Shown here one piece after another: positions 1 to 64,000 of a DNA stretch of 64,000 nt (position 1 is the first letter of the stretch; every line of letters starts with the position of its first letter). The notes beneath the pieces are model-generated. The model was not told the origin of the DNA, did not search any database, and was given only the letters and a program-made list of their open reading frames with translations. The DNA lies in contig CAZIIR010000001.1 of the NCBI GenBank assembly GCA_964539475.1, forward strand, positions 2,869 to 66,868. The letters are read 5' to 3'. The position numbers and the translations under genes were made by a program. The stretch is from an uncultured Candidatus Saccharibacteria bacterium. Lineage in GTDB: Bacteria > Patescibacteriota > Minisyncoccia > Phycocordibacterales > XYD1-FULL-46-19.

Positions 1-7913: not shown

Positions 7914-8431
7914 AAAAGACACCATTACTTATTGAGTTTCCTCTTCCGTTGTTCGATGGGTTTTATCATTCTGTTTCTCAGGAAATGGCTGATACTTATG
8001 AGGAAAATTATCCCGACGAAGACCATTCGCAATATCATGAAAAAATAGCAAAAGGATTTCTTTCTTCCTTTAATAAATTAACTAAACAAGAATTTCAGTT
8101 TGTTAGAATTGATTCTCCAAAAGAATATAATTTTAATACTGATAAAATTATTGTAACCGGACGAAAGGAGAGACTAAGAACAATATGGAAAAATGTAAGA
8201 AAACTTCACAAAGATTTTAGTTGTTTTGAAGATGTTCTTCGTGAACAACTAACTCCTTGTGATGGTTTTATTCCATTTTATTCTAACGATCCATTAGACT
8301 GGCTTGCTAAAGATTTTGAAGAGTTTGATCAGAATGAGTTAGGTATTATTGTTGAAGCTTACTGTATGTTTAATGATGTTTACTTTGATGCAATTACCGA
8401 ACAACCAGAATACTACGAATCACTATCATGA
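7910..8431 (+). CDS. hypothetical protein
   Basis: Internal ATG with an ATGA overlap to the upstream stop. Confidence 0.5.
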   Translation: MKKTPLLIEFPLPLFDGFYHSVSQEMADTYEENYPDEDHSQYHEKIAKGFLSSFNKLTKQEFQFVRIDSPKEYNFNTDKIIVTGRKERLRTIWKNVRKLHKDFSCFEDVLREQLTPCDGFIPFYSNDPLDWLAKDFEEFDQNELGIIVEAYCMFNDVYFDAITEQPEYYESLS

Positions 8432-8470
8432 CTCCAGAAGCTAAAAAACTATGCAAAGACTTAGATCCAG

Positions 8471-8653
8471 ATGAATAAATATATTGGATATTTTAATGGC
8501 AAGCAGACTACTGTTGAAGCAGAGACTTCTTACGAGGCTCTACAAAAAGCTGTAGCTATTTTTAAGCCAGCTAAAAGTAAACAACACATGGTTCATGTTC
8601 ACTTGCATGAAAAGGATGGAAAGGCTATATATCACTCAACCGCTTCTTTATGA
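8471..8653 (+). CDS. hypothetical protein
   Basis: ORF track. Confidence 0.4.
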   Translation: MNKYIGYFNGKQTTVEAETSYEALQKAVAIFKPAKSKQHMVHVHLHEKDGKAIYHSTASL

Positions 8654-8820
8654 CATTTAAATATTTAAAAGATGCCATAGCTGAACTTTCTGATGAACAG
8701 CTTATGATGAATGCTTATATTCTAAGAGATAGGGAAATATATGTTCCTGATTCTTGTTTTCTTGTTAGTGAGATTAGAGAGCCATCTCTTGTTGAAAAGC
8801 TTGAAAATGAATATGCTTAA
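8650..8820 (+). CDS. small hypothetical protein (56 aa)
   Basis: ATGA overlap at 8650-8653, frame open to a TAA at 8818-8820. Confidence 0.35.
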   Translation: MTFKYLKDAIAELSDEQLMMNAYILRDREIYVPDSCFLVSEIREPSLVEKLENEYA

Positions 8821-9037
8821 GCGAAACTCAACCATTAATCATTATATGAAATCAGCAGATGATTCTTCGATAATGCCTTACGGCAAATACAATGGACAAC
8901 CGTTGGGAGATATTCCTGATAATTATATTAGATGGATGTGGGAAAATACTGACATCAAACATGAGATTAAAGAAGATACAGAGCGTGGTGCTATTGCTCG
9001 ATACTTTAAACTTGCATACGACAGCTTAACGAAATGA
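8807..9037 (+). CDS. hypothetical protein
   Basis: Internal ATG of ORF 8741..9037. Confidence 0.4.
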   Translation: MNMLKRNSTINHYMKSADDSSIMPYGKYNGQPLGDIPDNYIRWMWENTDIKHEIKEDTERGAIARYFKLAYDSLTK

Positions 9038-9073
9038 CGCTTTTTATAAAATAATCTTTTTTCAAAAAAGTCC

Positions 9074-9101
9074 TTGCATATTGTTTTTAGTGTGGTAGTA
9101 T
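9074..9101 (+). promoter_or_regulatory. sigma70-like promoter TTGCAT-N16-TGgTAGTAT (extended -10)
   Basis: Hexamers and the TGn element read from the sequence. Confidence 0.4.
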
Positions 9102-9107
9102 AGTGCA

Positions 9108-9222
9108 TAATAAACTTGTAGCCATCACCTACTGAGTTATTCGATCAATTTTGTTAGCTTTTTCGGCTGACGCAATTAGACCGAGCTTGAGTGTGTGATG
9201 GCCTCAAGCTCGGTCTTTTTGT
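9108..9222 (+). ncRNA. candidate ~115-nt small RNA bounded by a promoter and a strong intrinsic terminator
   Basis: No ORF. It lies between a promoter-like element and the terminator at 9178-9225. Confidence 0.4.
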
Positions 9223-9225
9223 TTA
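9178..9225 (+). terminator. rho-independent terminator (14-bp stem plus a T5 tract)
   Basis: agaccgagcttgag ... ctcaagctcggtct followed by TTTTTG. Confidence 0.75.
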
Positions 9226-9480
9226 CTTATCCAACTTCAATAAAAAAGGATAGCGGCCACCCGAAAGGATCGCAATGTGCCCAGAGAAAGTTACAGAGTT
9301 GAGAGGCTGTAAGTAAGGCGCAATATAAATATTATCACTGGTGAAAGGGGTTGTGTATTGTCGGCCAGTATAAAAGTAATGACTTTCGGTTCTCTCTTGC
9401 TCGCGGTTCAAAAGGACCGAGGGGTAAGGGGGTTTTGGATTGAGAGAGAAGAACAGAGTAAGACAGACCAAGGAAGCACC

Positions 9481-10194
9481 ATGAAGGAAGAATTAAACAC
9501 AGTAAGATACGGTAGAAAACTGTATCGCAATGAGTATTTAAAATCACCTGAATGGAGGCGATTACGCCTAAGAATACTTAGGTATGATAAACACAAGTGC
9601 TTCAAATGTAATTGTAAGGCAAGAGATGTTCATCACATGGATTACTCTATACTTGGAGCGCATCCTGTTAATGTGATTCGTTACCTTGTATCTCTTTGCA
9701 GGAAATGCCATGACAAAGTGGAGCTTGCCAAGAAATTAAACCTACTTCCTAAAGTTCATACAAGAGATCATATACGACTACTTGATTTCAACATCATTGA
9801 TCGCAACTACTCTAAGCGATTCAGGAAGACAATTATAGACACTGCTCTGTATAATAAAATTGTTAAGATTCCTCCTAATAGACATGCTCTAATAATGGGA
9901 ATACTTAAAGTTTCTTACTCAAAACCAATTGAGATTTGGGCTAAGGAAATAACAATGTCTCAGTATGATAAAATACTACAAGTAATAAACCATAAACAAA
10001 AGAGTGAGCAATATAAATATCAACTTCATCTATACAAAGAAATAAAGAAAGAAAAGAAAGAACTAAGCAAGGCTAAAAAGATAAAACGTGATGAAAAGAA
10101 ACTCAGAAGAAAAAGAAGAAAAGCAGAAGCGGCTCTCACTCAGGAGAGCCAACCGAGTAACAAGATCACCAAAAAGATTATTAAAACAATTTAA
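9481..10194 (+). CDS. HNH endonuclease with a Lys-rich C-terminal tail
   Basis: CFKCNCKARDVHHMDY...LCRKCHDKVE HNH/zinc motif. The start is moved to the ATG, and upstream lies a ~260-nt structured leader. Confidence 0.7.
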   Translation: MKEELNTVRYGRKLYRNEYLKSPEWRRLRLRILRYDKHKCFKCNCKARDVHHMDYSILGAHPVNVIRYLVSLCRKCHDKVELAKKLNLLPKVHTRDHIRLLDFNIIDRNYSKRFRKTIIDTALYNKIVKIPPNRHALIMGILKVSYSKPIEIWAKEITMSQYDKILQVINHKQKSEQYKYQLHLYKEIKKEKKELSKAKKIKRDEKKLRRKRRKAEAALTQESQPSNKITKKIIKTI

Positions 10195-10202
10195 AGAAAA
10201 AT

Positions 10203-10394
10203 ATGGAAAAACTAATAAAAACATTCCTTGATGGAAATATCGCAGAGGCAAAAGAAAGAGCAAAGGATTACACTAGAGTTCAAATTCAAGACTGTTTAAA
10301 TCGTAACTACGATTACTCTAAATATAAGTCTTTATTGATTGCTCTTTTTTTGAAAGACTTGGCTGTAATGTCAGAAGTATTAGATGCGGAATAA
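10203..10394 (+). CDS. hypothetical protein
   Basis: ORF track. Confidence 0.4.
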   Translation: MEKLIKTFLDGNIAEAKERAKDYTRVQIQDCLNRNYDYSKYKSLLIALFLKDLAVMSEVLDAE

Positions 10395-10395
10395 T

Positions 10396-10614
10396 ATGAC
10401 TATCACGACTAAATTTAATGTAGGAGATAAAGTTTGGCTTATTGAAAATAATTCAGCAATCCAAAAAACAATCAATAAGGTATTTACAGAAAGCGGATTA
10501 AAATACACAAGCAAAGGATATAAGTTAAATTTTACACTTAAAGAACAAGGTGAAAATGTTTATCCTGAGGAAGAATTATTCTCAACCAAAGAAGAACTAC
10601 TGGCATCACTATGA
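10396..10614 (+). CDS. hypothetical protein
   Basis: Internal ATG. Confidence 0.45.
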   Translation: MTITTKFNVGDKVWLIENNSAIQKTINKVFTESGLKYTSKGYKLNFTLKEQGENVYPEEELFSTKEELLASL

Positions 10615-11147
10615 AACTAATTGAACTACCAAACGGATCATGGATTGATCCACTTACTATTACGGCTATTAATGTAAGACGTTATAAGGATAATGTTACT
10701 CAAAAACCATGCGTTAACATTATCGGTCCTGGAGATATTAATAGTGTAATTTACTGTAAGGACGAAGAGTGTGTTGATATTGCAAGACTAATTGCTAAAC
10801 AAGTTAATGATGCGTGTAATAAAAGTATTACAGAGCAAAATAAAGAGTATATAGAAAAAACAAAAGAAGTTAAAAATAAAAAACTTTACCTTGCGTTACT
10901 TCCGCCTCAGGACGCATTTCTTTATGCTATAAAAGAATATGCAGATTTAGATGATGCATTTTTACTTAAGTCATTAAATGAAATAGATGAACTTGAGGAC
11001 AAATATGAAGGGGTGTATATTCACAGTATTAAAAATGAACAAATTGTAATCTGTGTTAATGACAAATATCTAACAACAATCTACTCAGCAGGACCAAAAT
11101 ACGCAACAGCAATCTACGAAACAGCAAAAAAACTAGCTAATAAATAA
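10611..11147 (+). CDS. hypothetical protein
   Basis: ORF track, ATGA overlap. Confidence 0.5.
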   Translation: MKLIELPNGSWIDPLTITAINVRRYKDNVTQKPCVNIIGPGDINSVIYCKDEECVDIARLIAKQVNDACNKSITEQNKEYIEKTKEVKNKKLYLALLPPQDAFLYAIKEYADLDDAFLLKSLNEIDELEDKYEGVYIHSIKNEQIVICVNDKYLTTIYSAGPKYATAIYETAKKLANK

Positions 11148-11150
11148 ATT

Positions 11151-11357
11151 ATGAACAACAAAAACAGAACAACAGAACAACGCAATCGTGACAAAATCCG
11201 CTACCTATTCCTTCAACAAATGAAGTTGTGTGGTAAGTCTTATAGCCTAAAAAGTCCATTCAGCGGAAAGAATAAAGCACAGCGAGCAAGGCTTGCTGGA
11301 TCATTTGCTTGTTTAAAAAACGGAATGCCAAGAATTGGTAATAATTTCAAATGGTAA
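11151..11357 (+). CDS. small basic hypothetical protein
   Basis: ORF track. Confidence 0.4.
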   Translation: MNNKNRTTEQRNRDKIRYLFLQQMKLCGKSYSLKSPFSGKNKAQRARLAGSFACLKNGMPRIGNNFKW

Positions 11358-11401
11358 AAAAGCATTAGTAGATCACATTAACAAATTTATTAAATAACAA
11401 T

Positions 11402-11689
11402 ATGGCTGATACAACACAACTCAAAGCATCGCTTGAAAAAGCATTCGGAAAAGAACTTACTGGTGAACAATTGTGGGCACTGGTTAAACTCTCTAAGTGG
11501 GTTCGCCTTAGGGCAAAGAATAACAATGCATTCAACAATTTGTTCAACAACTTGTTTCCTAACGCTCAGTTTAGGACTGTAACCAAAGAACGGAAAAACT
11601 ACAGGACAGGACAAATGGAATCATATCCTGGTCTTAGTATTATTATTAAAGGACAAGCGGTAACACAGGAGGAGGAGGAGGAGGAATAA
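11402..11689 (+). CDS. hypothetical protein with a poly-Glu C-terminus
   Basis: ORF track. A (GAG)n run encodes EEEEEE. Confidence 0.45.
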   Translation: MADTTQLKASLEKAFGKELTGEQLWALVKLSKWVRLRAKNNNAFNNLFNNLFPNAQFRTVTKERKNYRTGQMESYPGLSIIIKGQAVTQEEEEEE

Positions 11690-11755
11690 GTATGCAAGAT
11701 ATATGCTCAACAATAATTATCATCGCAATGTTTGTTTTTATTTATAAAATGTCAA

Positions 11756-11784
11756 GATAATATCATCCCTATTTTTGCTATAAT
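11756..11784 (+). promoter_or_regulatory. extended -10 promoter candidate (TGcTATAAT) upstream of gene 11818
   Basis: The TGn plus TATAAT element was read from the sequence. The -35 element is weak. Confidence 0.35.
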
Positions 11785-11817
11785 GTTCAACAAAACAGAT
11801 AAAGAAATTGTTATCCA

Positions 11818-12282
11818 ATGAAATACTACCTTACGTTCGTAAAGTTACCATTTGTTTATTGTGTTGTGTCTGCTGGTAATGCAGCGCAGGCAATCAAGCC
11901 ATTCCAAAAGTATCGTAATGATATTGTTGCTAACGGAAATGAGTTACGCTTCACTTTCGGTGAAGCTGTTGACTTTAAAGAAAAATGGGAGGAGGTTAGT
12001 CTTATTCATATCATGAATAATTCTAACACTAAAAAGAAGTTCAAGATTACTTGCGCTTCTACTGGAGTTATACGTTATGTTGAAGGCATTAAGGAAGATG
12101 TAGATGATGAATTAATTAAAGAAAACCCAGGAAGTTCATTCCTTACAATTCAGAACGAAAGATTCCTGACAAGAAAGGTAAAGAAAGAGGCTGTTCCTCT
12201 TTATAATATCAGAGAAGTTAGTAAATTCCCTAAAGAAATTCCATTACTTAGAGAAAATAATGATAAGACACTGGACACATGA
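11818..12282 (+). CDS. hypothetical protein
   Basis: ORF track. Confidence 0.5.
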   Translation: MKYYLTFVKLPFVYCVVSAGNAAQAIKPFQKYRNDIVANGNELRFTFGEAVDFKEKWEEVSLIHIMNNSNTKKKFKITCASTGVIRYVEGIKEDVDDELIKENPGSSFLTIQNERFLTRKVKKEAVPLYNIREVSKFPKEIPLLRENNDKTLDT

Positions 12283-12508
12283 AAGAGTCTATAAAAGACA
12301 CGGGCAAACCACAATCGTAAGAAGAGTTAAGATGTATAATATTTTTCTTGTAGATTGTGGAGCAGTGGTTTATAGGAGAATTAAAGATGTATTTGAATGT
12401 GTTACCTATGACTCAATGGGCTATGGTATTACACACAGATACCTAACAAGAGATAATTTTATTAAAGAAATTAAAAGAATACTAAAAAGACTAACAAGAA
12501 TAAAATGA
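12260..12508 (+). CDS. hypothetical protein (start uncertain)
   Basis: ORF track. Confidence 0.35.
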   Translation: MIRHWTHERVYKRHGQTTIVRRVKMYNIFLVDCGAVVYRRIKDVFECVTYDSMGYGITHRYLTRDNFIKEIKRILKRLTRIK

Positions 12509-13962
12509 AACATCCTCCAACTAAAGAGCAGCAAGCTATTCTTGATGCTAAAAAAGATACTGAAGTATTAATGATCGGAGCCAGAGCGGGCTGCGCGAAG
12601 ACAGATACAGGTGTTCGTATCACTGAGGCTTATCCTGATCGTAGCTTTAGATTTATTGTATTCGGAGCAAAGAACGCTCAAGAGTTTGCGTCTAAGCTTC
12701 CTAAGAATGCTATTGGAACAACCAAACATTCGTTCTGTAATAGTTTTATTAAGAAGCGTTACAACTTAGATAAGACTGGATTTAAGATGTTTAAGATCAT
12801 CGTAAAAGATGAAGACTACAACTTCAAGAATCCAAACTTGTCCAAAGAAGAAGTTTTTGCTACCCGTGAAAATCTTAATGCAATGAAAGATTTGGTCGGT
12901 CTTCTTAAGAACTCATATATCTCACCAACACCAGAAGATGTTGCGTATATTATGAGTCATTTCGGGATCACTCTTTCACTTGATTTTGAACAGGTTTGTA
13001 ATGATGCTGTTAGATTCCTTGGTGAGTCTGATAATCTTGTTACTGAGCTTGATTACAATGACATGGTTCGTTTGCCTATTATTTCTGGATCAATTAGATT
13101 TAACTTTGATGAGTTATTTCTTGATGAGGCTCAGGATAATAATCCTATCTCGAACGAGTTGCTTAGGCAGGCTAAAAAAGCAGGCTGTGGAGTAACGGTT
13201 GTTGGTGATGAGTTCCAAGCGATTATGGGATTCACTGGTGCTGATTGTGATTCAATGAATAAGATTATTGGAATCCTTGAACCAACAGTTCTTCCTCTTA
13301 CGGTTAATTTCCGTTGTGGTAAGAATATTATTAGAGAAGCACAGCGTCTTGTTCCTGATATTAATTATTGGGAAAACTCTCCTGATGGAGTGGTAAGTCA
13401 TCGTAACAACGATGAGTTCATGAAGCTGTTTAAAGATGGGGATTGTGCACTATCACGATTCAACAGGGTAATCATTCCAATGTGCTTTAAGCTTATTAAG
13501 GACGGTCGCAAGGCTACCGTTCAAGGTAGGGATTTTGGCACAATGCTTAAGACGATGGTTACAGGATTTAAGGCTACATCTATCGAAGAGTTTTACGACT
13601 CAATCGACAGATGGAAAGAGCGTCAACTTGAGAAGACTAAATCAGATTCACAAGCTGATGCAGTTGAGGATAAGTTTGAGTGCCTTAAATACTTTGCTGA
13701 TAACTCTGATACTGTTGAGCAAATTGCTGACACTATTGACAAAATCTTTTCTGACAAAGAAACAGAAGGTCTTAAGTTATCAACAGCGCACCGCTCAAAG
13801 GGACTGGAATGGGACAGAGTGTTTATTCTCGACTCTAATAATTTTATGCAAACTCATCCTAATGACAAAGAGTGGAATAAGCAACAGCTTAAAAACCTAA
13901 TGTATGTGGCACAAACGAGAGGTAAGCAAAGTTTAACATACGTTTCAAGTCAAAAAGTATGA
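12505..13962 (+). CDS. UvrD/Rep-like SF1 DNA helicase
   Basis: Walker A GARAGCAKT, motif II LDEAQD, motif III VVGDEFQAIMGFTGAD and motif VI STAHRSKGLEWDRVFIL. Confidence 0.75.
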   Translation: MKHPPTKEQQAILDAKKDTEVLMIGARAGCAKTDTGVRITEAYPDRSFRFIVFGAKNAQEFASKLPKNAIGTTKHSFCNSFIKKRYNLDKTGFKMFKIIVKDEDYNFKNPNLSKEEVFATRENLNAMKDLVGLLKNSYISPTPEDVAYIMSHFGITLSLDFEQVCNDAVRFLGESDNLVTELDYNDMVRLPIISGSIRFNFDELFLDEAQDNNPISNELLRQAKKAGCGVTVVGDEFQAIMGFTGADCDSMNKIIGILEPTVLPLTVNFRCGKNIIREAQRLVPDINYWENSPDGVVSHRNNDEFMKLFKDGDCALSRFNRVIIPMCFKLIKDGRKATVQGRDFGTMLKTMVTGFKATSIEEFYDSIDRWKERQLEKTKSDSQADAVEDKFECLKYFADNSDTVEQIADTIDKIFSDKETEGLKLSTAHRSKGLEWDRVFILDSNNFMQTHPNDKEWNKQQLKNLMYVAQTRGKQSLTYVSSQKV

Positions 13963-14138
13963 ACATAAATGACTTACATGGAAAAACATTTAAACACAAG
14001 ACAATAAGAAAAACATTTACAGTTCAAACTGTATATACAAGTCCAGAAGGAAAAGTTGTATTAGAAGGAAAATGCAGTAGATCAATTCCTTCAATTGTTT
14101 TAATAAGGCTTGAAGAACTTAGTTCAAAATATTTTTAA
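13959..14138 (+). CDS. small hypothetical protein (59 aa)
   Basis: ATGA overlap with the helicase stop, frame open to a TAA at 14136-14138. Confidence 0.3.
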   Translation: MNINDLHGKTFKHKTIRKTFTVQTVYTSPEGKVVLEGKCSRSIPSIVLIRLEELSSKYF

Positions 14139-14140
14139 AT

Positions 14141-14341
14141 ATGGAAGCGTTCGTATTTCTTGATAATAATATTAACATGAGAGGTATCTTAACTAGCTTT
14201 AAGGTAAAACAGCTTAACGACATTTGTAGAGCACACAAAATCAAAATCGGAAAAAACAAAGAAGAAACAGTTAGTAATTTAATCAATGACCAAAGATGGA
14301 ATGACGGAGCAAGTGTAACATTATTTATTAAAATACCATGA
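14141..14341 (+). CDS. small protein with a SAP/Rho-N-like helix-extension-helix motif (possible DNA-binding)
   Basis: The motif LTSFKVKQLNDICRAHKIKIGKNKEETVSNLI resembles the SAP signature. Confidence 0.35.
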   Translation: MEAFVFLDNNINMRGILTSFKVKQLNDICRAHKIKIGKNKEETVSNLINDQRWNDGASVTLFIKIP

Positions 14342-14910
14342 TCACAGACGAAGAATACGAAGAATTTGTTAAAACATTAATTAAACCAAGCGCACAGCTT
14401 GATGCAGAAGTAACAGAAGATGAAAAAATGCTTCTTCTTGTAGCTACGGCATTAATTGGTAATTCAATTAAATCATGTAAAGACCCAACGTGCGATAGGC
14501 CAGGTTATCTTAACTTGCTTCACATGATGTCTGGATTAGGATCAGAGTCCGGAGAACTTGTTGATGCAATCAAAAAGATTGTTATCTATCGTAAGTATCC
14601 TGGAAGCATTAATGAGCCTAATAGCATTGCGTGGAATGTAAGAGAAGAAATTGGTGATCTTTGCTGGTTTCAAACTGGTAATAAAATTATTAGGCAAGAA
14701 GAAAATCAAGAAATTTTTCATGATGATTTTTGGGGAAATCTTAAATACTTTCTCGATCTATGGAACAAGATGTATCCAAATAACGAAATTACAATCGACT
14801 CAGCTAAACGGTTCAATATGGAAAAGCTAGGAGAGAGGTATAAAGGTTTGAAATACACAAACGAAGCAGCACAAAACAGAGCAGATAAGGGAAAAGCAAC
14901 AGGAGAATAA
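14338..14910 (+). CDS. MazG-like nucleoside triphosphate pyrophosphohydrolase
   Basis: EExGE-type motifs SESGELVDAIKK and REEIGDLCWF. Confidence 0.5.
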   Translation: MITDEEYEEFVKTLIKPSAQLDAEVTEDEKMLLLVATALIGNSIKSCKDPTCDRPGYLNLLHMMSGLGSESGELVDAIKKIVIYRKYPGSINEPNSIAWNVREEIGDLCWFQTGNKIIRQEENQEIFHDDFWGNLKYFLDLWNKMYPNNEITIDSAKRFNMEKLGERYKGLKYTNEAAQNRADKGKATGE

Positions 14911-14911
14911 T

Positions 14912-15277
14912 ATGGCATACATTAGCAATATAAAAAATAAAAAGAAAAAACCACAATCAAAACAACTATTTACCAAAAAGAAAGACTTTTTCGCATCAAT
15001 TGGAGACGGTGATTCAACACTTCCTGCATCTGGTCCAATAACATCAATTCCATATGATGAAGTTGTTCATCCATCACACTACAATCAACTTCCAAATGGC
15101 ATTGAGTGTTGGGACGTTAATGAGCACTTCCCAACAAACATTGGTAGCGCAATTAAATATTTGTGGCGCGCAGGTCTAAAACCTGGACAAGAAACTGTTA
15201 AGGATTTAAATAAAGCAATCCAATATACTCAACGTCAAATTAATTTGTTAGAAGGCAGGAATCCTAAAATGAGTTAA
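14912..15277 (+). CDS. DUF3310-like phage protein
   Basis: Pattern HPSHYN...IECWDV...AIKYLWRAG recalled as the DUF3310 signature. This is recalled from memory, not searched. Confidence 0.4.
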   Translation: MAYISNIKNKKKKPQSKQLFTKKKDFFASIGDGDSTLPASGPITSIPYDEVVHPSHYNQLPNGIECWDVNEHFPTNIGSAIKYLWRAGLKPGQETVKDLNKAIQYTQRQINLLEGRNPKMS

Positions 15278-15289
15278 TATTTTAACTAG

Positions 15290-15329
15290 GCGACAATAAA
15301 GTTCAATCCTTTGTTGTCGCACTTTTATT
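15290..15329 (+). terminator. hairpin plus U-tract terminator candidate
   Basis: gcgacaa / ttgtcgc stem followed by ACTTTTATT. Confidence 0.45.
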
Positions 15330-15650
15330 ATGCATTACGAAGTCCAAATAAGACTAAGTTGGGTTCTTCCACCTAAGTCTAAAATTATAAATGGCATAGA
15401 GATTTATGCTGATTGGTTTGATTGTAGGTTTATCACTCCTACCTTTCCATCTAAGTCTTTAGTTTTAGAAAAGGTAAAAGAAGGAAGCGAAGAAGCTTAT
15501 GAAAAACTTAATTCCGTAATGTATTTATTAAACATAAATGAAAGCAAGATGAAACCTATTTATTCTGGCTCTGATTTTATATCATTAAAGCCTCAGTTTG
15601 AGGACTCTCATATATCATACATTTGGATAACAAAAGTAAATGAAGCTTAG
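15330..15650 (+). CDS. hypothetical protein
   Basis: ORF track. Confidence 0.45.
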   Translation: MHYEVQIRLSWVLPPKSKIINGIEIYADWFDCRFITPTFPSKSLVLEKVKEGSEEAYEKLNSVMYLLNINESKMKPIYSGSDFISLKPQFEDSHISYIWITKVNEA

Positions 15651-17010
15651 AGATTATCAATCATCATTATCACTTGAAGCAAGGAAGTGTTTGGCTAATA
15701 ATAATTCTATTATTCTCCAGCTTACAACTGGTGGTGGTAAAACAAGAATTGCAACAGATATTGTAGATCGAGCAGTAGTTAAGGATATAACCACAGTATT
15801 TCTTGCTGACAGAAAAGAAATTCTTAGTCAAACTGTAAAACATTTTAACAAGCTTGATATTTCATGTCAAATGATTACAGCTGACACCAAGACTATTTAT
15901 AAGTCTAAAGTGTATGTTGGAATGGTTGAATCTTTTTACAGAAGATACTGCAAGGGAATGTTTAATGGAATTGATATTGGTCTTTTCATATTTGATGAGG
16001 CTCACATCAGTTCTTACTACAAGCTAATAAAAAGATTAGAAGAAGAAAAGAAAAACCCATACATCATAGGATTGACAGCAACTCCAGTTGCATCATCTAA
16101 AAATTACCAACTAAAGAAATACTACAAAGATATTGTATGCGGACCATCAACTAGGTGGTTAATTGAGAGCGGTTATCTATTGCCATCAGTTGATATTGGT
16201 AATAGTAATGTTCTTGATCTTGATGTGATGGCTGGTGAGTTCTCAACTGAATCACAAGCAAGACAGTTCAAAAACAACGACATCGACAAAAAGATGTTTG
16301 CCCTTTGGAAGCAACACGCACAATCAAGACAAACATTATGTTATAATATTAACATTGAGCACAATGAATCTGTTCGTGAAATGTTTGATTTTTACGGATA
16401 TGATGTTGCCGCTGTATCATCTGAGACACCAAAAGATGAAAGGGAAGAAATTCTTAACAGATACGAAAAAGGAAACATTCAAATATTATGTAATGTAGGA
16501 ATCCTAACGAAAGGATACGACTCTCCTGGAACTGGTTGTATTATAGCCAACTTCTCAACAGCATCTACATCTAAATGGTATCAAGTTGTTGGTCGAGGAG
16601 GAAGACCATACGATGGTCTTAATGATTTTATTACCATTGACATGGGTAATAATATTCTTAGACATGGTTCATATAATGACGAAGTTGACTGGAAACAAAT
16701 ATTCTTAGATGACAAAAGAGATCGTAACTTTAAAGTAAAACAAAATGTAAAACTATGTCCAGTTTGTTACGCTTATCTATTCAATATACATGTTCCACAG
16801 TGTCATGTATGTGGTAATAAAATTGTTTTAAAAGAATTAATTGTTCTTGAGAAACTAATACCGGAAGAACTCAAAGACAAAGACCCAAAGAATATGACAT
16901 TATCCGAACTGCAACAGTATGCTAAATTTAAAGGATACAAAGCAGGATGGGCTTGGAATATGAACATCGCAAACACAGCAAGGAGACAACATGCAAGACA
17001 ACAACAGTGA
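15640..17010 (+). CDS. SF2 (DEAD/DEAH, ResIII-like) helicase with a C-terminal zinc finger
   Basis: Motif I TGGGKT, motif II FDEAH, motif III GLTATP, the QxxGRGGR region, and CPVC...CHVC. Confidence 0.7.
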   Translation: MKLRDYQSSLSLEARKCLANNNSIILQLTTGGGKTRIATDIVDRAVVKDITTVFLADRKEILSQTVKHFNKLDISCQMITADTKTIYKSKVYVGMVESFYRRYCKGMFNGIDIGLFIFDEAHISSYYKLIKRLEEEKKNPYIIGLTATPVASSKNYQLKKYYKDIVCGPSTRWLIESGYLLPSVDIGNSNVLDLDVMAGEFSTESQARQFKNNDIDKKMFALWKQHAQSRQTLCYNINIEHNESVREMFDFYGYDVAAVSSETPKDEREEILNRYEKGNIQILCNVGILTKGYDSPGTGCIIANFSTASTSKWYQVVGRGGRPYDGLNDFITIDMGNNILRHGSYNDEVDWKQIFLDDKRDRNFKVKQNVKLCPVCYAYLFNIHVPQCHVCGNKIVLKELIVLEKLIPEELKDKDPKNMTLSELQQYAKFKGYKAGWAWNMNIANTARRQHARQQQ

Positions 17011-17311
17011 AACTACAGAGCAAAAAGTTAAAAGAGTTAAAGGTGAAATTCAAAAATTATTCCAAGAAAACGATTTAATTGGAGTTGCAATTATTGGATC
17101 AATTGAAGATTCTTTTATTCCTGATTCTGAAAGTGAAAAACAATTACAAGTTTTCCATTGTTTTATGGCTGAAACAAAATATAGTGGATTTAAATTAAAA
17201 GATGGATGGTATGAAGAAACAGAACAAAAATTAGCAAATAATACAAAAAGCTGTTTCTGTATTATGGGAAACCTTTTTGGTGCATTGCTTAATAAATTTC
17301 TTACTACATAA
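16991..17311 (+). CDS. hypothetical protein
   Basis: ORF track. Confidence 0.45.
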   Translation: MQDNNSETTEQKVKRVKGEIQKLFQENDLIGVAIIGSIEDSFIPDSESEKQLQVFHCFMAETKYSGFKLKDGWYEETEQKLANNTKSCFCIMGNLFGALLNKFLTT

Positions 17312-17688
17312 TGGAACCGCAACACAAACCAAAACGAACACTCAACTACAAAGAAAAAGTTGCTGCTGGTCTTGTTAAGGGTGGTCTTAAAAAGTTCTCT
17401 AAAAAAGGATTGGAAAGACACAAGAAAGAACAGTTGCAGCATAATAAAAATATTAAAGATGGTCAGGTTTTCTGTGTAGCATGTGGCTCTACTAATCACT
17501 TAGAGAAACATCATCCGTTTGGAAGATCAAAACCAGATATATTTGTTTATATATGCGGAGAATATGGATGCAAAATCCACAGATGGATACATGAAAATGT
17601 TAACGAAGCATATAAATTAGGATGGATTCAGCCTCTTTACAGGGGACTTCCAAACAATCCAAACTGGCCAAAACCATGGGAGACATAA
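17311..17688 (+). CDS. HNH endonuclease
   Basis: CVACGSTNHLEKHH...CGEYGCKIHRWIHEN. Confidence 0.55.
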   Translation: MEPQHKPKRTLNYKEKVAAGLVKGGLKKFSKKGLERHKKEQLQHNKNIKDGQVFCVACGSTNHLEKHHPFGRSKPDIFVYICGEYGCKIHRWIHENVNEAYKLGWIQPLYRGLPNNPNWPKPWET

Positions 17689-17695
17689 TATAATT

Positions 17696-17920
17696 ATGGG
17701 ATATATACTATTTATAAAAAACAAAGAAACAGGTGAAATTCATTTTTTAACAAAAGATAATATTTTTGTTGCAAACCTGTCAGAAGAGTGTATAATGTCT
17801 TATTACGATGCTAACAAAAAGCATTCAAGTTTATCTAAAGTATCCTTTCAAAGCATGACAATTAAAAGTTTGATTGATCTACTGCCAAATTTGGCAGACC
17901 AAATAAAGTCACTTCTGTAA
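17696..17920 (+). CDS. hypothetical protein
   Basis: ORF track. Confidence 0.4.
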   Translation: MGYILFIKNKETGEIHFLTKDNIFVANLSEECIMSYYDANKKHSSLSKVSFQSMTIKSLIDLLPNLADQIKSLL

Positions 17921-17931
17921 TGTTAATCTTC

Positions 17932-18008
17932 ACGCCTATAGCTCAGCGGTTAGTAGCGGGGATCTCATAAATCCTAGGTCGTTGGTTCGACTCCAACTAG
18001 GCGCACCA
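17932..18008 (+). tRNA. tRNA with anticodon CAU (Met or Ile2 type), CCA encoded, A1-C72 mismatch
   Basis: The cloverleaf was folded by hand. Acceptor acgccta/taggcgc, T-arm gttgg-TTCGACT-ccaac, anticodon loop CTCATAA, 3' ACCA. Confidence 0.8.
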
Positions 18009-18010
18009 AT

Positions 18011-18028
18011 TTCCATCATGTGATGGAA
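18011..18028 (+). promoter_or_regulatory. perfect 8-bp hairpin immediately 3' of the tRNA (processing or terminator element)
   Basis: ttccatca-tg-tgatggaa. Confidence 0.35.
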
Positions 18029-18066
18029 CGTCAAAACAAAGCACAAAAACACGAAATAAATACATT

Positions 18067-19020
18067 ATGAACGCAGGGTTTAAAGCATTCAAAGAAAAAG
18101 CAAACGCAGGAGGTGGCAAATACCTTAAACCAAAAGATATAAAAGGCTCTCAAACATTCAGGATTATTCCATGGTTGTTTAAAAAAGCAATATCGCCTAT
18201 CTTGTTTTATTACGAAGGATGGGTAGAAGGAGAAACAAAGAAAGACAAACCTCACACAATCAGGTTTGAGATTAACTCTGATGGAGGTTATGATGCAGAT
18301 GAAGATATTACATGGGCAAAAGGAGATTATGGACTTCAAACTCCAAAACCTGCATTTGCTATGGTTGTTGCTGATTACGAAACAAATAGTGTTAGGGTTT
18401 TGTCAGGAACTCAGAAAACACTTATTGGACCATTATCAGAATTTCTTGATGATGAGTCTAAGTTGTTTATCAAGGACTGGAATGCTTATGAGATTATTAT
18501 TACAAAAGATGATAAGACTGATAAGTTTTCTATTACCCGTGAAAAACTAGATCAAGAAGATCGTAAATATCCAAAATGGATTATTGATGCACTTGAGGAT
18601 TTTGACTTCTCACTTGATGATTACATTCGTTGCGAGAAGACAGAAGAAGGAAAGGGAGATACTTATAAAGATGTTCTCAATGTAGTTGGTGATAAGCCTT
18701 CTCGCACCGAGAAACAGACTGAACAACCTAAAAAGAAAAAGACTGATGATGCAGAGCGTTCTCCGTCTGACAGCTTTGAAATTGTCCCTGATTGGGCTAA
18801 AGTTGTAACTCCAAATGGAGTAGTTCTTGGGCAAGCAACGGAAGAAAAACTCAAAGATATGAAATCTGTTCTTGACGGAAAAGCTAAATATGATAAGAGT
18901 CAACTTCTCTATCGCGCTATCTGCTCAGGTATTCTTGCTCACTCTAAAGAAGAAGGTGATCCAGAATTTGAACCAGAAGTAGGTGCAGATGGTTTTGCAG
19001 AAGACGACATTCCGTTTTGA
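18067..19020 (+). CDS. single-stranded DNA-binding protein-like, with the acidic C-terminal tip EDDIPF
   Basis: The C-terminus ...FAEDDIPF matches the canonical SSB protein-recruitment tip DDDIPF. The OB fold is not verified. Confidence 0.5.
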   Translation: MNAGFKAFKEKANAGGGKYLKPKDIKGSQTFRIIPWLFKKAISPILFYYEGWVEGETKKDKPHTIRFEINSDGGYDADEDITWAKGDYGLQTPKPAFAMVVADYETNSVRVLSGTQKTLIGPLSEFLDDESKLFIKDWNAYEIIITKDDKTDKFSITREKLDQEDRKYPKWIIDALEDFDFSLDDYIRCEKTEEGKGDTYKDVLNVVGDKPSRTEKQTEQPKKKKTDDAERSPSDSFEIVPDWAKVVTPNGVVLGQATEEKLKDMKSVLDGKAKYDKSQLLYRAICSGILAHSKEEGDPEFEPEVGADGFAEDDIPF

Positions 19021-19113
19021 TAAATTTATTACAAATTTTGGTTGAATCCAATTGGCCTAAACCAAACGACAAGCACAAGAAAAACAAACACGAAAAAAGA
19101 TAAAATACAAAAT

Positions 19114-20610
19114 ATGAAGACTCCAGACATCATTAAGTATAGCGACGACGAAAACGGCGACATTCTTCAACAGGACCGCAGTGAGGTTATTAAGAATATT
19201 GTTAAGCAATATAAAGTCAAACCTGTTGAGGGTAAGCCAGCGACTGAGGTTGTTAAAGACCTTTTGACTATGGCTTTCCGCGCCAAGGATGAAGACATCG
19301 AGCTTCCAGAAGATATGGAGCACTTGCAGAAAGTTGCTGACTATTGTAAGGAACTTGCAAAAGGTCATCGCGACATCTGCGACAAGGAAGCAGAAGAGGA
19401 AAAGCAAAAGAAGGCACTTAAAGCTCAACAGAAGACTCTTGAAAAAGAGGCTAAGGAAAAAGAGGATAAGCAGTATATTGAGAACGCTGCTAAATTTGAG
19501 GAAATTCTTGCTCGCAAGATCAAGGCTTCCGAGGAAAAAGTTAGCGCAAATGTTGTTGCTGCTGTTAAGGCAATCAATCTTCCTAAAACCATTTCCGTAA
19601 CTGGAAACGGTATGGGTATCGTTCTTTCTGAGAGCGCATCCAAGGATGATATTGCTACAGCTACCGCCAGCATGATGAGTGCTGCGGAAGGCAATGGTCA
19701 GATGATGGGTGCTTTGCAGTTCCTTATCGGTGACATTGTTAATGCCTCTGTGGACAAGAAGGTTTTCCGCACCAAGGGCGACGCTTGCAAAAACGTCAAA
19801 TACCTTGTTGAAGAAAAGCTTAATAAAAAGTTTAGCGCAGGAGCTATTAATGCAAACAGTCTTATGGCTGAGCGTATTCCTCCGCAGTATCGTAAGATCG
19901 GTGTTCTGCCATCCGTGTATCTCGCAGCCTCTAAGGTTGTCGCTCCACGGATCAAGGAACTTTCCGAGAAGGACGCTTCGGCACTTGTTGTTAAGTTCGA
20001 CGAAGGTCGTAATAATATGATTAGCCTGATCAATGATGGAACTATCACTTCCATCAAGGATTGTAAGGAATATGAACTCAAGCTTAAGCAGGAAGCTGGA
20101 TTGAATATTTCTCAGCCGGGCGAAGCAGGAAGACAGATTCAACGCTTCCTTCGTCGCTTGTTCTGGGCTATATGGGCTAAGCGTAACCTTGTTGATCCAG
20201 AAACTGGTATCGCTAAGTTCCATGAGCGCGATTGTGATGAGAATGCTCCTGCTGTTGAATACACAGTTGGTCAGTTGACTGACATTGAAGAAGAAGCTCT
20301 GAATAACCTTCAGAATCTCTTCCTTGTTGGTGAAGATGTTCCATCCATTATCAAAGGTTACACTGAGGTTGTGGATGAGAAAACCAAGGCGGTTGCTCAG
20401 GTTCCTAATCTTCTGGACGATCCTTTTGAAGACCCAAAACCAAAGGATAAGAAAGAGGAAGATAAGAAGGACGAGGAGAAGAAGGAAGACAAACCAAAGA
20501 GCAAGTCTAAGCCTACTCCTGAGCCAGAAGAGGAAGAAGATGAGGATGAAGATGAAGATGAAGATGAGGATGAGGATGAAGATGAAGATGAGGATGATTC
20601 CGACATCTAA
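19114..20610 (+). CDS. hypothetical protein with a long poly-(Glu/Asp) C-terminal tail (the start may be the upstream TTG at 19042)
   Basis: ORF track. Sensible composition compared with the 388-aa antisense ORF. Confidence 0.5.
   Translation: MKTPDIIKYSDDENGDILQQDRSEVIKNIVKQYKVKPVEGKPATEVVKDLLTMAFRAKDEDIELPEDMEHLQKVADYCKELAKGHRDICDKEAEEEKQKKALKAQQKTLEKEAKEKEDKQYIENAAKFEEILARKIKASEEKVSANVVAAVKAINLPKTISVTGNGMGIVLSESASKDDIATATASMMSAAEGNGQMMGALQFLIGDIVNASVDKKVFRTKGDACKNVKYLVEEKLNKKFSAGAINANSLMAERIPPQYRKIGVLPSVYLAASKVVAPRIKELSEKDASALVVKFDEGRNNMISLINDGTITSIKDCKEYELKLKQEAGLNISQPGEAGRQIQRFLRRLFWAIWAKRNLVDPETGIAKFHERDCDENAPAVEYTVGQLTDIEEEALNNLQNLFLVGEDVPSIIKGYTEVVDEKTKAVAQVPNLLDDPFEDPKPKDKKEEDKKDEEKKEDKPKSKSKPTPEPEEEEDEDEDEDEDEDEDEDEDEDDSDI
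20527..20598 (+). repeat. (GAR)n trinucleotide tandem repeat encoding an acidic tail
   Basis: gaagat/gaggat units repeated about 20 times. Confidence 0.6.
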
Positions 20611-20634
20611 TATTTAGATTAGAATAATCATCTG

Positions 20635-20670
20635 GCTACCATACAGTTCAAACCTGTATGGTAGCTTTTA
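20635..20670 (+). terminator. rho-independent terminator (12-bp stem plus a T-tract)
   Basis: gctaccatacag-ttcaaac-ctgtatggtagc followed by TTTTAAC. Confidence 0.65.
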
Positions 20671-20675
20671 ACTTT

Positions 20676-21068
20676 ATGACACTTGCGATAGACCCTGGGC
20701 CTAAACTAAGCGGATTCGTATTAATTAACGAATCAGATGACTCTATTGTAAAATTTGGTAAGATTTCATTAAAAGAAATAAAATTATTACAGTCTCAGTT
20801 TAAGATAGACAGACTGATAATTGAAATAACAGACTTTCCTATAGCAATGGCTGGAGAGTCTTTTAGAGACACCAATATAATTATTGGTCGCATTATAGAG
20901 TTCTATAAATGCGCTTGTATTCAAATAGGTCGCAATGAGGCTAAAAACCACTTTGGATTAAAAAACGACAAAGCTGTAATTGCATTCTTAAAAAGGTTTG
21001 GTATAAAACTCAAACAAGATGCATGGCAAGCATATCTAATTTACCAATACTACAAAAGCATTGGATAG
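20676..21068 (+). CDS. RuvC-like Holliday junction resolvase
   Basis: N-terminal MTLAIDPGPKLSGFVLI, as in the RuvC IDPG motif. The start is moved to the ATG downstream of the terminator. Confidence 0.55.
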   Translation: MTLAIDPGPKLSGFVLINESDDSIVKFGKISLKEIKLLQSQFKIDRLIIEITDFPIAMAGESFRDTNIIIGRIIEFYKCACIQIGRNEAKNHFGLKNDKAVIAFLKRFGIKLKQDAWQAYLIYQYYKSIG

Positions 21069-21078
21069 AAAACAAAAC

Positions 21079-21240
21079 ATGAAAGATATAAGAATAAGAA
21101 TTAGCAAAAGTGGAGAATGCTGGCTAATAATAAAAACACCAAATGGAAAAAGTGCAATGATTAGCCTTGGACAAAGAGGCGGTGAAGAAGATAATACAAT
21201 TGTAGGACAAACATTAAGAGAAGTTGCAGAAAAAGAATAA
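21079..21240 (+). CDS. small hypothetical protein (53 aa)
   Basis: Frame open from ATG to TAA, fills an intergenic gap. Confidence 0.3.
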   Translation: MKDIRIRISKSGECWLIIKTPNGKSAMISLGQRGGEEDNTIVGQTLREVAEKE

Positions 21241-22184
21241 TGAAAACACTAATACTACATCACAGCGCAGACATGGATGGCATATTATCAGGTGTAATAG
21301 CTAAATACTATTGCAGGCACACAGCCAATCCTGGTGATCATATTATTACAGCAGGAGCAGATTATGGTGACAATCTTGATAAAACATATCAAGGATGGTC
21401 ACTTGATCAGTTCGATAAAATCTATGTAATTGATTTTTCAGATGACTGGTTATTTACAAACGAAGCGATTCGTAATAAAATTATTTGGATTGATCATCAT
21501 ATTAACGCAATTGAAAAGAATTACAATGTAGCAAAATATGTGTTAGATGGAGTTGCTGCATGTAGGCTTACTCAGCAATTCTTTGCTAATGTAAATTATG
21601 CATTCCTTACCGAGTATGATTACATTGAAAGAAAAGTTAATGAACCATTGTTGGTTGCATTGATTGGAGAGCATGATATTTGGGATGAGTCATCAGTGTT
21701 TGCCAGAAAACTAAACTTTGGTATCACAAATATCAAATTTGAAGCAATTGAATTTCTTCACGAAGAAACAAGGCATGTAATAGCAGGTAAGAAAAATGAT
21801 GAGAAAAATCTTCATCAAAGCGAAAGGCTTGTAAGGATTTGTGATGTTGGTGAAGGTGTTATTAACTACATTCAAAGAACATCATCAATCCTTGGAGGTG
21901 GTATTCCAATAAATATATTCGGACACAAAGGTATTGCGTTTAATACTCATATCAGAAGTTCACTTATTCATCGACTTAAGGATGATGAGGAGTTTATGAT
22001 GGTATGGAACGATACTGGAAAACCATTAATGAAATTATCATTCTATTCAGAAGAAAAAGTGGAAGCACTTAAATTCGCAAAATACTTCGGAGGAGGAGGG
22101 CACAAGAGAGCTTGTGGATGCCAAGTCGATTTCAACACACTAACACTTATTCTTAAAAACCACTACGCAAATATCAAACCATGA
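21240..22184 (+). CDS. DHH/DHHA1 phosphoesterase (NrnA or RecJ-like)
   Basis: HHSADMDG, WIDHH and GGGGH motifs. Confidence 0.7.
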   Translation: MKTLILHHSADMDGILSGVIAKYYCRHTANPGDHIITAGADYGDNLDKTYQGWSLDQFDKIYVIDFSDDWLFTNEAIRNKIIWIDHHINAIEKNYNVAKYVLDGVAACRLTQQFFANVNYAFLTEYDYIERKVNEPLLVALIGEHDIWDESSVFARKLNFGITNIKFEAIEFLHEETRHVIAGKKNDEKNLHQSERLVRICDVGEGVINYIQRTSSILGGGIPINIFGHKGIAFNTHIRSSLIHRLKDDEEFMMVWNDTGKPLMKLSFYSEEKVEALKFAKYFGGGGHKRACGCQVDFNTLTLILKNHYANIKP

Positions 22185-22942
22185 GCGCAACATTCCTAGA
22201 ACTAAAACATCTGTCGGCAAGCACTATTAATGCATTTATTACAAACCGTCCAAAATGGTTTGCTAGTAAGTTTCTTGGGCTTGGATTTAATGGAAGTATT
22301 CATACTACCCGTGGTCATGCTGTAGAAGCTGGTATTGTTTCATGGTTGAAGCAAGGTGATATGACTCAGGCTATTAAAGATGCCATGGAGGAGTATGATA
22401 AAAAGATTGTAGGTATTGAAGACAACATTGAGTTTCGTCAAAGTGTTGGTCCTCTTGTCAAAGTTGGCATTGAAGGAACTGATGACTTTTCTGGATATGA
22501 AGAGTTCAAGACGAAGTATGGCAAGGCTAAGACACAAGAAAAAATCTCAGTTAATCTCGATGGCTGTAGTATTCCTGTCATTGGTTATCTCGACTTCTTG
22601 TATGGAAAGCGAATTATTGATAACAAGGTATCAGGAAAATCCCCATCATGTTTGAGCCAGGATTACATCTTGCAAGGTGCAATCTATAAGAAGGCTACAG
22701 GTCTTCCTGTGTCATTTATGTTCGAGATTGCTAATAAAAAACCTATTGTCAAAATCATTGAGCTTAGTGATGATGATTATAAGTTTGGTATCAATCTTGC
22801 AACCAAAGCTGCAATTGCTATCGAAAGGATTCTTGATAATCCAATTGACATGGATTTAATGAGGGCATTTATGTTCCCTGATCCTAGTGGTGGATATGGT
22901 GGAGATGAACAGAAAGAAGTTTGCAGACTACTAACTAAATAA
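22181..22942 (+). CDS. PD-(D/E)xK nuclease (RecB/Cas4/lambda-exo-like)
   Basis: GYLDF...IIDNK (D...DxK) followed by QDYILQGAIY (QxxxY). Confidence 0.55.
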   Translation: MSATFLELKHLSASTINAFITNRPKWFASKFLGLGFNGSIHTTRGHAVEAGIVSWLKQGDMTQAIKDAMEEYDKKIVGIEDNIEFRQSVGPLVKVGIEGTDDFSGYEEFKTKYGKAKTQEKISVNLDGCSIPVIGYLDFLYGKRIIDNKVSGKSPSCLSQDYILQGAIYKKATGLPVSFMFEIANKKPIVKIIELSDDDYKFGINLATKAAIAIERILDNPIDMDLMRAFMFPDPSGGYGGDEQKEVCRLLTK

Positions 22943-22945
22943 ATT

Positions 22946-23635
22946 ATGAAACTAACTAAATACGATCTTAATTGGGTTTTAAGGCATGTTCCAAAAAACC
23001 TTATTACTATAATTGAAAAGACTCCTAATATTTTTATTGCAGGAGGTTTTATTCGATCATGTGTTGCAAATGAAAAAATCAATGATATTGATCTTTTTGT
23101 ATCCTCTAAAAAAGAAGGTGCTGCTCTTGCGTTTGAGTTAAATAATCATGAAATGCACAGCATTCATGAAACAGATAATGCGTTTACAATTACAAAATAT
23201 AAACCATCAATTCAAATTATTCATAGGTGGGTTTTTGACTGTCCTGAAAAACTAATAGAATCATTTGATTTTACTATTGCAAAATCAGTTGTATTTTATA
23301 AAGACGGTCAATGGGATTCTCTTTGTGATGAATCCTTTTATCCGGACTTGGCTGCTAAAAGACTTGTTTATACTTCACCTCAAAGAGAAGAAGAGGCGGG
23401 AGGATCAATGTTAAGAGTATTAAAGTTTTATCAAAATGGATATAGGATTCCGTTAGATTCACTATCATCTGTTATAACAAGGCTTATTAGTAAAATTGAT
23501 TTTAAATCTTGTAAAAGAGACAATCCAAAAGATACTGACTTTCAATTGTCTAAAGTTATATGTGGTCTTCTTAGGTCTGTTGATCCTAATGTTGATCCAA
23601 CACACGAAGCTCATCTTCCGTCTAAAGGTGAGTAA
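22946..23635 (+). CDS. pol-beta-type nucleotidyltransferase resembling the head domain of CCA-adding enzyme or poly(A) polymerase
   Basis: IAGGFIRS...NDIDLFV (GGxxR...DxD), SFDFTIAKS (RDFTINA-like) and GSMLRVLKFYQNGYRIP (DPLRILRAxRF-like). Confidence 0.55.
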   Translation: MKLTKYDLNWVLRHVPKNLITIIEKTPNIFIAGGFIRSCVANEKINDIDLFVSSKKEGAALAFELNNHEMHSIHETDNAFTITKYKPSIQIIHRWVFDCPEKLIESFDFTIAKSVVFYKDGQWDSLCDESFYPDLAAKRLVYTSPQREEEAGGSMLRVLKFYQNGYRIPLDSLSSVITRLISKIDFKSCKRDNPKDTDFQLSKVICGLLRSVDPNVDPTHEAHLPSKGE

Positions 23636-24020
23636 AGAGCCGCCAGAGCATATAATAAATAGATTCCTGCTTAACAGACTTAATAATGTATGCACTCCTG
23701 ATAGATTCTGTTGTCAAATAAAAGATGGAAAGCTGTATGCTTATGTTGGAGGTAGTGATAAAATCATCTACAATCCAGCTACAGACACTCTTGATTTGCA
23801 ATATATTTATTACGGATACCTGCATCTTAAAAAGTCTAAGTTAAACAAGAAAATATTCAAGGATATTTTTGACATGCTTTCAAATGTCAAAATAGAAAAA
23901 ACTCCAGATCAGATTCTTAAAGAGAAATACGGAATTACATCAAAAAGAGTTAATGGAAAAATTAAAAAAGAAATAATGAAGTATGAAGCACTTAAGCCCA
24001 AAAACATTCCATCCGATTAA
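23628..24020 (+). CDS. hypothetical protein (GTG start preferred; the track gives 23496)
   Basis: No in-frame ATG downstream of the upstream gene's stop. A GTG preceded by AAAGG is in frame. Confidence 0.35.
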   Translation: MSKEPPEHIINRFLLNRLNNVCTPDRFCCQIKDGKLYAYVGGSDKIIYNPATDTLDLQYIYYGYLHLKKSKLNKKIFKDIFDMLSNVKIEKTPDQILKEKYGITSKRVNGKIKKEIMKYEALKPKNIPSD

Positions 24021-24546
24021 TAATAATATATTAGTTAAAAGGTTACAGCCAATGAGAGTTGGCAAGATTATTATTCCTGATCAGACTATTCAAAAGTCTT
24101 TCTATGCAGTAATAATTCGTGTTGGTGAAAAAGTAAAAGATACAGGACTTGTTCCTGATAAGATTATTTTTGTATGCCCAACATCAAGACACAATCAAAA
24201 GATTGATGAGTTTCATTGGATTATTAAAGAGCAAGATATTCATGCTATTCGTCATGGTGAAATTCTTAGACCATTCGGAAATAGAGTTTTCCTTAAGCGT
24301 CTTAATCAAGAAACAAAGATTGGTAGTATAATTATTCCAGACATGCACGAGACTGCCGACCAGTCCTTAATGGGAATATTTGTATTACGAGGAATTAAAA
24401 ACAATGAACCAATTGATATTCCATTAGTTGGTGGAGAGCATGTTAAAATCAATAAGTGGTCAATGGATATTGTTGAAATTGACGTTGATGGTGAGTATTT
24501 TTTATCAGTAAAAACATCACAGCTTGAATATGCTGAACATAATTAA
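23983..24546 (+). CDS. tandem double-domain GroES/Cpn10 co-chaperonin
   Basis: Two ~90-aa halves each align to GroES by eye: ILVKRLQPMRVGKIIIPD...AVIIRVGEKV and RVFLKRLNQETKIGSIIIPD...VGGEHVKI. Confidence 0.6.
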   Translation: MKHLSPKTFHPINNNILVKRLQPMRVGKIIIPDQTIQKSFYAVIIRVGEKVKDTGLVPDKIIFVCPTSRHNQKIDEFHWIIKEQDIHAIRHGEILRPFGNRVFLKRLNQETKIGSIIIPDMHETADQSLMGIFVLRGIKNNEPIDIPLVGGEHVKINKWSMDIVEIDVDGEYFLSVKTSQLEYAEHN

Positions 24547-25111
24547 ATCATTCTGTAGAGTAAGGCAGTTTCCAACTGACCTTGCTTTTTTGATTGGAGT
24601 TGAAGAGTCTTCACTTTTATATTATCTAATTCAAACATATGGCAATCTTAAGTTTGATGGCAATTATCCTAAGATATGGAAAGTAGATACTCTTTCTAAA
24701 CTTCAAGGCCGTGGATTGGTTACAATGATTGCTGATAATGTTTTTATTATCAATTACACAAAGCTGGACCAATTACTATGTCCGTCTGATTTACATATAG
24801 CTGTAATTCCAACATTTCACGATGAACGGTTTGTTGGGCTATGTGAAAAATGGCATCAGATTCTAAAAGAAAAGAATAGAACCAAAACTCTAAAGGAAAT
24901 ATATTTATTATTCAAAGGCAAAGCTCTTGAGGAATCAATAGAGGCATTGTCTAATTCAATTAACAATAGATGGGTAGGATTACACTTCAATGAATCTTCT
25001 AAAGATAATAAGACAGATAGAAGCAGCGGAAAGCCTGGGATTACAAGAGGAGGAGGAGAGCACAACAAAGGAGACGGAAAAGAATACAACACTACAAAGC
25101 GCATTGGATAA
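24524..25111 (+). CDS. hypothetical protein. It overlaps the next gene by 120 nt, and its C-terminus is low-complexity
   Basis: ORF track. Confidence 0.4.
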   Translation: MNMLNIIKSFCRVRQFPTDLAFLIGVEESSLLYYLIQTYGNLKFDGNYPKIWKVDTLSKLQGRGLVTMIADNVFIINYTKLDQLLCPSDLHIAVIPTFHDERFVGLCEKWHQILKEKNRTKTLKEIYLLFKGKALEESIEALSNSINNRWVGLHFNESSKDNKTDRSSGKPGITRGGGEHNKGDGKEYNTTKRIG

Positions 25112-25673
25112 TTTTGATTGGAAGTTCAAAACTCCAGATTCTGCTCTTAAGGAAATCAAAGCAGATGCTATAAGGTTTATAACAGACTTATACAACAAGG
25201 AGTATAAGTTTTTTACATTGTTAGGTCCGACCGAAAGAGGCAAGACTCTTTTGCTTAACGACATAATGAGGTTTATTAAAGAGAACTCATCACTGTTTAA
25301 GTTTCCTTATGCCAAAAAAACAGTAGAAGGAAGGTGTGATAAATTTATTATATATGGCACACTAAAGGAACTTGTTTCACAATGTCTTGGCAATCCAAAA
25401 AGATATGAAGAAATAAAAACATGTGGAATACTATTCATTGAAGAGTTCTATAACTTCAATGTAATCAATAACTACAATGCTATGGTTATTGAAATAGCAT
25501 TTGATATTCTCAACTCAAGGGATAAAAAAGCTGTTGTCATTGACAGTAATAAAATGATTAAAGAGATTGAGGAATTAGATGTTCGTATCTCATCAAGGCT
25601 CCATAGAAATAACTCAATTGTTATTGAGATTTCTGACAAGGTTCCAATGTATCTTAAGCGACCAAAAAAATAA
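24990..25673 (+). CDS. P-loop ATPase (DnaC/IstB-like, possible helicase loader)
   Basis: Walker A GPTERGKT, Walker B ILFIEEF. Confidence 0.5.
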   Translation: MNLLKIIRQIEAAESLGLQEEEESTTKETEKNTTLQSALDNFDWKFKTPDSALKEIKADAIRFITDLYNKEYKFFTLLGPTERGKTLLLNDIMRFIKENSSLFKFPYAKKTVEGRCDKFIIYGTLKELVSQCLGNPKRYEEIKTCGILFIEEFYNFNVINNYNAMVIEIAFDILNSRDKKAVVIDSNKMIKEIEELDVRISSRLHRNNSIVIEISDKVPMYLKRPKK

Positions 25674-25984
25674 TGGCTACTCTACTACAAGGTAATAAAA
25701 TTATTGCTTCAAAAGATTTTGATATTAAATTTCATAGTGGAATAGTAAAAATATTAGAAGGTGAGCTTTACACTATTCAAAAAGTCTTTTCATTGGGTGT
25801 TGAATTGACTGTTAATGGTGAATTAGAATCTGTTATTTTCACATTAAAAGAACTACCTCAATTATGTTGGTTTCCATTAAAGGCAATTAACTATTTCGCT
25901 GACGCAATTGAAGTTGATGTTGGTAGATTTTATGATGATCAATCATTTCATATAAACAATCGAATAAAGGGATTACTAGCATGA
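25673..25984 (+). CDS. hypothetical protein
   Basis: ORF track. Confidence 0.45.
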   Translation: MATLLQGNKIIASKDFDIKFHSGIVKILEGELYTIQKVFSLGVELTVNGELESVIFTLKELPQLCWFPLKAINYFADAIEVDVGRFYDDQSFHINNRIKGLLA

Positions 25985-26334
25985 GAATAGAAAAAGCTGG
26001 AATATTTTCACAAGGAAACAAAGTAAAACCAGTAAGAGATTTAGTTGAGTTTGAAAAAAGAATAAAAGAATCAATCTTCGATGAACAATATCCTCTCCGT
26101 GGTCAGGAGTATATTATTAACGAGTGTCACGATTATGCTCCTGTGCTATACACCACTGACGAGCGTGGAGAATATACAAACAACTTAGATGGTCGTAGGT
26201 TGATGCATTGCAGACCACACCTTCTTCAATTCAAAATAAAATTATTCGGATTTGAAATGAACTTAGACAAAGTTGGATTTGAGTTTATGTTCAGATCAAA
26301 TCTATTTGTTCCATATTGGTATAACCTTCCATGA
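25981..26334 (+). CDS. hypothetical protein
   Basis: ORF track. Confidence 0.45.
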   Translation: MRIEKAGIFSQGNKVKPVRDLVEFEKRIKESIFDEQYPLRGQEYIINECHDYAPVLYTTDERGEYTNNLDGRRLMHCRPHLLQFKIKLFGFEMNLDKVGFEFMFRSNLFVPYWYNLP

Positions 26335-26759
26335 GCACTAATTTTATTATTACAGGCTATGACGAACATGATTGGCCTGAGTATAGGGATCAAGAAAATG
26401 GCAACTACCAACATAAATGCACTAAATGCAATGCCGACTTTATTGGTCCAAAGCATATGTATTTTTGCAGGATATGCTGGCATGTAATTAAAAACACATG
26501 CCCTAAATGCTACAAGTCACCACTTCGTGTATTAACATGGAAGTCCTGCGGAAATGATGGAAAAAGTCATCACTGTTGGGACTGTGATTTTGTCACATTC
26601 CCTCAAGGAATCACAAAAGATAACTGGAAAAAGTTAATGGCAGAAGAGGAAAAAAAGACCAAAATAAAAATATGCGCTAGGTGTAAACATGAGCACACAT
26701 CTAAAACAAAGTGTTGCGAAAAGTGTAAGAAATATATGAGAGATATGTATCGACTGTAA
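26331..26759 (+). CDS. Cys-rich multi-zinc-ribbon protein (six CxxC pairs)
   Basis: CTKC, CRIC, CPKC, CWDC, CARC, CEKC. Confidence 0.5.
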   Translation: MSTNFIITGYDEHDWPEYRDQENGNYQHKCTKCNADFIGPKHMYFCRICWHVIKNTCPKCYKSPLRVLTWKSCGNDGKSHHCWDCDFVTFPQGITKDNWKKLMAEEEKKTKIKICARCKHEHTSKTKCCEKCKKYMRDMYRL

Positions 26760-26761
26760 TA

Positions 26762-27040
26762 TTACAAGTTAATCCTCGCTCTATTCTTCGCCTTCGACTG
26801 GAGGCGAAGATTAGTAATTTTATTAGTGCCTCCAGTTGATATTGGTTTCTTGTGATCTACGTCCTTATTCTTCATCATAGCTGATGCGCGTTTAGGTCCG
26901 TATTTCTTGGTAAGAAACACCTCCATATCACGCCTAGCTTTATTTCGCTGCGACCTCTGCTTTATAGTTTTTTTATTATAAAGCTTGTCTTTTGTGTAGT
27001 CTCTTCCGGTTGACTTATTATGGACTCGTTTCTTCTTCAT
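26762..27040 (-). CDS. HNH endonuclease, last gene of the late operon
   Basis: DVDHKKPISTGGTNKITNLRLQSKAKNR HNH motif. Confidence 0.55.
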   Translation of the reverse strand: MKKKRVHNKSTGRDYTKDKLYNKKTIKQRSQRNKARRDMEVFLTKKYGPKRASAMMKNKDVDHKKPISTGGTNKITNLRLQSKAKNRARINL

Positions 27041-30000
27041 ATGCAGCTAATTGTTCTTCGCGTTCTTTGCCTGATTTTTCGATTAAGCTACTTGCCCTAA
27101 AGTATCTCTTGATGTCTGGTTGTGATACACCAATCACTGCCGCAAGATTTACAAAATCCAGTGGTGATATAGCCTCTGGTTTTTGAAAGAACTTAGAACC
27201 GCTTTCAATAGCATCGACTATTCCTTCCACCGTTCCACCAAAACTTCCACCGATATTAGCAATTGTTCTTTGCTCATATACGGCAGGAAGAAACTCTTGC
27301 ATCTGAATGTTTGCCAACTCTTCACTTAGAAGAGTTACAGTCTTACGGTTTTCAAGAGCCTTGTGTCTTTTGATTAGTTTTTGGATTCGATCAATTTCTC
27401 CTTTTTTCCAAGCCTTGAAGGTTTCAGCCTCTGGTCCGTCAGATCCTACATGAATAATTATATTAGGAACAGCTTCAAGGTTAAACGGAATAAACATGTT
27501 AGATGCTGCATCCTTTACTGTCTTGATTGAAAGAATCCTTGTGTTGTTAGTTCTGTTTTGAATATTCTGAATAACCTTACGATTCTTTTCTCTCATAGAA
27601 ATCTCAGCATTGAGTGTGCGACGCTCATTTTTTGTCATTCTATTTTGAGACTTAGAGTAAAGCTTTTTTAATTCCTCCTCTTCTTCTGGATTCTTCAATG
27701 CATGAACAATAGCGGCAGCCATTCCATACTGAACTGCATATGCCATCATTGTATATGTTACAGATTGAGCAGCAATACCCATCATGTATTTAAATGATTT
27801 GGCTTTTTGTTCTCTACTTACATCTGAATCAAAAAGCCTTCTCATTTCCTTTCCAAAGTTTACAGCGTTATTGATCGAGAACGACCTAAACGCTATTAAT
27901 AAATTTCTTGCAATACTTATTTTAGCATCCTTGTTAGTGAGATACTCACCACGACGAGAAGCATCACCAATACCTATATAACGCTCTGTTGCGTCAATAG
28001 CTTTTATGTATGACACTGGATCGTATGTAAGGTCTTCAAGTCTGACATGAGTTCCTTTTGAGTCCTGTTCAGCATTAAGGTATTCAGCAAGTGCCATAGG
28101 AGCACCTGACAATGTATCAGAAAGCCTGAATGCTTTAAACAGAATATTTTCGATTCCTTTATCAACACCAACTACTGCCCTATACAAATAAGGCATTTCC
28201 TTTTTCATCATTTCAACTAATGAGCTAGGATTAATATCCAGATTAACTGATTTGTCGATTTCTTGGAATTGCTGGCGATGAGTTACTTCAAAGATAACCT
28301 TATCCACAAGTCTTGCTTGATGAGGTTCAAGCATTCCCATTCTGTGTTTTAATAAATATGTTGCAGCTTTAAAATAGTTGCCAATTTTGTGTGGCTCATT
28401 AATGTGCTGAACAAAGTATGGAGTAGTATTTGAAACAAGCTGTGCTGGCAACTGATGTAAACCAGACAATACGCCCTGAGCCCATTTTCTTCCAACCCAG
28501 TTTGTAGCAACATGGTATGAATGCATGTATGATGCTTGAGACATCACATTCTGCCACGTTCCATTCATCGCACTTCTGAATGCATCTGTCCGACCTCTCT
28601 TTTGTTCTGGATCACCTAAGAACTTAGCAAACAATTTTCCATTCTTGTTTTTGTGATTCAGCAATTGAGACATCTCCTGTCTTGCATGTGCTGTAAAATA
28701 ATCATACACAGCAATCCTGCCAAGAGACTCACCGGCATAATTTATATTAAACACAAGAGAACGATTTGTTCCTATTTTTCTTGTTCTCGACTTAGTAGAA
28801 CCAAGTCCAGTTGTATTTGTTCCATAAAATATTTGTCCAGAAGAGAATGATTGAGCATCAGTTAGCATTTGAGCTTTGGCGATATCAAAATCTGTATCAC
28901 CTTCACCTTTGATGATAACTGACATTGTTGGAATGTAGTTCTCGATTTCCTCAAATGGTCTTCCATAAATAAACTCTGTAGTGAACTTAGAAAGAGGTTT
29001 TAGTGCATCATACATCTTAACGATACCATCTGCATATTGGATTCCCTTGTCTCCAATAAATATATTAGCATTCTGGTAGAATTTAGCAACATCTTCTGGT
29101 GTGAAGTCAGAAGTAAGTTGTCCATTTTCTATAGTGTAGTTAATACCAGACAGGAAGTTATCTTCAAGATACTCTTGATGACGCTTTCCTTGTGCATCAA
29201 AGTCTCTATCGTAAACTCCAATAGTATTTTTATTAGAGTCAAGAACCCATTGGACGCTTGCTTTAAATCCCTCTTCAGGAGATTCAACTAATTTTCTTTG
29301 ACGAAGGATTCCAAACATTCCTATCTTGTTAGCCATGTCAGCATCAAGAACACCGTTATAAACATCACTTTGAAGTGATTCAATGTATGGTGTAATAACT
29401 TCTTCGTGATACCGTTTAGCAAGAACAAGACCTTCACGGAATGGTGCTTGAAGACGAGTCAAAAGATCGTAAGAATAACCATCGGTTGCAAGTCGTTCAA
29501 TCTGACTTGAGTTAGATTCAAGTTTAGATATGTCAGAGTTCTTTTTTCTTGTCCCGTATGGGTCACTAAACGTGGCCTCCATGTTTCTAATGATATCTGT
29601 TGTCTCACTACTAATAAATCCCTCAAGACGATTTGGATAGCCATCAGTAACAAGACTAAGAAGTGAGTAATAAACTCTGCGTAAATCTCCACCACTAAGA
29701 GATGTTGCATCCGTAGTAATTAAACTAAGCGCGTATTCATTAAATAGCTTACGCATTATTGCAACTTGTTCTCTTAGAATTGGAATACCATTATCCAAGA
29801 TTGGATTACCTGTCTCTACAAGGCTGCTATCAAGATCAACAACTCCACGGTTAATAATATCACTAATATCATCAATTGCTTCAATAGCTTGGAACTGGAG
29901 ATCAACAACAGCATCCATTGTTGCAATGTCAGAGTCGTTAATAACAACGGATGCAAGATCATCGTTCTTCTCTTGAATAAGGTCTTGAAAGTGTTTTCTC

Positions 30001-33000
30001 GCAGCGCCAGCGTCTTCATTAAAGAATGCAAACTCAGGAAATCCCTCTACTCGACTTGCGTAGAACTCGTATTCGTTTTTGTTAGCTTTCTTTTTATAGT
30101 CGATCAAACGCTGTTCAAGTGTGTCAACAGGAATCCTTTCAGTGGCAGGATTTTCCTGTTTGTTGCGAGTATTAACAAAGTCTTGATAATCAGCCAAGAA
30201 AGCCTCTACGTCATTATCGTTAAGGAATGCGTATGGAACACCTTTGAAAGCGTTGTTGATTTGAATTTCTTTACCCATGAGTTTTTGCTCATAAGTTCTC
30301 TTGATTAGTTTAGCTATTTCCTTAGAAGCTTTGGATTTAGATTGTGTAATAATTTCATTATCAGTCACAATCCAATCAAGATCGTTGTCTTCTGTTGGTT
30401 CTACTGGAGCTTTTTGTTTAGGCTGTGATTTGCTAAAACGAATGTCTGGAGAATTAGAGAATCGTTGAGACAAAGGAATTACATTACCTTGATCGTCTTT
30501 TGTAACAGGGTCTGAGGATTTAAATTGAGAAGAATCAAACCCAGCAATTGCGTCTGCTTCTTGCTCTGCGCTTTTTTCTCGTAAAAGAAAACCATCAAAA
30601 CCAGCTTCCAGTAGTTCTTTTTTTAACTGCCCCTTGTTTAATCTCTCAAAAACTGGACTCTGCATTCCATTGCTTGGCTTGGCCTTAACTCCCAACGATT
30701 GGACAAATGTATCAAATTCCTGGTTGCTAACACTTCCAGATCCAAGCTGCCGAAAATCTGCCGGATTTGAAATATTATGATAAAGACTCAATGATTTATC
30801 TCCAAAAAGTTGAGAATACTTTTTGTTTTCTGTGACGTATATCAACCCAACACCATCTGTCTTAATAGGAGATACCAAAAAACTTCTTCCTGTTGAGGTT
30901 AATATATTTCTAATCCTTCCAAATATATTAAAATCAGAATTTGTTGAATGAATAACCATAGATGGTTTGTATCCAGCCTCTTTAGCAGCCTCATCAACCA
31001 TCTTTTGAGCGGTGTCTAAATCACCAGACTTAACTGCCGCCAAGTATTTTTGATCTTTAACATTATTATTAGGCTGTGATTTACTAAATCTAAGTAGTCC
31101 ACGGTTTTGTGGAACACTGAACATGTATCCGGTGTTGGTGTCTTTATTAAACACAGCAGACTTACCTTTTCCGTGCCTACCAACTGTTACTTTTTTAGGT
31201 TGTGAGTTAGTAAGTTTTTTAAGACCGTTAGGAACGCGCTCGTCGTATGCGGCTTTCATTCCTGACTCTTGTTCTATTTTTGGAACTGATTTTTTTAACA
31301 GATCAGCTCTAACTGTTTCTCCATCATAAGTTGTTAAGCGATAGATATTACCGTCTGGTCCTTCTGATTTTATTCCAGGTATAGCTCCTTCGCTTCCATC
31401 TGCCATTGTATAAGTAGTATCAATATCAGTCCTGGGAATCCAATCATCTGGCATTTTAATGTTACCATTATTATACGATGCATTTTCTATAATATCTCCA
31501 TCTTTTTCTGGATTTGCAAGTTCATAAATATCACCAACTTGATCATGCCCCTCAGTCATCATTGCTGTTTCAGCATCGCTTGTAATAATTTTATCAGCAC
31601 CTTGTTCTTGTGCAAAATTAACAGCGGCTTTAAGTGCAAGTGATTCCCAATAGTTTAGGAGCGGAGATGAAATATCTTCTCCAAGACTTTCCCATTTATC
31701 AATAAGAAGAATATTGTCTTCTTTAGATATTACTTCATTTTCTTTATATTTATAAATATCAACACCAGTATCTTCTGCTTCTCGTTTTGTTAAATGCAAT
31801 GAATTAGACGACCCTTTTTTGCTAATAGTAATAGAATCATCTAAAAGCTCTATTACAAGATCAGATTTTTTATAACCATCTAATCTATTTTTGTCTCTAC
31901 TTAATTTTCCAGCCCAATCGCTTTGAACTTCCCATATTTCAAGAATGCGAGTTGGTTTAGTTGCGGTTGTTCCGTCTGGTAGTTTGTTTCCAGTTTGGTA
32001 TTCATGGATACCACCACGAACGAATGCTAGTTGGTTTGCTTTAACACTACCTTCGTAATGCTGAGATTCAAATTTAGGTTTTGGAGTTACTGTTGCTCCT
32101 GTGTCTCTTACGAATACAGTAATTGTTCTATTTTCATCGTAAATTGAAGACTCAGATGTTGTTACAAAATACCTAGGTTCTGGATATTTATTTTGAAACT
32201 CCTCAAGCTTACCTTCCTTTTCTTCTATTGGAAAGGATTCTTTTACAATATATTTATTATCATATAAAGAATTATCTATTTTATTTAAAGAAGATGATTC
32301 TTCACTTGGAAGTGGAACATTCAAACTCAAATCACCAGACCAAATAAGCTTATGTCCAGGCTCGATTTCTTCACCTTTAAGTTGTTCGTTTGAGTATGGA
32401 TCTACTCCGTATTTTCCGGTGGCAGAGCTATTTTTTGCCGCTAAGAAACTACCGGTAGAATATAGTTCAATATATTCATTAGCAAGTTTCTTTGCATTTT
32501 CTGGAAGTTCTTCTAATTTAACACCACCAAATGTTTTAAATACAGCAGTTTCACCAGTAAACATTGGAGCGTCAGGCGCAAACCCAATGGTTTCTAGTTC
32601 GTGCTGAACAACACCAACTGTTCTGCTTAATGCGCCACCACTAAAATCTAACTTATTTATTACAACAGTAGGAACTGTGTCGATCACTTCCGCCAGTTCC
32701 GACATATTAACACGACCATTTTTTGATAAATCGTTAACAAGTTGTGTCAGTGTATCAACCTCAAACTCAGTAGCTCCTGATTTTTTGATCTTAGCTGCAA
32801 GGTTTTGAGAAGGAAGAGTTCCATCTTTAGCCACAACAAGACCCATTACATTTTCAGGGTCTTTTAGTTGGTCAGCAAGACGAAAATCAAACTGGTTGGT
32901 TGAACGACTAAAGCGAGTTGCTGCTGGAGTTTTGTATAAATACTTATCTCCCATTATAACATTTTTATCACTGTTCATTCCTGCGAACTCAAGAACAGCT

Positions 33001-36000
33001 TTTTGAGATGAATTAAGTTTATACTGCTCATCAACAAGGATTGACGATCCGTTTATGACACGAAGATAACCACGTTTAGCCATTTCTGCATAAACCTGAG
33101 TAACCGTCATTCCTTCTATAGCTTCTTCGCCAATAATGTCAATAGCTTTTCCAAGATGGTCTTGATAACCAACATCGATTATTTTTCCATTAGGCGCAAT
33201 CCAAGCTCCGTATCCACGAATAACAGAATCCATGTAAACTGATTGGTGGGATTTGGAATACTGTATTTCTCCATTTGTTGTTATATCAGAATCAAAAGCG
33301 GTCTGAATAATAATATCAAGATCATTAACTGTCCAGTTTGCTGTCCCTGCTTTCAGGAACTTAATACGAATCCAATTAACAATCTTTTCAATAATTGATT
33401 TTGATTCTTTATCCTTTCCTTCTGTTAGTTTAGCAAAAATTTCATCAACAATTTCATTTTCTGTTAAGTTTTCTTTTGCATATGCAGCACTTGTTCTTTC
33501 CCAAACATTTGAACCGTCTCTCCATTTAAGGGTTTTTAAGAATGTAACTAAATTATTAAACCCTTCTTGGCTAATGCCAGAAAGAACGCCACTTAGTTTA
33601 AGATGACCAACAACTTCATGTTTAAATATTCTTTCTACCGCTTCCACATGTGACTCTCCTTTATGTGGAATAATATTATCAAGAATAATTGTAACATTGC
33701 CTTTTTGGACAAAAGCTTCAACGATGCTCGTAACATCTTCACGATTTAATTCCTCGTGTGTGTTTACGATCTTAAGGTCTTTCAGTCCAACGTCTTTTGC
33801 AAGCTCGTTAATTCTGTCAGTCTGCTCTTTTCTGCGAGCTATGTTTTCAGGAGTGTTTTCGCGTTGTTTGGCAAGAGTAGCTTGTGATTCTTCTCTGAAC
33901 TGCTCAATCTCTTGTTGAAGAATATCTAAAATATCAGGCTCGGATTCTTCAACCGGAGCGGTGTCTTGAACAGGAGCAATGGTTTCTTCAATAGCCTGCT
34001 CGACGGTTTGTTTAGGTGCTTTCTCTTTACCTTTCTTGATTGCAGTTTGAATGCTTTGTGCAAACTTATACAAGTCTCCATCGTAAGATGGAACACCATA
34101 TATTTCTGCAAGCTGTGGAAAGTTAGCTTCTGAAAGAAATCCACGACTAATTAAATTATTAAGACGATCTCCAGTAAAGTCACCTTTTTTAGAAAGTGAA
34201 ACAATCTGCATTAATGTTCCTCGATCAACTTCCTGTGCTGGCTGTTGTTCTGGATTTTCTTTTTTAGCAGTGAGTTCAGCAAGCTTAATTCTTGATGCGC
34301 TTTTTTGGCTTTCTGTATATTCACCACTCTTATCATTAATAACTTTATTATGAAGCGCAATACGATCTTCAATTGAAATTTGAACATTTGGCTGAATACG
34401 AGCCTTGTCTGCTTCTAGTTTTCCTATCCAATCTTTAGAGCGTATTTTTTGTTGTTCGGTTGCATTGTCGTCGTTTAATATTTTGTTGTGATAAGCCAAT
34501 GCCTTATCAATGCTTTCAATAGCTGCGCTTGGATTCTCAGTCTCATTGATCTGGTCAATGGTTTCGATTGTTGGAAGAACTGGTTCTGGTTCTACTGTAG
34601 GTTCTACGGTATCTTCTTCAACAGGCTCTACCGCAGGTGTTTCCACAGGCGTTTCCACAGTTTCTTCAACTGGAGTTTCAGCTTTTTTCTTTTTTCGTGA
34701 CGATGGCTTTTTAACTTTTGGAGCAACAACTTTCTTTCCTTCTGGAGTATTTTTATTAAGCTTTTCTGTTGCTTCATCTATTCTGGTTTGATCAATTGTT
34801 TCTGTTTCAACAACTGGAGCTTGTGTTTTTTCCAACTCATTGTAACGAGTTAGCTCAGTTGGTGTAATAGTATTATTAATCTTTTTTTCAAGCAAGTTTT
34901 CAAACTCTGCTTTATCTTTGTTATCAATAACTTCACTATCATCAACAAGAGAAGTCTTAGGCTTAACTTCTGCTGGATCAATTGCTTCCGCTGGTTCTTT
35001 AGTGGCAACTTCATTAGCTTCTCTGACTTGAGCTAATATTTTTATTTTGTTTCCAGTTACAACGACAGGAACCCACCCAACTTGTGGATTAACAGAAGCT
35101 TCGTATCTTTTAGCTAGTCCTTTAAATTTAACAAATCTCCTGTTAGGTGTTACCTGTAATGTAACAGGTGCTCCTAATGCTTTTATTAGGTTGGCGTTTT
35201 TAACCAATGCCATTCCTTCTTGTTTTACATAAATAACATTATCATTCTTTAGTTTGGTGTCATCATTAAGAGTAACATCAAATGGCTTCTTGGTTTGAAG
35301 CTGCTTATCTTCTCCTTTTAATATGAAATTTGTATCATTAGACTCAAACTCAGTTTCTTCTTGAAAAGCAATAGGACCAGCCGATGTTCCATCATCGTTT
35401 ATCTTTTCAAACAATCCTCTTGCTTTTTTTAACCTTTCAAGTTTATCTTTGTCTTTTACTGGATCAAGGTCTTTTTCAATTTTATTAAGCTCATCGGTAT
35501 ATGGCTTATTTGCAATTCTAATTTTAGACTGCTCTGGAAGAACCTCTCCAAGTCTTTCTTTTAGAGTAGCTTCTGCTTTGTCTTTGATCGGAGTTCCAGA
35601 AGGGTCGAGAGATGGCTTGGTATCTCCCTTAATAATTTTATCAGGAGCTTTTGCTGTGACATTAGAATTAGCTATTTCAATAGCCTTGTCGTAGTTACCC
35701 GCTTTGATAGCATCAAAGATTTTTAACTCTTTAGCTTTTGTGTCAGCAATACTAACTGTTTTACCAGCATCAGTTAATTGTGCAATAGTTGCAGAAACAT
35801 TAGCTTGGTTTGATCCTTTTGTTAATCCAGCTATTCCAGTACCAACCATTGCACCAACTGTTCCTTCGACAGCAAATGAACGAGCAAGCTCTCCGATATT
35901 AGTAGCATTCTTTAAATACTGCTCATCTCCAGTTGCATAGTAATCACCAAGGTTTCCGGCTACATCTGTTCCTACTCCACCAAGCAAGCCTTCGTTTAAA

Positions 36001-36968
36001 GAACCAAGAGTAAATCCCTTAACTACAGATGGTAAATATTCTTTAATAACGGCTCTTTTTGCAGCTTCTGTTGTAGCTGCATTAAATGCGCCAGCAAATC
36101 CTTTTACTTTTCCGAAAGCACCACCAAGAATAGACTCCGCTCCACCGTCAATAATACCGGCAGGAATTGCATTAACTGCGGCATCTTGTGCAACTAATTC
36201 ATTACCAGTTCTTTTAAGTTCACGATTATATGCTTCCGTCATATGACGGGCAGTTGACATCGTAAGAAGCGTTGGAGCAACAAGCTCTGGTGCTCCTGCG
36301 GCAGTCATACCAGCAGACAATGCCATTTGGCTAAGAAAATTACCAAGTCCACCAACTACTTGTGAACTAAGATTATTATCAAACTCTGGATTCTCAACCA
36401 AGTTTTTAGCAAAGAACCTATTGGCTTCTTTGTAGTCAGCAAAAAGATCAACACCAAGACCTCTAATTGCCTGTTCTGTGAATCGTTTAACTGAATCAGT
36501 CAAGAAGTCAGGCATACCACCTGGCTTGTAAGAATCCTTGGCAAGCTCACTCTTAATTAAATTATTAGCAAGGTCTTCGATGTGAAATTCAAAATCTTTT
36601 GCTATTGATGGTGCTTTTTTTGCAGAAGAAGGAACAGCATTATCTCTCCAGTCTTCAATAGACTTAACTCTCTTTTCAACAGGATCGTTAGCGTTTATAT
36701 TAATCTGACCATACAAATCGGCAGCCTGCTCAGGAGTTGGTGTAAAACGAGGAATATTTACATTGTGACGATATGATGTAAATATTTCAGCGGATTTATC
36801 ATTAACATACTTTAAATCCTCATCTTCTTTAATTTCGTTTTCATTAACAAATGTTTTACGAAAAGACTCGAAGGCAAGTGGCTTCCGCTCATCTGGAACA
36901 GAATTAAACTCTTCGCTGGCAAGATAACCTCTTACAATGTCTGGATAGTCAAATGAAGTGAGTGGCAT
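27018..36968 (-). CDS. giant (3316-aa) virion or ejection protein carrying a zincin-like HExxH motif, a Gly-rich N-terminal region, a PT/PE-rich linker and internal repeats
   Basis: One uninterrupted ORF. HEVVGH at residues 1117-1122 (about 33603-33620). A TPVE repeat linker. Duplicated ~35-aa units LAYHNKILNDD and IALHNKVINDK. No DxDGD or T7-like RNAP motifs found by eye. Confidence 0.7.
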   Translation of the reverse strand: MPLTSFDYPDIVRGYLASEEFNSVPDERKPLAFESFRKTFVNENEIKEDEDLKYVNDKSAEIFTSYRHNVNIPRFTPTPEQAADLYGQININANDPVEKRVKSIEDWRDNAVPSSAKKAPSIAKDFEFHIEDLANNLIKSELAKDSYKPGGMPDFLTDSVKRFTEQAIRGLGVDLFADYKEANRFFAKNLVENPEFDNNLSSQVVGGLGNFLSQMALSAGMTAAGAPELVAPTLLTMSTARHMTEAYNRELKRTGNELVAQDAAVNAIPAGIIDGGAESILGGAFGKVKGFAGAFNAATTEAAKRAVIKEYLPSVVKGFTLGSLNEGLLGGVGTDVAGNLGDYYATGDEQYLKNATNIGELARSFAVEGTVGAMVGTGIAGLTKGSNQANVSATIAQLTDAGKTVSIADTKAKELKIFDAIKAGNYDKAIEIANSNVTAKAPDKIIKGDTKPSLDPSGTPIKDKAEATLKERLGEVLPEQSKIRIANKPYTDELNKIEKDLDPVKDKDKLERLKKARGLFEKINDDGTSAGPIAFQEETEFESNDTNFILKGEDKQLQTKKPFDVTLNDDTKLKNDNVIYVKQEGMALVKNANLIKALGAPVTLQVTPNRRFVKFKGLAKRYEASVNPQVGWVPVVVTGNKIKILAQVREANEVATKEPAEAIDPAEVKPKTSLVDDSEVIDNKDKAEFENLLEKKINNTITPTELTRYNELEKTQAPVVETETIDQTRIDEATEKLNKNTPEGKKVVAPKVKKPSSRKKKKAETPVEETVETPVETPAVEPVEEDTVEPTVEPEPVLPTIETIDQINETENPSAAIESIDKALAYHNKILNDDNATEQQKIRSKDWIGKLEADKARIQPNVQISIEDRIALHNKVINDKSGEYTESQKSASRIKLAELTAKKENPEQQPAQEVDRGTLMQIVSLSKKGDFTGDRLNNLISRGFLSEANFPQLAEIYGVPSYDGDLYKFAQSIQTAIKKGKEKAPKQTVEQAIEETIAPVQDTAPVEESEPDILDILQQEIEQFREESQATLAKQRENTPENIARRKEQTDRINELAKDVGLKDLKIVNTHEELNREDVTSIVEAFVQKGNVTIILDNIIPHKGESHVEAVERIFKHEVVGHLKLSGVLSGISQEGFNNLVTFLKTLKWRDGSNVWERTSAAYAKENLTENEIVDEIFAKLTEGKDKESKSIIEKIVNWIRIKFLKAGTANWTVNDLDIIIQTAFDSDITTNGEIQYSKSHQSVYMDSVIRGYGAWIAPNGKIIDVGYQDHLGKAIDIIGEEAIEGMTVTQVYAEMAKRGYLRVINGSSILVDEQYKLNSSQKAVLEFAGMNSDKNVIMGDKYLYKTPAATRFSRSTNQFDFRLADQLKDPENVMGLVVAKDGTLPSQNLAAKIKKSGATEFEVDTLTQLVNDLSKNGRVNMSELAEVIDTVPTVVINKLDFSGGALSRTVGVVQHELETIGFAPDAPMFTGETAVFKTFGGVKLEELPENAKKLANEYIELYSTGSFLAAKNSSATGKYGVDPYSNEQLKGEEIEPGHKLIWSGDLSLNVPLPSEESSSLNKIDNSLYDNKYIVKESFPIEEKEGKLEEFQNKYPEPRYFVTTSESSIYDENRTITVFVRDTGATVTPKPKFESQHYEGSVKANQLAFVRGGIHEYQTGNKLPDGTTATKPTRILEIWEVQSDWAGKLSRDKNRLDGYKKSDLVIELLDDSITISKKGSSNSLHLTKREAEDTGVDIYKYKENEVISKEDNILLIDKWESLGEDISSPLLNYWESLALKAAVNFAQEQGADKIITSDAETAMMTEGHDQVGDIYELANPEKDGDIIENASYNNGNIKMPDDWIPRTDIDTTYTMADGSEGAIPGIKSEGPDGNIYRLTTYDGETVRADLLKKSVPKIEQESGMKAAYDERVPNGLKKLTNSQPKKVTVGRHGKGKSAVFNKDTNTGYMFSVPQNRGLLRFSKSQPNNNVKDQKYLAAVKSGDLDTAQKMVDEAAKEAGYKPSMVIHSTNSDFNIFGRIRNILTSTGRSFLVSPIKTDGVGLIYVTENKKYSQLFGDKSLSLYHNISNPADFRQLGSGSVSNQEFDTFVQSLGVKAKPSNGMQSPVFERLNKGQLKKELLEAGFDGFLLREKSAEQEADAIAGFDSSQFKSSDPVTKDDQGNVIPLSQRFSNSPDIRFSKSQPKQKAPVEPTEDNDLDWIVTDNEIITQSKSKASKEIAKLIKRTYEQKLMGKEIQINNAFKGVPYAFLNDNDVEAFLADYQDFVNTRNKQENPATERIPVDTLEQRLIDYKKKANKNEYEFYASRVEGFPEFAFFNEDAGAARKHFQDLIQEKNDDLASVVINDSDIATMDAVVDLQFQAIEAIDDISDIINRGVVDLDSSLVETGNPILDNGIPILREQVAIMRKLFNEYALSLITTDATSLSGGDLRRVYYSLLSLVTDGYPNRLEGFISSETTDIIRNMEATFSDPYGTRKKNSDISKLESNSSQIERLATDGYSYDLLTRLQAPFREGLVLAKRYHEEVITPYIESLQSDVYNGVLDADMANKIGMFGILRQRKLVESPEEGFKASVQWVLDSNKNTIGVYDRDFDAQGKRHQEYLEDNFLSGINYTIENGQLTSDFTPEDVAKFYQNANIFIGDKGIQYADGIVKMYDALKPLSKFTTEFIYGRPFEEIENYIPTMSVIIKGEGDTDFDIAKAQMLTDAQSFSSGQIFYGTNTTGLGSTKSRTRKIGTNRSLVFNINYAGESLGRIAVYDYFTAHARQEMSQLLNHKNKNGKLFAKFLGDPEQKRGRTDAFRSAMNGTWQNVMSQASYMHSYHVATNWVGRKWAQGVLSGLHQLPAQLVSNTTPYFVQHINEPHKIGNYFKAATYLLKHRMGMLEPHQARLVDKVIFEVTHRQQFQEIDKSVNLDINPSSLVEMMKKEMPYLYRAVVGVDKGIENILFKAFRLSDTLSGAPMALAEYLNAEQDSKGTHVRLEDLTYDPVSYIKAIDATERYIGIGDASRRGEYLTNKDAKISIARNLLIAFRSFSINNAVNFGKEMRRLFDSDVSREQKAKSFKYMMGIAAQSVTYTMMAYAVQYGMAAAIVHALKNPEEEEELKKLYSKSQNRMTKNERRTLNAEISMREKNRKVIQNIQNRTNNTRILSIKTVKDAASNMFIPFNLEAVPNIIIHVGSDGPEAETFKAWKKGEIDRIQKLIKRHKALENRKTVTLLSEELANIQMQEFLPAVYEQRTIANIGGSFGGTVEGIVDAIESGSKFFQKPEAISPLDFVNLAAVIGVSQPDIKRYFRASSLIEKSGKEREEQLAAYEEETSP

Positions 36969-36971
36969 ATT

Positions 36972-38840
36972 TTAATCGTTTACAAATTTTGATTCGCTTA
37001 AGTAGTCCATATATCCTGGGACATCTCTAGCTTGGTCTGGCTTATTTTGTTCTAACCAAAAGAAAAACGCTCTATCTGGATCAGCGGCAATTTCTCTTTT
37101 TCTTCTTTCTATTCTTGCTTTTACAATACTCTCATCAAGTGACTCTGTGCTTGCAAACTCACCATAACTAAATGTATTAAAATCAACAATATCAAATGCT
37201 GCTGGTTTTTTATCAAATTCGCTAAGCCATTTAATATACTTTTGATTTACTGCATATGGGTTCTTTTTGTCTGGATTTTTATTTCCAAACATTTCTTCAA
37301 AGTTTCTGCGAAGACCTTTTATTTGTTGGTCTTTTTGAGTTGTAATATTTTTACTACGATCTACAATTTCAATTGAAAGCTTTCCATTTTCATCATACAC
37401 ACTCCCATTAGCTTCAAACACCTTTGCCTTTGGGTTTGATGTCTTTTCAGCGTCAACACTTGCATCCCAAGCTCCAACAGGAGGTGGTGATTCTATTGCA
37501 GGTGCTCCGTATTCCCTTTCAGCCATTGCTTCAAGATGACCAACAATTGCTCTTGTTCTTACCAATGGATCATCTGACTCTGGAATATTTTTAAAATCAT
37601 CACTTTGACGAAACTTAATAATAGCCAAGTCTGCTTTTCTTACAGCAAGATCAATCTTAGCAGGGTCTTCACCAAGACTAAGCATCTGACCCTTATACAT
37701 CTCTATCTTACGCTCAATTACTTTTTCTTGATCGGTATATGTTCCGTTTCCGTATCGTGAAGCAAGAACCTCGCCAATAGAAACAAACGCATCTTTTTGT
37801 GTAACTTTACGATCTTGATTAAGCTGCTCTCTGTCTTTTGGTGCAAGACGAGACTCATACTCTCTTGCAATATTTATATTAAATGGATTCTTTTCGTCAG
37901 ATTGAGCAATAAGCTCACCAACAATCATTTGGTATTGATCAAGAGAATCATACTCTTCAACAACCGGAGGCATTAGCTCCTTAGAGCGAAGCGGTCCAGG
38001 TTTTGTTCCAAACTTTTCAAATGCGTCAACCTCTTCTTCTTTTGGAGATGAATGGTTTTCTTGTGGAACCTTACCAGAGAGTATATCACCATTTTCATCA
38101 AGATTGTAAAGTTCTTCAAGTGGTTGAATTCCATTTTCCCATCCTGCTTTTGGAAGCAATGGATTTGGACCACCCTCTGTTCCATCTGGATTAACCTGTG
38201 CGCTTGGCCATGTTTCTCTTTTAATAGTTAATGGATCAACGCCAGCGGTAAGTTGGCTTGCGGCACTTGAAATTCTTAAACTTCTATCTCTTAGTTCTTT
38301 TCCTTTTTCGCTTATTCTCTTAAGGTCGTTTGTAATACTAATATATTCCTCACTTCCTTTTCTTGGCGCTGCTGCAACTATAACATATCTACCCTTATCT
38401 TTGTCAAAAAACTTTCCAGTTAGCCTCATGTTTAAGGCTTCTGACTCTTTCTGAATATCTTTTTGCTGTTGAGTTAATAGTTCAGCCTCATTGTTTATAG
38501 CAGAAACCAATGGACCAAGTGAAGCAGCTTTTTTTTCTTGATTGGCTCTTAAATCAAGATAATCTTTTTTGTAAGCCATCTCTGCCTTTTGGGCAGCTTC
38601 TCTTATTTGAAGTTCTTTTTGTTGAAGCTTAAGGTTTTCAGTTTTATACCACTCATCAACCTCAATCTGTTTTAAATTGATTGTAGATTTAACCATGTCT
38701 TGAAACATGGCTGATCTATCTCTGTATGACTGACCAATAGCATTAAAACCTTGCGTAATTGCATTAGCAAAGTTCCTGTCGGCTTGGGCTGTTAGTTGAG
38801 CACCATTTAAAATTGTGCTGGCTGTATTTTCAGTTCCCAT
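36972..38840 (-). CDS. internal virion or ejection protein (622 aa), coiled-coil rich
   Basis: Position immediately upstream of the giant gene in the tail/internal-protein cluster. Confidence 0.5.
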   Translation of the reverse strand: MGTENTASTILNGAQLTAQADRNFANAITQGFNAIGQSYRDRSAMFQDMVKSTINLKQIEVDEWYKTENLKLQQKELQIREAAQKAEMAYKKDYLDLRANQEKKAASLGPLVSAINNEAELLTQQQKDIQKESEALNMRLTGKFFDKDKGRYVIVAAAPRKGSEEYISITNDLKRISEKGKELRDRSLRISSAASQLTAGVDPLTIKRETWPSAQVNPDGTEGGPNPLLPKAGWENGIQPLEELYNLDENGDILSGKVPQENHSSPKEEEVDAFEKFGTKPGPLRSKELMPPVVEEYDSLDQYQMIVGELIAQSDEKNPFNINIAREYESRLAPKDREQLNQDRKVTQKDAFVSIGEVLASRYGNGTYTDQEKVIERKIEMYKGQMLSLGEDPAKIDLAVRKADLAIIKFRQSDDFKNIPESDDPLVRTRAIVGHLEAMAEREYGAPAIESPPPVGAWDASVDAEKTSNPKAKVFEANGSVYDENGKLSIEIVDRSKNITTQKDQQIKGLRRNFEEMFGNKNPDKKNPYAVNQKYIKWLSEFDKKPAAFDIVDFNTFSYGEFASTESLDESIVKARIERRKREIAADPDRAFFFWLEQNKPDQARDVPGYMDYLSESKFVND

Positions 38841-38850
38841 AATATTATTA

Positions 38851-40062
38851 TTACGACATTCCTCCGCCTTGGCTGTATCCAGCTATTTGAACTTGCTGTA
38901 ATGATTTATAGTAATCCTGCTGTGTTCGAGAGTTACTATAATTTTGCAACGCTGACGCGCCGCCAGAAATAGCAGAAACCATTGCAGCATTATTATTAGC
39001 CTGACTTGCTTGATCCGCTGATCCCTGAGCTATTTCAGCATTTGAAATATTAAACATGTTTTCACTAAGCATTGCCTGTGAAGACATAAGCTGTGAACCA
39101 AGATTATTAATTGCTTGAGTTCCATAGCTAAGACCAGAGCTTGCAATGTTTTGAGCAAGTCCTGTTTTAACCTTTTCAATATCAAGCAACTGATCTTGAA
39201 CTCTTGTTAAAGAATTACCAAGGTTTTCTTCATTCCTAATACTAAGTTGAGCATTATTGTAAACCTTAGCTGTGTTTGCAGCCTCAAGGTCCATTGCTGT
39301 TTGAAGAGGGCTAATTGGATCAACAGTTCCTTCGCGAGAAAAGAAGTCAGAAATAGCAAGTGAATTAGAAAGACCTTGCTGTGAAAAGCTATAAAGGTTT
39401 TGAGCAGAAAGGTTTGCAAATGTTCCACTTGCTTCTCCTACTGTTAATGCCTTAAGTCCATACATACTGGACCGCATTATTTCTCCCATCTTTCCGGTAA
39501 ACGCATTACCATCAAGAGCAGCAAGAGATGAGTTCATTTGTTGCGCGCTTCGCAACTCATCTTGTGTTCCTCCAGTAATGAAATCAAGATTTCCTTTCTG
39601 AATAGCATCCCTGTATTGAAAATCATTCATTGATAGGCTTTTGGCCTCATCCATAAATGCTGACGCGCTTGGTGCGTCAATTCCTTCAATTACATTAGCA
39701 ATATTATTATAAGTGTTCTCAGCAATACCTCTTGATTCAAGTGCAATTCCTGGAGCTACATTTCCAAACTCAATCAATGAATCTTTTAGGAATCCAATAT
39801 ACTCTTCCTGCAACGCCATGCTTTGCTCGAACTGGCCTTCGGCAATTCCATTCATTGCTGCAAACTGATCGTTCGCAAATCCAGATTGATTTGAAAGTTG
39901 AGCCCTTGAATTTGCTGCATTTTGTTTAGCAGCTTTTTTTGATTGGCTTGCAGAGTAAACACTGTATCCAGTTGCAGCAACACTCGCTACGGCAGCTACT
40001 GTTCCTGCTACGGCAGCTACGGTTCCAAAGACAGGAACAAAAATTAAAAAGTCTAAGATCAT
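38851..40062 (-). CDS. internal virion protein with an N-terminal transmembrane segment and a Q/S/N/A-rich body
   Basis: The N-terminus FLIFVPVFGTVAAVAGTVAAVASVAATG is hydrophobic. Position in the cluster. Confidence 0.45.
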   Translation of the reverse strand: MILDFLIFVPVFGTVAAVAGTVAAVASVAATGYSVYSASQSKKAAKQNAANSRAQLSNQSGFANDQFAAMNGIAEGQFEQSMALQEEYIGFLKDSLIEFGNVAPGIALESRGIAENTYNNIANVIEGIDAPSASAFMDEAKSLSMNDFQYRDAIQKGNLDFITGGTQDELRSAQQMNSSLAALDGNAFTGKMGEIMRSSMYGLKALTVGEASGTFANLSAQNLYSFSQQGLSNSLAISDFFSREGTVDPISPLQTAMDLEAANTAKVYNNAQLSIRNEENLGNSLTRVQDQLLDIEKVKTGLAQNIASSGLSYGTQAINNLGSQLMSSQAMLSENMFNISNAEIAQGSADQASQANNNAAMVSAISGGASALQNYSNSRTQQDYYKSLQQVQIAGYSQGGGMS

Positions 40063-40472
40063 TTTAATGTTTTTATTAAAGGATTGTTTGGTGCATCCGT
40101 AAACTCTTCAATTATTTTCTCATGATCTGTCATGTCAGTAACATGAAATGTCGCCCAAATCGTATCAGTTACAGCATAAAGAGCACGCCTTGTTCCGGGT
40201 TTTGTTATTCCGTGATATGGAGCCTCAAATATTTCACGCTCATTTGTAAGTTCATTAATAACAATAATCTTACCTTTTGATATTACAAATGGATGCTCGT
40301 ATTTGTGGACCTTGCTTGTTAAAGCTGTCCCTGCTGGAATGTATATTATTCTTTGATACAGCCCAGGAGTAAAGATGTGCTTTAACGGAAGTTCAATTAA
40401 TTTTAAACCAGCAACAATTGCAGCTTCTATGCCGTCAACTATTGTTGGTTCTTTTAAAAGTTCTTCACTCAC
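40059..40472 (-). CDS. structural or tail-associated hypothetical protein
   Basis: ORF track, operon context. Confidence 0.45.
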   Translation of the reverse strand: MSEELLKEPTIVDGIEAAIVAGLKLIELPLKHIFTPGLYQRIIYIPAGTALTSKVHKYEHPFVISKGKIIVINELTNEREIFEAPYHGITKPGTRRALYAVTDTIWATFHVTDMTDHEKIIEEFTDAPNNPLIKTLK

Positions 40473-40510
40473 ATTTTACTATACTACATAATAAAATTAT
40501 TGCAAGTTGT

Positions 40511-41581
40511 TTATCGAATTTTCTTAATCTTTGAAAAGTCTCTAATTGAGCTAACTTGCATTTTAGCTGTGCTATTTGGCCTTTGCTCTCTTACTTCTTT
40601 AGCGAGAAGATTTATTCCTCCAAGTATAAAAGCTTCACCAAGCTGAATATTGTCTTCTGAGTATTTCTTTTGAACACCCTTTGCTATCGAGAGTATAGCA
40701 TTTTTATTATCAGATATTAGTATCTGAGTAGGATCAACAATGCTTGATGGTTTTGATCTTTTAAATAGACCTAATACACAATTGTTTTTAACGCAAGACT
40801 TTGATATTTGATATATCTTGTAGTTAGACGTTACTTCGTATGGCTCAAGCCTTGCTATTAATGTTCCAACATTTGTATCCTTGTTTACTAGGTAGTAATT
40901 AACAGGATTAAGAGTTGGGTCTTTAATGACGTTATAGATGTCTCCAATAATAATATCATTATAGTAAACTTGCTGACCTACAATTGGATACATTACTCCC
41001 TCATTGTATTTAACCTCTTCGTCAGCTAAGTCGCGATCTTCACAAACTATAGGCTTATTTTCTGTTTCTTCTTTATAGTAAGTGTATATTGGTCTTCCAT
41101 TGCATCCAAGAGATGAGACAAGTGTTTTCTTATTCTTCTCACAATCACCACCACATACAGCTATGTAATACTCGCTTTTGCAACCACTAGGTCCACATGG
41201 TTTGCACCATTGGCTATTAGGTTGAAACATTACAGGAGAATCACCGAGATGATAAACATCGTTACTAAAGCCATCTAAAGCTAATGGACTTTCCGCCGGT
41301 CCATTCTTATGGAATATAGCAGCGGTTCCATTTATATTTACAGGCTTAAAGTTTATATTACAACCAAGCAATACATTGTAACCATGGGGCGTAACAATTG
41401 TATTATCTTCTCTTACTGGAGTGTAAAAGAATTTCGTTGAACCATAAAACTTTCCAGATGACCAAATCTCATCTTGAACAAGGCTTAGTGTTTCAAAAAT
41501 ACGCTGCTCATCATTAGGATATGACATCCCAATGTATGGAGCTATAAACTCAGCTATTGATCCTGCTGTTTGATTAGACAT
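40511..41581 (-). CDS. putative tail protein
   Basis: ORF track, operon context. Confidence 0.45.
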   Translation of the reverse strand: MSNQTAGSIAEFIAPYIGMSYPNDEQRIFETLSLVQDEIWSSGKFYGSTKFFYTPVREDNTIVTPHGYNVLLGCNINFKPVNINGTAAIFHKNGPAESPLALDGFSNDVYHLGDSPVMFQPNSQWCKPCGPSGCKSEYYIAVCGGDCEKNKKTLVSSLGCNGRPIYTYYKEETENKPIVCEDRDLADEEVKYNEGVMYPIVGQQVYYNDIIIGDIYNVIKDPTLNPVNYYLVNKDTNVGTLIARLEPYEVTSNYKIYQISKSCVKNNCVLGLFKRSKPSSIVDPTQILISDNKNAILSIAKGVQKKYSEDNIQLGEAFILGGINLLAKEVREQRPNSTAKMQVSSIRDFSKIKKIR

Positions 41582-42012
41582 TATGTTAGTGCTGGTGGTC
41601 TAAGTATATACCAATACATTCTTTGAGTAGCGGTGGCAACTGGTGAATTTATTCCGTATGCATCAAGCTCTGCTACAGTAAGAGCGGCAAGGCCAGGTTT
41701 TAGATTTGCAATTGGAAGACTAAGAAATGGAATGTTAGCAGGGTATCCAGACAACGAGTAATCAACTTGCCACTCTCCATCTATATGTTTACCTATTCCA
41801 TAAGGAAAGCTGGTTTTTATCCAAACAAGCTTTTTATCGTCTCCTTTTGGAGTTTCATCGCTTTCAATAAAATTATTAACAAGGTTTGTTGAAAGCGAAA
41901 GATACTTAATAATAAAATTAAGAAGCTGTTCAGGTCCATCACAAAGACCTTTAAAACTTTCTGGAATAGGTTCAATATCTTTATTTATCGCTGCTGTAAT
42001 TGGTATATTCAT
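41581..42012 (-). CDS. putative tail protein
   Basis: ORF track, overlapping start and stop. Confidence 0.45.
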   Translation of the reverse strand: MNIPITAAINKDIEPIPESFKGLCDGPEQLLNFIIKYLSLSTNLVNNFIESDETPKGDDKKLVWIKTSFPYGIGKHIDGEWQVDYSLSGYPANIPFLSLPIANLKPGLAALTVAELDAYGINSPVATATQRMYWYILRPPALT

Positions 42013-43751
42013 TTTGATATTTTGTAGCTAAATATTTTAGTAGAAGCGCATAGTTTCTTTTCTTTTGGCTTGTCTTCTGTTTTGTATGTTGTCTTGTCGT
42101 AATCTACTATTTTAGCCAATGAAATTAATCTCTTAAACGAGCACCATCCTTTTATTCTTATCAGGTTTTGAATAGTAAAAAACCTTGCTGTCTTATCCTC
42201 TCCAGTTGAAACATTGTCTCTTGATTCTGGACAATTGTCACACGAAATAATATTATTAGACTCGCACTTGCTTGAAGATTTAAACTCAAGTTTAGATGTT
42301 TGCTTAAACTCTTCTGTGTCTGTTGTTCTTGATAAAATCTCTACTGTGACATTGGTCCTTATATCTGACAATGAATAAAACTTATTCTCTGGCGACTTTG
42401 GAAAAAGAGGTTGCGAGTAATCAAAAGACCTTGTTAAGAATTGCGATTCAATATCAACATATTCTCCCTTGTTATTAAAGTCTCTTATCAATGACTCGTC
42501 GTAAACATACAGTCTGTTTTTGCAATCGTGGTCATAAGACAGTATAAGCATTTCCTGCTCAACGTCACCGATAATATTTATATTCCATGGTCTTAATCCA
42601 GTGAATATAGACTCGACAATATCTTGATATTGATCCTTTTGTTTTCCGTAGTATGGATCAGGGGTCTTTACTAGCAATCCATTCCAATACACAAAACCAT
42701 CGCAGTTGGCTTGTGGTGCTATTGTTGTGTATATACTTTTTTCGTATGCTCTTGTATAACAGCTATCAAGATAATGTCTTGAATCATTGTTAAAAAACAA
42801 TGAAGCTTCTACGCTATGATTTGTGTATCTGTCTTTGTTTTGGAAATCAGCCCTTCCTTGGTTTAGAGAAACAAGACCGTAGATTGGGTTTCTAAAATAA
42901 ATATTACCGTTTGATGTTTCAAACGAATTACCAGAAACGGCACCAATTCCAGGAAGTATATTGTCAACAAATCCAGTTCCTTGTTGTGCTGCAAGTCCCC
43001 ATGTTGTTCTTGGTCCTCTTACGTCTGCTGAGTAAAAGTCTTTCTCAGTTGCAAATGCAAGGTTTCCACCTGCTGCATCTCTTGCTATTGTTCCAAGCTT
43101 TCCTATTGCCTGAATAATACTTTCATCTTCTGGAGCAACAACTCCATAGATATTATCAATTATAGCTTCATCAAGAGAAATTGGTTGCTTAATCGTAGAA
43201 GACTCTATTTCTCTTCTGTTTGGTTTAACATACCAAAAGCGATTCTGAACATAGATACCCATTAATCCTGGGCCTATTTCTCTTTTGCTTTTCTTTGCTC
43301 TTTTTACCTCGCCTTTTGTTATGTATAATGGAGCATCAAATCCATTGTTTACAATAGCTCCGTTTGGAACTCTTGTTATCCAACAATGCTTTATACTTGG
43401 AACATTTTGATCTTGAGTATTAAGTATCTTTGCTTTTCTAGTATATTTATTACCAGTTATCTCAAATATCCATCCATCAATAGAATACAAAGAAACAAAA
43501 CTTCCGTCTGTGTCTTTGTATGATCCACAGCCTTGTGGGTTTCCGTTCTCCCAAATTTCTTGATGTGCTGTTACTTGAAATTCAATTGGTATTCTCCTAA
43601 ATCCAAATCTGGTTTGTATACCTTCTCCAGATTTAGGAATAACCTGATTGACACTGTAAACGTATTGGTTTTTACCAAGCAATGAAGGACTAATAGAGGA
43701 ATCCATTCCTCCAGCAAAGCTTACATATCCTTCTGGCTTTAAATCGCTCAC
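42009..43751 (-). CDS. putative tail protein (580 aa)
   Basis: ORF track, operon context. Confidence 0.5.
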   Translation of the reverse strand: MSDLKPEGYVSFAGGMDSSISPSLLGKNQYVYSVNQVIPKSGEGIQTRFGFRRIPIEFQVTAHQEIWENGNPQGCGSYKDTDGSFVSLYSIDGWIFEITGNKYTRKAKILNTQDQNVPSIKHCWITRVPNGAIVNNGFDAPLYITKGEVKRAKKSKREIGPGLMGIYVQNRFWYVKPNRREIESSTIKQPISLDEAIIDNIYGVVAPEDESIIQAIGKLGTIARDAAGGNLAFATEKDFYSADVRGPRTTWGLAAQQGTGFVDNILPGIGAVSGNSFETSNGNIYFRNPIYGLVSLNQGRADFQNKDRYTNHSVEASLFFNNDSRHYLDSCYTRAYEKSIYTTIAPQANCDGFVYWNGLLVKTPDPYYGKQKDQYQDIVESIFTGLRPWNINIIGDVEQEMLILSYDHDCKNRLYVYDESLIRDFNNKGEYVDIESQFLTRSFDYSQPLFPKSPENKFYSLSDIRTNVTVEILSRTTDTEEFKQTSKLEFKSSSKCESNNIISCDNCPESRDNVSTGEDKTARFFTIQNLIRIKGWCSFKRLISLAKIVDYDKTTYKTEDKPKEKKLCASTKIFSYKISK

Positions 43752-43764
43752 AGTAATTATTTTA

Positions 43765-44871
43765 TTAAGCCCAAAAGCCTATTAGCGTAACAGTAGAGCT
43801 TGCAACAACTGGTGTTCCAGAAAGAATATTAGATTGAAGTGTAACAGTTCCACCGGAAGTTGTCACAACAAACACTCTTCGTGTAATAAATACAGATTCA
43901 CCTGCTGGAACATAAGCTACCTGTAACTGTGTTCCATTAACAGTAATATTCATTATTGACCCTGTTGCTCCTGCGTCTTCAATTACAAGAATAAGCTCAA
44001 GCTCAGCAACTACAGCACCACCACAAAGAGATATAGATGGAGCATTAAGACCTGCCCATGAATATGCTATAGATGTAGTATGACCTGTGTATAGATTATT
44101 AAGCCTTAAGTCCAATGACTTTCTATCGTGAGCAACACATAATGCTGGCTTTCCTTTTTTTAAGCATCCTTTTTCATCTGTGTAAACAAGATACTTGTGA
44201 GTCAATACATCGTTGTATGTAACGCTTGCTTCATTTGTTATAGACATTTCTGGCATACACAAAGTCCTGCCACCTTGTCCTGTAAATATGCGCTTTATCT
44301 TACGAAGACAAGCCTCGATAAATGTTCCACCAAAAAGAAATGCAGCCTGATGGTCTGGATCGGTATCAAGTTCTGGAGTTGCATAAAAGCAAATCTCATC
44401 TGATTCGTTTAATATTTTTATTACAGAATCAACTCCTTCTGTTTCAAGAAGAGTAAGAAATTGCTCTTTCAGATAGTCAGAGCATCCAAATGGAGGTGCT
44501 GGAAAAATAACCGCTCCTTCTGGAATTACAACTCCGGGCTCTGGATTGCCAGCTACCTTATTAATTGTATTTCCTTTCTCGCATCCATTAAGAACCTTAA
44601 GGACACGCTCTCCGACTTCTGTTATTCGATAGAATCCATACTTGGATTTACCAATTACAATTCCAACATACTGACCAACCCCCCACAGTTTAGCTTGGCA
44701 AACATGAAGATTTGCAATCTTTCCAACTGCTGGAACTGTAAAGTCCTCGATTGATCTATCGTGGAATTTACCAGATTGCGATGTGCATGGTGATCCTTCG
44801 TTCTGAACATCACTACAAAGAGTTGATGCAGGTATAAGGATTTTATCTTCGTTTTGGCATCCGCAGGACAT
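43765..44871 (-). CDS. Cys-rich putative tail protein
   Basis: ORF track. Confidence 0.45.
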   Translation of the reverse strand: MSCGCQNEDKILIPASTLCSDVQNEGSPCTSQSGKFHDRSIEDFTVPAVGKIANLHVCQAKLWGVGQYVGIVIGKSKYGFYRITEVGERVLKVLNGCEKGNTINKVAGNPEPGVVIPEGAVIFPAPPFGCSDYLKEQFLTLLETEGVDSVIKILNESDEICFYATPELDTDPDHQAAFLFGGTFIEACLRKIKRIFTGQGGRTLCMPEMSITNEASVTYNDVLTHKYLVYTDEKGCLKKGKPALCVAHDRKSLDLRLNNLYTGHTTSIAYSWAGLNAPSISLCGGAVVAELELILVIEDAGATGSIMNITVNGTQLQVAYVPAGESVFITRRVFVVTTSGGTVTLQSNILSGTPVVASSTVTLIGFWA

Positions 44872-44873
44872 AA

Positions 44874-45605
44874 TTATTGAGGGTAAATTATTTGTAAGAA
44901 TCTAATATCATTATTAGAAAGTTTATCATTCCATCCAACTGTTATATTTGCAAGACCTTGTGGTATTGGATATTCCATAATGGAAGTAGCATCAAAATCA
45001 GTTGCCGTGTATCGTGAAGCTTTGCTTCTGTTTAATACTTGAAAGTCTATTTGCTCTTTAGACCATCCTTGTGTTGATGCGTAATATTTATATACAGCAG
45101 ATTTATTCCAAATTAGATTAATTGCTTTTGGACTTTGGTGTTCATGCTCAAGACCTATTGCGTGAAGAATTTCATGTTGAGCAACACGATCCCATTCTGC
45201 TTTTCCATCACCAAAAACACCAGACTTAAGCTCAAGATTCATTGTAGCTTGATTGCTAGAAATAGTCTTGCAATCAACACCTAAGTAACTCCAGTGCCCT
45301 TGTCCTGAATCAAACCTAACTCTGATGTCACTAGGTCCAGTTGTTACTTGAGTAAAGCGAAGATTAACTAAATTATCAATCGCCTGAAATCGCTTCCATG
45401 CTTCTGCTTTTTGTCCAGCTTTTCCTGTCAAAAACTTAACACGAAGAACTGACTTCTGTGTCCAAAACTTTGAGTTTTGACCCCATGCTTTTAGTGCAAG
45501 GCTGTTTGTTTGCATTGCTCGAATAGCAACACAACTTTTGCATTTATCGTCAGCTATGACATTAAATGCAAATACTGATAAAATTATTACAAGTAGTGTT
45601 TTCAT
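44874..45605 (-). CDS. secreted zinc metallopeptidase of the metzincin type (HExxHxxGxxHE, astacin-like) with a signal peptide
   Basis: HEILHAIGLEHEH at residues 144-156. N-terminal MKTLLVIILSVFAFNVIA signal-like sequence. Confidence 0.55.
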   Translation of the reverse strand: MKTLLVIILSVFAFNVIADDKCKSCVAIRAMQTNSLALKAWGQNSKFWTQKSVLRVKFLTGKAGQKAEAWKRFQAIDNLVNLRFTQVTTGPSDIRVRFDSGQGHWSYLGVDCKTISSNQATMNLELKSGVFGDGKAEWDRVAQHEILHAIGLEHEHQSPKAINLIWNKSAVYKYYASTQGWSKEQIDFQVLNRSKASRYTATDFDATSIMEYPIPQGLANITVGWNDKLSNNDIRFLQIIYPQ

Positions 45606-46027
45606 TATCGTCTAACCGACCAAACATCAGAGATTGAGTATTTTGAAATATTAACCTCGTTGCTTTGATTTCCACCAAGGCAGTATATAAACTTACCTTG
45701 AACTTTTTCAAGAAGAGTAACATGATTTCCTCCTGATCTCCTCATAATAATTGTATCGCCTTTTTTCCAATGATGCGAAGCAAGAGGAACTTCAATTCCC
45801 CATTTAGACCATTCAGCGGCACGATAATGTTCTTTAGGAACTCCTGTTCCTGTCTCAAGTCCCCAAAGACCACGTATGCATCCACACCAAGCTGTTTTAG
45901 AATCATCCTCGTTTAGCCATGATGCAGAAAGCTTAATAGCCTGCTTTATTCTTGGCGTTGACTTTGATCCTGGGGTCTCCTTAAGACCAATGTCTTTTAG
46001 AGCATGATTATAAATTGCTTCACTCAT
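45605..46027 (-). CDS. CHAP/NlpC-P60-like peptidoglycan peptidase (endolysin candidate)
   Basis: Cys-containing TAWCGCIRGLW and downstream GGNHVTLL (His), arranged as in the CHAP fold. Confidence 0.5.
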   Translation of the reverse strand: MSEAIYNHALKDIGLKETPGSKSTPRIKQAIKLSASWLNEDDSKTAWCGCIRGLWGLETGTGVPKEHYRAAEWSKWGIEVPLASHHWKKGDTIIMRRSGGNHVTLLEKVQGKFIYCLGGNQSNEVNISKYSISDVWSVRR

Positions 46028-46034
46028 AATATTT

Positions 46035-46472
46035 TCATTTCAAGAAGTTCTTAAACAGGTTTCCTGTTTCTTTTATTGCTCCAACATTGGCTTCTGGATT
46101 TGATCCTAATACCGTTGCAGCTTGTCCTGTTGTTTTTATTAACAACTGATCTGTTGCTGCACTACTTCGGATTCCTAGTTGTGCTGTCGCTTGTTTTCCT
46201 GCGTTGTATGCATCGTATGATCCTGCTGCTAGTGCTGATGCCCCATATGAAACTACACCATTAATACCATGTTTAAAGCTTGCTTCATCATCTGTTTTGA
46301 CATACATTCCTTTTCCTTTTGTTGAATCAAACTCAGCTTTTCCTCCCATTTTAACCAAAAGGTTTTTTTCTTTCTTTACCTTTCCTTGGCTAATTTCAGT
46401 CTTTGAGTTATAAGCTGTTGTGCAAGAAACACAAAGCAAGCACAGTAATATATTAATTAGTTTCGTTTTCAT
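46035..46472 (-). CDS. lipoprotein (spanin-like candidate)
   Basis: Signal peptide plus Cys: MKTKLINILLCLLCVSCTT. Confidence 0.45.
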   Translation of the reverse strand: MKTKLINILLCLLCVSCTTAYNSKTEISQGKVKKEKNLLVKMGGKAEFDSTKGKGMYVKTDDEASFKHGINGVVSYGASALAAGSYDAYNAGKQATAQLGIRSSAATDQLLIKTTGQAATVLGSNPEANVGAIKETGNLFKNFLK

Positions 46473-47007
46473 CTTTTTCTTTATTTAATTTGTCTGTTAT
46501 TCTTTTTTCTGCCTCTGTTAAAATAGACTCCGCATAAGAGTCCGACTTTTTATATACTTTCTTTATCAATGATAGTGAAACTATGAAAAAGAAGCCAGTA
46601 ACAATAGCTCCTCCTATTAGCATCATAATGGGATGAAGTATTAATTCTTTACCAACTGGTAAAATAAGTGAAAGAATTATATTAGCAGCACTACCAAGCA
46701 TTAAAGAAAACCCTGCTCTACCACATGTTACATTAGGAGGTTCTTTTCTTATCCTGAAAAGAATAAGACACACAACCATTAATGCTCCACCAAGTAAAGG
46801 AACAAGAAGTCCTCTTAGTTCTGATATATCATTAGTCAACCTTTCTTCTGCCCATATAACAAATCCGATAATAGAAGTAAACATTCCTGCAAAACCCCAT
46901 GTTATCAATTCAATTATTGGTATTACTCTATGTGGCATATTAGTTGTGTCCAATCCTCCGTGATCCTTATCTATAAGAGACTTTTTTAGTTTGTGAGCAC
47001 TGGTCAT
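46453..47007 (-). CDS. four-TM membrane protein (holin candidate)
   Basis: Four hydrophobic helices. Adjacent to the lysis enzymes. Confidence 0.45.
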   Translation of the reverse strand: MTSAHKLKKSLIDKDHGGLDTTNMPHRVIPIIELITWGFAGMFTSIIGFVIWAEERLTNDISELRGLLVPLLGGALMVVCLILFRIRKEPPNVTCGRAGFSLMLGSAANIILSLILPVGKELILHPIMMLIGGAIVTGFFFIVSLSLIKKVYKKSDSYAESILTEAEKRITDKLNKEKDENETN

Positions 47008-47066
47008 GTTTTGGCTTCATCTAATGTTTTTATTACATTTTATTTAAACCTATCAAAACATAATAA

Positions 47067-47450
47067 TTAATGAATATATCTTGAGCTAAGTTTTGATCCA
47101 TAAAATCCACTTGGAGGATTTGGGCCTTGCCAAAACTCGGTTCCATCTTTGCATTTTACAAGTCGCACTGCTTGGTATTTTGCACCATTTTCCCAACTAA
47201 TAACTTTTACTGTTCCTGGGTAGTATGTTCCGCTAGAGTCTGTTTCTGGTTTTCCTGCTTTGGCAATTATATTATCAGAAGAACGCATTACTTCTGCGTC
47301 TCTTTTTCCGCTTGCCATTCCCCTTAGTTGATCAAGATAATTAGAATTATAAAGATTTCCAGAATCTGATTCTATTACAAAATCAGGAGAAGAACAAGAA
47401 ACCAATGTTAAAATAACACTATAGACTATTGTGATGTATGTTTTTTTCAT
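47067..47450 (-). CDS. lipoprotein
   Basis: Lipobox LTLVSC after a signal peptide. Confidence 0.5.
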   Translation of the reverse strand: MKKTYITIVYSVILTLVSCSSPDFVIESDSGNLYNSNYLDQLRGMASGKRDAEVMRSSDNIIAKAGKPETDSSGTYYPGTVKVISWENGAKYQAVRLVKCKDGTEFWQGPNPPSGFYGSKLSSRYIH

Positions 47451-47460
47451 AACTTTTTTA

Positions 47461-48447
47461 TTATATTCCGTATTTTGTTAAAAGATAATTTTCAACAAGT
47501 TGTCTGTCTGATTCACTTAACGCACTATCGTAACCAATTACTTCGTAAATATGCCCGCTGCCAAGCTCTCCGCCAGAAAGGTAAGTGCCGGGCGCTGAAA
47601 TAATTCCCGGTGCGCCTGCTGATCCAACTGTTCCTTGGCTGACTCCATTAAGCCAATGTTGTCCACCGCTACTTGTTTGCACAGCATTATGAAGCCGTAT
47701 TGAGGTATTTCCATTGCTAGATGTCGAGCCTCCGGCGAAACCCGTGTTAGAGTAGTAGGAATAATTAAACGAGTATGGTCCGAGGAGCCAGTTGTTACCA
47801 CCGCTTACCCATCGTCCGTTGGTTGTTCCTGAGTTTTTGTAAACGACAAAGATCGTGCATGTTGAGCCAGCGCTCCATGTAGTATCCATCCACTCCGCGC
47901 CCGCTGTTAGCAAACTCTTCACTCCTCCAATGTCTTTGAACACTGGACGTCTAATACCTGTAGCCTGCGTAGCGTTATTACCTTGTCCGCTGGAGTCAAC
48001 CCAAGTTTCCACAGTTTGCCCGTCTGTTGCTTGCGTAGTGCCTGTGTTATACGCGACACCGTTACCCTTGAGCCATAATTTAAGTCCTGCAATGTTTGCA
48101 GGCGAAAAAGTAGTTATAACTTCTGATGGATCGGATTCACCGTTTCCATTTATAGCTACAACCCAGACGTAATAAAGTGTTCCGTTAATAGTTCCCAAAA
48201 TAATGTGGCTTGTGTCAGACGGACCAGCTACAGGACTTGATTGAAGCGCAAACTCAAAATCATTATTCTCTGAGTAATAAACCTGATAACCTCCCTCCGG
48301 TTCAGGGTCTAACGCATCCCACGATACGTCGACTTGCTCATTGCCTGCTTGAGCGAACACGTTTTGTGGAGGAGAAGGAGGTAGGCCACCGCCGCCCCCG
48401 CTCGGACGGCGAAAGTTAATGTTTTGAACTAATCCGAGCGGAGGCAT
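47461..48447 (-). CDS. tail fibre or receptor-binding protein with FN3-like and ConA/LamG-like lectin domains
   Basis: PPSPPQNV...VDVSWDALDPEPEGGYQVYY (FN3-like), then a jelly-roll-like LKLWLKGNGVAYNTG... Confidence 0.45.
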   Translation of the reverse strand: MPPLGLVQNINFRRPSGGGGGLPPSPPQNVFAQAGNEQVDVSWDALDPEPEGGYQVYYSENNDFEFALQSSPVAGPSDTSHIILGTINGTLYYVWVVAINGNGESDPSEVITTFSPANIAGLKLWLKGNGVAYNTGTTQATDGQTVETWVDSSGQGNNATQATGIRRPVFKDIGGVKSLLTAGAEWMDTTWSAGSTCTIFVVYKNSGTTNGRWVSGGNNWLLGPYSFNYSYYSNTGFAGGSTSSNGNTSIRLHNAVQTSSGGQHWLNGVSQGTVGSAGAPGIISAPGTYLSGGELGSGHIYEVIGYDSALSESDRQLVENYLLTKYGI

Positions 48448-48454
48448 AATATAT

Positions 48455-48736
48455 TTATTCCGCTGGTTGGTTGTAGCAACGGACTGCCCCTGATGCTAAT
48501 TGAATCTTACTGAAACGCCCGTAGATAACATCACCAACAATATATGTTGCTCCCGCTGTAACAACACCAGAAACCATGTTTATACCATTGATGTTTGCAT
48601 TACCCTTTAGTTTTGCAAAAACAGTGTCTTCCAAAATTTGAATAACAGATACACAAACATCTTCAACCTCGTCTGTGTCCCAAATCTCAAATGATCCAGC
48701 GTATCCGTCTTCAATTATAACACTTTGTGGTCGCAT
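48455..48736 (-). CDS. hypothetical structural protein
   Basis: ORF track. Confidence 0.4.
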   Translation of the reverse strand: MRPQSVIIEDGYAGSFEIWDTDEVEDVCVSVIQILEDTVFAKLKGNANINGINMVSGVVTAGATYIVGDVIYGRFSKIQLASGAVRCYNQPAE

Positions 48737-48740
48737 ATAA

Positions 48741-49304
48741 TTATGATGCTGGCATTGCTCTAAGAGCAGTGTAGTTCAACTTGGTTGTTGTGTCTGTTCC
48801 GTTTGCGGAAAGAGTTACGTTAATCTGTCCTGCTGCTGCTACAGCCTTAGTAACAAGTTCTGCTGCTGCTTGGCTATGAAGAGTCACATGAACAGTATCA
48901 GTAGCAAGAAGACCAGCTATAGGAATATCACCTGCTGTTGCTACTCCGTCGTTCCATGTATGGATTCCTGATCCAACTACATAGTGAGAAGCTGTTTCAA
49001 TTGCTGCTTCTGATTGAGAGTCAATCAACTGAACTTGCAGTAGTTTAAGACGATCAATCTCGGCGCGAGCCCAATGGTATTCTGTTTCACTCAAAGGAGT
49101 TCCACAAATAATTTTATTATAAAGCGATAGCAGTGTAAGGTTTCCTGTTTCTGCGCTTGTGGGAATAACCGAAGGCTCTACTGCATAAAGTAGATCATAA
49201 GCGTTTCCAATCTCCAAGGATTTTAGTTCAAAGTCTTTTAATCCACCGCATTGTGCAATGGAGCGAGCAGTAACTAACCAATTTTTTTCTACGGTGGGTG
49301 TCAT
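48741..49304 (-). CDS. hypothetical structural protein
   Basis: ORF track. Confidence 0.45.
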   Translation of the reverse strand: MTPTVEKNWLVTARSIAQCGGLKDFELKSLEIGNAYDLLYAVEPSVIPTSAETGNLTLLSLYNKIICGTPLSETEYHWARAEIDRLKLLQVQLIDSQSEAAIETASHYVVGSGIHTWNDGVATAGDIPIAGLLATDTVHVTLHSQAAAELVTKAVAAAGQINVTLSANGTDTTTKLNYTALRAMPAS

Positions 49305-49325
49305 AGTATCTTACTATAGCCGACT

Positions 49326-50012
49326 TTAAGTTAAAGTCAACTGTTTGTTTAATATTTTTTTTGCAATTAGATTATACGGATTTATTGGTTCTATTTTTAC
49401 AATTTCTTCCAATGGATACATATCTCCTGAGTATTTCATTTTAGCATGTGGTAATAACATTACTGCACATCTTATCATTCTTGAAACAAGTTCTATTTCA
49501 TATCCTCCACATGCAGGAAGACCTTCAAGATTTATCATTACAGCAAATCTTGGCCATAAAGCAAAAAGCCTATTGATCGCCCTTTGTGCATCTGTAATAT
49601 CTTTATTAACAATTGCCCATATCGCACGAAGAACACAAAGCCTTGATATATTAACCATTGTAAATGGATTTATAGTAAGCGATGCTCCATCAAGAAGTTT
49701 TGGCTTGTCTTCAATGTCATTAAATATCATAAAGTATGTCCTTGCTGTTATTAGAGAGCAATGCCACCTATAATGATAAAACTGATTTTCTTCGTTTGAT
49801 ACAACTTCAAATGCTTTTGGAAATGCTTTTTGTAAAAGCTCTATATTTGAATACTTTCCTTCTAAGTGTCTATATGTCAGCCAGCATATAGACTTACCAA
49901 TTGATGGTAAAAATCTCCATTCTAAGTTTAGTAATTTATATATTACAGATTCACAATCTGCAATTTTTTTTTCTATTGAATCATCTAGCTCAAGTCTTTT
50001 TCCGATGTCCAT
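49326..50012 (-). CDS. hypothetical protein
   Basis: ORF track. Confidence 0.45.
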   Translation of the reverse strand: MDIGKRLELDDSIEKKIADCESVIYKLLNLEWRFLPSIGKSICWLTYRHLEGKYSNIELLQKAFPKAFEVVSNEENQFYHYRWHCSLITARTYFMIFNDIEDKPKLLDGASLTINPFTMVNISRLCVLRAIWAIVNKDITDAQRAINRLFALWPRFAVMINLEGLPACGGYEIELVSRMIRCAVMLLPHAKMKYSGDMYPLEEIVKIEPINPYNLIAKKILNKQLTLT

Positions 50013-50896
50013 AGCGCAATTCTTTCCTTTGCTTTAATAATTGCATCATCTACCCACTCTTGTCTTCTTGTTGCTTCTTGTGCTGAGTAAAGACGAGCGG
50101 CTGTTAATGTCCTACAGTGATCAATTCTATCGTCATCTGTTCTTTCGTGATTCTTTTCTTTTCCTATTAGCTTCGCATTAAATCCAGCTTCCCATAAATA
50201 GTAATTAAGAAGAATCTCAGTATCTGGCCAATTGTTTCCCATCTCAGGATGGTTTGGAATGAATTGCAGACCTTGTTTATTACATAGCTTTCTAAGGCTC
50301 CATGCTGCATTTATGTGATCCATTGTTGGAACATGAAGCATTGTGCATGTATGGCTTACCATATACTGCCAATCAGAATGCTCTCTTGGTGTCATCTGAT
50401 AACCAACAGCAGGTCTTTGATCGTCAGTTAGAAGAATCAATTCTTCTAATACATTTCTTCGTTTTAGAAATACATCTGTATGAGTGCAAAACAAATGTTC
50501 TGTCCTACATACTGACATAGCCAAATCCATAGCATGAGCAGGATAATCGCTGGAATGAATTACTCCTTTAAACCTTAGTCGATGAATCTCTATGTCATCA
50601 TCATCTGCAAACTTCTTTTCAATTATGTCGAAGTTTTCCTTTGTGCTGCCAGTATCAACAAGAACAATAAATGGTCGCGCAGTTTGAAGTCGTAATAATT
50701 CTATTACATATTCAACAGTATCAGGAGTATCGAGAATTGGTATCCATGCTTCACATGCATATTCCCATGGCTTCTTCTCGATAACTCCTTTTTGTGCTGA
50801 TTCTCTACCTCTTGCTGGCGACCATTTATCGTCTGTTTGTTTGATTACTGGTGCGTTTTCTTCTTTAATAATAACTGACTTTAGCTCTTTTGGCAT
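49985..50896 (-). CDS. GT2-like glycosyltransferase
   Basis: FIVLVDTGSTKENFD resembles the GT-A IVVDDGSTD motif. Acidic ADDDDIE. Confidence 0.4.
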   Translation of the reverse strand: MPKELKSVIIKEENAPVIKQTDDKWSPARGRESAQKGVIEKKPWEYACEAWIPILDTPDTVEYVIELLRLQTARPFIVLVDTGSTKENFDIIEKKFADDDDIEIHRLRFKGVIHSSDYPAHAMDLAMSVCRTEHLFCTHTDVFLKRRNVLEELILLTDDQRPAVGYQMTPREHSDWQYMVSHTCTMLHVPTMDHINAAWSLRKLCNKQGLQFIPNHPEMGNNWPDTEILLNYYLWEAGFNAKLIGKEKNHERTDDDRIDHCRTLTAARLYSAQEATRRQEWVDDAIIKAKERIALWTSEKDLS

Positions 50897-50915
50897 GACT
50901 TTAATTAATTTATTG

Positions 50916-51566
50916 CTACTCCTCTGTAATCACATCAACTGGACTCACGATGATGTAAAAATCAAGTGCTGGCATTGTGCATGAAGCAGCGTTTGCATTC
51001 AGATACTTAACTTTTACTCCGTAGATATGTCCTGGGAATATGTTGTTAGCTATAGTATTACCTTCGTCCGTGTCTTTGTCATGAAGACTTGTTGACGTAA
51101 GAAGAAGAGTATTACCAATTTGAGCACCTGATGTAAAATCCCAAAATCTTACTTCAAGACTTGCTGCTCCTACATAAGCACCACCACAAGCATTCCAGTC
51201 AATGGTGGAAACACCAATTCCTAAAACCTTGTTATTAAATGGCGATTTTGAATACTGAGTTATTGTTTCATCATTAGGATCAACTGTATCTCCCTCTGGT
51301 GTAGAAAAAAGAATAATACCAGAGGCATAACCTTTCTCCTGAACTCGATCAGTGTATTCCCTAATTGCTGCCGCAATATCAACCAGTGCTCCATACAAAT
51401 TAATAATGCCGTCACCTAAAGTGTAGCATGTATGTTTTGTATATCTAATGAATGTTGACAAAAACGATGGCTTGGTAGCTGTTCTTGCTTCACATGTGCA
51501 ATCTTCTGTTGGCATAGTCGTAATATTTTTATTGTTACAAAAAAGGGGGAGTAGGAATGACCCCAC
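50916..51566 (-). CDS. hypothetical capsid-associated protein (possible ATG start at M18, about 51515)
   Basis: ORF track. Position immediately downstream of the MCP. Confidence 0.4.
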   Translation of the reverse strand: MGSFLLPLFCNNKNITTMPTEDCTCEARTATKPSFLSTFIRYTKHTCYTLGDGIINLYGALVDIAAAIREYTDRVQEKGYASGIILFSTPEGDTVDPNDETITQYSKSPFNNKVLGIGVSTIDWNACGGAYVGAASLEVRFWDFTSGAQIGNTLLLTSTSLHDKDTDEGNTIANNIFPGHIYGVKVKYLNANAASCTMPALDFYIIVSPVDVITEE

Positions 51567-51588
51567 TCCCCCAATTTTTCATCATCTA

Positions 51589-53640
51589 TTAAGCACAAGT
51601 CACACGAATACTCACAGCACCTTCTCGGAATGCGCATCCGAAACCAGCTTCCGCAGTCTGAATGACATAGGTAAGCGTATCTGGATTAACACTAGAGATT
51701 GTTCCGCTAATAGCAGTGCTGATAATAACACCTTCTTCATCGTAGAAGCCGACGTTAACAGTAGCTCCAACATTGCAGTTCAGAGAGCTGTCAAGAACGA
51801 CCTTGATTGCATCTTCTGCTATTGCATCGTCATCAGTGCTATCAGCACAACTAACAACAGTTCCGTAAGTTGGGGTTGCATCTGGACATCCAATGTATGC
51901 AATGCACTCATCAGCAGCAAGCGCAGAGGCAAGCTTGATAAGAACAGTCCAGTCTGGATTCACTACATTCGGGCGGAAGATTTCGACAATCGTAGCCGCG
52001 CGAACCTTGGTAGTATCTCCAGAATCATCATCATTGATGTGAACCTGAATAGTGCTACCGCAGACACAAGAACCAAGAGGAGATTGATTAGGAGCAATCG
52101 AATCTTGGTTTTCCTTGCGAATCTTAACCATGTAATGAAGATTTGCAGCATCACCACAGGATTTGGTGGAGCATTTAACCTTCCTTACACTGGAGGAGCT
52201 AGTAATATTATTACTAACCTTCGTGTTGTTAGGATTGCAACCAATGGTCAGAATCGAGCAACTCTGAGTCTTTGGAACGATGGTGAACACAGGCTGGAGA
52301 TCGCAAGTATTTGGAGCGCGAAGACGAATCTTTTTAGCGCGAGCAATCATACCCCAACTTGCATCAGGATTAAGCATACGGAAGCCCATTTCATACCGCT
52401 TACGGAAGTGAGGCATGTTAAGGTCTTCGTTACACTCCTTATCGTAATCGTTACGATATTCCCAATCGCCCTTACCGGAGATAGGATGAATTGGCATTCC
52501 TTCGATACCAGTCGAGATAACTGGACGACTAAGGATTTCACCAGCACCCTTACCAATGGCTTGAACAAGGAAGAATGGAGCGTTACGATATTCACGGAAG
52601 TCGTAAACAGAACGAACACCAGTGTCAACCTCAACGTCTTTACGACCCTGAACAACAGCGAGTCCACCTTCGGAGCTTTCTGCAAAGCGAGGAAGGGCTG
52701 GAACAGAGCGCATAATAAAATTACCAATAGTATGACGCTCTTGGTCTTCATACACAGAGCCGTTCAACATCGGCACTTTTTGTGTGTATTTAGAACGCTC
52801 GATATACTCTGGATTATCAAGGATTTCCCTCTTATACCAGTCTTCTGGATACCAGAACTCAAACAATGGCTCACCACGCTGACCCTTAGCAATATAGTTA
52901 GGATTGCGAGAATCAGTCAATGCGGAGCCGAAGTTATCCAAGAAGGACAAGTCAACAGGCATGATGTTGCTTGGGTTTCCAACCTGAGGATACAACGGAT
53001 TCATGTAAGAGTAGCGATACCCTTGCAGAGCATTGTATGGACTAAAGTTTTCAACTGGAACAATATTGCCAGAACCATCGTTCTCGACTTCAAGAGCCCA
53101 TTTGTGACCAGTCATCCGAATGAGAGCCATGGTATAGAATATATTCATTACCTGCTCGTCAACAGAGAACCGCTCCTTCACAATCATTTCGGCAATTTGC
53201 TTTGCCTGCATGGAAGTGCGGATATTAGCGATACACATACGACGGGTTTTGAAGCCGGTCTTATACATTTCCAATTCAGGAATAGCAGAGATGCCTCCCT
53301 GTGGAATTTCGCAGTAATCCGTATGACATTCATTAGCAGAACCAGGAGAGCAAATCTCCATGGAACGCTGAAAGATCCCCATGTCAAAGGGAATATGAGC
53401 AGAGTGATAAACTCGACCCAATTCGGTTGTTCCGCTCCAGTCTTTCCACTCACGAACTGGAAACAGTCCGGTGAGGTATTTATACATGGAGTCATACATG
53501 ACTTTCATTTGTTCCACCTTCTCGCTCCAAAGAGCGTTAGGTCCGTCTTTAAAAACCAAGTCAATAACTTGGTCGCGAGACATGTCGTCTCCACAGGCTT
53601 CTACCTGATCTATCCATTCGTCTGATGTTAAGTGTGGCAT
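51589..53640 (-). CDS. major capsid protein candidate with a Cys/Ser/Thr-rich C-terminal extension
   Basis: Position after the scaffold gene, size, operon orientation and composition. The 725-aa antisense ORF is rejected. Confidence 0.5.
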   Translation of the reverse strand: MPHLTSDEWIDQVEACGDDMSRDQVIDLVFKDGPNALWSEKVEQMKVMYDSMYKYLTGLFPVREWKDWSGTTELGRVYHSAHIPFDMGIFQRSMEICSPGSANECHTDYCEIPQGGISAIPELEMYKTGFKTRRMCIANIRTSMQAKQIAEMIVKERFSVDEQVMNIFYTMALIRMTGHKWALEVENDGSGNIVPVENFSPYNALQGYRYSYMNPLYPQVGNPSNIMPVDLSFLDNFGSALTDSRNPNYIAKGQRGEPLFEFWYPEDWYKREILDNPEYIERSKYTQKVPMLNGSVYEDQERHTIGNFIMRSVPALPRFAESSEGGLAVVQGRKDVEVDTGVRSVYDFREYRNAPFFLVQAIGKGAGEILSRPVISTGIEGMPIHPISGKGDWEYRNDYDKECNEDLNMPHFRKRYEMGFRMLNPDASWGMIARAKKIRLRAPNTCDLQPVFTIVPKTQSCSILTIGCNPNNTKVSNNITSSSSVRKVKCSTKSCGDAANLHYMVKIRKENQDSIAPNQSPLGSCVCGSTIQVHINDDDSGDTTKVRAATIVEIFRPNVVNPDWTVLIKLASALAADECIAYIGCPDATPTYGTVVSCADSTDDDAIAEDAIKVVLDSSLNCNVGATVNVGFYDEEGVIISTAISGTISSVNPDTLTYVIQTAEAGFGCAFREGAVSIRVTCA

Positions 53641-53808
53641 CTGATTTTGATTTTAATGTTTTTATTACGATTATCGTCCTGTTTGATGCCAACCAAACTT
53701 ATAGCGGCAAACCCTCTTGTAGCCAACTCAAGATAAGGCATTAGGTCTTACTACTTCCGGATTTCAATGATGACTATACTACAGTATTAAGAATAAGCAA
53801 CTAATATT

Positions 53809-54006
53809 TTAATTATTTGTTAATTCAAGTTTACTAAGTAAAACTAGCTTTAATTCTCCTCTTGTTTTGACAAGACCGAATTTTCTGATTCCTAAAAAGC
53901 CAGTTGTTATACCTATTAGACTTCCATAGGTATAACAATACATATATCCAGCATCGTAACTTGGATCAAGATATTTCTCTTTCCATTTTACATTGAGCGA
54001 GTTCAT
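53809..54006 (-). CDS. small hypothetical protein (may be spurious)
   Basis: ORF track. Confidence 0.25.
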   Translation of the reverse strand: MNSLNVKWKEKYLDPSYDAGYMYCYTYGSLIGITTGFLGIRKFGLVKTRGELKLVLLSKLELTNN

Positions 54007-55160
54007 TTAAAAGTCCCTAGTGGGTCCACTGGTTTTCCGTCTGGTTTTTTTATTTCTTTCCTTTGTGATGATCCGCCACCTCCAGGTGCTCCAGATTTAT
54101 GTTTCAACTTTTCAAGTCTTAGTTCTTCCTGAATTTCTTTAACTTTAGTTACAAGAGAATCAAAGTGCTTAGCTTTTGAAAGATCAGTAAGAAGGTCTGC
54201 ATATTCCTTTTTGTTTTCTCCCTTTAATACTTTTATTAGGAAATCACTATTTTCTCTTATGCTGTCCTTAAACTCATCTTCCGCAATAACACCTTCAATA
54301 GAAGAATAGTCAAAGTCTTTAATTACTTTATCAGTAACATAAACTCTTCCTGCTGTTTCCTTTTTAATGTATTCTTCTTTTTGCTGTGCTTCTTGGTAAA
54401 GAAGTTCTTTTTTCTTTTCTTCTTTTGTTTTTTCCCAATTCTGTTTAGCAGATACTGCTTTAACTATTTTACCATGAACTGTTTGAATCTGGTTTACAAC
54501 CTGACTCAACTGCGGAAGGTCATAATCTTCTCCTGTTGCTCTTTTGTATTCACTTTCAAACTTGGTAAGAATAGCCTTAACCTGTATTGACCCTAGAGGC
54601 TTACCTTCCTTATCAAGTGAAAGAAGATTATTATAAAGAGAATCAATTAACTTAGGATTTTTGATTTTTCCTTCGTTATTGATTGGAGCAATAATAGCTA
54701 CAAGGTTATTTTTCTCTTGATTAAGAGGTAGTATGTAATCTTCATTGTATTCGTTTGAATGATCAATGCTGATCTCCTTTAATCGCATGTCTGTTTCTTG
54801 AAACTTTTTCTCATACTCTGTAAGCTTCTTTTTCTTTTCCTTGTTACGCTCAATATATTTATTAACCTTTTCTTCATCAAGACCACCTTCTTTGTTTTTG
54901 ATATAATCAGCAACAGGCTTAAGAGGCTTTAGTTCTTCAAACTGAGTCAACTCAGCTTTAAGTTTTTTAGCCTCTTCTTCGGCAGCTTCTTTTGCTTTTT
55001 TTAATTCAGAGAACTGTGATTCTTTTGATTTAGGTTGCTTGTCTTGTGGTTTATCCTGTGGCTTATCATCAGGAATCTTGTCTTCTTTTTTTGGTTCATC
55101 CACAACTTCTGTTGCGCGAAACATTGATAATGGGTCTTTAATTTCTACTGGAGTGCTCAT
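54003..55160 (-). CDS. scaffolding protein candidate (K/E-rich coiled coil)
   Basis: Highly charged, helical composition. Between the portal and the MCP. Confidence 0.45.
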   Translation of the reverse strand: MSTPVEIKDPLSMFRATEVVDEPKKEDKIPDDKPQDKPQDKQPKSKESQFSELKKAKEAAEEEAKKLKAELTQFEELKPLKPVADYIKNKEGGLDEEKVNKYIERNKEKKKKLTEYEKKFQETDMRLKEISIDHSNEYNEDYILPLNQEKNNLVAIIAPINNEGKIKNPKLIDSLYNNLLSLDKEGKPLGSIQVKAILTKFESEYKRATGEDYDLPQLSQVVNQIQTVHGKIVKAVSAKQNWEKTKEEKKKELLYQEAQQKEEYIKKETAGRVYVTDKVIKDFDYSSIEGVIAEDEFKDSIRENSDFLIKVLKGENKKEYADLLTDLSKAKHFDSLVTKVKEIQEELRLEKLKHKSGAPGGGGSSQRKEIKKPDGKPVDPLGTFK

Positions 55161-55420
55161 TTCTTAATTATAATTGGCTTTATTGTTAATAGCTGTGCTA
55201 ATTTTCTTGCTTCTGAGTATTTTGCGTGTGCGTTTTCTGGAGTTGCCTCTGTGCTTAACGATAGAAGTAATTCATTTAATATAATTATTCTAAAGTCAAT
55301 TGATGTTTTTAGTTCTGATAGCTTTTGTTTTCTTTCATCTGTAAGTGGAAAAAAATCCAATACTTTATCTAAATCACTCATGACAATAATTGCATAGCTC
55401 TTTCTGCCGCAGCAATCCAA
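55157..55420 (-). CDS. hypothetical protein
   Basis: ORF track. Confidence 0.4.
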   Translation of the reverse strand: MDCCGRKSYAIIVMSDLDKVLDFFPLTDERKQKLSELKTSIDFRIIILNELLLSLSTEATPENAHAKYSEARKLAQLLTIKPIIIKK

Positions 55421-55560
55421 GCATCTGATTGTTTCTTTTTGGTCGGATCATTTGAAAATGTTTCCCAATTTGGAAGAAGATCACCATTAAATGCTTTTCC
55501 TCCAACCGCTTCACAGTATGTTTTATACAATTCTCCTGCAATGTATTCTTTATTAATCAT
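55378..55560 (-). CDS. hypothetical small protein
   Basis: ORF track. Confidence 0.3.
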   Translation of the reverse strand: MINKEYIAGELYKTYCEAVGGKAFNGDLLPNWETFSNDPTKKKQSDAWIAAAERAMQLLS

Positions 55561-55564
55561 ATTA

Positions 55565-57931
55565 TTATTGTTGTGCTAGTTTGACTGCTTCTTTCATCCT
55601 TTTCAGGTCTGCTTCTACTGTAGCTAATTGTTTCTTTATTTCTGAGTTTTCATCTGCTTCTCGTTTTTTCATTTCCATCTTCATTTGGAAATCTGCTGCC
55701 TTACGCTCTGCTGCCGCCATTGTAAGAGCGTTTGTCCTTTTCTCTTTTTCTTGTGCTTTATACTCAAGAATTTGGATTTTTCTTAATTCCTCTGGCGGAA
55801 TATCCATTCCTTGCTGTCCGTTTTGAGCGTTATCCTGTTTCTTTTTATTGATTATGTCAGCTATTTGTTTAGCTGTTTTTTCAAATGTTGTCTGAATGTT
55901 CTTAAATTCCTTATAGCGATTTTTGAAGAATCGTGATGTTTTTATTGCCTCAACATGCTTCTCGGTATTAGTAAGAGCATTGGTGATATAATTGAATCCA
56001 GCAACAATATCTTCACCACCTTGTATTCCCTTGATCATTCGATCAATCTTCGCATAATGAATATTAAGGTGCCCAATGTTATCTTGAGACGAATCGAAAA
56101 CAACCTCAGATGTGTTATAAAACGCTGAATTTTCAAGTGCTGCTTGTTCTATTTGATGGCCGTATTCAACTGCTTCAATAAAAATATTAACATCTTGTCT
56201 TGAAAAGCCAAGTGCCATCAAGAAGCTTCGTTGAAGTCTTGTTCTTCCATTTGAGTTTTGAGCAAATGGCATTGCAGCTTGGATTGATTGAATGTCGTTA
56301 TTAACAGCATGAAGCTGTATGCATTCAATCTCAGAGAGTATCTTTTTAATATCCTCTTTCTTTATTCCAAATTCCTTGAACTCAAACTCAAGTTCATCAA
56401 AGAATTTTGCCTTTGCTTTTTCGTCAATTGGATTGTCGTAATCCTCGTTAATTAAATCATTAAGAATGCAGGTAAAAAGAATAGAGTAGTCCCTTAGTTT
56501 AAATGGGGTTTTTGCATTCTTTTGATTTGAATGCATTGCCCCCTGCAATTGAACTTCATCTTTTGTTGGTCTATTTGATAAATTTATTTGAGGATTGTAG
56601 TGAGATGTCTGACTCTTAAAGTCATTGTCGTCACTTTGTATTGATTGAATATGATCGTTTAGATCATATCTAATCTGTCCTGTTGGAATAACTGCATTAG
56701 GTGGAAGTATAGTCAATCCACCATAAACTTTAATCTCAACGTCTTCATTTGCAAGATCGTCCTTAGTCTGGATCAAAAGGTTTCCAGTTAGAAGTAGCTT
56801 ATCCTCGATTGAGTTACGCTTAAAGTCATACCTCATACTTTCCTCTGTTATCTGCTTAGAGGAACCACGGAGACTGTGAATTGTTTTCTCGTTGCTTACT
56901 GCAAATTCTTTTACAATATTGATTCGCTCAGTGTATGGAATTTTACCGTGATTTTTTTGATACAGAAGATATTTATTAGCAGAAACAGTCCATCCACTTT
57001 CGGCGTAGCATTGAGTTGCTACTATGTATGTTTCAGTAACCTCTGATCCGTCTGTAGTAAATATTTTAGCAACATCAATGTTGTTAATATTTATATTAAT
57101 CCAAGTCTCTCCTTTTTTCTCACGAATAATTTCAACATCTTCCCATGAGTTGATCTCTAGCTTACCTTCATTGATTTTTGCGCTTATTTCATAAGCACCG
57201 GATTTTACGTCATTTATGATTTCTTCATTATTAGAAAGCAAATCATAAAAGATTTCCTCAATTCCTTCTTTTACCCATCCATTTTCATAGATATGGTATG
57301 GGTCGCATCTGTTTTCTACTAGAGTTAATTCAAACTTTTCACACTCTCTTATTCTTTGTAGAAGGACTTCTGCTTTGATTGTGTCAAAAACAACATAATT
57401 CCTAATGTCATCAATGGTTGTTCCGTCTTCAAAGGCTATGCTTTTATGTGAAATTGGGTTTCCGAGGTAGTTAAACTTGTCTCGAATGATTGGAGCGAAT
57501 CCAAAAACGTAAGAAAGATACTCGATTTGACAAAGAAACGTCTGAAATCTTGGGTCTTGCTCAAGAATGTCAGCAAAAACCTCTGCTATTTTCCTTCCAA
57601 AGATACTTCTAAGTAATTCTGTATCAAGGAATTGATAAATTTGTTCTTTTTTCTTGCTTGTTCTGTTAAAAACAATCTCCATCATGCCCAATGTCTTGAA
57701 AATCTCAGTGACATTAGACATAACACCTTGTTCTACAAGCATTCTGCCCTTACCAAAGTTCCAGTTGTTAGACCATGATATAAATTGTTTCTTTCTTTCA
57801 TTCTCATCGAAAGGTTGCTTGTATTCCATCAAGTAATCTTCGGTGTTTTGAATCTTGTCCCATCGCTCAGAATGAGAAAGAGTTGCTGCGCTAATAATTA
57901 TATTAGCATCTTCTGAGTTTTCGATGATCAT
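55565..57931 (-). CDS. portal protein candidate (788 aa)
   Basis: Size and position between the terminase and scaffold/MCP. Confidence 0.5.
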   Translation of the reverse strand: MIIENSEDANIIISAATLSHSERWDKIQNTEDYLMEYKQPFDENERKKQFISWSNNWNFGKGRMLVEQGVMSNVTEIFKTLGMMEIVFNRTSKKKEQIYQFLDTELLRSIFGRKIAEVFADILEQDPRFQTFLCQIEYLSYVFGFAPIIRDKFNYLGNPISHKSIAFEDGTTIDDIRNYVVFDTIKAEVLLQRIRECEKFELTLVENRCDPYHIYENGWVKEGIEEIFYDLLSNNEEIINDVKSGAYEISAKINEGKLEINSWEDVEIIREKKGETWINININNIDVAKIFTTDGSEVTETYIVATQCYAESGWTVSANKYLLYQKNHGKIPYTERINIVKEFAVSNEKTIHSLRGSSKQITEESMRYDFKRNSIEDKLLLTGNLLIQTKDDLANEDVEIKVYGGLTILPPNAVIPTGQIRYDLNDHIQSIQSDDNDFKSQTSHYNPQINLSNRPTKDEVQLQGAMHSNQKNAKTPFKLRDYSILFTCILNDLINEDYDNPIDEKAKAKFFDELEFEFKEFGIKKEDIKKILSEIECIQLHAVNNDIQSIQAAMPFAQNSNGRTRLQRSFLMALGFSRQDVNIFIEAVEYGHQIEQAALENSAFYNTSEVVFDSSQDNIGHLNIHYAKIDRMIKGIQGGEDIVAGFNYITNALTNTEKHVEAIKTSRFFKNRYKEFKNIQTTFEKTAKQIADIINKKKQDNAQNGQQGMDIPPEELRKIQILEYKAQEKEKRTNALTMAAAERKAADFQMKMEMKKREADENSEIKKQLATVEADLKRMKEAVKLAQQ

Positions 57932-58488
57932 GGAATGTAATTAGGTGATTGTTTGTTTATCCAACAGTTATCTGGCCGAACCACTCCAAATTTTTCATTA
58001 AATTGTTCCATTTTTGATGGAAGCATGACAGAAAGAGCGCATCCACAAACGTCACAACCATTTCCTTGTAGTCCGTTTGGTATATTAAACCCTTTTCCGA
58101 ACATTTTCTTGAGTCCGTTTACTGTTCTGTTAAGAGTATCAGTAAATCCGCATCCTCTACAGCCAGGAATCTCTGTTTTCTTTGGACAGTTTGTGCAAAT
58201 AATCGCTCGTCTATTGATTTCTGACTGATCTGCTACTTGTCCTGAGACTACTTTAACGACAGCTTTTGCTCCGTTAATATAATCATTAAGAGTCAGTGGT
58301 TTTTTAATATTACTTGGTGGTCTTGATACTGGAATGTTTTCTTTGTTTTGAAACAGTTCAGCGTTTACTTGATCTAAAATCTCTTGGTAGTCTCTTTTGT
58401 CACCAGCTTTAACAACGCGAAAAGCGATAGCTTCTGCGCTATCGCCAAGAATCTTGTCACCTTTATAAATAAATGAAAATCTTTTCAT
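57928..58488 (-). CDS. Cys-rich hypothetical protein
   Basis: ORF track. CTNCPKK...CRGCG...CDVCGC. Confidence 0.45.
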   Translation of the reverse strand: MKRFSFIYKGDKILGDSAEAIAFRVVKAGDKRDYQEILDQVNAELFQNKENIPVSRPPSNIKKPLTLNDYINGAKAVVKVVSGQVADQSEINRRAIICTNCPKKTEIPGCRGCGFTDTLNRTVNGLKKMFGKGFNIPNGLQGNGCDVCGCALSVMLPSKMEQFNEKFGVVRPDNCWINKQSPNYIP

Positions 58489-60632
58489 ATTTTTACCAAT
58501 CGCTTACCTTGCCACAATTTACTGTAGTTGTCAACACTTCTTTTCTTTTTCTTTTTTTCCAATTTTCCTAGTCCTGCAATATTAGGTCTTACGTTATACA
58601 CTACATACAGCATGTAAAAAGCTTGAAAGAAAGTGTCGAGAACATCAGGAGAAAAGTTATGCTCTTTCTTGAAATCTTCCTTTGAGTCGAGATTAAGAAG
58701 TTCAGCATCTCCTTTTCTTTTTACCTGAATAAACTTTCTTGTAAGAAATTCCTTATCGAAGCTCTCGCAATTCAATCCTGTCAGGAGTGATGAATTTATT
58801 CCTCTTACTCTACCTGCTTCAACAAACATTCTGAATATGTATGCTCCTAGAGTAATTTTATTAGTGACAGCTTGATCGGCGTAATGAACAACCTGTCTTT
58901 GTATTTCTGCTTTTACATAAGTAGAAATTGTTTGGAGTGGAATACGATCTTCAAGCTGTCCTGTTATCTCATTGATCTTTGGCTTGTCTGGAACTTTCTC
59001 TTGGTAGATAAGATGATGACACGGGTATCCTCTCACTGCTAACATTTCAATATGTGCAGGTCTTGCTGTCCAGTCCATTATGTAATGACCCGGCTCTATA
59101 CCAAACCTTTCGTGAAACGTAATAATATTATCACAAGATTGCCTGTAGTATTCTAACGCTCTAGTTGGCTTTTCAAATAGAGTAATATAGCCAGGATTAA
59201 TATTAACCATTGGTAAGCCATCAGAAGTTGTGCCAATATCAAATGCGGTTGATATGTTGCGATCAACACTAGCAGGAGCAGAATCAAAAGATCCAATAGT
59301 AAACTTTTTAAGGTAATCCTCTGGTGGTTTTTCATAGGATTTTGTATCCTCAAGAATGTCTTTTGTTAATATAAATATTTTCTTTTCTGAACTTTTCTCG
59401 AATCTGAATCCAATCCAGAATCGTTTATATGCTATGGTGTTTCGAGTTGCTTCGTTTGGATATAACTCATTCTTTTTCTTTTGCGTTGGGACGAATCTAT
59501 GAAACTTCCTAGCAAATTCAGAATTGGTAACACCAAGGCTAAGATCGTTATTAAAATGGATTACAAGACTGTTGTGACCAAGTGATTCTGATCGTGTTTT
59601 AAGCGTAGATTCCCACATGTGGGTTTCCTGATTAACAGAATCCCATCCAGTGTTTGGAGCAACATTAATACCAAGAAGATCAGTGTCTTCATCGAAGTTT
59701 CCTGATGCATTGAACCATCCATATTTAGGATGAAGGAACATGTTGTTATATGCTCCTAGTGGTGCATCATCAGTTGACTGCATCTCATCTAATAAATATA
59801 TTCGAGCTTCTGGATCATGGTATCCAGTAAGCTTATCAACAACACTTGAGTCCTTTCTTCCTCTTGGTATTAGAACACCTTTAAATGTTCCACCTTGCTC
59901 AAACACCTTACCGTCCTTTACTCGGTTGTATGTGTAGTCACCACACTTACGCGCCTTCCCTGCAACTAATGAGAATTGATAACGATCTTTATTTACTTCA
60001 TAAAGTCGCATTGCATAAGGCCAAGTTGATCCCTTGATCTTAGATTCACTAACAGTCGAGAATGTGCATTGAGCACCTTTCTTAGTGAAGATAAAGTAAT
60101 CATAAATCATGGACATAAATGAAAGAGGTCCATACGTCTTTCCTTGTCCTGCTCCACCAAACTCAATTACATTCTTGTAGTTTGATACAGCGTAGTAATA
60201 ATCGACCAGCCATGGTGTTATAGCCAAGTCACCAATAAACGATCCGTCAGGAGCAAGTTTTCCTGGCCACCTAATACTGGCTGCATGTGATAAATGAGTC
60301 TCTCTGTTAAGGAGTGTTGCACTTTTAGTGAAACGTAATAAATTTATTTTATCAGGATTCTTTTCAAGCTCAAGCTCACGCTTATAAAGATCGGCAAAAT
60401 GAATGAATATATAAATCTCAAGATCGTATTGGAAGTGAAATGGATTTGGGACATACTCCTGATGGTATATCGGCAAGTCCATAGACTCAAACTTTTTCCA
60501 TGCTTCCTCTACTGCTTTAGAGTTGTAGAAATACTTCTGACTAAATCCTGTATCTATAACAGAGCTTTTAGCTAACGAGAAGTTAGAGAATCGTGAGTTC
60601 TTAGCCTTAGTTAATTGATCCTCTAATTTCAT
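58485..60632 (-). CDS. terL: terminase large subunit
   Basis: Walker A FGGAGQGKT, Walker B IYLLDEMQS, C-terminal Asp-rich nuclease region. Size 715 aa. Confidence 0.75.
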   Translation of the reverse strand: MKLEDQLTKAKNSRFSNFSLAKSSVIDTGFSQKYFYNSKAVEEAWKKFESMDLPIYHQEYVPNPFHFQYDLEIYIFIHFADLYKRELELEKNPDKINLLRFTKSATLLNRETHLSHAASIRWPGKLAPDGSFIGDLAITPWLVDYYYAVSNYKNVIEFGGAGQGKTYGPLSFMSMIYDYFIFTKKGAQCTFSTVSESKIKGSTWPYAMRLYEVNKDRYQFSLVAGKARKCGDYTYNRVKDGKVFEQGGTFKGVLIPRGRKDSSVVDKLTGYHDPEARIYLLDEMQSTDDAPLGAYNNMFLHPKYGWFNASGNFDEDTDLLGINVAPNTGWDSVNQETHMWESTLKTRSESLGHNSLVIHFNNDLSLGVTNSEFARKFHRFVPTQKKKNELYPNEATRNTIAYKRFWIGFRFEKSSEKKIFILTKDILEDTKSYEKPPEDYLKKFTIGSFDSAPASVDRNISTAFDIGTTSDGLPMVNINPGYITLFEKPTRALEYYRQSCDNIITFHERFGIEPGHYIMDWTARPAHIEMLAVRGYPCHHLIYQEKVPDKPKINEITGQLEDRIPLQTISTYVKAEIQRQVVHYADQAVTNKITLGAYIFRMFVEAGRVRGINSSLLTGLNCESFDKEFLTRKFIQVKRKGDAELLNLDSKEDFKKEHNFSPDVLDTFFQAFYMLYVVYNVRPNIAGLGKLEKKKKKRSVDNYSKLWQGKRLVKI

Positions 60633-60867
60633 TTGACTTTATGTTTTAACGTGCTATGGTCTAAGATGCTAATTGAATTTACACCGCGAATCAGCGGAGC
60701 TTTTACTAATATAGTTATTAAGAATACTGATGTGTCTGGAATGATCAAAGAGTTTGATCTCACAGAAGAGGAAGCTCATGATTTCGTTAAGACTGTTATT
60801 ATTTCAGCGTTTTCTATTTATAAGATAAATATTAACAGTGTAATTAACAAGATCAAGGAGCATGAAG

Positions 60868-61131
60868 CTAAGGGCTAGTTAACTTCCACTCATCTCCTTC
60901 ATCTGGACCGTTTAATCTTTCTGCTATTTGATAAGCAGTGTCTTGAGCTATATCAGAGTTAATGAACTCATGCGCCATTCCTTGTCGAGCATACCAATTA
61001 CCTGCTCCTCGTTTAGCAATCAAAGACATTGACTGTTCATTCCAAGATGCGAGTATTTGAACAGCATCGAAATGTTCACTTATTTGGACTACTGCTGCTT
61101 CAAGTATCTTTTCTGCTTCTTGTATAGTCAT
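60868..61131 (-). CDS. hypothetical protein
   Basis: ORF track. Confidence 0.4.
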   Translation of the reverse strand: MTIQEAEKILEAAVVQISEHFDAVQILASWNEQSMSLIAKRGAGNWYARQGMAHEFINSDIAQDTAYQIAERLNGPDEGDEWKLTSP

Positions 61132-61352
61132 CCGTATATGTCTTGTGGTTCTTTGACTAGCTTGTAGCCCATCTGACTTAAGGCAGCTTCAATCTGTTCA
61201 GCAGCATTAGCTGACCAAACAAACAAATAGTTGTCTCCAACTTTTTCAGATGATTCTAATGCATTTGACATTATCACTGAGCTAATAATTATATTACCAG
61301 GATTCATGTCATCCTTAAAAGCTTCATGAAACTGTGTGGATAAATTACTCAT
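61128..61352 (-). CDS. hypothetical protein
   Basis: ORF track. Confidence 0.4.
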   Translation of the reverse strand: MSNLSTQFHEAFKDDMNPGNIIISSVIMSNALESSEKVGDNYLFVWSANAAEQIEAALSQMGYKLVKEPQDIYG

Positions 61353-61600
61353 TTCGCATCAATCAATTTAGTTACATCACACCTGATTTCTTCCTGTATT
61401 GTATTTGTCTCATTAATCAATTCTTGTTTATGAGAACACACTGGCTGTGCATCCCTTCCGTAATGAACTTCTCGTAACGTAATAGTTTTATTAAAGTTCT
61501 CCAAGCATCCCAATAGATATTCAGCTAGAATGAAATCGGGTGTTCCGTTTTCCAAACTGTGTTCGTTAATTACTTGTGCTAGTTTTTCTTGTAGTGTCAT
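61349..61600 (-). CDS. hypothetical protein
   Basis: ORF track. Confidence 0.4.
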   Translation of the reverse strand: MTLQEKLAQVINEHSLENGTPDFILAEYLLGCLENFNKTITLREVHYGRDAQPVCSHKQELINETNTIQEEIRCDVTKLIDAK

Positions 61601-61812
61601 ATTATTGTCTTTATCATTTCTCCCTGTTTCTTCTCAATTTGATCATCCCTCATCTTTTTAAACTTATCGAGAATGTCTATAAACTTAACTCGATACTCAC
61701 CAACCATAAGTGCTTTAGCTTGTAGTATTTCTATATCACGATTCATCTGTGTTTGTCTATTAATCGCTAATTTAACCTCAGTCTCAATATCACTAATAAT
61801 TTTATCAATCAT
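61597..61812 (-). CDS. hypothetical protein
   Basis: ORF track. Confidence 0.4.
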   Translation of the reverse strand: MIDKIISDIETEVKLAINRQTQMNRDIEILQAKALMVGEYRVKFIDILDKFKKMRDDQIEKKQGEMIKTII

Positions 61813-62621
61813 AACTCATGCTCCTTTTGTTTAATAACCATTCGCTGTGGTTCCATTTCAATAATTTTATTATCAGTCAACTCCATTGGTCGTGATGGCA
61901 TAGGTAGTCTGTAGTCATCTTCCTTCTTAGTCCCTGCTGCTTGCTGAACAGCAATAGCTCCGGCGGTCTTAACAGTGTATTCACGATACAAATCAATACC
62001 GTGCATTCCTTTACACTTATCCAGAATACCTGTAATAGTTTTATCAAGTCTATTCCACCGAGCAGGTTCTTTATCAGGATCAGTCTCCTCAAGTTCAGCA
62101 TATAAAGCAGGAAGCTTAGCAAGAAGAATATGAAGGTATTTCTTCTCCTCGTCAATAACAACTCCAGCTAACTGCTGGAATGCATTTGATTTTAATAGAC
62201 TTATTTCCATTTCATATTCTTCCTTTAATTTTTCCAATCTTACCCTTGTTCCTACAAGGCGTAAATAGGTTCCTACTTGAGTTGCTGTAATCTGTCTATA
62301 CCCGAACTCGAATAATGTTAACATTATCTCGGCTTCTGAATAGCCAAGGAAGTGTAACATCTCTATGTGCTTGATTATTGGTTTACTTGTGTCAAAGAAG
62401 CTTTTACAATACACCATCTTTTTAAGGACACCAGTAACATATCCTTTAATACACAGTGTTCGTTTGTGTTGTTGTCTTAGTGTTCTTATTGCATTTATTG
62501 CAACAATTTTATCAGTCTTGCTTGGAATGAACTTCATCAGTTCTTCCAGCTTATCCTGATCACTGACTGCGAAGCGGTCTTCGTGACGTGGCTTAAATGG
62601 TCTTAATCCGTCATCATTCAT
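61809..62621 (-). CDS. hypothetical protein (possible small terminase subunit, by position only)
   Basis: 270 aa, upstream of terL. Confidence 0.35.
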   Translation of the reverse strand: MNDDGLRPFKPRHEDRFAVSDQDKLEELMKFIPSKTDKIVAINAIRTLRQQHKRTLCIKGYVTGVLKKMVYCKSFFDTSKPIIKHIEMLHFLGYSEAEIMLTLFEFGYRQITATQVGTYLRLVGTRVRLEKLKEEYEMEISLLKSNAFQQLAGVVIDEEKKYLHILLAKLPALYAELEETDPDKEPARWNRLDKTITGILDKCKGMHGIDLYREYTVKTAGAIAVQQAAGTKKEDDYRLPMPSRPMELTDNKIIEMEPQRMVIKQKEHEL

Positions 62622-62881
62622 TTTGCTTTTGCTGGTGCTCCAAGGACAAGTGCTCCTGTAAGCTCATCAATATGAATCACAGCTTTAACTTGCTCTATAA
62701 CATATTTATTAGTTCCTATCTCAATCTCCTTACCAGTGCTTCCTTCATGTGGTGGCACTGCAATAAAATCCCCCTTGTCCACTTTGTGGAATCCTTTGCT
62801 TCCAATAAACTGATGCTGCTCATTAAGTAAATGATATATCATAATCCGTTGCCTCCTGTTAGTTTGTTTACCGATAGCCAA
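62618..62881 (-). CDS. hypothetical protein
   Basis: ORF track. Confidence 0.4.
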   Translation of the reverse strand: MAIGKQTNRRQRIMIYHLLNEQHQFIGSKGFHKVDKGDFIAVPPHEGSTGKEIEIGTNKYVIEQVKAVIHIDELTGALVLGAPAKAK

Positions 62882-63216
62882 TTAGCCATAGCTGTATTAA
62901 TGTTACCATTCGCATTATAGCACAGTATTATGTATCGGTCAAATGATTTTATTTCATTTCCGCTTTTTGTAGTAATGGTCCTAATTAATATATTAGAACC
63001 CATTAACTCCTCTAGTTTCTTACGGCACAACTCTCCATTCTCTGACTTAAGCTCTGGTGCATATACGTCTTTTAATCTAAACTGATGAGTAACTGATACG
63101 TCGAATCCTAATTCAACGCGTGCTGTTATAGTGTCCCCATCGTGGACATTCACAACTGTAGCACTGTAATCCGCTGAATATCCAAGTGAGTATATGAGTA
63201 GTATGAGCCATCGCAT
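62839..63216 (-). CDS. SNase/thermonuclease-like nuclease with a signal peptide
   Basis: VHDGDTITARVELG...RLKDVYAPE, as in the staphylococcal-nuclease DGDT...D.PE motif. N-terminal MRWLILLIYSLG. Confidence 0.5.
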   Translation of the reverse strand: MRWLILLIYSLGYSADYSATVVNVHDGDTITARVELGFDVSVTHQFRLKDVYAPELKSENGELCRKKLEELMGSNILIRTITTKSGNEIKSFDRYIILCYNANGNINTAMANWLSVNKLTGGNGL

Positions 63217-63339
63217 ATATCACAATACCGTAGTATTTTTATTACGCAAGTGAAATAATGGATTACTTGAATGGGACCCTAGTGGTGGAATGTGACGAAT
63301 GGAAAAATGATATATGCGAAGTATGGGGTTCTTTTATAA

Positions 63340-63470
63340 GTGGAGAGGAGGTGATGAATAATACCCCACTATATCGGGAGGGAGGGAGTGGGGTGTATGG
63401 AGTGGAGGTGAGGGGAGGTAATACTACTCTATTGGTGAGAGGGAGGGGGAGATGTCCCCACCCACCCGCG
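63340..63470 (+). repeat. G-rich tract (GGGAGG/GGGG runs) in otherwise AT-rich DNA
   Basis: ggagggagtggggtgtatggagtggaggtgaggggagg ... gggagggggag read directly. The overlapping ORFs are junk. Confidence 0.5.
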
Positions 63471-63839
63471 TTTCAAATTTCCTCGCGCCATTTAGAGAAT
63501 CTTTCTATTCCCCCACCAAGGGATTCCTTACTTTTCCTCCCATGAAATTTCCTAGTAAAAATATTACAACCTTCACTTTCAACAGTTTAGCGGTGTGGTG
63601 CTGGCAGTGTTGGCAATCCAAGTTGGAAAGCTGGCAGGCTGGCGAGCCATGGAAGGGTATGGCCAAAGTGTAACTATTTTACCAGAGAAGTGCGAAATAG
63701 CTTGAATGTCATTCTGGGCTGGAGTAGGTTACGACGTTGGTGTCTATTGTTTCTTACACTTCGGAGCTTGTCTCTTGAGAGTCGGAATCAGTAGGTCACT
63801 GAGGGGATAGCGAAAAGCTCCCCAAGTCTCCGTTCCTTC

Positions 63840-63935
63840 CCATTAGCTTGTCGGCTAGCCAGTAGTGGCTAGCTAGTCCATCCCCTAGCCTTTCCATTCT
63901 GGAATAGGCAGGTAAACAAATGGACTAGCTCAAAC
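63840..63935 (+). repeat. cluster of GCTAGC/CTAGTCC palindromes and a 9-bp inverted repeat (gctagtcca / tggactagc). Iteron-like
   Basis: Read from the sequence. Upstream of the late operon. Confidence 0.45.
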
Positions 63936-64000
63936 ACTACTATGTCACGCCGTAATAAAATCGTTAGTCCATCCGAAGTAATCGCAGACACCGCAGCTCA

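Follow-up and report, generated by a model that had tools for sequence, protein, structure and literature searches.

In phage lambda, the promoter PR′ is closely followed by the terminator tR′, both located ahead of the genes regulated through Q, and a short RNA is the default product. In phage HK022, the put RNAs represent promoter-proximal structures that bear on transcriptional read-through and that lack pairing with a terminator loop. Terminators and leader hairpins are also known to repress free-standing HNH and GIY-YIG endonuclease genes of phages (PMC2988022), and for mobE, segF, segB and I-TevI of T4-like phages this repression has several layers (PMC2988022). Here, we analysed a non-coding stretch between two genes of an uncultivated phage (positions 9038-9480 of the 64-kb stretch of DNA under study, hereafter the window). 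It holds a promoter-like sequence, a short structured RNA ending in a terminator and a GC-rich leader, all placed ahead of a gene for an HNH endonuclease. The cassette looks like a previously undescribed RNA control element, or a small RNA, gating expression of the nuclease; in the literature, we found no description of such an RNA element.

Genomic context and relatives of the cassette

The sequence features that a preliminary description of the region had named are all present where it had placed them. It had also seen no credible ORF in the gap, and comparison with homologues bears this out: indels of 1, 2 and 4 nt break every frame on both strands, which rules out a conserved small ORF as well. 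The cassette lies between complete ORFs and interrupts no gene.

We found the cassette in 13 metagenomic loci, in which it occurs as five sequence variants, always in the order promoter, RNA, leader and HNH gene. All true relatives were obtained via the protein-cluster route. Searches of GenBank phages, by megablast with the region and with 24 kb of structural genes and by blastn with the region, gave no match, and tblastn with the HNH protein returned only one Lactobacillus phage HNH with 28% identity. Protein-anchored searches of IMG/VR (HNH, upstream ORF and UvrD helicase) yielded no relatives. Exact-pattern scans of viral, metagenome and genome collections with the invariant leader block and the promoter core produced no true homologues; two candidates (L012 and L013) proved to be chance matches within a membrane-protein gene, and a third (L014) is only a look-alike Bacillus promoter.

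The flanking genes vary between loci while the cassette stays. The upstream gene is a 77-aa QSregVF_b-like ORF in the window, a 98-aa ORF in locus L002 and an 89-aa ORF in locus L005, and homology between the window and L002 is limited to about 9030-10040, with flanks that cannot be aligned. Among the loci found, the short RNA never occurs away from an HNH gene. The same slot accommodates two HNH alleles with 34% identity, and the leader type tracks the HNH type: leader A accompanies HNH proteins of 214-237 aa, and a different leader of ~320 nt accompanies the 152-aa HNH of L005. In three loci (L008-L010), the HNH core has been lost by an in-frame deletion and the short RNA has been retained unchanged. 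No relative with an empty site was found. More distant HNH homologues are likewise preceded by long gene-free stretches. Part of the conservation in this highly mosaic phage group may stem from recent recombination instead of selection. We also considered terminal inverted repeats of a mini-element; this idea was dropped, since the sequence is constant in the interior and variable in the 'repeats'.

Putative promoter region

A promoter-like site of the sigma-70/sigma-A type is present on the + strand at 9074-9101, as judged from sequence reading and conservation. It comprises the -35 hexamer TTGCAT (9074-9079), a 16-nt spacer that ends in TGTGg (9091-9095) immediately 5′ of the -10 hexamer, and the -10 hexamer TAGTAT (9096-9101). 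The sigma70-like promoter proposed in the preliminary description is thus real as a sequence feature, single-copy in the 64-kb window and conserved, and it agrees with the consensus at only 3/6 positions of the -35 and 4/6 positions of the -10 hexamer, a weak match. The generic promoter scan placed the site below threshold and left it unlisted; in the same scan, promoter-like sites were not enriched in the region (24 found vs 27 expected). The -35 hexamer and spacer are the same in 13/13 related loci, even in the one that has diverged most; two forms of the -10 hexamer, TAGTAT and TATTGT, occur among these loci. Upstream of the -35 hexamer, an A/T-tract block (TAAAATAATCTTTTTTCAAAAAA, 9047-9069, + strand), unique in the window, is nearly invariant among the five variants, with differences at only two bases between the T-tract and the A-tract, and appears to resemble an UP element. 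Judging from spacing alone, transcription is predicted to start at about 9107-9109.

The generic scan detected no promoter-like site from the terminator T1, described below, to the HNH start codon, so HNH expression should need read-through. A candidate internal HNH promoter found by eye, TTATCA-N18-TATTGT, was rejected for want of proper TG spacing.

The predicted short RNA and its terminator

Downstream of the promoter-like site, the + strand RNA is predicted to fold into three hairpins. The first of them, P1 (9113-9138), has in the MFE fold 8-9 bp, one bulged U and a 7-nt loop, CCAUCAC (9122-9128), and is fully paired in 5/5 variants despite their differing stem sequences. It is followed by a linker (9139-9152), delineated from alignments and from stepwise and constrained folds, which is invariant in the four window-type variants and which, in the folds of nascent RNA, pairs with the lower 5′ arm of the terminator. 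Hairpin P2 (9153-9171; 7 bp with the loop UUUUC in the MFE fold) also caps the alternative rod discussed below. Two of its pairs have changes on both sides (alignment A10), and it is missing from the L005 lineage.

The third hairpin belongs to the intrinsic terminator T1 (9178-9224), which has the expected make-up of a GC-rich hairpin followed by a U-tract on the transcribed strand: a 14-bp stem (9178-9191/9203-9216) with 8 G-C pairs, an 11-nt loop (9192-9202) and a U-tract (9217-9224; tail UUUUGUUU). In our own scan, T1 is the most stable combination of hairpin and T-run in the 64 kb, at -26.6 kcal/mol, and the earlier statement that a strong terminator lies ~115 nt past the promoter is therefore well founded. 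The generic terminator scan missed T1 because it capped loops at 8 nt. In L005, the T1 stem has a different sequence and is nevertheless paired in 14/14 positions.

The segment as a whole (9105-9225) folds with a z-score of -6.2 relative to shuffles, and compensatory base changes are seen in the short RNA. Its predicted product, with transcription ending at 9217-9224, would be a terminated RNA of ~110-116 nt. A covariance model of the short RNA, searched against the window and L005, revealed no second copy in the window and recognised the L005 version through the terminator only (E = 0.017). Comparison of the whole window with Rfam (4227 families) at the gathering threshold returned nothing but tRNA, and permissive searches (E <= 10 over 8800-10400; E <= 5 at the L005 locus) returned only noise.

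Covarying loops and an alternative fold

A new finding is that the loops of P1 and T1 are complementary to each other in three different sequence versions, namely CCAUCAC/GUGAUGG, CGGCAA/UUGCCG and GUGGUA/UACCAC. Each of these complementary runs is attained by just 0.45-1.5% of composition-preserving shuffles. In alignment A10, four of the 6-8 pairs of this loop-loop helix are changed on both sides, and the covariation score, which rests on five distinct sequences with three versions of the loop pairing, is matched by only 0-1 of 500 shuffles; in slid controls, the paired fraction drops to 16-51%. In locus L015, both flanking genes have 100% identity to those of the window, yet the locus bears another matched loop pair, and thus the two loops change together.

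Complementarity does not stop at the loops; it extends over 19 nt (79%) in the window and over 21 nt (76%) in L005. As a result of covariation analysis and MFE folding of nascent RNA, we delineated an alternative rod (9121-9202, + strand), a putative antiterminator. At its base, GCCAUCAC (9121-9128) pairs with GUGAUGGC (9195-9202); further along, the helix is continued by the 3′ arm of P1 and the linker on one side and the T1 5′ arm on the other, and P2 forms the cap. In nascent RNA, the rod has an energy of -33.0 kcal/mol (z = -4.7) vs -18.8 for the P1 state. The order of folding, computed as stepwise thermodynamic folding rather than as a kinetic simulation, runs from P1 through P2 and the pairing of the linker with the T1 arm to the rod, which reaches -39.2 kcal/mol at 9214. 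The rod is the MFE structure of the nascent RNA from about 9198 to 9214, and the terminator fold overtakes it only at 9216 (-41.4 kcal/mol). In these computed folds, the rod occupies the 5′ arm of T1 and can arise while the 3′ arm is still to be transcribed, as is typical of attenuators. L002 behaves in stepwise folding like the window; in L005, the nascent RNA does not favour the rod (-25.3 vs -26.6 kcal/mol) and T1 wins easily.

The same 6-8 bp could instead form a loop-loop kiss between P1 and T1. Changes on both sides of a pair are confined to the basal (loop-loop) helix and P2, and the rod-specific middle section is invariant apart from two wobble-compatible changes; therefore, a pure loop-loop kiss within a stand-alone sRNA fits the covariation equally well.

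The leader and the HNH endonuclease

T1 is followed by a 255-nt leader that is rich in GC and purines. Its G+C content is 0.44-0.45 vs about 0.32 in the surroundings, with a strong excess of G over C, and the GAAAGG and GGGGTAAGGGGG tracts reported earlier are present. The leader had also been described as structured. What holds of this is that it is conserved and non-coding and that one hairpin in it, T2, is kept; its overall fold is no better than that of shuffles (z = -0.64). For the conserved GC- and G-rich domain (9226-9390, + strand), RNAalifold predicts a multi-helix fold with helices 9232-9238/9347-9353, 9247-9252/9333-9339, 9253-9273, 9276-9281/9317-9322, 9291-9296/9307-9312 and 9354-9372. 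In the alignment, all 216 of 216 cells of this fold are paired and none is broken, and nine pairs vary on one side and one on both, a result that is indistinguishable from shuffles, the covariation being too thin to prove the fold. Sequence conservation is high: block 9300-9360 has 95-97% identity between the window and L002, as compared with 58-95% for the HNH gene. A role as a replication origin or an R-loop primer was also considered for this G-rich, purine-rich leader.

The terminator-like hairpin T2 (9392-9436) consists of an outer G.U-rich stem of 11 bp (9392-9402/9422-9432), an inner hairpin (9404-9419) and UUUU (9433-9436). It is the second most stable hairpin with a T-run on the + strand of the window (-23.2 kcal/mol); its tail is merely UUUU, followed by GG. 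Three variants share this architecture, each with an inner hairpin of its own (z = -3.6 to -5.2), the apical part having been replaced three times with the hairpin retained. The G.U-rich stems form only in RNA of the + strand. No conserved antiterminator for T2 was found, the predicted partners differing between alleles. In the remaining purine-rich spacer (9437-9480), a ribosome-binding site, AAGGA (9470-9474), precedes the ATG by 6 nt. The folds show no stable hairpin over this site of the kind known from T4, and no leader peptide with a ribosome-binding site is visible in the sequence.

The gene that follows (9481-10194, + strand; 237 aa) encodes, as proposed, an HNH endonuclease of the beta-beta-alpha-metal fold, an assignment supported by its motif, PHROG families, an AlphaFold model and matches to PDB folds. 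The ORF carries the CxxC...HH...CxxCH motif and matches nine PHROG families, eight of which are annotated as HNH endonuclease (E down to 2.6e-8). Residues C40, C43, H51, H52, C73, C76 and H77 are invariant in 17 homologues. The Pfam HNH search missed the window protein and matched its L005 orthologue. The AlphaFold model (pLDDT 84) places the HNH domain at the N-terminus, followed by a helical domain and, at the C-terminus, a long basic helix. Against the PDB, only HNH folds were matched, including the phage GVE2 HNH and Cas5-HNH structures, and a generic HNH domain is all that the fold search pointed to. A RuvC domain is absent from the protein; IscB or Cas9 chains were matched weakly and by the HNH domain alone (E >= 1). 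The gene is a candidate free-standing homing endonuclease gene.

Proposed mechanism and alternative explanations

The sequence features and their conservation, taken with the covariation and the competition between two folds, suggest a promoter-proximal RNA switch of the terminator/antiterminator type that gates transcription into the HNH endonuclease gene. We give this model about an even chance; promoter activity, termination, switching and the effector in it would work as follows. Transcription would start near 9108 from the conserved host-type promoter (9074-9101), and the first ~115 nt of RNA could adopt either of two mutually exclusive computed folds. In fold A, made up of P1, P2 and T1, termination at 9217-9224 would release the ~110-116-nt RNA, in which the P1 and T1 loops may kiss through 6-8 Watson-Crick pairs. 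Fold B is the long rod with P2 as its cap; here, the T1 loop and the T1 5′ arm would be taken up in pairing with the P1 loop, the P1 3′ arm and the linker, and the terminator would lose its 5′ arm, allowing read-through. Fold B can precede synthesis of the T1 3′ arm and, on thermodynamic calculation, is ~2 kcal/mol less stable than fold A at the point of decision. The read-through fraction is probably set kinetically or by a putative factor binding P1, its loop or the linker. Transcripts that read through would enter the conserved 255-nt leader and meet T2 ahead of the ribosome-binding site. Since T1 and T2 both precede the gene, the nuclease gene would be reached only by transcripts passing two barriers.

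The preliminary description had regarded the layout as that of a discrete small RNA gene. A promoter-to-terminator unit of ~110-116 nt does exist, and it resembles a cis-acting terminator/antiterminator switch at least as closely as an sRNA gene, since the covarying pairing builds a competing rod. It is nonetheless possible, though we lean against it, that the ~115-nt RNA is itself the functional product of a stand-alone gene, acting in trans or binding a protein, and that the HNH leader is a separate matter. The covarying pairing would then be a loop-loop kiss, either intramolecular and compacting or intermolecular, giving dimers or rings as in the phi29 pRNA. The discrete, unique and conserved promoter combined with the strongest terminator of the window speaks for such a gene, and so does the placement of the complementary bases exactly in the two hairpin loops (6-7 nt and 8-14 nt), the classic geometry of a kissing complex. 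L005 retains loop complementarity though its rod is not favoured, the RNA is unchanged in L008-L010 with their deleted HNH core, and the linker is invariant, single-stranded in the terminated fold and seed-like. A kiss alone, however, leaves unexplained both the complementarity past the loops and the pairing of the linker with the T1 arm. Nor is there a convincing target: complements of the linker are only marginally enriched in the window, with 7 further sites at <= 3 mismatches, all on the minus strand, vs about 3 expected, and all of them lie inside ORFs or antisense to them. Moreover, the RNA was not found apart from an HNH gene. A stand-alone product and the switch are in any case compatible, because terminated leaders can also act in trans. 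An unlikely explanation is that T1 merely ends an upstream (early) operon, with the promoter serving HNH and the genes downstream and the RNA structure having no role of its own; the short RNA would be a by-product, like the 6S RNA of lambda PR′-tR′, awaiting a phage antiterminator protein. The upstream genes are indeed all on the same strand, the terminator scan of the window detected no terminator ahead of T1, no strong terminator-like hairpin comes before T1 and T2 when the + strand is followed from its left end, and the layout is like the lambda arrangement of a constitutive promoter and a short terminated transcript before regulated genes. This explanation does not account for the three covarying loop pairings, the preserved P1 and the near-isoenergetic rod. 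T1 is also not simply the end of the gene upstream, as that gene varies by lineage and the promoter, the RNA and the terminator are kept.

Two further ideas concern the relation between the RNA and the nuclease. We consider it distinctly unlikely that the ~115-nt RNA, alone or with the leader, works together with the nuclease module or assembles with itself. In the first case, it would bind and either restrain or direct the HNH protein, and the system would be a homing nuclease under RNA control or a relative of type III toxin-antitoxin loci that has no repeats; in the second, complementary loops would give rise to dimers or rings, and loop alleles would be determinants of compatibility between competing phages. 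If the latter were true, the different matched loop pairs of the otherwise identical window and L015 would represent selection for new specificities. Direct partnership of the short RNA and/or the leader with the HNH protein, as an antitoxin-like inhibitor (type III) or as a guide or scaffold (omega-RNA, IscB), we regard as very unlikely. It would explain why the cassette and the HNH gene always occur together, why the leader type switches along with the HNH type and why distant homologues also lie behind long gene-free stretches; the long basic C-terminal helix and the uncharacterised helical domain of the protein are suggestive, and promoter, RNA, terminator and nuclease follow each other in the order of type III toxin-antitoxin loci. 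Against it, a search of 9000-9520 revealed no tandem repeats (minimum score 30), whereas ToxI-like RNAs come as arrays of ~36-nt repeats; neither ToxI nor HEARO nor any other Rfam family was matched, RuvC is absent from the protein, which has generic HNH matches only, nothing in the RNA was identified as a guide, and the RNA outlasts deletion of the HNH core. Hardly credible, finally, is the suggestion that the RNA is a remnant of a group I intron or another self-splicing or ribozyme RNA that once housed a homing endonuclease gene. Phage HNH genes are generally associated with group I introns and the leader is GC-rich and contains GNRA, but neither Intron_gpI nor any ribozyme family was matched even at E <= 10, no interrupted host gene is evident around this intergenic cassette, and the HNH ORF follows the structured RNA rather than lying within a peripheral intron loop. 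The intron-derived origin raised in the preliminary description is thus not supported.

Significance and comparison with known systems

Should the switch model hold, the cassette would represent a new compact switch of ~115 nt outside the 4227 Rfam families, in which the competing structure has at its core two loops, one from an early hairpin and one from the terminator itself, whose pairing has arisen anew in three sequence versions. It would also show how, in an uncultivated phage lineage, a potentially self-damaging HNH nuclease is kept in check by two barriers to transcription, and it would provide a small test system for co-transcriptional folding, for which natural alleles make the compensatory mutants obvious. 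More generally, complementarity further upstream may mask intrinsic terminators that look 'strong' from their hairpin energy, a point that matters for the annotation of phage small RNAs. If instead the terminated RNA is the active product, it would found a new family of phage sRNAs, whose loop-loop interaction is of a rare kind and well supported.

The HNH gene itself shares features with the homing endonuclease genes of T4-like phages: it is intergenic, appears to depend on terminator read-through and lies behind stable leader hairpins. Among the relatives of the cassette, the locus is also found with a divergent allele and with a copy that has decayed, both in keeping with the life cycle of homing endonucleases. 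In T4, however, terminators are inside the coding region or hairpins cover the ribosome-binding site, whereas here the two hairpins are upstream and the site is free, and neither a dedicated conserved promoter nor a covarying switch is described for the T4 cases. With the lambda PR′-tR′ and put systems, the cassette shares a promoter with a terminator shortly behind it, ahead of genes that would be regulated, a short RNA as the predicted default product and the possibility that promoter-proximal RNA structure influences read-through; it has no sequence or structural similarity to lambda 6S RNA with Q or to the HK022 put RNA, and we identified no Q-like or Nun-like gene. A structured non-coding RNA directly upstream of a nuclease ORF is also seen in HEARO/IscB omega-RNA and ToxI systems, and type III toxin-antitoxin loci likewise have a terminator between the RNA and the nuclease gene; the present locus differs from HEARO/omega-RNA and ToxI in having no Rfam match, no repeats and a plain HNH protein with a helical domain and no RuvC.

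As in kissing-loop RNAs such as ColE1 RNA I/RNA II, CopA/CopT and phi29 pRNA, the cassette has fully complementary 6-7-nt loops that covary from one relative to another, and the flanking stems are partly complementary, so a kiss could grow into an extended duplex. The phi29 pRNA family has no Rfam match here and the phage is not visibly related to phi29-like phages. Unlike in ColE1, CopA/CopT and phi29 pRNA, both hairpins reside on one strand of one short RNA, not on opposite strands or different molecules. Terminator/antiterminator attenuators, including trp-type leaders, riboswitch platforms and T-boxes, also feature a promoter-proximal leader in which the 5′ arm of the terminator can pair upstream; as in these systems, an early hairpin (P1) competes with the alternative structure and the two folds are nearly isoenergetic at the decision point. 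The cassette departs from them in having no leader peptide and no match to a known aptamer, T-box or protein-binding leader family, and, unlike in attenuators, the best-conserved part of its alternative helix is formed by two hairpin loops.

Results

Between a 77-aa ORF (stop at 9037, +; QSregVF_b-like motif) and a 237-aa HNH nuclease ORF starting at 9481 (+), within the rightward gene block, lies a small RNA element with clear boundaries, which represents a new RNA family and whose long-range pairing genuinely covaries. All the features named in the preliminary description were found in the sequence. The promoter-like site (+) consists of TTGCAT (9074-9079), a 16-nt spacer and TAGTAT (9096-9101); TGTGg immediately precedes the -10. 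It is weak relative to the consensus (3/6 at -35, 4/6 at -10); both the site and the A/T-tract block just upstream are unique within the window. A generic promoter scan did not list 9074-9101, detected no excess of promoter-like sites in the region and none between the terminator and the HNH ATG. A look-alike promoter, TTGCATATTGTTTCGAGTGTGGTATATAAT, occurs in a Bacillus sp. contig (NZ_JAGTPU010000057.1, 3925-3948, −); it agrees with the phage site at all 22 bases that the search pattern specified, and the sequence downstream of it is unrelated. Together with the TGTGg motif, this look-alike hints at a Firmicute-type host polymerase. As for the 237-aa protein, eight of the nine PHROG families that it matches are annotated as HNH endonuclease, it has the invariant CxxC...HH...CxxCH residues common to 17 homologues, and its AlphaFold model (pLDDT 84) matches only HNH domains in the PDB; its score is below the Pfam HNH threshold.

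The short RNA of about 115 nt is composed of three successive hairpins, P1 (9113-9138, +), P2 (9153-9171, +) and the terminator T1 (9178-9216, +, followed by UUUUGUUU). Segment 9105-9225 folds far better than its shuffles (z = -6.2). In our own scan of both strands T1 is the most stable hairpin-plus-T-run in 64 kb (-26.6 kcal/mol); the generic terminator scan missed it because its loop is 11 nt long. In each variant P1 and the T1 stem have all or nearly all of their pairs, as has P2 wherever present; the divergent locus L005 lacks P2 and builds P1 and T1 from other sequence, with 9/9 and 14/14 pairs. The 7-nt loop of P1 is fully complementary, in Watson-Crick pairs, to a segment of the T1 loop, and this in three sequence versions: CCAUCAC with GUGAUGG (window and L016), CGGCAA with UUGCCG (L001, L002 and L015) and GUGGUA with UACCAC (L005). 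With closing bases counted, the pairing reaches 7-8 bp. When each loop is shuffled with its composition kept, runs as long as these three arise in only 0.45%, 0.5-0.7% and 1.5% of the shuffles. In a four-sequence alignment both sides have changed in 4/6 loop-loop pairs and in two P2 pairs. The fold including the loop-loop kiss has 97.7% of its cells paired; 1/500 shuffles attains its score, and in slid-partner controls the pairing falls to 16-51%. Searched with a covariance model of the short RNA, the window contains one copy.

Neither pattern scans nor protein-anchored scans found a true homologue in IMG/VR, the JGI metagenomes or the GTDB genomes. Relatives were recovered from a large protein-cluster collection. 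Queries with the HNH protein and with the 178-aa product of a neighbouring gene led there to 12 contigs that stem from independent sequencing runs; together with the window these represent five distinct versions of the promoter-to-terminator unit. These genomes are sharp mosaics, in which blocks of 100% identity abut unalignable ones (window 8400-11200 against L015, L001, L005 and L002). The homology between the window and L002 is confined to about 9030-10040, which comprises the promoter, the RNA, the leader and most of the HNH gene, and the flanking genes on either side are unrelated. The unit therefore travels with an HNH gene and not with the upstream gene, which meets the objection foreseen in the preliminary description, that T1 may serve the upstream gene alone. 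L015 has both flanking genes 100% identical to those of the window, yet the RNA region between them is the most divergent part (68-88% identity) and carries the other loop pair, which implies that the P1 and T1 loops were exchanged or selected together. In L005-L007, the promoter agrees with the other variants in its -35, its spacer and the A/T block upstream, and its -10 has the TATTGT form seen in L001; the short RNA has strongly diverged, and the leader is replaced by a different sequence of about 320 nt; the same genomic slot encodes a 152-aa HNH protein with 34% identity to that of the window. An alternate-frame ORF overlapping the 3' end of the window HNH ORF (10088-10231, +) encodes RVTRSPKRLLKQFKEKYGKTN, identical to the C-terminus of this 152-aa protein, so that the two alleles share 3' junction DNA read in different frames. 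L008-L010 have promoter, short RNA and leader identical to L002 and an in-frame deletion of the HNH catalytic core. About 459 nt between two AAAGCA repeats have been lost (L008 5193-5378, likewise L009 and L010, against L002 2337-2981), so that the catalytic HH motif is gone along with the C-terminal domain and a 61-aa remnant is left. No empty site was found at the HNH locus among these relatives.

The preliminary description of the region as non-coding holds: homologues differ by 1-, 2- and 4-nt indels in 9280-9480 and inside the T1 loop, so no reading frame is kept on either strand. The 255 nt following T1 have a G+C content of 0.44-0.45, against about 0.32 around, and a strong excess of G over C. 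RNAalifold predicts six helices in 9226-9390 plus a second terminator-like hairpin, T2. In these leader helices 216/216 cells are paired, with nine pairs variable on one side (all kept via G·U) and one on both; the covariation among the four sequences is not distinguishable from shuffles (134/500), and the single-sequence fold is unremarkable (z = -0.64). T2 is better supported than the six-helix fold. Its G·U-rich outer stem of 11 bp (9392-9402 with 9422-9432, +), followed by UUUU, adjusts by wobble among variants and encloses a small hairpin that reads CGGUUC-AAAA-GGACCG in the window, CUUGAGC-GCAAA-GCUUAAG in L015 and CUUUUGC-CAAG-GCUUAAG in L002. Among the hairpin-plus-T-runs on the + strand of the window T2 ranks second in stability, and its many G·U pairs mean that the structure exists in + strand RNA only. 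We found no conserved antiterminator for T2, and no hairpin covering the HNH ribosome-binding site in the folds. In the central leader block 9300-9360 the window and L002 share 95-97% identity, with the HNH gene ranging from 58% to 95%; such conservation in so mosaic a group is no more than suggestive.

The window covers most of an uncultivated AT-rich phage genome, with genes oriented rightward to about 27 kb and leftward beyond; the window sequences searched have no nucleotide match among GenBank phages. A 3316-aa ORF (27018-36968, −) has no Pfam or PHROG match and five further large ORFs, four on the leftward strand, have no family matches either, so this is in effect an uncharacterised phage lineage. 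The sole Rfam/ARAGORN match in the window is one tRNA-Met (CAT) gene (17932-18008, +). A run of GAAGAT/GAGGAT-type 12-15-nt repeats (20438-20597, +) at the 3' end of a 522-aa ORF (19042-20610) encodes its acidic Asp/Glu-rich tail. A second conserved gene-free, C-rich stretch (7239-7446; G+C 0.45-0.47 against about 0.32 around) precedes a 155-aa ORF, recurs in L016, L015, L002 and L008, and has no Rfam match; RNAalifold gives four pairs changed on both sides and a positive (unfavourable) covariation term, and the stretch may be another structured RNA or leader. Two terminator-like hairpins with 12-bp stems (about 15290-15321 and about 20632-20664, +) have near-identical loops, GUUCAAUCC and GUUCAAACC, which are similar to the inner-hairpin loop of T2 (GGUUCAAAAGG) and to tRNA T-loops, and may represent a phage-specific terminator or protein-binding loop motif. 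Distant homologues of the HNH protein (P0014, P0011) in unrelated phage-like contigs also adjoin gene-free stretches of 324 nt to about 1.2 kb (L018 4613-4937 and 5635-6836; L017 1369-2417), and the upstream one in L018 has several stable hairpins, one terminator-like. A link between this HNH family and structured leaders may be more general.

Discussion

Sequence comparison establishes the P1-loop:T1-loop pairing. This pairing may be a tertiary contact, a kiss, of the terminated RNA, or the basal helix of an antiterminator, or it may serve in both ways. In sense/antisense hairpin pairs, progression of a kiss into an extended duplex is known behaviour. The complementarity found by the repeat finder goes beyond the loops: in the window 9115-9133 and 9190-9208 are complementary over 19 nt (79%), and L005 has a corresponding stretch of 21 nt (76%). 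Before the 3' arm of T1 exists, the RNA folds into a long rod (9121-9202) capped by P2, in which the P1 loop, the P1 3' arm and the invariant linker (9139-9152) pair with the T1 loop and the T1 5' arm; its energy is -33.0 kcal/mol (z = -4.7), compared with -18.8 for the best fold leaving the P1 loop free. Stepwise folding of the window sequence forms P1, then P2, then the linker with the lower T1 arm, and then the rod. At 9214 the rod stands at -39.2, having added CUUG (9115-9118) with CAAG (9205-9208), and only at 9216 (-41.4) does the terminator fold overtake it. L002 behaves in the same way. The L005 rod has only about the same energy as an alternative 5' fold, and there T1 clearly prevails. 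The alignment accommodates the rod and the kiss equally well (rod: 96.8% paired, 0/500 shuffles). The covarying pairs are identical for both, and the rod-specific middle is invariant except for two wobble-compatible changes. We favour the switch because it explains the extra complementarity beyond the loops and the invariance of the linker, whose partner must also pair within T1, and because the rod and the terminator fold differ little in stability when the decision falls. Complements of the linker with up to three mismatches also occur at seven sites outside the locus, all on the minus strand, where about three are expected by chance, a marginal enrichment. Those at 27383, 31471, 49382, 56035 and 62495 (all −) lie inside leftward, presumably late, transcripts, the best being 56035-56050 with two mismatches.

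In the most probable reading the element is a cis-acting switch, and the predicted small RNA is what it releases in the OFF state. Our confidence is moderate, as the reading draws on only five sequence variants. Transcription would start at the host-type promoter, and the nascent RNA would choose, perhaps in response to an effector, between the rod, leading to read-through, and P1 plus T1, leading to termination and release of an RNA of about 110-116 nt. Read-through RNA would still have to clear T2 before HNH translation. Of this scheme, the sequence features with their conservation and covariation and the two competing folds are observed computationally; the activity of the promoter, the terminating step and the choice of fold with its effector are inferred. 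In T4 and its relatives, free-standing phage endonuclease genes are tightly repressed, in layers, by terminators and leader hairpins (PMC2988022), which provides a biological rationale for such a gate. The occurrence of a second, divergent HNH allele in this slot, and of a decayed copy, would fit the life cycle of a homing endonuclease. The observation made in the preliminary description is accordingly confirmed and its interpretation partly supported; the part left unsupported is an intron-derived RNA, which has no Rfam intron match at E <= 10 and to which the gene context runs contrary. A group I intron fails on both counts.

The Rfam search of the region returned nothing, either at the gathering threshold or at E <= 10, and so matched none of the described leader, riboswitch or T-box families. 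Type III toxin-antitoxin loci and IscB/omega-RNA have the same gene order as this element, but their RNA and protein signatures are absent here, and there are no repeats. With kissing-loop RNAs the element shares the pairing of loops, and in its proposed mode of action it would work like the terminator/antiterminator attenuators.

Follow-up and report, generated by a model that had tools for sequence, protein, structure and literature searches.

The question raised by this locus was whether one 187-aa product holds two GroES (Cpn10) domains and, if so, what lid such chains would form on a chaperonin of seven-fold symmetry. To our knowledge, textbooks describe covalent GroES doublets in chloroplasts and apicoplasts only, and for these organelles the seating of an even number of lid domains on a seven-fold ring is still debated. 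The gene was analyzed within its window, i.e., the whole 64-kb stretch of DNA under study. With a probability of roughly 0.65, its product is read here as a phage co-chaperonin that would serve as a lid on host GroEL for phage proteins and that would have arisen independently of plastid Cpn20.

Gene and domain assignment

The gene and its two domains were placed as follows.

23983..24546, plus strand: tandem Cpn10 (double-GroES) co-chaperonin gene, 187 aa, 21.6 kDa, pI 8.6, ATG start
23983..24258, plus strand: N-terminal Cpn10 domain, aa 1–92; PF00166 alone 31.7 bits, E 1.6e-7
24259..24543, plus strand: C-terminal Cpn10 domain, aa 93–187; PF00166 alone 25.2 bits, E 1.7e-5

The reading frame is single and uninterrupted, without internal stop or frameshift. 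It shares 38 nt with the upstream ORF (23589..24020) and 23 nt with the downstream ORF (24524..25111), and these overlaps on both sides give a tightly packed, operon-like layout. Codon differences were counted against a 95%-identical relative; 22 were synonymous and 4 were conservative non-synonymous, which argues for purifying selection on the gene, in both domains.

The protein was scanned with Pfam Cpn10 (PF00166; profile of 93 positions, gathering score 21.1 bits), first-pass annotation having proposed two GroES domains in one chain. The whole 187-aa protein scored 52.3 bits in two stretches. When the halves were scanned separately, each exceeded the gathering score alone, the N half (aa 1–92) covering profile positions 2–92 and the C half (aa 93–187) positions 2–87; two matches were thus obtained rather than a single Cpn10 domain, and the proposal stood. 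PHROG 3188 ('co-chaperonin GroES') likewise matched each half. Aligned with each other by BLASTP, the halves were 33% identical over 45 residues (E 1e-6), in the N-terminal strand and the mobile loop. The motifs on which the proposal had been based were all present in both halves (ILVKRL and FLKRL, GKIIIP and GSIIIP, G48 and G137), and G137, whose N-domain counterpart is G48, is invariant across the family. Of the two, the C domain is better conserved and closer to GroES, with Thermus Cpn10 and other GroES chains as its best PDB sequence matches; the N domain has diverged further.

Structure prediction and comparison

An AlphaFold2 model was built on an alignment of 41 family sequences (mean pLDDT 85, pTM 0.79) and contained two GroES barrels, both confidently modelled. 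Low-pLDDT blocks fell on the first ten residues, on residues ~21–40 and on residues ~111–130, the latter two being the mobile loops; the block mean was 61–65 in the N loop versus at least 85 in almost all other blocks. The mobile loops of free GroES are disordered and become ordered only on GroEL, and low confidence at both loops of the model is as expected of GroES mobile loops.

The model was compared with the PDB using Foldseek. Chlamydomonas Cpn20 was the top match (7ekq_R; E 5e-6, TMq 0.65, TMt 0.63, 193 columns), followed by the two-domain Chlamydomonas Cpn23 (7ekq_Q), both over the full length. Dozens of GroES, Hsp10 and Cpn10 chains, among them GroES and Hsp10 chains of GroEL complexes, came next with one domain each (target-normalised TM 0.6–0.73), and T4 gp31 (1g31) was a weak match at rank 26 (E 2.7e-3). 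When the family profile was searched against PDB sequences, Cpn20 was again the best match, in one alignment over both domains (E 6.5e-12); the analogy with Cpn20 drawn in the first reading of the sequence therefore held by structure and by profile, Cpn20 being the closest solved structure in each case. Since Cpn20 in 7EKQ sits in a dome of GroES-like domains, a TM of 0.65 suggests that the model places its domains like ring neighbours, and the two domains are predicted to lie side by side, as do adjacent subunits of the GroES ring. The same superposition, on a chain in an ordinary seven-domain dome, lends no support to a further proposal, that doubling by itself could give an unusual lid geometry and a larger cavity.

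Mobile loops, roof segments and linker

Each domain was aligned with hmmalign to a bacterial GroES profile and to E. coli GroES. The strand R/H-P-x-x-N-x-(I/V)-(L/F)-(V/L)-K-R was kept in the N and C domains, and each domain carries a mobile loop.

24043..24102, plus strand: N-domain mobile loop, aa ~21–40, contains PMRVGKIIIPDQTIQKSF; hydrophobic tripeptide I29-I30-I31
24304..24372, plus strand: C-domain mobile loop, aa ~108–130, NQETKIGSIIIPDMHETADQSLM; hydrophobic tripeptide I116-I117-I118

The N loop was aligned with the GroES loop E16-R33 and its I25-V26-L27, and G-K-I-I-I-P (N domain) and G-S-I-I-I-P (C domain) fell on GroES G24-I25-V26-L27, the segment that binds helices H and I of GroEL. 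Relative to the GroES loop, the N loop has ~2 residues fewer, and the C loop is of roughly equal length. Conservation was counted in 41 diverse family members, across which the G-G-I-I-I-P of the C-domain loop is almost invariant (I116 in 39/41, a hydrophobic residue at position 117 in 39/41, I118 in 31/41, P119 in 35/41). In the N loop, I29 was kept in 33 and P32 in 36 of the 41, L/I31 was conserved as well, and the middle residue of the tripeptide varied (I, H, A, Y, V or Q; the protein studied here has I-I-I). Because this middle residue is often not hydrophobic, GroEL binding by the N loop may be weaker in part of the family. By these alignments the GroEL-binding loop motif appears to be the best-conserved element of the family.

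Residues particular to the family were found beside these shared ones. A D-Q-(S/T)-L motif (here D-Q-S-L) follows the C loop, with Q127 in 40 of the 41 members. W159 and R106 are, like G137, invariant, and W159 was aligned with Tyr71 of GroES, which faces the cavity. The N domain has conserved motifs of its own (P11, I12, N13, G27, I29, P32, D33, Q37 and F40). A linker is essentially absent, A88..R96 amounting to 6–9 residues across the family.

The roof segment of the N domain spans 12 residues (family range 9–13) versus 19 in the equivalent stretch of E. coli GroES, and that of the C domain 13 residues (family range 9–25) versus 17. In the DSSP assignment of the AlphaFold2 model, roof strands were absent from the N domain, and the C domain had a short roof hairpin. 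The sole difference seen that bears on the cage is the shortening of the roof segments, the mobile loops not being lengthened as they are in T4 gp31, and cavity enlargement in the form first suggested was not borne out. The shortened roof segments, above all that of the N domain, could conceivably widen the roof aperture.

Family searches

A word-index search returned five close relatives of 181–187 aa. An exhaustive HMMER search with a profile of close relatives was then run on cluster representatives (50% identity clusters) and returned 419 at E <= 1e-3, of which 51 reached E <= 1e-10; the majority were 175–215 aa long and aligned over both domains. When 159 family proteins were rescanned with the domain HMMs, two Cpn10 domains were found in 118, one in 39 and three in 2; many of the 39 one-domain proteins are fragments or ordinary GroES. 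Three Cpn10 stretches were also seen by Pfam in P0065 and P0142. Among remote relatives, only the C half was detected by Pfam in P0010, P0046 and gp096 of Cellulophaga phage phi18:3. The two-domain architecture was kept down to ~25% identity. Judged from these sequences, the doubled architecture is old, diverse and under selection, and its family, large and apparently undescribed, occurs on phage-like metagenome contigs and comprises more than 100 clusters at 50% identity.

Public collections were searched for further members. GenBank phages gave no match to the protein (tblastn), to 10 kb of the DNA (megablast), or to the distant member P0010 and a 715-aa ORF (both by tblastn). A search for related loci with the close alignment returned only single-domain GroES from IMG/VR and nothing from GTDB genomes. 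In BFVD, four viral UniProt entries matched the full two-domain model: A0A516LTQ1, A0A516L046 (304 aa), A0A516LJK4 and S0A356, the last named 'Chaperonin cpn10' of Cellulophaga phage phi18:3. In the open-access literature, including a survey of virioplankton chaperonins (PMC5649160), no paper on tandem or double GroES in phages was found beyond reviews of Cpn20. The initial premise had been that the known phage co-chaperonins are single-domain; the uniqueness among phages that this implied does not hold, given a family of more than 100 clusters and the few two-domain viral entries in UniProt. What is new here is a convergent, phage-borne, Cpn20-like co-chaperonin, the basis of a sizeable family that has apparently not been described before. 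Its members also point to a phage lineage that is widespread yet essentially unannotated, and that encodes a 76-kDa capsid protein as well as a giant protein of ~3,300 aa.

Comparison with known co-chaperonins and origin of the doubling

Plastid Cpn20/Cpn21 (Chlamydomonas CPN20 and CPN23 in 7EKQ, Arabidopsis Cpn20, Plasmodium apicoplast Cpn20) resembles the phage protein in its head-to-tail Cpn10 pair in a ~20-kDa chain, in the mobile loops of both domains, and in the same mismatch with a seven-fold chaperonin ring. The phage protein differs in being phage-encoded, in having no N-terminal extension or transit peptide, and in a linker ~4 residues shorter. In Chlamydomonas a single-domain partner, CPN11, is present, whereas no single-domain Cpn10 was found in the 64-kb phage window.

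Domain profiles were scored against one another. The N and C domains of Cpn20 scored 67.5 and 82.7 bits on the bacterial GroES profile, versus 29 and 28 bits on the phage N profile and 20 and 23 bits on the phage C profile, with no N-to-N or C-to-C correspondence. The phage domains scored 28.5 and 31.1 bits against generic GroES and 22.9 and 19.0 bits against the sister domain. Descent from plastid Cpn20 was rejected, because the Cpn20 domains are far nearer to bacterial GroES and show no N–N or C–C preference. From these cross-scores we argue that the phage duplication is probably old and independent of the plastid one, i.e., convergent.

Bacterial GroES/Cpn10 (E. coli 1AON, Thermus 4V4O, Hydrogenophilus/Hydrogenobacter 8WUW) shares the domain fold, most closely with the C domain, as well as the R-P-x-G-x-R-V-x-V-K-R start and the mobile-loop motif G-G-I-(I/V)-(I/L)-P. 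It lacks the second domain, the shorter roof segments, the D-Q-S-L motif and the basic pI of the phage chain, and has a cavity-facing Tyr71 where the phage C domain has Trp.

T4 gp31 and RB49 CocO are phage-encoded GroES counterparts that substitute for GroES with host GroEL, the capsid protein being the classical client. In its missing or shortened roof hairpin, the N domain of the present protein resembles gp31; however, gp31 forms heptamers of single-domain chains and has a lengthened mobile loop, whereas the present protein has two domains and loops that are not lengthened. Beside single-domain lids of the gp31/CocO type and phage-encoded GroEL homologues, the double-GroES protein would represent a third chaperonin strategy of phages.

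A relative from a cultured phage was also compared. Cellulophaga phage phi18:3 (Pachyviridae) encodes gp096, a 'co-chaperonin GroES' of 200 aa that matches S0A356 in length and source organism and whose predicted structure matches the whole model (TMq 0.58, 211 columns). By sequence, gp096 and the present family are only very distantly related (hhalign probability 22%). The gp096 gene adjoins a terminase gene, whereas the gene in the window lies in a replication module. The same phage encodes a separate 84-aa GroES, gp080.

Genomic context, host and partner chaperonin

The double-GroES gene belongs to a block on the plus strand whose genes serve replication and nucleotide metabolism. Its neighbours encode a UvrD-like helicase, an SF2 helicase, a DHH phosphoesterase and a nucleotidyltransferase, and one further product weakly matches a DnaA/DnaC-like ATPase. 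A giant ORF of 3,316 aa stands just downstream on the opposite strand, followed by the structural block; the giant ORF and most of the structural proteins had no match in PHROGs or Pfam. In relatives (25–52% identity, contigs of 17 to 61 kb), the tandem Cpn10 gene again stands near the end of a plus-strand block, and the convergent giant ORF is 3,328, 3,507 or 3,532 aa long or is cut by the contig end. The replication-module and giant-gene synteny recurs wherever related contigs extend far enough.

For taxonomy, the helicase was uninformative, tblastn returning only ~30% identity matches to unrelated phages. Shine-Dalgarno motifs stood upstream of 7 of 87 genes, equal to the random expectation and without enrichment, and the G+C content of the window is 36.7%; together these values would fit a Bacteroidota-type host.

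A partner chaperonin was looked for within the window. No Cpn60/GroEL was found among all large ORFs scanned, and phmmer with E. coli GroEL gave no match in the six-frame translation of the window. Six-frame scans of the 64 kb with the family N HMM, the family C HMM and a bacterial GroES HMM returned no second Cpn10 domain. The local bacterial GroES HMM is of limited sensitivity, having missed distant tandem members in L004 and L005 that Pfam detects, and a Pfam scan of all ORFs was therefore added. In the 86 other ORFs it gave no Cpn60 and no Cpn10 among the best 25 of 31 matched families, those beyond the best 25 ranking below E 0.003. With the ORF, Pfam and six-frame searches all empty, a phage-encoded GroEL partner was rejected for the 64-kb window. 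As contigs of relatives extend to ~72 kb, the window may be less than a whole genome, and a GroEL or a single-domain GroES might lie beyond it. Host GroEL is presumably the partner of the double-GroES protein, since the window holds no GroEL. Unless its gene lies beyond these 64 kb, any single-domain subunit would need to come from the host as GroES.

Capsid protein as candidate client

The 683-aa product put forward earlier as a candidate was confirmed as the major capsid protein, with the HK97 fold.

51589..53640, minus strand: major capsid protein, HK97 fold, 683 aa, 76.1 kDa, ~400 extra residues

A 725-aa plus-strand ORF overlaps the whole capsid gene. The homolog search, which covered the minus-strand product only, returned 87 homolog clusters at 32–94% identity, most of them 660–720 aa long. 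The plus-strand ORF was rejected as a gene on codon usage (log-odds -0.21 vs +0.19 for the minus strand) and on these homologs.

The GroEL-GroES cage holds ~60 kDa, and gp31 is a case of a phage lid that expands the chamber, for gp23 (PMC5780408). At 76 kDa the capsid protein exceeds this capacity, and with gp31 as precedent a large capsid protein is plausible as a client; by analogy with gp31 and gp23 it is the most plausible candidate client of the double-GroES protein. The capsid gene and the double-GroES gene are linked by co-occurrence in the lineage only, the latter standing among replication genes and not adjoining the former; for example, the longest contigs given for P0158 and P0338 are equal in length (60,784 bp), and both loci run into a 3,532-aa ORF. 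The client could be another protein, e.g., a helicase or a portion of the giant 3,316-aa product, and at 76 kDa a client might not fit into any cis cavity.

Proposed mechanism and alternatives

In the reading preferred here, the double-GroES protein would be expressed from the replication-module operon, and several copies would assemble into a dome-shaped lid that caps a ring of host GroEL, each chain contacting two adjacent GroEL apical domains. The host chaperonin would thereby be diverted or adapted to fold phage proteins, with the 76-kDa major capsid protein as the putative client by analogy with T4 gp31 and gp23. As whole two-domain chains do not match a seven-fold GroEL, the lid could consist of three double chains and one host GroES subunit (seven domains), or else of a trimer or tetramer (six or eight domains) with one site unmatched. 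Lids of 6, 7 or 8 GroES-like domains are functional with chaperonin, and with 6- or 8-domain concatamers one GroEL subunit is left unbound or one lid domain is excluded (PMC5780408). Cpn20 forms functional homo-oligomers (tetramers in Arabidopsis), PfCpn20 can stand in for GroES in E. coli, and the form native to algae combines two-domain and one-domain subunits in a seven-domain hetero-oligomer, made up in Chlamydomonas of Cpn20/23 and Cpn11 (PMC5780408). Host GroEL with one 21-kDa protein would offer a simple two-component system for lid asymmetry and for mixed host/phage lids, and would bear on how viruses re-tune the host chaperonin.

A stronger version of the lid reading is possible but doubtful. 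It holds that tandem Cpn10 proteins and the rarer triple ones form asymmetric lids on host GroEL that phages invented independently, and that such a lid would re-tune or open the cage so that a 76-kDa capsid protein above the normal size limit can be folded. The lid might then, again tentatively, be made up of, e.g., three double chains and one host GroES, with roof hairpins contributed by some of the domains only. If true, the protein would be a bacterial/phage counterpart of chloroplast Cpn20 and a tractable model for the seven-versus-even puzzle.

Some role unrelated to GroEL is unlikely. The protein would here regulate a protease or another ring ATPase, or reuse the beta-barrel as a structural or assembly factor. 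The closest solved structure, 7ekq, is a Cpn20/23/11 complex on ClpP (preprint 10.1101/2021.07.26.453741), moonlighting has been discussed for Cpn20 (PMC5780408), and the invariant D-Q-S-L, W159 and R106, which GroES lacks, suggest some specialisation. Against such a role, the element best conserved in the family is the very motif that binds GroEL, both loops look like disordered mobile loops in the model, and the similarity is to bona fide GroES and not to ADH-type GroES-like domains.

Slightly less probable again is a dominant-negative lid or host-shutoff factor, whose two tethered loops would bind host GroEL with high avidity and block or slow its cycle; the host would be starved of folding capacity, or GroEL would be held for the phage. 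The GroEL-binding motifs kept in both domains, the even domain number against a seven-fold GroEL, and the position of the gene in an early or replication-type module and not in the morphogenesis module would agree with this, as would the basic pI of 8.6. E. coli GroES is an acidic protein, and the basic pI of its phage counterpart counts against the co-chaperonin reading. However, T4 gp31 and RB49 CocO, which are GroES-like phage proteins, assist folding, and a blocking lid would be self-defeating, as phages generally need host GroEL for morphogenesis. Moreover, Cpn20 tandems work productively as co-chaperonins, as do concatamers of 6 or 8 domains (PMC5780408).

That the doubling reflects an error of annotation or assembly (two neighbouring GroES genes joined by read-through) or a duplicate in decay with one working domain, as the more divergent N domain and the remote relatives in which Pfam sees only the C half might suggest, is highly improbable and already largely refuted by the uninterrupted ORF, by a two-domain architecture of 175–215 aa in 118 of 159 representatives from independent assemblies, and by purifying selection on both domains, the N domain having its own conserved motifs and both barrels being modelled with confidence.

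Capsid gene and its antisense reading frame

About 2.1 kb of the window is shared by two full-length antisense open reading frames (ORFs), of 725 aa on the plus strand and 683 aa on the minus strand. The region was annotated as follows:

51448-53625, plus strand: shadow ORF, 725 aa, opposite the capsid gene
51589-53640, minus strand: HK97-fold capsid protein, 683 aa, favored as the real gene by codon statistics and 87 homolog clusters
54003-55160, minus strand: K/E-rich protein, 385 aa, immediately upstream of the capsid gene

Codon statistics, together with the 87 homolog clusters recovered in searches with the minus-strand product, show that the capsid ORF is the real gene of the pair. Gene callers that favor the longest ORF would be misled by the shadow ORF. 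Its 725 aa are a remarkable length for a genome of 37% G+C.

The capsid protein carries ~400 residues outside the core HK97 fold. Across 50 homologs, 9 of its cysteines were invariant and 5 nearly invariant (C104, C135, C445, C467, C494, C524, C526, C578, C584 and others). The beta-rich C-terminal third holds many of them, a placement suggestive of metal binding or of cross-linking by disulfides. The 385-aa product is very rich in lysine (68) and glutamate (49) and is probably the scaffolding protein. Genes of 715, 186 and 788 aa preceding it had no match in PHROG or Pfam; the terminase and portal are probably among them.

Multi-domain Cpn10 proteins

Three Cpn10 domains per chain were found in two members of the tandem-Cpn10 family from metagenome contigs, P0065 (300 aa) and P0142 (307 aa), each matched by Pfam over 3 stretches (133 and 147 bits, respectively). 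A further triple-Cpn10 protein may be BFVD entry A0A516L046 (304 aa). Seven domains could also be reached with two triple chains and one single domain. Relevant loci were:

L012 (metagenome contig), 2230-3132: P0065, triple Cpn10 (Pfam, 3 stretches)
L011 (Cellulophaga phage phi18:3, NC_021794), 31108-31362: gp080, single-domain GroES, 84 aa
L011, 41458-42060: gp096, 'GroES', 200 aa

The cultured phage phi18:3 has both of these GroES genes. Pfam detected the C half only of gp096, and BFVD model S0A356, a 200-aa Cpn10 of this phage, has two domains. Together, gp080 and gp096 could form a viral 2+2+2+1 lid system, which would resemble that of Chlamydomonas. The tandem Cpn10 of the window (23983-24546, plus strand) is basic (pI 8.6), whereas bacterial GroES is acidic.

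Giant ORF, host type and other features

27018-36968, minus strand: giant ORF, 3,316 aa, position kept in relatives
17932-18008, plus strand: tRNA-Met (CAT), single gene, inside the replication block

The giant ORF had no match to Pfam or PHROG. Relatives keep it in the same position at sizes of 3,328-3,532 aa; the loci concerned were L013 (5911-11279), L004 and L005. Because precomputed Pfam families for the L013 homolog include ART-PolyVal and LPD23, the giant protein may be a 'polyvalent' virion-delivered protein.

Shine-Dalgarno motifs were not enriched upstream of the 87 called genes (7/87, equal to random expectation). This result, the A-rich gene leaders and the G+C content of 36.7% fit a Bacteroidota-type candidate host.

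Pfam searches of 86 window ORFs also matched HAD_SAK_2 ('Swiss Army Knife' RNA-repair HAD domain; one ORF, E 1.5e-18), Astacin and Matrixin metalloprotease profiles (one or two ORFs, E ~1e-6), QSregVF_b and DUF3310.

Follow-up and report, generated by a model that had tools for sequence, protein, structure and literature searches.

The giant gene and its neighbours

The window (the whole 64,000-nucleotide stretch of DNA that was analysed) carries on its minus strand one unbroken open reading frame (ORF) of 3316 aa with an ATG start, the largest gene of a phage of ~67 kb (Table 1). The identical protein, P0001, occurs a single time in the public collection, on a 67,206-bp contig at NCBI. An earlier, sequence-only reading had described a trio of 403, 622 and 3316 aa with the largest last, and same-strand ORFs of these sizes are indeed found there, the two smaller ones preceding the giant. 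Their synteny is kept in the loci of relatives (L001-L004 and L014); neither has a Pfam or PHROG match, and by position only their products are candidate co-ejected proteins. Beyond the giant gene come a small HNH-like ORF and then convergent early genes, in an order also kept in relatives; the 3316-aa ORF thereby converges on a plus-strand block of replication-type genes.

The structural block is largely silent in database searches: ten large ORFs had no Pfam match, PHROGs were matched by one of the ten scanned, and tblastn found no INPHARED match to two ORFs, of 715 aa and 788 aa, considered as candidates for terminase and portal. One same-strand neighbour in the operon-like block matches the PHROG virion structural and major tail families. 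Together with the conserved synteny, this neighbour places the giant gene among late or virion genes, as is typical of phage-type polyvalent proteins, most other neighbours being unannotatable. No phage RNA polymerase (RNAP) was seen elsewhere within the window.

Table 1. Positions of the giant ORF, its modules and the two preceding ORFs in the window (P numbers denote family members)
Feature	Residues	Position	Strand	Basis or occurrence
Giant protein, probably polyvalent, whole ORF	3316 aa	27018..36968	-	
N-terminal conserved module A	1-450	35619..36968	-	jackhmmer, composition, hydropathy
Region B	451-756	34701..35618	-	common only to the two closest relatives
Low-complexity linker, Lys-rich then (TPVE)n-like	~757-797	34578..34700	-	composition
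Tandem ~40-aa helical duplication	~818-905	34254..34517	-	local alignment against shuffles
Domain D, putative zincin-like metallopeptidase (MPTase), HExxxH type	~1040-1235	33264..33851	-	alignment, hhalign
HEVVGH motif	1117-1122	33603..33620	-	sequence
Domain E, ends in TRFSRS	1236-1356	32901..33263	-	in P0002, P0003, P0018, P0021
Domain F	1357-1626	32091..32900	-	common to P0003 and P0022 only
Domain G, ends in LRFSKS	1627-1964	31077..32090	-	in 12 proteins
Predicted ART-PolyVal ADP-ribosyltransferase	~1965-2180	30429..31076	-	Pfam PF18760, phmmer, triad columns
C-terminal conserved module I, ~128 kDa	2181-3316	27021..30428	-	all-alpha model; most conserved core ~2640-3310
622-aa ORF, candidate co-ejected protein		36972..38840	-	position only
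403-aa ORF, candidate co-ejected protein		38851..40062	-	position only

Frame and centre in the protein family

As a whole, the 3316-aa protein matched nothing significantly in Pfam, PHROGs or NCBIfam, the sole exception being a sub-threshold ADP-ribosyltransferase (ART) match on an excised segment. A HMMER scan gave 69 related cluster representatives that share the C-terminal module, with full-length relatives spanning 1.6-3.7 kaa, and a local jackhmmer search located the N module N-terminally in 47 of the available proteins; neither module has a Pfam, PHROG or NCBIfam model. Repeating the homologue search with a 16-protein alignment added few extra relatives only. INPHARED phages had no tblastn match to the C-terminal 2000 aa or to two distant family members, and IMG/VR yielded no confirmed related locus with a 3-sequence alignment of the C module. 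Scans for exact 41-mers had no hit in GTDB genomes or in IMG/VR.

Judged from these alignments, the family shows conserved N- and C-terminal modules around a variable cargo centre. Domains D, E, F, G and ART are gained or lost between relatives with 60-88% frame identity: F and G are missing from the 88%-identical relative P0002, in which domain E sits elsewhere than in the 3316-aa protein. ART-PolyVal is present in 5 of the 16 family members scanned, and others have LPD23, YkuD, SAP or DUF3990. The zincin-like domain is among the parts of the centre that vary least, and it has a similar position in many family members.

Several features that the sequence-only reading had noted in the N-terminal half hold up. 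The Gly-rich region is a Gly/Ala-rich stretch at residues 200-400 (14-16% G and 13-19% A per 100 aa), and residues 204-235, 263-285 and 361-383 are weakly hydrophobic; there are no classical transmembrane helices, Kyte-Doolittle peaks reaching only 1.0-1.2. The (TPVE)n linker placed near residue 770 is a Pro/Thr/Glu/Val linker at ~763-797, and the tandem duplication near 820-900 is real, with a unit of ~40 aa: its copies (~818-857 and 864-905) align locally with a score of 68, against 24.9 +/- 5.3 and a maximum of 54 in 500 shuffles. Module A has a weak colinear hhalign match, not significant (probability 9%, E 3.5e-3), to the N-terminal domain (NTD) of the Schitoviridae virion RNAP (vRNAP), and we regard it as a candidate membrane-interacting ejection module.

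Among the modules of the centre, domain G has a conserved core, SDAETAMMTEGHD ... QExGM..YD, and a non-conserved insert that holds EKDGD (aa 1822). RFS(K/R)S motifs close modules E, G and ART; the four RFS motifs of the 3316-aa protein (at 1352, 1960, 2169 and 2177), which the sequence-only reading had passed over, lie near module borders and compare with 0.36 expected from composition, the enrichment being only about 2-fold family-wide.

Domains of the centre and the C-terminal module

HEVVGH does lie at residues 1117-1122, as the sequence-only reading had it, and its description there as a zincin HExxH motif has to be corrected: it reads H-E-x-x-x-H and exceeds the zincin signature by one residue, and a search for HE..H had zero matches anywhere in the 3316-aa protein. 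By alignment it is more than a chance string, because HE[VIL][VA]GH is kept in all five proteins with domain D, down to ~31% identity. G1090, H1117, E1118, H1122, E1176 and E1183 are invariant in a 9-sequence alignment. As proposed earlier, there are downstream Glu candidates, E1176 and E1183, either of which could be the third metal ligand. HEXXXH variants have already been described among polyvalent MPTases (Iyer, Burroughs, Anand, de Souza and Aravind, 2017, J Bacteriol; PMC5512222).

At the profile level domain D is homologous both to the canonical HExxH domains of sister proteins (hhalign probability 88.5%, E 2.7e-6), where HExxxH aligns to HExxH across a one-residue gap, and to the C1 domain of Schitoviridae vRNAPs (85.5%, E 5.7e-6), where HE.H and the downstream Glu align, with E1176 opposite the Glu of NEFMAW. 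Many family members in turn have a zincin domain that a Schitoviridae C1 HMM matches, the best at 3e-11. The fold is putative: an AF2 model from three sequences (pLDDT 57) has an unreliable order of secondary structure that is compatible with a zincin (three-stranded sheet, one N-terminal and two C-terminal helices), and the zincin profile had no match among PDB sequences.

The strict conservation of the motif and its two downstream glutamates would suit the role stressed in the sequence-only reading, a metallopeptidase that is itself the main effector and, once injected, cleaves defence or envelope proteins of the host, and host-directed proteolysis is listed as a possibility for polyvalent MPTases (PMC5512222). 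The same authors argue for polyprotein self-processing as the central MPTase role, and a constant domain at a similar position suits housekeeping or processing better than a fast-evolving anti-host role; we consider the effector reading unlikely.

The sequence-only reading overlooked a second enzyme-like domain: aa ~1965-2180 are, on alignment evidence, an ART-PolyVal domain with an intact H-Y-D triad (H2007, Y2044, D2125). A homologue search retrieved giant proteins with PF18760, the matching part of the 3316-aa protein being aa 1942-2205. On the excised segment PF18760 itself scores below its 31.2-bit cut-off (21 bits, E 6.3e-4; profile positions 5-133 of 140), and phmmer against proteins with Pfam-annotated ART-PolyVal gives E-values of 1e-18 to 6e-34. 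All 18 ungapped rows have H in the column of H2007, the column of Y2044 is mostly Y/F/H/W and that of D2125 is D in 17 of 21 rows; the three residues match the H-Y-D configuration, H in strand 1, Y in strand 2 and D in strand 5, with which ART-PolyVal (PF18760, Tox-ART-HYD2-like) was described (PMC5512222). The domain ends in a conserved tail, KS.DPVT.DD.GN.IPLS.RF...DIRFS. With ART-PolyVal, the zincin-like MPTase and at least three further modules, the polypeptide appears to combine at least two disparate activities, and this domain and a modular centre that differs between close relatives bear out the polyvalent theme suggested earlier.

Could these domains be inactive relics in a protein whose role, internal or tail-associated, is purely structural (core, tape-measure-like or scaffold)? 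Roughly half of the sequence consists of helical or low-complexity N and C modules, and in coliphage N4 the C1 domain is without demonstrated protease activity, gp50 being packaged unprocessed (PMC5512222, PMC13434306). Both enzyme-like domains, however, keep their catalytic residues across diverged relatives (H/Y/D in the ART; H, E, H, E in the zincin-like domain), and conflict effectors typically show such turnover of cargo from one close relative to the next, which makes a structural role distinctly unlikely.

Module I is the only region large and conserved enough for a polymerase. Its model is all-alpha (pLDDT 77), with no beta-barrels, no PDB fold match, no polymerase fold and no N4 chain among the PDB matches, and the two-barrel core for which a segment-wise fold check had been proposed is not seen there. 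In BFVD it resembles only phage proteins, namely C-terminal fragments of other giant polyvalent proteins, and, weakly, a “lysozyme” of 1401 aa from Marinomonas phage CPP1m; hhalign detects no sequence homology to N4 C2 (probability 0.3%). A Schitoviridae RNAP HMM had no match in the 3316-aa protein or the other proteins searched (best E 0.044 in a database of <90 sequences), nor did hhalign with a 9-phage RNAP alignment find one in the 3316-aa protein. The crAss-like vRNAPs (phi14:2 gp66 type) combine two double-psi beta-barrels with a DxDGD metal motif; as noted earlier, DxDGD is absent and only SYDGD (at 962) and EKDGD occur. A Pol-I-like motif B tried in R-SLV-F-NIN-Y-AG (aa ~2736-2746) was rejected: the Y is not family-conserved, the region is helical and there is no palm.

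An RNAP was thus not found in the 3316-aa protein, as far as sequence profiles and models allow it to be tested, in agreement with the earlier statement that none is recognisable. A cryptic vRNAP (N4-like single-subunit or crAss-like two-barrel) with motifs too diverged to be seen would fit the size, the late-operon end position and the convergent layout, all as for N4 gp50, as well as the zincin-like domain, a companion of N4-type RNAP modules; no phage RNAP was seen in the rest of the window, and ~1500 aa (B, E, F, G) are without assigned function. Against it stand the failure of the N4-family profiles, the missing DxDGD, the position of EKDGD in a non-conserved insert and the absence of F and G from P0002, which are therefore not essential parts of a polymerase; we regard such an enzyme as very improbable. 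Also very improbable is that a conjugative or other mobile element delivers the protein by a type IV secretion system (T4SS): conjugative elements, too, commonly encode polyvalent proteins with ART and MPTase domains (PMC5512222) and most ORFs here lack recognisable phage homologues, but no relaxase, T4SS or ArdC-N was found by Pfam in the giant protein and 20 other large ORFs, a neighbour matches phage virion families, an M15 peptidase adjoins the block in relatives, related contigs cluster at 67-69 kb and the BFVD proteins that the C module resembles are all from phages.

Proposed function and relation to known systems

The best explanation, to which we give a probability of about 0.68, is an ejected phage polyvalent protein with an N4 gp50-like layout, in which effector cassettes take the polymerase's place. 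From gene position and by analogy with gp50, we infer that the protein is made late, is probably packaged in the capsid and is expelled into the host with the DNA. Module A would engage the ejection conduit or the membrane, as the N4 gp50 NTD does, and the cargo (the HExxxH MPTase, modules E, F and G, and ART-PolyVal) would be strung along low-complexity linkers, while the ~1100-aa C-terminal module may be needed for encapsidation or act as a scaffold. Once ejected, the metallopeptidase may release the units of the polyprotein from one another, with the RFS(K/R)S motifs or their surroundings as possible cleavage sites, and the ART domain would modify host proteins, its presumed targets, using NAD+.

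A bolder version, rather doubtful in our view, would make this protein and its ~69 relatives the RNAP-less counterparts of N4 gp50: a dedicated ejection frame, made of a membrane-engaging N module and the giant all-alpha C module, of an undescribed lineage of ~67-69-kb phages, with the polymerase slot turned into a docking site for exchangeable anti-host cassettes and RFS(K/R)S as the cleavage sites of the resident HExxxH protease.

Polyvalent proteins are thought to be the phage's first weapons into the cell, and to our knowledge almost none has been studied experimentally. Constant N and C modules with swapped cassettes (at 60-88% frame identity) amount to a natural experiment: the cassettes vary while the frame stays constant, and cargo and delivery functions should therefore be separable. 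The family also bears on how, in N4-type phages, a protein of 380 kDa passes through a channel of 35 angstrom: should the layout really be shared with N4, RNAP would be only one of the passengers possible. Testable predictions on polyprotein processing follow from the HExxxH domain and the RFS motifs, and the predicted ART domain is a candidate for a new enzyme of host takeover or anti-defence.

Compared with the phage-type polyvalent proteins described by Iyer et al. (PMC5512222), the 3316-aa protein is alike in joining unrelated domains in one giant late-gene polypeptide, in having the two commonest of them (a zincin-like MPTase, including the HEXXXH variant, and an H-Y-D ART-PolyVal) and in domain shuffling between relatives. 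Those architectures are typified by a MuF anchor or an N4-like RNAP; neither was found in this protein (MuF and MuF_C had no Pfam match in the whole protein or its segments), which carries conserved N- and C-terminal modules of its own instead. The podovirus ejection trios (T7 gp14/15/16, P22 gp7/20/16, N4 gp52/51/50) likewise consist of three consecutive late genes, largest last, with helical, Gly-rich, weakly hydrophobic segments; the resemblance is positional only, for no ejection protein of solved structure is similar to the 3316-aa protein in sequence or, at a significant level, in PDB fold.

N4 gp50 (Schitoviridae) is also among the closest. It is of similar size (3500 vs 3316 aa), lies at the same position (it closes the late operon at the 3' end, follows the gene of a ~620-640-aa protein and faces the replication genes) and has the same general order: an NTD with Gly-rich hydrophobic segments, a low-complexity linker, a central module and a huge, mostly alpha-helical C block that, like module I, is without structural homologue (PMC13434306; PDB 9PNR). 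The low-complexity linker of gp50 joins NTD and RNAP, and the (TPVE)n-like linker is similarly placed (PMC13434306). Its C1 is homologous to domain D, with the motif HELVH in place of HExxxH, and stands directly before the C-terminal block, whereas the zincin-like domain of the 3316-aa protein precedes the cargo; the RNAP module is present in gp50 and was not found here. The N4 NTD and C2 have no significant sequence similarity to the N and C modules (9% and 0.3%), pairwise comparison of the window's ORFs with N4 proteins gave nothing significant, and no other phage protein compared resembles its N4 counterpart. For the predicted ART, the analogy is T4 Alt, which is packaged in the virion, injected with the DNA and modifies host proteins early, a delivery already proposed as the functional model for ART-PolyVal (PMC5512222); Alt is a stand-alone enzyme of the R-S-E clade, whereas the ART here belongs to the H-Y-D clade and sits inside a polyprotein.

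The giant gene and its surroundings

The giant gene is an uninterrupted frame, the last large gene in a minus-strand block with ORFs of 622 and 403 aa upstream on the same strand, much as the sequence-only reading had described this trio. Convergent with this block are plus-strand genes for UvrD-like and SNF2/ResIII-like helicases, MazG, a DHH phosphoesterase and a DnaA-like ATPase, and local gene order is conserved around the giant gene, even in a 30%-identical relative (69-kb contig). The low-complexity and repeat features named by that reading were recovered: residues 200-400 are rich in Gly and Ala (G 14-16%, A 13-19%), residues ~757-797 (placed near 770) form a linker that is Lys-rich first and (TPVE)n-like after, and a tandem duplication (placed near 820-900) spans 818-905 with a unit of ~40 aa and scored 68 vs 24.9 +/- 5.3 (maximum 54) in 500 shuffles.

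Several smaller features lie nearby or elsewhere in the window (see table). The 3' end of the giant gene shares 23 nt with a very basic 92-aa ORF, which carries an HNH-like signature (DVDHKKPIS.GG....NL); ORFs of 91-94 aa occupy the equivalent site in the related loci L001-L003 and L014. Facing the giant gene, a Cys-rich ORF with many CxxC pairs (multi zinc-ribbon-like) closes the plus-strand block, and a single tRNA-Met lies within the early/replication block. There are also two long antisense ORF pairs, the longer of them where the GC content of the window is highest (0.42); one member of each is probably a shadow ORF.

Coordinates of the giant gene, its RFS motifs and other features of the window
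Feature	Nucleotides	Strand	Residues	Remark
Giant ORF	27018..36968	minus		3316 codons, ATG start
RFS motif, end of module E	~32901-32915		1352
RFS motif, end of module G	~31077-31091		1960
RFS motifs, end of ART	~30435-30464		2169, 2177
92-aa ORF	26762..27040	minus		HNH-like
142-aa ORF	26331..26759	plus		Cys-rich
tRNA-Met	17932..18008	plus		CAT
Antisense ORF pair	51448..53625; 51589..53640	plus; minus		725/683 aa
Antisense ORF pair	19042..20610; 19057..20223	plus; minus		522/388 aa
243-aa ORF	44874..45605			syntenic with relatives' peptidase genes
Putative structural block	40000..64000	minus		10 large ORFs
ORF with PHROGs match	47461..48447			in structural block

Neither Pfam, PHROGs and NCBIfam nor PDB sequences gave a significant match to the entire giant protein, and none of 50,697 phage records matched its C-terminal 2000 aa in tblastn. 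In the putative structural block, 10 large ORFs had no Pfam match, one of 10 scanned against PHROGs had a match, and the 715-aa and 788-aa ORFs had no tblastn match in INPHARED. Judged by sequence, this looks like a phage lineage without detectable relatives among cultured phages and unrepresented there.

A constant frame and a variable centre

In a large protein collection, the identical protein was present once (NCBI, 67,206-bp contig), with two close relatives (P0002, 88% identity; P0003, 60%) and a dozen further proteins of 2-5 kaa in which the match is limited to ~6% of the query. ART-PolyVal (PF18760) is present in most of this dozen, and several have other "large polyvalent protein" Pfam domains. 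When 1.84 billion cluster representatives were scanned by HMMER with the C-terminal 1136 aa (the C module) as profile, 69 proteins were returned, the full-length ones being 1.6-3.7 kaa long with the match at the C-terminus. Local search found an N-terminal Gly/Ala-rich module of ~450 aa common to 47 of the proteins at hand. What lies between these two modules varies across the family: P0002 is without modules F and G (residues 1357-1964) and has E elsewhere, P0003 is without ART, and more distant members have other combinations. ART-PolyVal was found in 5 of 16 members scanned, and LPD23, SAP, YkuD and DUF3990 in single members. In P0002 (locus L002), a YkuD-like L,D-transpeptidase segment (aa 1476-1594, Pfam E 1e-3, sub-threshold) occupies the slot of F and G, and may be cell-wall-directed cargo.

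An RFS(K/R)S motif stands at the end of each of modules E, G and ART. The window protein has four RFS motifs, counting a second RFS inside the ART tail, against an expectation of 0.36; across the family they are enriched about 2-fold, chiefly towards the middle of the proteins. The sites coincide with points at which module content differs between relatives; protease cleavage there is one possibility, a linker prone to recombination another.

The ~6% region corresponds to residues ~1942-2205, and to Pfam-annotated ART-PolyVal domains in P0002 and in a further protein, P0005. Excised, it matched PF18760 over profile positions 5-133 of 140 (E 6.3e-4; 21 bits, cut-off 31.2), and phmmer against proteins with annotated ART-PolyVal gave E 1e-18 to 6e-34. 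In a 21-sequence alignment H2007 is kept (H in all ungapped rows), as are Y2044, within a G-F-Y-F-T strand, and D2125 (D in 17 of 21 rows), residues that match the H-Y-D configuration defining the family (PMC5512222). A widely conserved tail ends the domain (KS.DPVT.DD.GN.IPLS.RF..S.DIRFS). Among the early genes of the 30%-identical relative is a Macro-domain protein (L014, 21466..21909, minus), notable beside a family of ART-carrying, presumed injected proteins. Macro domains remove ADP-ribose.

The motif that had been read as a zincin HExxH, HEVVGH at 1117-1122, is in fact HExxxH, and a search of the entire protein for HE..H found no match; the zincin likeness itself stands at profile level. 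Five proteins have this domain, which spans aa ~1040-1235 in the window protein (HEVVGH in three, HEIAGH and HELVGH in one each), and many other members have a canonical HExxH domain, often similarly positioned. With hhalign, the five-sequence profile matched one canonical cluster (probability 88.5%, E 2.7e-6), the two motifs aligning with a one-residue gap. Invariant in the merged nine-sequence alignment are G1090, H1117, E1118, H1122, E1176 and E1183, a gluzincin-like pattern that includes downstream Glu residues, candidates for which had been noted earlier. We also compared the merged profile with a Schitoviridae virion RNA polymerase alignment built from nine phages: its C1 segment, the HExxH zincin-like subdomain in the cryo-EM structure of N4 gp50 (PMC13434306), matched with probability 85.5% (E 5.7e-6), with HE.H and the downstream Glu aligned. 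The C1 HMM in turn matched zincin domains of many family members (best 3e-11, database of <90 sequences). A PDB search with the zincin-domain profile was empty, and AF2 of the domain from three sequences, at pLDDT 57, did not confirm the predicted zincin fold. In the late block of relatives, an M15 peptidase (endolysin-like) and an astacin/M10-like metallopeptidase gene lie upstream (L002, 542..994 and 1383..2117; L014, 760..1506), and a 243-aa window ORF is syntenic with them.

Polyvalent proteins, ART-PolyVal and HEXXXH metallopeptidases (the last explicitly set among polyvalent MPTases by Iyer et al., PMC5512222) have all been described previously. The frame of N module and ~1100-aa all-alpha C module is covered by no profile library, and neither MuF nor RNA polymerase was found with it. 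An ART-PolyVal and a zincin-like domain in one protein with a variable centre bear out the polyvalent interpretation; the sequence-only reading was right in this, in the zincin likeness and in its doubt about a polymerase, but it mistook the motif type, missed the ART, and gave the peptidase a role beyond the evidence.

The RNA polymerase question

The C module alone combines conservation with a size sufficient for an RNA polymerase. Its AF2 model (32-sequence alignment, pLDDT 77, pTM 0.71) consists almost entirely of helices, which leaves no room in this module for a right-hand palm or for double-psi beta-barrels; the two-barrel fold for which structure prediction had been proposed is absent there. 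Foldseek found no match in the PDB (best E 0.34, TM <0.1) and 48 in BFVD at E<=1e-3 (top 3.9e-15, TM 0.48), nearly all of them the final fragments of giant phage proteins that had been split, with names including PolyVal ART, LPD-containing, MuF_C-containing, nuclease, methylase and "structural protein." The Schitoviridae RNA polymerase profile matched neither the window protein nor its relatives. As noted earlier from the sequence, DxDGD is absent from the protein, which has SYDGD (residue 962) and EKDGD (1822), the latter within an insert of module G that is not conserved. A possible pol-I-like motif B was rejected for lack of conservation. Over the whole protein the exclusion is incomplete: it draws on the model of the C module, on the profile searches and on the dispensability of F and G, which close relatives can lack.

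Comparison with N4 gp50

N4 gp50 combines a lipid-binding N-terminal domain with Gly-rich hydrophobic helices, a ~100-aa low-complexity linker, a central enzymatic module, a zincin-like domain, and a mostly helical C-terminal block of ~110 kDa with no structural homologue (PMC13434306). The window protein parallels this layout and its gene is in the equivalent genomic position; we therefore read it, by analogy, as most likely a virion-packaged ejection protein. On this reading the N module would interact with the conduit or membrane, the C module would have a part in encapsidation or act as a scaffold, and the modules strung between them would be the effectors. Of these, the ART could modify host proteins early, with T4 Alt as the model (PMC5512222), and the metallopeptidase could free individual units, possibly at the RFS motifs. 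The likeness to N4 gp50 is uneven: for the N module the match is weak (probability 9%) and for the C module there is none (0.3%), so that, with the zincin domain the only part demonstrably homologous, the frame shared with N4 is a matter of analogy rather than of membership.

Follow-up and report, generated by a model that had tools for sequence, protein, structure and literature searches.

A myroilysin-type astacin protease in a phage lysis cassette: a possible new proteolytic aid to the lysis of host cells

Lysis by phages of Gram-negative bacteria is usually described with three players: a holin, an endolysin and a spanin or disruptin. Endolysins of the Sec- or SAR-exported kind are exported before the holin is triggered and remain inactive until then. 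Accessory lysis enzymes have also been described, such as the lipolytic LysB of mycobacteriophages (reviewed in PMC6116114). The sole experimental precedent that we found for a phage-linked metzincin aiding lysis comes from Listeria monocytogenes, where Mtz-Tim consists of a secreted metzincin and a TIMP-like lipoprotein of phage origin (PMC8235301). Mtz is encoded downstream of the holin-lysin genes in prophages and sensitises the cell to phage lysis, an effect for which its proteolytic activity is required (PMC8235301). Myroilysin, known from Myroides profundi D25 and Myroides sp. CSLB8 (PDB 5czw, 5gwd, 5zjk), is a bacterial M12A astacin activated through a cysteine switch. The characterised enzyme is a secreted elastase with a role thought to be nutritional (PMC4377995, PMC6331793), which counts against a lysis function for the related protein described below. 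A 2023 review of the astacins includes one viral member, in a reovirus, and none from phage (PMC9848320).

The window considered here, meaning the whole stretch of 64,000 nucleotides that was analysed, contains a myroilysin-type protease gene within a phage lysis cassette. Five open reading frames, all on the minus strand, are arranged in the order lipoprotein lipoB (47067..47450), four-TM membrane protein (46453..47007), lipoprotein lipoA (46035..46472), endolysin candidate (45605..46027) and protease (44874..45605). The stop codon of the endolysin gene and the start codon of the protease gene overlap in the sequence TAATG and the two genes are therefore probably translationally coupled. Promoter-like sites in the region do not exceed the frequency seen after shuffling of the sequence, and the cassette contains no terminator-like site on the minus strand. 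The gene downstream of the protease (43765-44871) follows its stop codon at a distance of 2 nt and encodes a protein of 368 aa without a leader. The downstream genes gave no family matches in Pfam or PHROGs, and the same holds for most of the structural proteins, an ORF of 3316 aa, the four-TM protein and both lipoproteins. In a first-pass annotation of this DNA the protease had been placed between tail genes and a CHAP enzyme; an endolysin gene does adjoin it, but the 'tail' genes are so called by their position only.

The 243-aa protein is a genuine astacin-type (M12A) metzincin of the small, single-domain myroilysin type, with an activity predicted from its sequence and structural model. 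Its zinc motif, HEILHAIGLEHE (45141..45176, minus strand), reads HExxHxxGxxHE, in which the third His is followed by the Glu specific to the family; in direct reading, VAQHEILHAIGLEHEHQSP supplies H144, E145, H148, G151, H154 and E155. In an alignment of 29 family members these residues are invariant, except for G151, which is present in at least 90%. The Met-turn S208-I-M210-E-Y212 (44970..44984, minus strand) follows the astacin SxMxY pattern, S208 and the zinc-proximal Y212 being invariant in the same alignment and M210 conserved in at least 90%. The occurrence of the catalytic motif together with the Met-turn in one product is far beyond chance: profile searches gave 29.0 bits for Pfam Astacin (PF01400, cut-off 22.5) and 27.1 bits for Peptidase_M10 (cut-off 24), and a phmmer search of PDB sequences matched residues 45-243 to myroilysin (E 4e-28). 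The AF2 model (pLDDT 85.6) was compared with known structures using Foldseek and superposes on mature myroilysin 5zjk with a TMt of 0.93, an rmsd of 1.4 A and 33% identity, followed by astacin, hatching enzymes and BMP1. The secreted astacin-like metzincin proposed in the first-pass annotation is confirmed by these matches. Profile searches and fold agree on a metzincin, and neither an M15/M23 endolysin nor a non-peptidase fold was found: Pfam, NCBIfam and PHROGs returned metzincin families or nothing, with no M15, M23, CHAP or amidase_2/3 match. The NCBIfam label 'beta-glucuronidase AbsR1' was rejected, its 81 bits falling far short of the cut-off of 650 and its span overlapping the metzincin-matched region.

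The protease begins with a predicted signal peptide of 19 residues (MKTLLVIILSVFAFNVIA|DD; 45549..45605, minus strand), both the leader and its putative cleavage site being judged by rule of thumb. K2 is followed by a hydrophobic run over residues 3-16, with a mean Kyte-Doolittle value of 1.91, and the residues V-I-A come directly ahead of D20. All relatives start with a hydrophobic leader, have a lipobox or are anchored by several TM segments; a lipobox occurs in the homologues at L008, L107 and L115, and a multi-TM N-terminal domain is found on P0039, P0088, P0093, P0098, P0109, L009 and L112. The export signal noted earlier is thus borne out, by hydrophobicity in the protein itself and by the leaders and anchors of its relatives. 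The same signals bear on one of the options of the first-pass annotation, in which the protease would be carried by the virion and depolymerise mucus or capsule. Its gene does lie near possible tail-part genes, but a leader, lipobox or anchor in every homologue would put the protein outside the cytoplasm, the compartment in which virions assemble. The product is also only 243 aa long and has no tail-attachment domain, nor any cell-wall-binding, C-terminal secretion or binding domain. A virion role is therefore very unlikely, to the point of being negligible.

Just after the signal peptide, Cys25 (45531..45533, minus strand) occupies an alignment column in which 26 of the 29 family members have Cys, and this conservation suggests a myroilysin-like zymogen. 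Cys25 would be the cysteine-switch residue of a short pro-segment (approximately residues 20-41), and the FxGD aspartate-switch motif of animal astacins is absent. Residues 15-38 of the AF2 model have a pLDDT below 50 and the pro-segment is not alignable to the myroilysin pro-peptide; the proposed switch accordingly rests on conservation and analogy. The window protease and myroilysin have in common the fold, a full-length alignment, both signature motifs, the single-domain size, a conserved Cys in the known or putative pro-segment and the lack of FxGD. They differ in that myroilysin is an elastase encoded on the chromosome of a free-living bacterium, which secretes it in abundance, whereas the window protein is phage-encoded, its gene overlaps that of an endolysin, it belongs to a separate clade and its putative pro-segment is shorter. 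Its activity and latency are predicted from sequence and model.

The neighbouring 140-aa protein (45605..46027, minus strand) is an endolysin candidate of the TIGR02594 family, a peptidoglycan peptidase type with catalytic Cys and His. It scored 66.8 bits against NCBIfam TIGR02594, slightly below the cut-off of 70.55, and matched PHROG 1259 (E 8e-17). Its homologues were found in 503 phage records, many of them annotated as endolysin. It had been called a CHAP peptidase at first; an endolysin candidate of related type is retained, but Pfam CHAP gave no match and the protein is better named TIGR02594-type. Together with this neighbour, the protease might be thought to act as a second cell-wall hydrolase, cutting stem peptides or cross-links of peptidoglycan so as to complement the bond specificity of the endolysin. 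The protease is always found in the company of an endolysin, and L073, a locus of bacterial origin, encodes a myroilysin-like domain beside an amidase and M15_3 fusion (M15_3 by tblastn, amidase read from the sequence). Elastase and peptidoglycan-peptidase activities moreover coincide in M23 enzymes (PMC6273387). The modelled fold and cleft are nevertheless those of a protein endopeptidase, and the searches yielded no M15, M23 or other peptidoglycan-peptidase match and no cell-wall-binding domain. We know of no astacin or metzincin shown to cleave peptidoglycan, which counts further against this function, and we consider it improbable.

The 184-aa protein (46453..47007, minus strand) contains the four hydrophobic segments expected from its earlier description as a four-TM membrane protein (residues 29-47, 61-79, 100-118 and 127-145) and ends in a highly charged, Lys/Glu-rich C-terminus. 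Pfam and PHROG searches returned no holin family, the best match being 8xMP (E 0.008). With its TM segments, charged C-terminus and location in the endolysin region the protein conforms to the holin pattern and is regarded as a holin candidate. In L106, L005 and L110 a homologue of it is encoded at the corresponding point of the cassette.

The two flanking small proteins are lipoproteins, as annotated, both having leaders that end in V-S-C. LipoA (46035..46472, minus strand; 145 aa) has a leader ending ...CVSC, an MGGK motif, an Ala/Thr-rich tail and a C-terminal GSNPEANV. Only four close homologues were retrieved by a word-indexed search, too few to support a useful structural model. A weak, transitive similarity links lipoA to the cassette lipoproteins of L001, L005 and L008, and a weaker one to that of L106 via L008; the L189 lipoprotein, read by eye, shares the GGK motif and the GSNPEANV ending. 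Cassettes of this kind encode lipoA-type lipoproteins whether the protease is present or absent. LipoB (47067..47450, minus strand; 127 aa) has a leader ending ...LVSC and is predicted to be a globular alpha/beta protein (AF2 pLDDT 80). It has 23 homologues, and in L189, L190 and L191 they come after large tail-fibre-like genes, whether or not lysis genes are nearby. The lipoB model gave no significant PDB match in Foldseek and no TIMP was among the matches listed; the candidate function of a TIMP-like inhibitor was rejected on this comparison. Both lipoprotein types are present in L189 and lipoB-like genes in L190 and L191, all of which lack the protease, so the idea that the lipoproteins are protease-specific partners was likewise discarded.

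The first-pass annotation had read the membrane protein and the lipoproteins as a spanin/holin set. The holin part of that reading stands as a candidate, but the spanin part is not supported. No i-spanin, with an N-terminal TM segment and coiled coil, was found among the ORFs between 44.8 and 48.5 kb; neither lipoprotein has the C-terminal TM segment of a u-spanin; and lipoB is linked to tail fibres. Leaders ending in V-S-C would suit o-spanins, which are small lipoproteins of the outer membrane and usually Pro-rich, but the mature lipoproteins are 108-128 residues long and not Pro-rich, one being globular and the other Ala/Thr-rich. Spanins, as i-/o-spanin pairs or u-spanins, belong to the same cassette and stage as the protease, the last step of Gram-negative lysis, but they work by fusing membranes and lack any enzymatic domain.

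In its possible mode of action the closest match to the window protease is Mtz-Tim. Both are secreted metzincins encoded by accessory genes downstream of a holin and a lysin, with lipoproteins in the neighbourhood. The host of Mtz is, however, Gram-positive, its Met-turn reads AIMLD and no match to it emerged from a tblastn search of 50,697 phage records with the window protease. Mtz also depends on a TIMP-like lipoprotein from the gene directly after its own, the place taken in the window by the leaderless 368-aa protein.

Forty-six close homologues of the protease were collected, all of them unnamed and almost all metagenomic. The closest relatives, 39-98% identical, form a clade of their own. 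No match was found in 50,697 phage records using either the DNA of the region (megablast) or the protease (tblastn), which indicates that the gene is absent from cultured phage relatives. The loci of the clade come mostly from Logan and ENA assemblies, a scan of JGI metagenomes having added few. In 15 independent metagenomic phage loci, with GC contents of 36% to 64%, the protease gene is part of a lysis-type cassette or adjoins one, and in 13 of the 15 it is at most 4 genes away from a known or candidate endolysin; the endolysin candidate of L001 is weak, and the endolysin of L110 is located about 5 ORFs downstream. Four to seven endolysin types are found beside the protease. Family or homology matches assign the neighbour to TIGR02594 in the window, L106 and L107, to Peptidase_M15_3 in L004, L005, L009, L110 and L112, to VanY/M15_4 in L108 and to a CHAP-like type in L109 and L114. 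Candidate endolysins were recognised by motifs read in the sequence in L103 and L008 (ES...GPWQV) and in L115 (H...SxGC), and by a very weak Glyco_hydro_75 match in L001. The 15 cassette proteases are each other's nearest relatives by pairwise identity, and only one of about 160 loci with more distant family members, mostly on contigs of bacterial genomes or metagenomes, has any of these endolysin types nearby. The placement of the protease in a lysis cassette, as first annotated, is upheld by this recurrence with different endolysin families.

The same loci encode multi-TM holin-like proteins and lipoproteins and, in several instances, i-spanin-like proteins (L108, L001, L004, L112 and L114). 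Spanin-like pairs accompany the protease in L108, L114, L112 and L001, so that it is not a simple spanin replacement. In L112 and L009 a fusion of a TM domain to the protease stands at the position expected for the holin. The N-terminus of the fusion protein P0088 scored 25.9 bits against Pfam Phage_holin_10, just below the cut-off of 27, and PHROGs gave nothing useful for the N-terminal domains of the fusions. Homologues of the endolysin, of a helicase and of a tail fibre are found in phages with listed hosts that belong nearly all to Gram-negative genera. A Gram-negative-type host, as suggested in the first-pass annotation, is likely from these listed hosts and from the spanin-like pairs of related cassettes.

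The related cassette of L189 contains lipoB-like, lipoA-like, 3-TM and CHAP-endolysin genes and has no protease where its relative L115 has one; the protease is therefore an accessory gene and not part of the cassette core. Cargo genes without a lysis role are classically found at the edges of lysis cassettes, which counts against a lysis function. The gene could accordingly be a moron inserted at a permissive module boundary and encoding a secreted protease for the nutrition or virulence of the lysogen, as myroilysin does for Myroides. Its accessory status would suit a moron, as would the integrase of one carrier (L004) and the large size of the wider family, which comprises 5092 clusters in an all-sources library and at least 519 bacterial or archaeal relatives. 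Yet the start of the gene overlaps the end of the endolysin gene, it has neither a promoter nor a terminator to itself, and phages of very different kinds keep it beside an endolysin. The bacterial homologues are at most 43% identical to the phage clade and stand apart from it, no integrase was found among the scanned proteins of the window, a minority of its ORFs, and a nutritional role does not readily account for fusions to holin-like TM domains. We therefore assign the cargo explanation a low probability. Superinfection exclusion, by cleavage in the infected cell of an envelope protein required for the adsorption or DNA entry of other phages, would take advantage of an exported protease, and the region does hold the tail-fibre-linked lipoB, which could block a receptor. 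The conserved neighbour of the protease is nevertheless an endolysin and not a tail fibre, and expression with the late lysis genes would come when exclusion brings little benefit; such a function appears distinctly improbable.

An exported, latent protease that aids envelope breakdown or virion release during phage lysis is the reading that we favour, with about even confidence, and we infer its course as follows. The protease would be made late in infection and directed to the periplasm by the Sec pathway, where signal peptidase would cut after Ala19. Cys25 of the short pro-segment would then block the catalytic zinc and hold the protease latent, as in pro-myroilysin, until removal of the pro-segment made it active. 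The active enzyme would cut protein substrates of the envelope rather than peptidoglycan, and the weakened envelope, together with holin and endolysin, would speed or complete lysis and the release of virions. Restraint by a pro-segment would distinguish it from the Sec- and SAR-exported endolysins, which are peptidoglycan hydrolases held by a membrane tether or the proton-motive force. A narrower version is put forward tentatively, as doubtful but possible: a zymogen switched on at lysis that would cut the tethers between outer membrane and wall (OmpA-, Pal- or Lpp-type) or process the cassette lipoproteins, and that would constitute a new lysis class. Its logic is like that of LysB, an extra cassette enzyme which is not a peptidoglycan hydrolase and is proposed to cut the ties of the outer layer to the wall. 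LysB, however, is an esterase experimentally shown to act on mycolyl-arabinogalactan, whereas the window enzyme is a protease with a hypothetical target and effect.

Export, latency and co-expression with lysis genes would fit equally well with an action outside the cell after lysis, in which a periplasm-stored protease, released by the burst, would degrade protein receptors of debris and nearby cells, or proteins of the S-layer, sheath or biofilm matrix, and so keep new virions from being trapped, as a receptor-destroying or dispersal enzyme. Myroilysin acts extracellularly on insoluble protein matrices (PMC4377995), and the present-or-absent distribution of the gene would suit a niche-dependent role. 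The variants anchored as lipoproteins or by several TM segments would, however, stay on membrane fragments instead of diffusing, the fusions located where a holin is expected suggest an enzyme that works at the membrane or in the periplasm during lysis, and the protein has no C-terminal secretion or binding domain. Dispersal after the burst is consequently considered unlikely.

The new point of the present analysis is the genomic context of the protease. Its recurrence in the lysis cassettes of unrelated phages, beside interchangeable endolysins and sometimes as holin-like fusions, would add a fourth, optional player to the three usually described, and the repeated arrangement suggests that a protease of a kind not described before helps to lyse the host cell. 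If the cutting of tethers proved true, a proteolytic step would be added to the lysis of Gram-negative hosts by phages. Confirmation of the favoured reading would establish a new type of component in phage lysis, provide a small protease that keeps itself latent and can sensitise the envelopes of Gram-negative cells, and give the myroilysin branch of the astacins a biological role.

The 243-aa protein encoded at 44874-45605 on the minus strand of the window contains the zinc motif HEILHAIGLEHE, extending from H144 to E155, and the segment S208-I-M-E-Y212. Its scores exceed the Pfam cut-offs of both Astacin (29.0 bits against 22.5) and Matrixin (27.1 bits against 24), and its closest solved relative is myroilysin, the cysteine-switch astacin of Myroides (E 4e-28, residues 45-243). 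With 29 homologues as input, AlphaFold2 gives a model (pLDDT 85.6) that superimposes on the mature form of myroilysin (5zjk) with a TMt of 0.93 and an rmsd of 1.4 A; the structural matches ranking next are crayfish astacin, fish hatching enzymes, BMP1 and the meprins. The astacin-like metzincin recognized in the first-pass annotation is borne out by these results. Sequence and modeled fold agree throughout in assigning the protein to the myroilysin branch of family M12A, with a predicted enzymatic activity. Neither of the two outcomes that would have overturned the first-pass annotation occurred: the fold is that of a peptidase, and the protein belongs to neither M15 nor M23. A second wall peptidase is another reading of the gene, which we consider unlikely. 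A match to the NCBIfam model 'beta-glucuronidase AbsR1' (NF050131, E 7e-23) was rejected, as it reaches 81 bits for a cut-off of 650 and its span overlaps the region of the metzincin models. The name of that model originates from Streptomyces SCO6992 (PMC9705864), and the label could misdirect the automatic annotation of relatives of the protease.

Close homologues of the protease number 46 in a collection of 5.8 billion proteins; all are unnamed and nearly all are metagenomic. Flanking sequences were obtained for 15 independent loci ranging from 36% to 64% GC (designated L, with coordinates of their own). In 15/15 loci the protease gene is part of a lysis-type cassette or borders on one, and a known or candidate endolysin gene is found at most four genes away in 13 of them; the endolysin candidate of L001 is weak, and the endolysin of L110 is located about 5 ORFs downstream. 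The endolysin itself is variable. Family or homology matches identify a TIGR02594 protein in the window, L106 and L107, Peptidase_M15_3 in L004, L005, L009, L110 and L112, VanY/M15_4 in L108 and CHAP-like proteins of 174-177 aa in L109 and L114 (Pfam CHAP E 0.001 for L109). Other candidates rest on a very weak Glyco_hydro_75 match (E 0.006) in L001 or were read from motifs: H...SxGC in a 182-aa protein of L115, and a lytic-transglycosylase-like ES...GPWQV in proteins of 186-193 aa in L103 (9423-10004) and L008 (8866-9426). The latter adjoin the protease at the expected endolysin position, have no Pfam match and match PHROGs only partially, in a PHROG of unknown function; they may represent an undescribed lytic-transglycosylase-like endolysin. 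Multi-TM holin-like proteins and lipoproteins are also present in the protease loci, and small proteins that resemble i-spanins, in having a coiled coil behind an N-terminal TM segment, occur in L108, L001, L004, L112 and L114. A constant protease accompanied by interchangeable endolysin families amounts to the kind of mosaicism that lysis-cassette components typically display. Module boundaries also draw in unrelated cargo genes, and the protease could be cargo without any part in lysis; this account is given a low probability.

The 15 lysis-linked proteases are mutually nearest, with identities of 47-73% among the nearest neighbours listed, and are set apart from the wider family, for which the best identity to the window protein in bacterial genomes is 43%. 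As a control, seven endolysin types were compared by tblastn with about 160 loci, for the most part contigs of bacterial genomes or metagenomes, that carry more distant members. A single match was obtained, in L073, which is not a phage cassette. The nearest-relative analysis and this control support a linkage between protease and lysis that is specific to the clade. The L073 locus (4809-8597, Antarcticirhabdus aurantiaca chromosome) is a bacterial, non-phage instance of the protease family beside wall hydrolases: a 456-aa protein, with a C-terminus matching Peptidase_M15_3 in tblastn and an N-terminus that reads amidase_3-like, directly precedes a 788-aa protein with a C-terminal myroilysin-like domain.

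All five minus-strand ORFs reported for the window cassette were found in place. In order of transcription, they encode the 127-aa lipoprotein lipoB (47067-47450), a 184-aa four-TM protein (46453-47007), the 145-aa lipoprotein lipoA (46035-46472), the 140-aa TIGR02594-family protein (45605-46027) and the protease. The genes for the 184-aa and 145-aa proteins overlap by 20 nt, the stop codon of the 140-aa gene overlaps the protease start (TAATG) and 2 nt separate the protease stop from the start of the following gene. Promoter-like sites do not exceed their frequency in shuffled sequence, and the cassette contains no terminator-like site on the minus strand. On account of this tight packing and of the lack of such internal signals, the five genes are predicted to form one late transcription unit.

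The 140-aa protein scores 66.8 bits against TIGR02594 (cut-off 70.55) and matches PHROG 1259 with an E of 8e-17; its homologues occur in 503 phage records, nearly all of phages of Gram-negative genera, and many are annotated as endolysin. The designation 'CHAP peptidase' fits only loosely, since Pfam CHAP does not match the protein. The four-TM membrane protein was recovered as well: four hydrophobic segments precede a strongly charged tail in the 184-aa protein, whose homologues occupy the equivalent cassette position in L106, L005 and L110. It matches none of the holin families described in Pfam and PHROGs and is the sole holin candidate of the cassette. The proposed spanin set, in contrast, is not recognizable. 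The leaders of lipoA and lipoB both end in V-S-C, neither protein has a C-terminal TM segment, and no product of the window cassette has a coiled coil behind an N-terminal TM segment. Members of the loosely conserved lipoA family share a 'GG' motif and a tail rich in Ala and Thr; some (window, L189) also have GSNPEANV at the C-terminus. Its members, which also include those of L001 (8373-8792), L005 (8310-8687) and L189 (7384-7827), occur beside a multi-TM protein in many protease-related cassettes, with or without the protease. Neither Pfam nor PHROGs has a family for lipoA, which could represent a lysis component not described so far. The lipoB protein has 23 homologues with many invariant residues, and its confident alpha/beta AF2 model has no structural match in the PDB. 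In the four loci examined (window; L189, 7001-7387; L190, 7001-7381; L191, 7001-7387), lipoB follows a large tail-fibre-like gene, directly or after one small gene. Because this position in L189, L190 and L191 is independent of the lysis genes coming next, lipoB is linked to the tail fibre, not to lysis. The analogy with T5 Llp, a receptor-blocking lipoprotein, suggests that lipoB may likewise block a receptor instead of acting as a spanin. Superinfection exclusion would be a further role to consider for the protease itself; we regard it as very unlikely.

The N-terminus of the protease (MKTLLVIILSVFAFNVIA/DD) is organized like a Sec signal peptide, as had been noted from the sequence, and the catalytic domain is found in homologues behind a Sec-type leader, a lipobox or a multi-TM domain. 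A lipobox precedes it in L008, L107 and L115 and in the homologous proteins P0035 and P0043. In P0039, P0088, P0093, P0098 and P0109, as well as in L009 (7440-8681) and L112 (574-1758), it is fused to a multi-TM domain approximately 150 aa long. Leader, lipobox and TM domain would thus be three separate ways to one extracytoplasmic location, for which the comparative support is strong. In L112 and L009 the fusion occupies the expected holin position, and the N-terminus of the P0088 fusion scores 25.9 bits against Pfam Phage_holin_10, slightly under the cut-off of 27, a hint of a holin-like domain. Shortly after the leader of the window protease, Cys25 is found within C-[VT]-A-[IV]; this column holds Cys in 26/29 aligned sequences, distant bacterial ones included. 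Given this conservation and the absence from the window protein of FxGD, the aspartate-switch motif of animal astacin pro-segments, latency through a cysteine switch is a well-founded inference, and it stays one because the model is unreliable across residues 15-38. An exported enzyme might also serve in post-lysis dispersal or as a receptor-destroying enzyme, which we judge rather improbable, and the virion depolymerase envisaged earlier is barely plausible.

Other observations limit a lysis role. L189 contains lipoB-like, lipoA-like, 3-TM, DUF1353-like and CHAP-endolysin genes and lacks the protease where its relative L115 carries one; the protease is an accessory gene of the cassette. Moreover, several protease carriers also possess spanin-like pairs; the protease is therefore no replacement for spanins.

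The window overall looks like a phage genome. A plus-strand replication module encodes UvrD-like and SNF2-like helicases, a DHH phosphoesterase and a DnaA-like ATPase, and includes a single tRNA-Met (CAT) gene at 17932-18008 (+). A minus-strand module begins at about 26.8 kb, where the GC skew changes sign; it encodes a short-tail-fibre homologue, and most of its proteins have no match in PHROGs or Pfam. At the end of this late module lies a 3316-aa ORF (27018-36968, minus strand), also without Pfam or PHROG match; giant ORFs occupy the corresponding region of related contigs, with 1889 aa in L005 and about 6108 aa, including InPase- and helicase-type domains, in L189. Two ORFs overlap almost completely on opposite strands, 51448-53625 (+, 725 aa) and 51589-53640 (-, 683 aa), the latter matching the local gene direction. 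The Gram-negative host suggested by the first-pass annotation is likely, as homologues of the endolysin, a helicase and the tail fibre are found in phages of Gram-negative bacteria. A Shine-Dalgarno-like core precedes 7 of the 82 window genes, which is background level, the upstream regions are A-rich and the GC content is 36%. This combination is a known pattern of Bacteroidota, and from the absence of Shine-Dalgarno motifs a Bacteroidota host is predicted. Shine-Dalgarno-like motifs are enriched two- to three-fold in L001, L004, L107 and L108 and are not enriched in L005 and L103; since carriers differ in this respect, the hosts across the clade probably belong to several groups.

The closest precedent in mode of action is Mtz-Tim of Listeria, a secreted metzincin and a lipoprotein encoded downstream of the prophage holin-lysin genes, which renders cells more sensitive to phage lysis in a protease-dependent manner (PMC8235301). 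The window system is not of this type, because no TIMP-like partner follows the protease gene, no TIMP-like fold is apparent in the lipoB model and a tblastn comparison of the protease with 50,697 phage records detected no sequence similarity. A 2023 review of astacins lists one viral member, from a reovirus, and none from phages (PMC9848320); BFVD holds no close phage-derived structural equivalent, and a full-text search for phage, astacin or metzincin and lysis returned nothing further of relevance. The earlier observation is upheld, and its interpretation is supported in part. The most likely reading, to which we give about an even chance, is that an exported, latent astacin protease assists, as an optional component, when the host is lysed or virions are released. 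The enzyme family is already known, and a phage metzincin aiding lysis has one precedent; as far as earlier descriptions could be found, what is new is a distinct clade of astacins residing in lysis cassettes, in phages whose hosts are likely to be Gram-negative.
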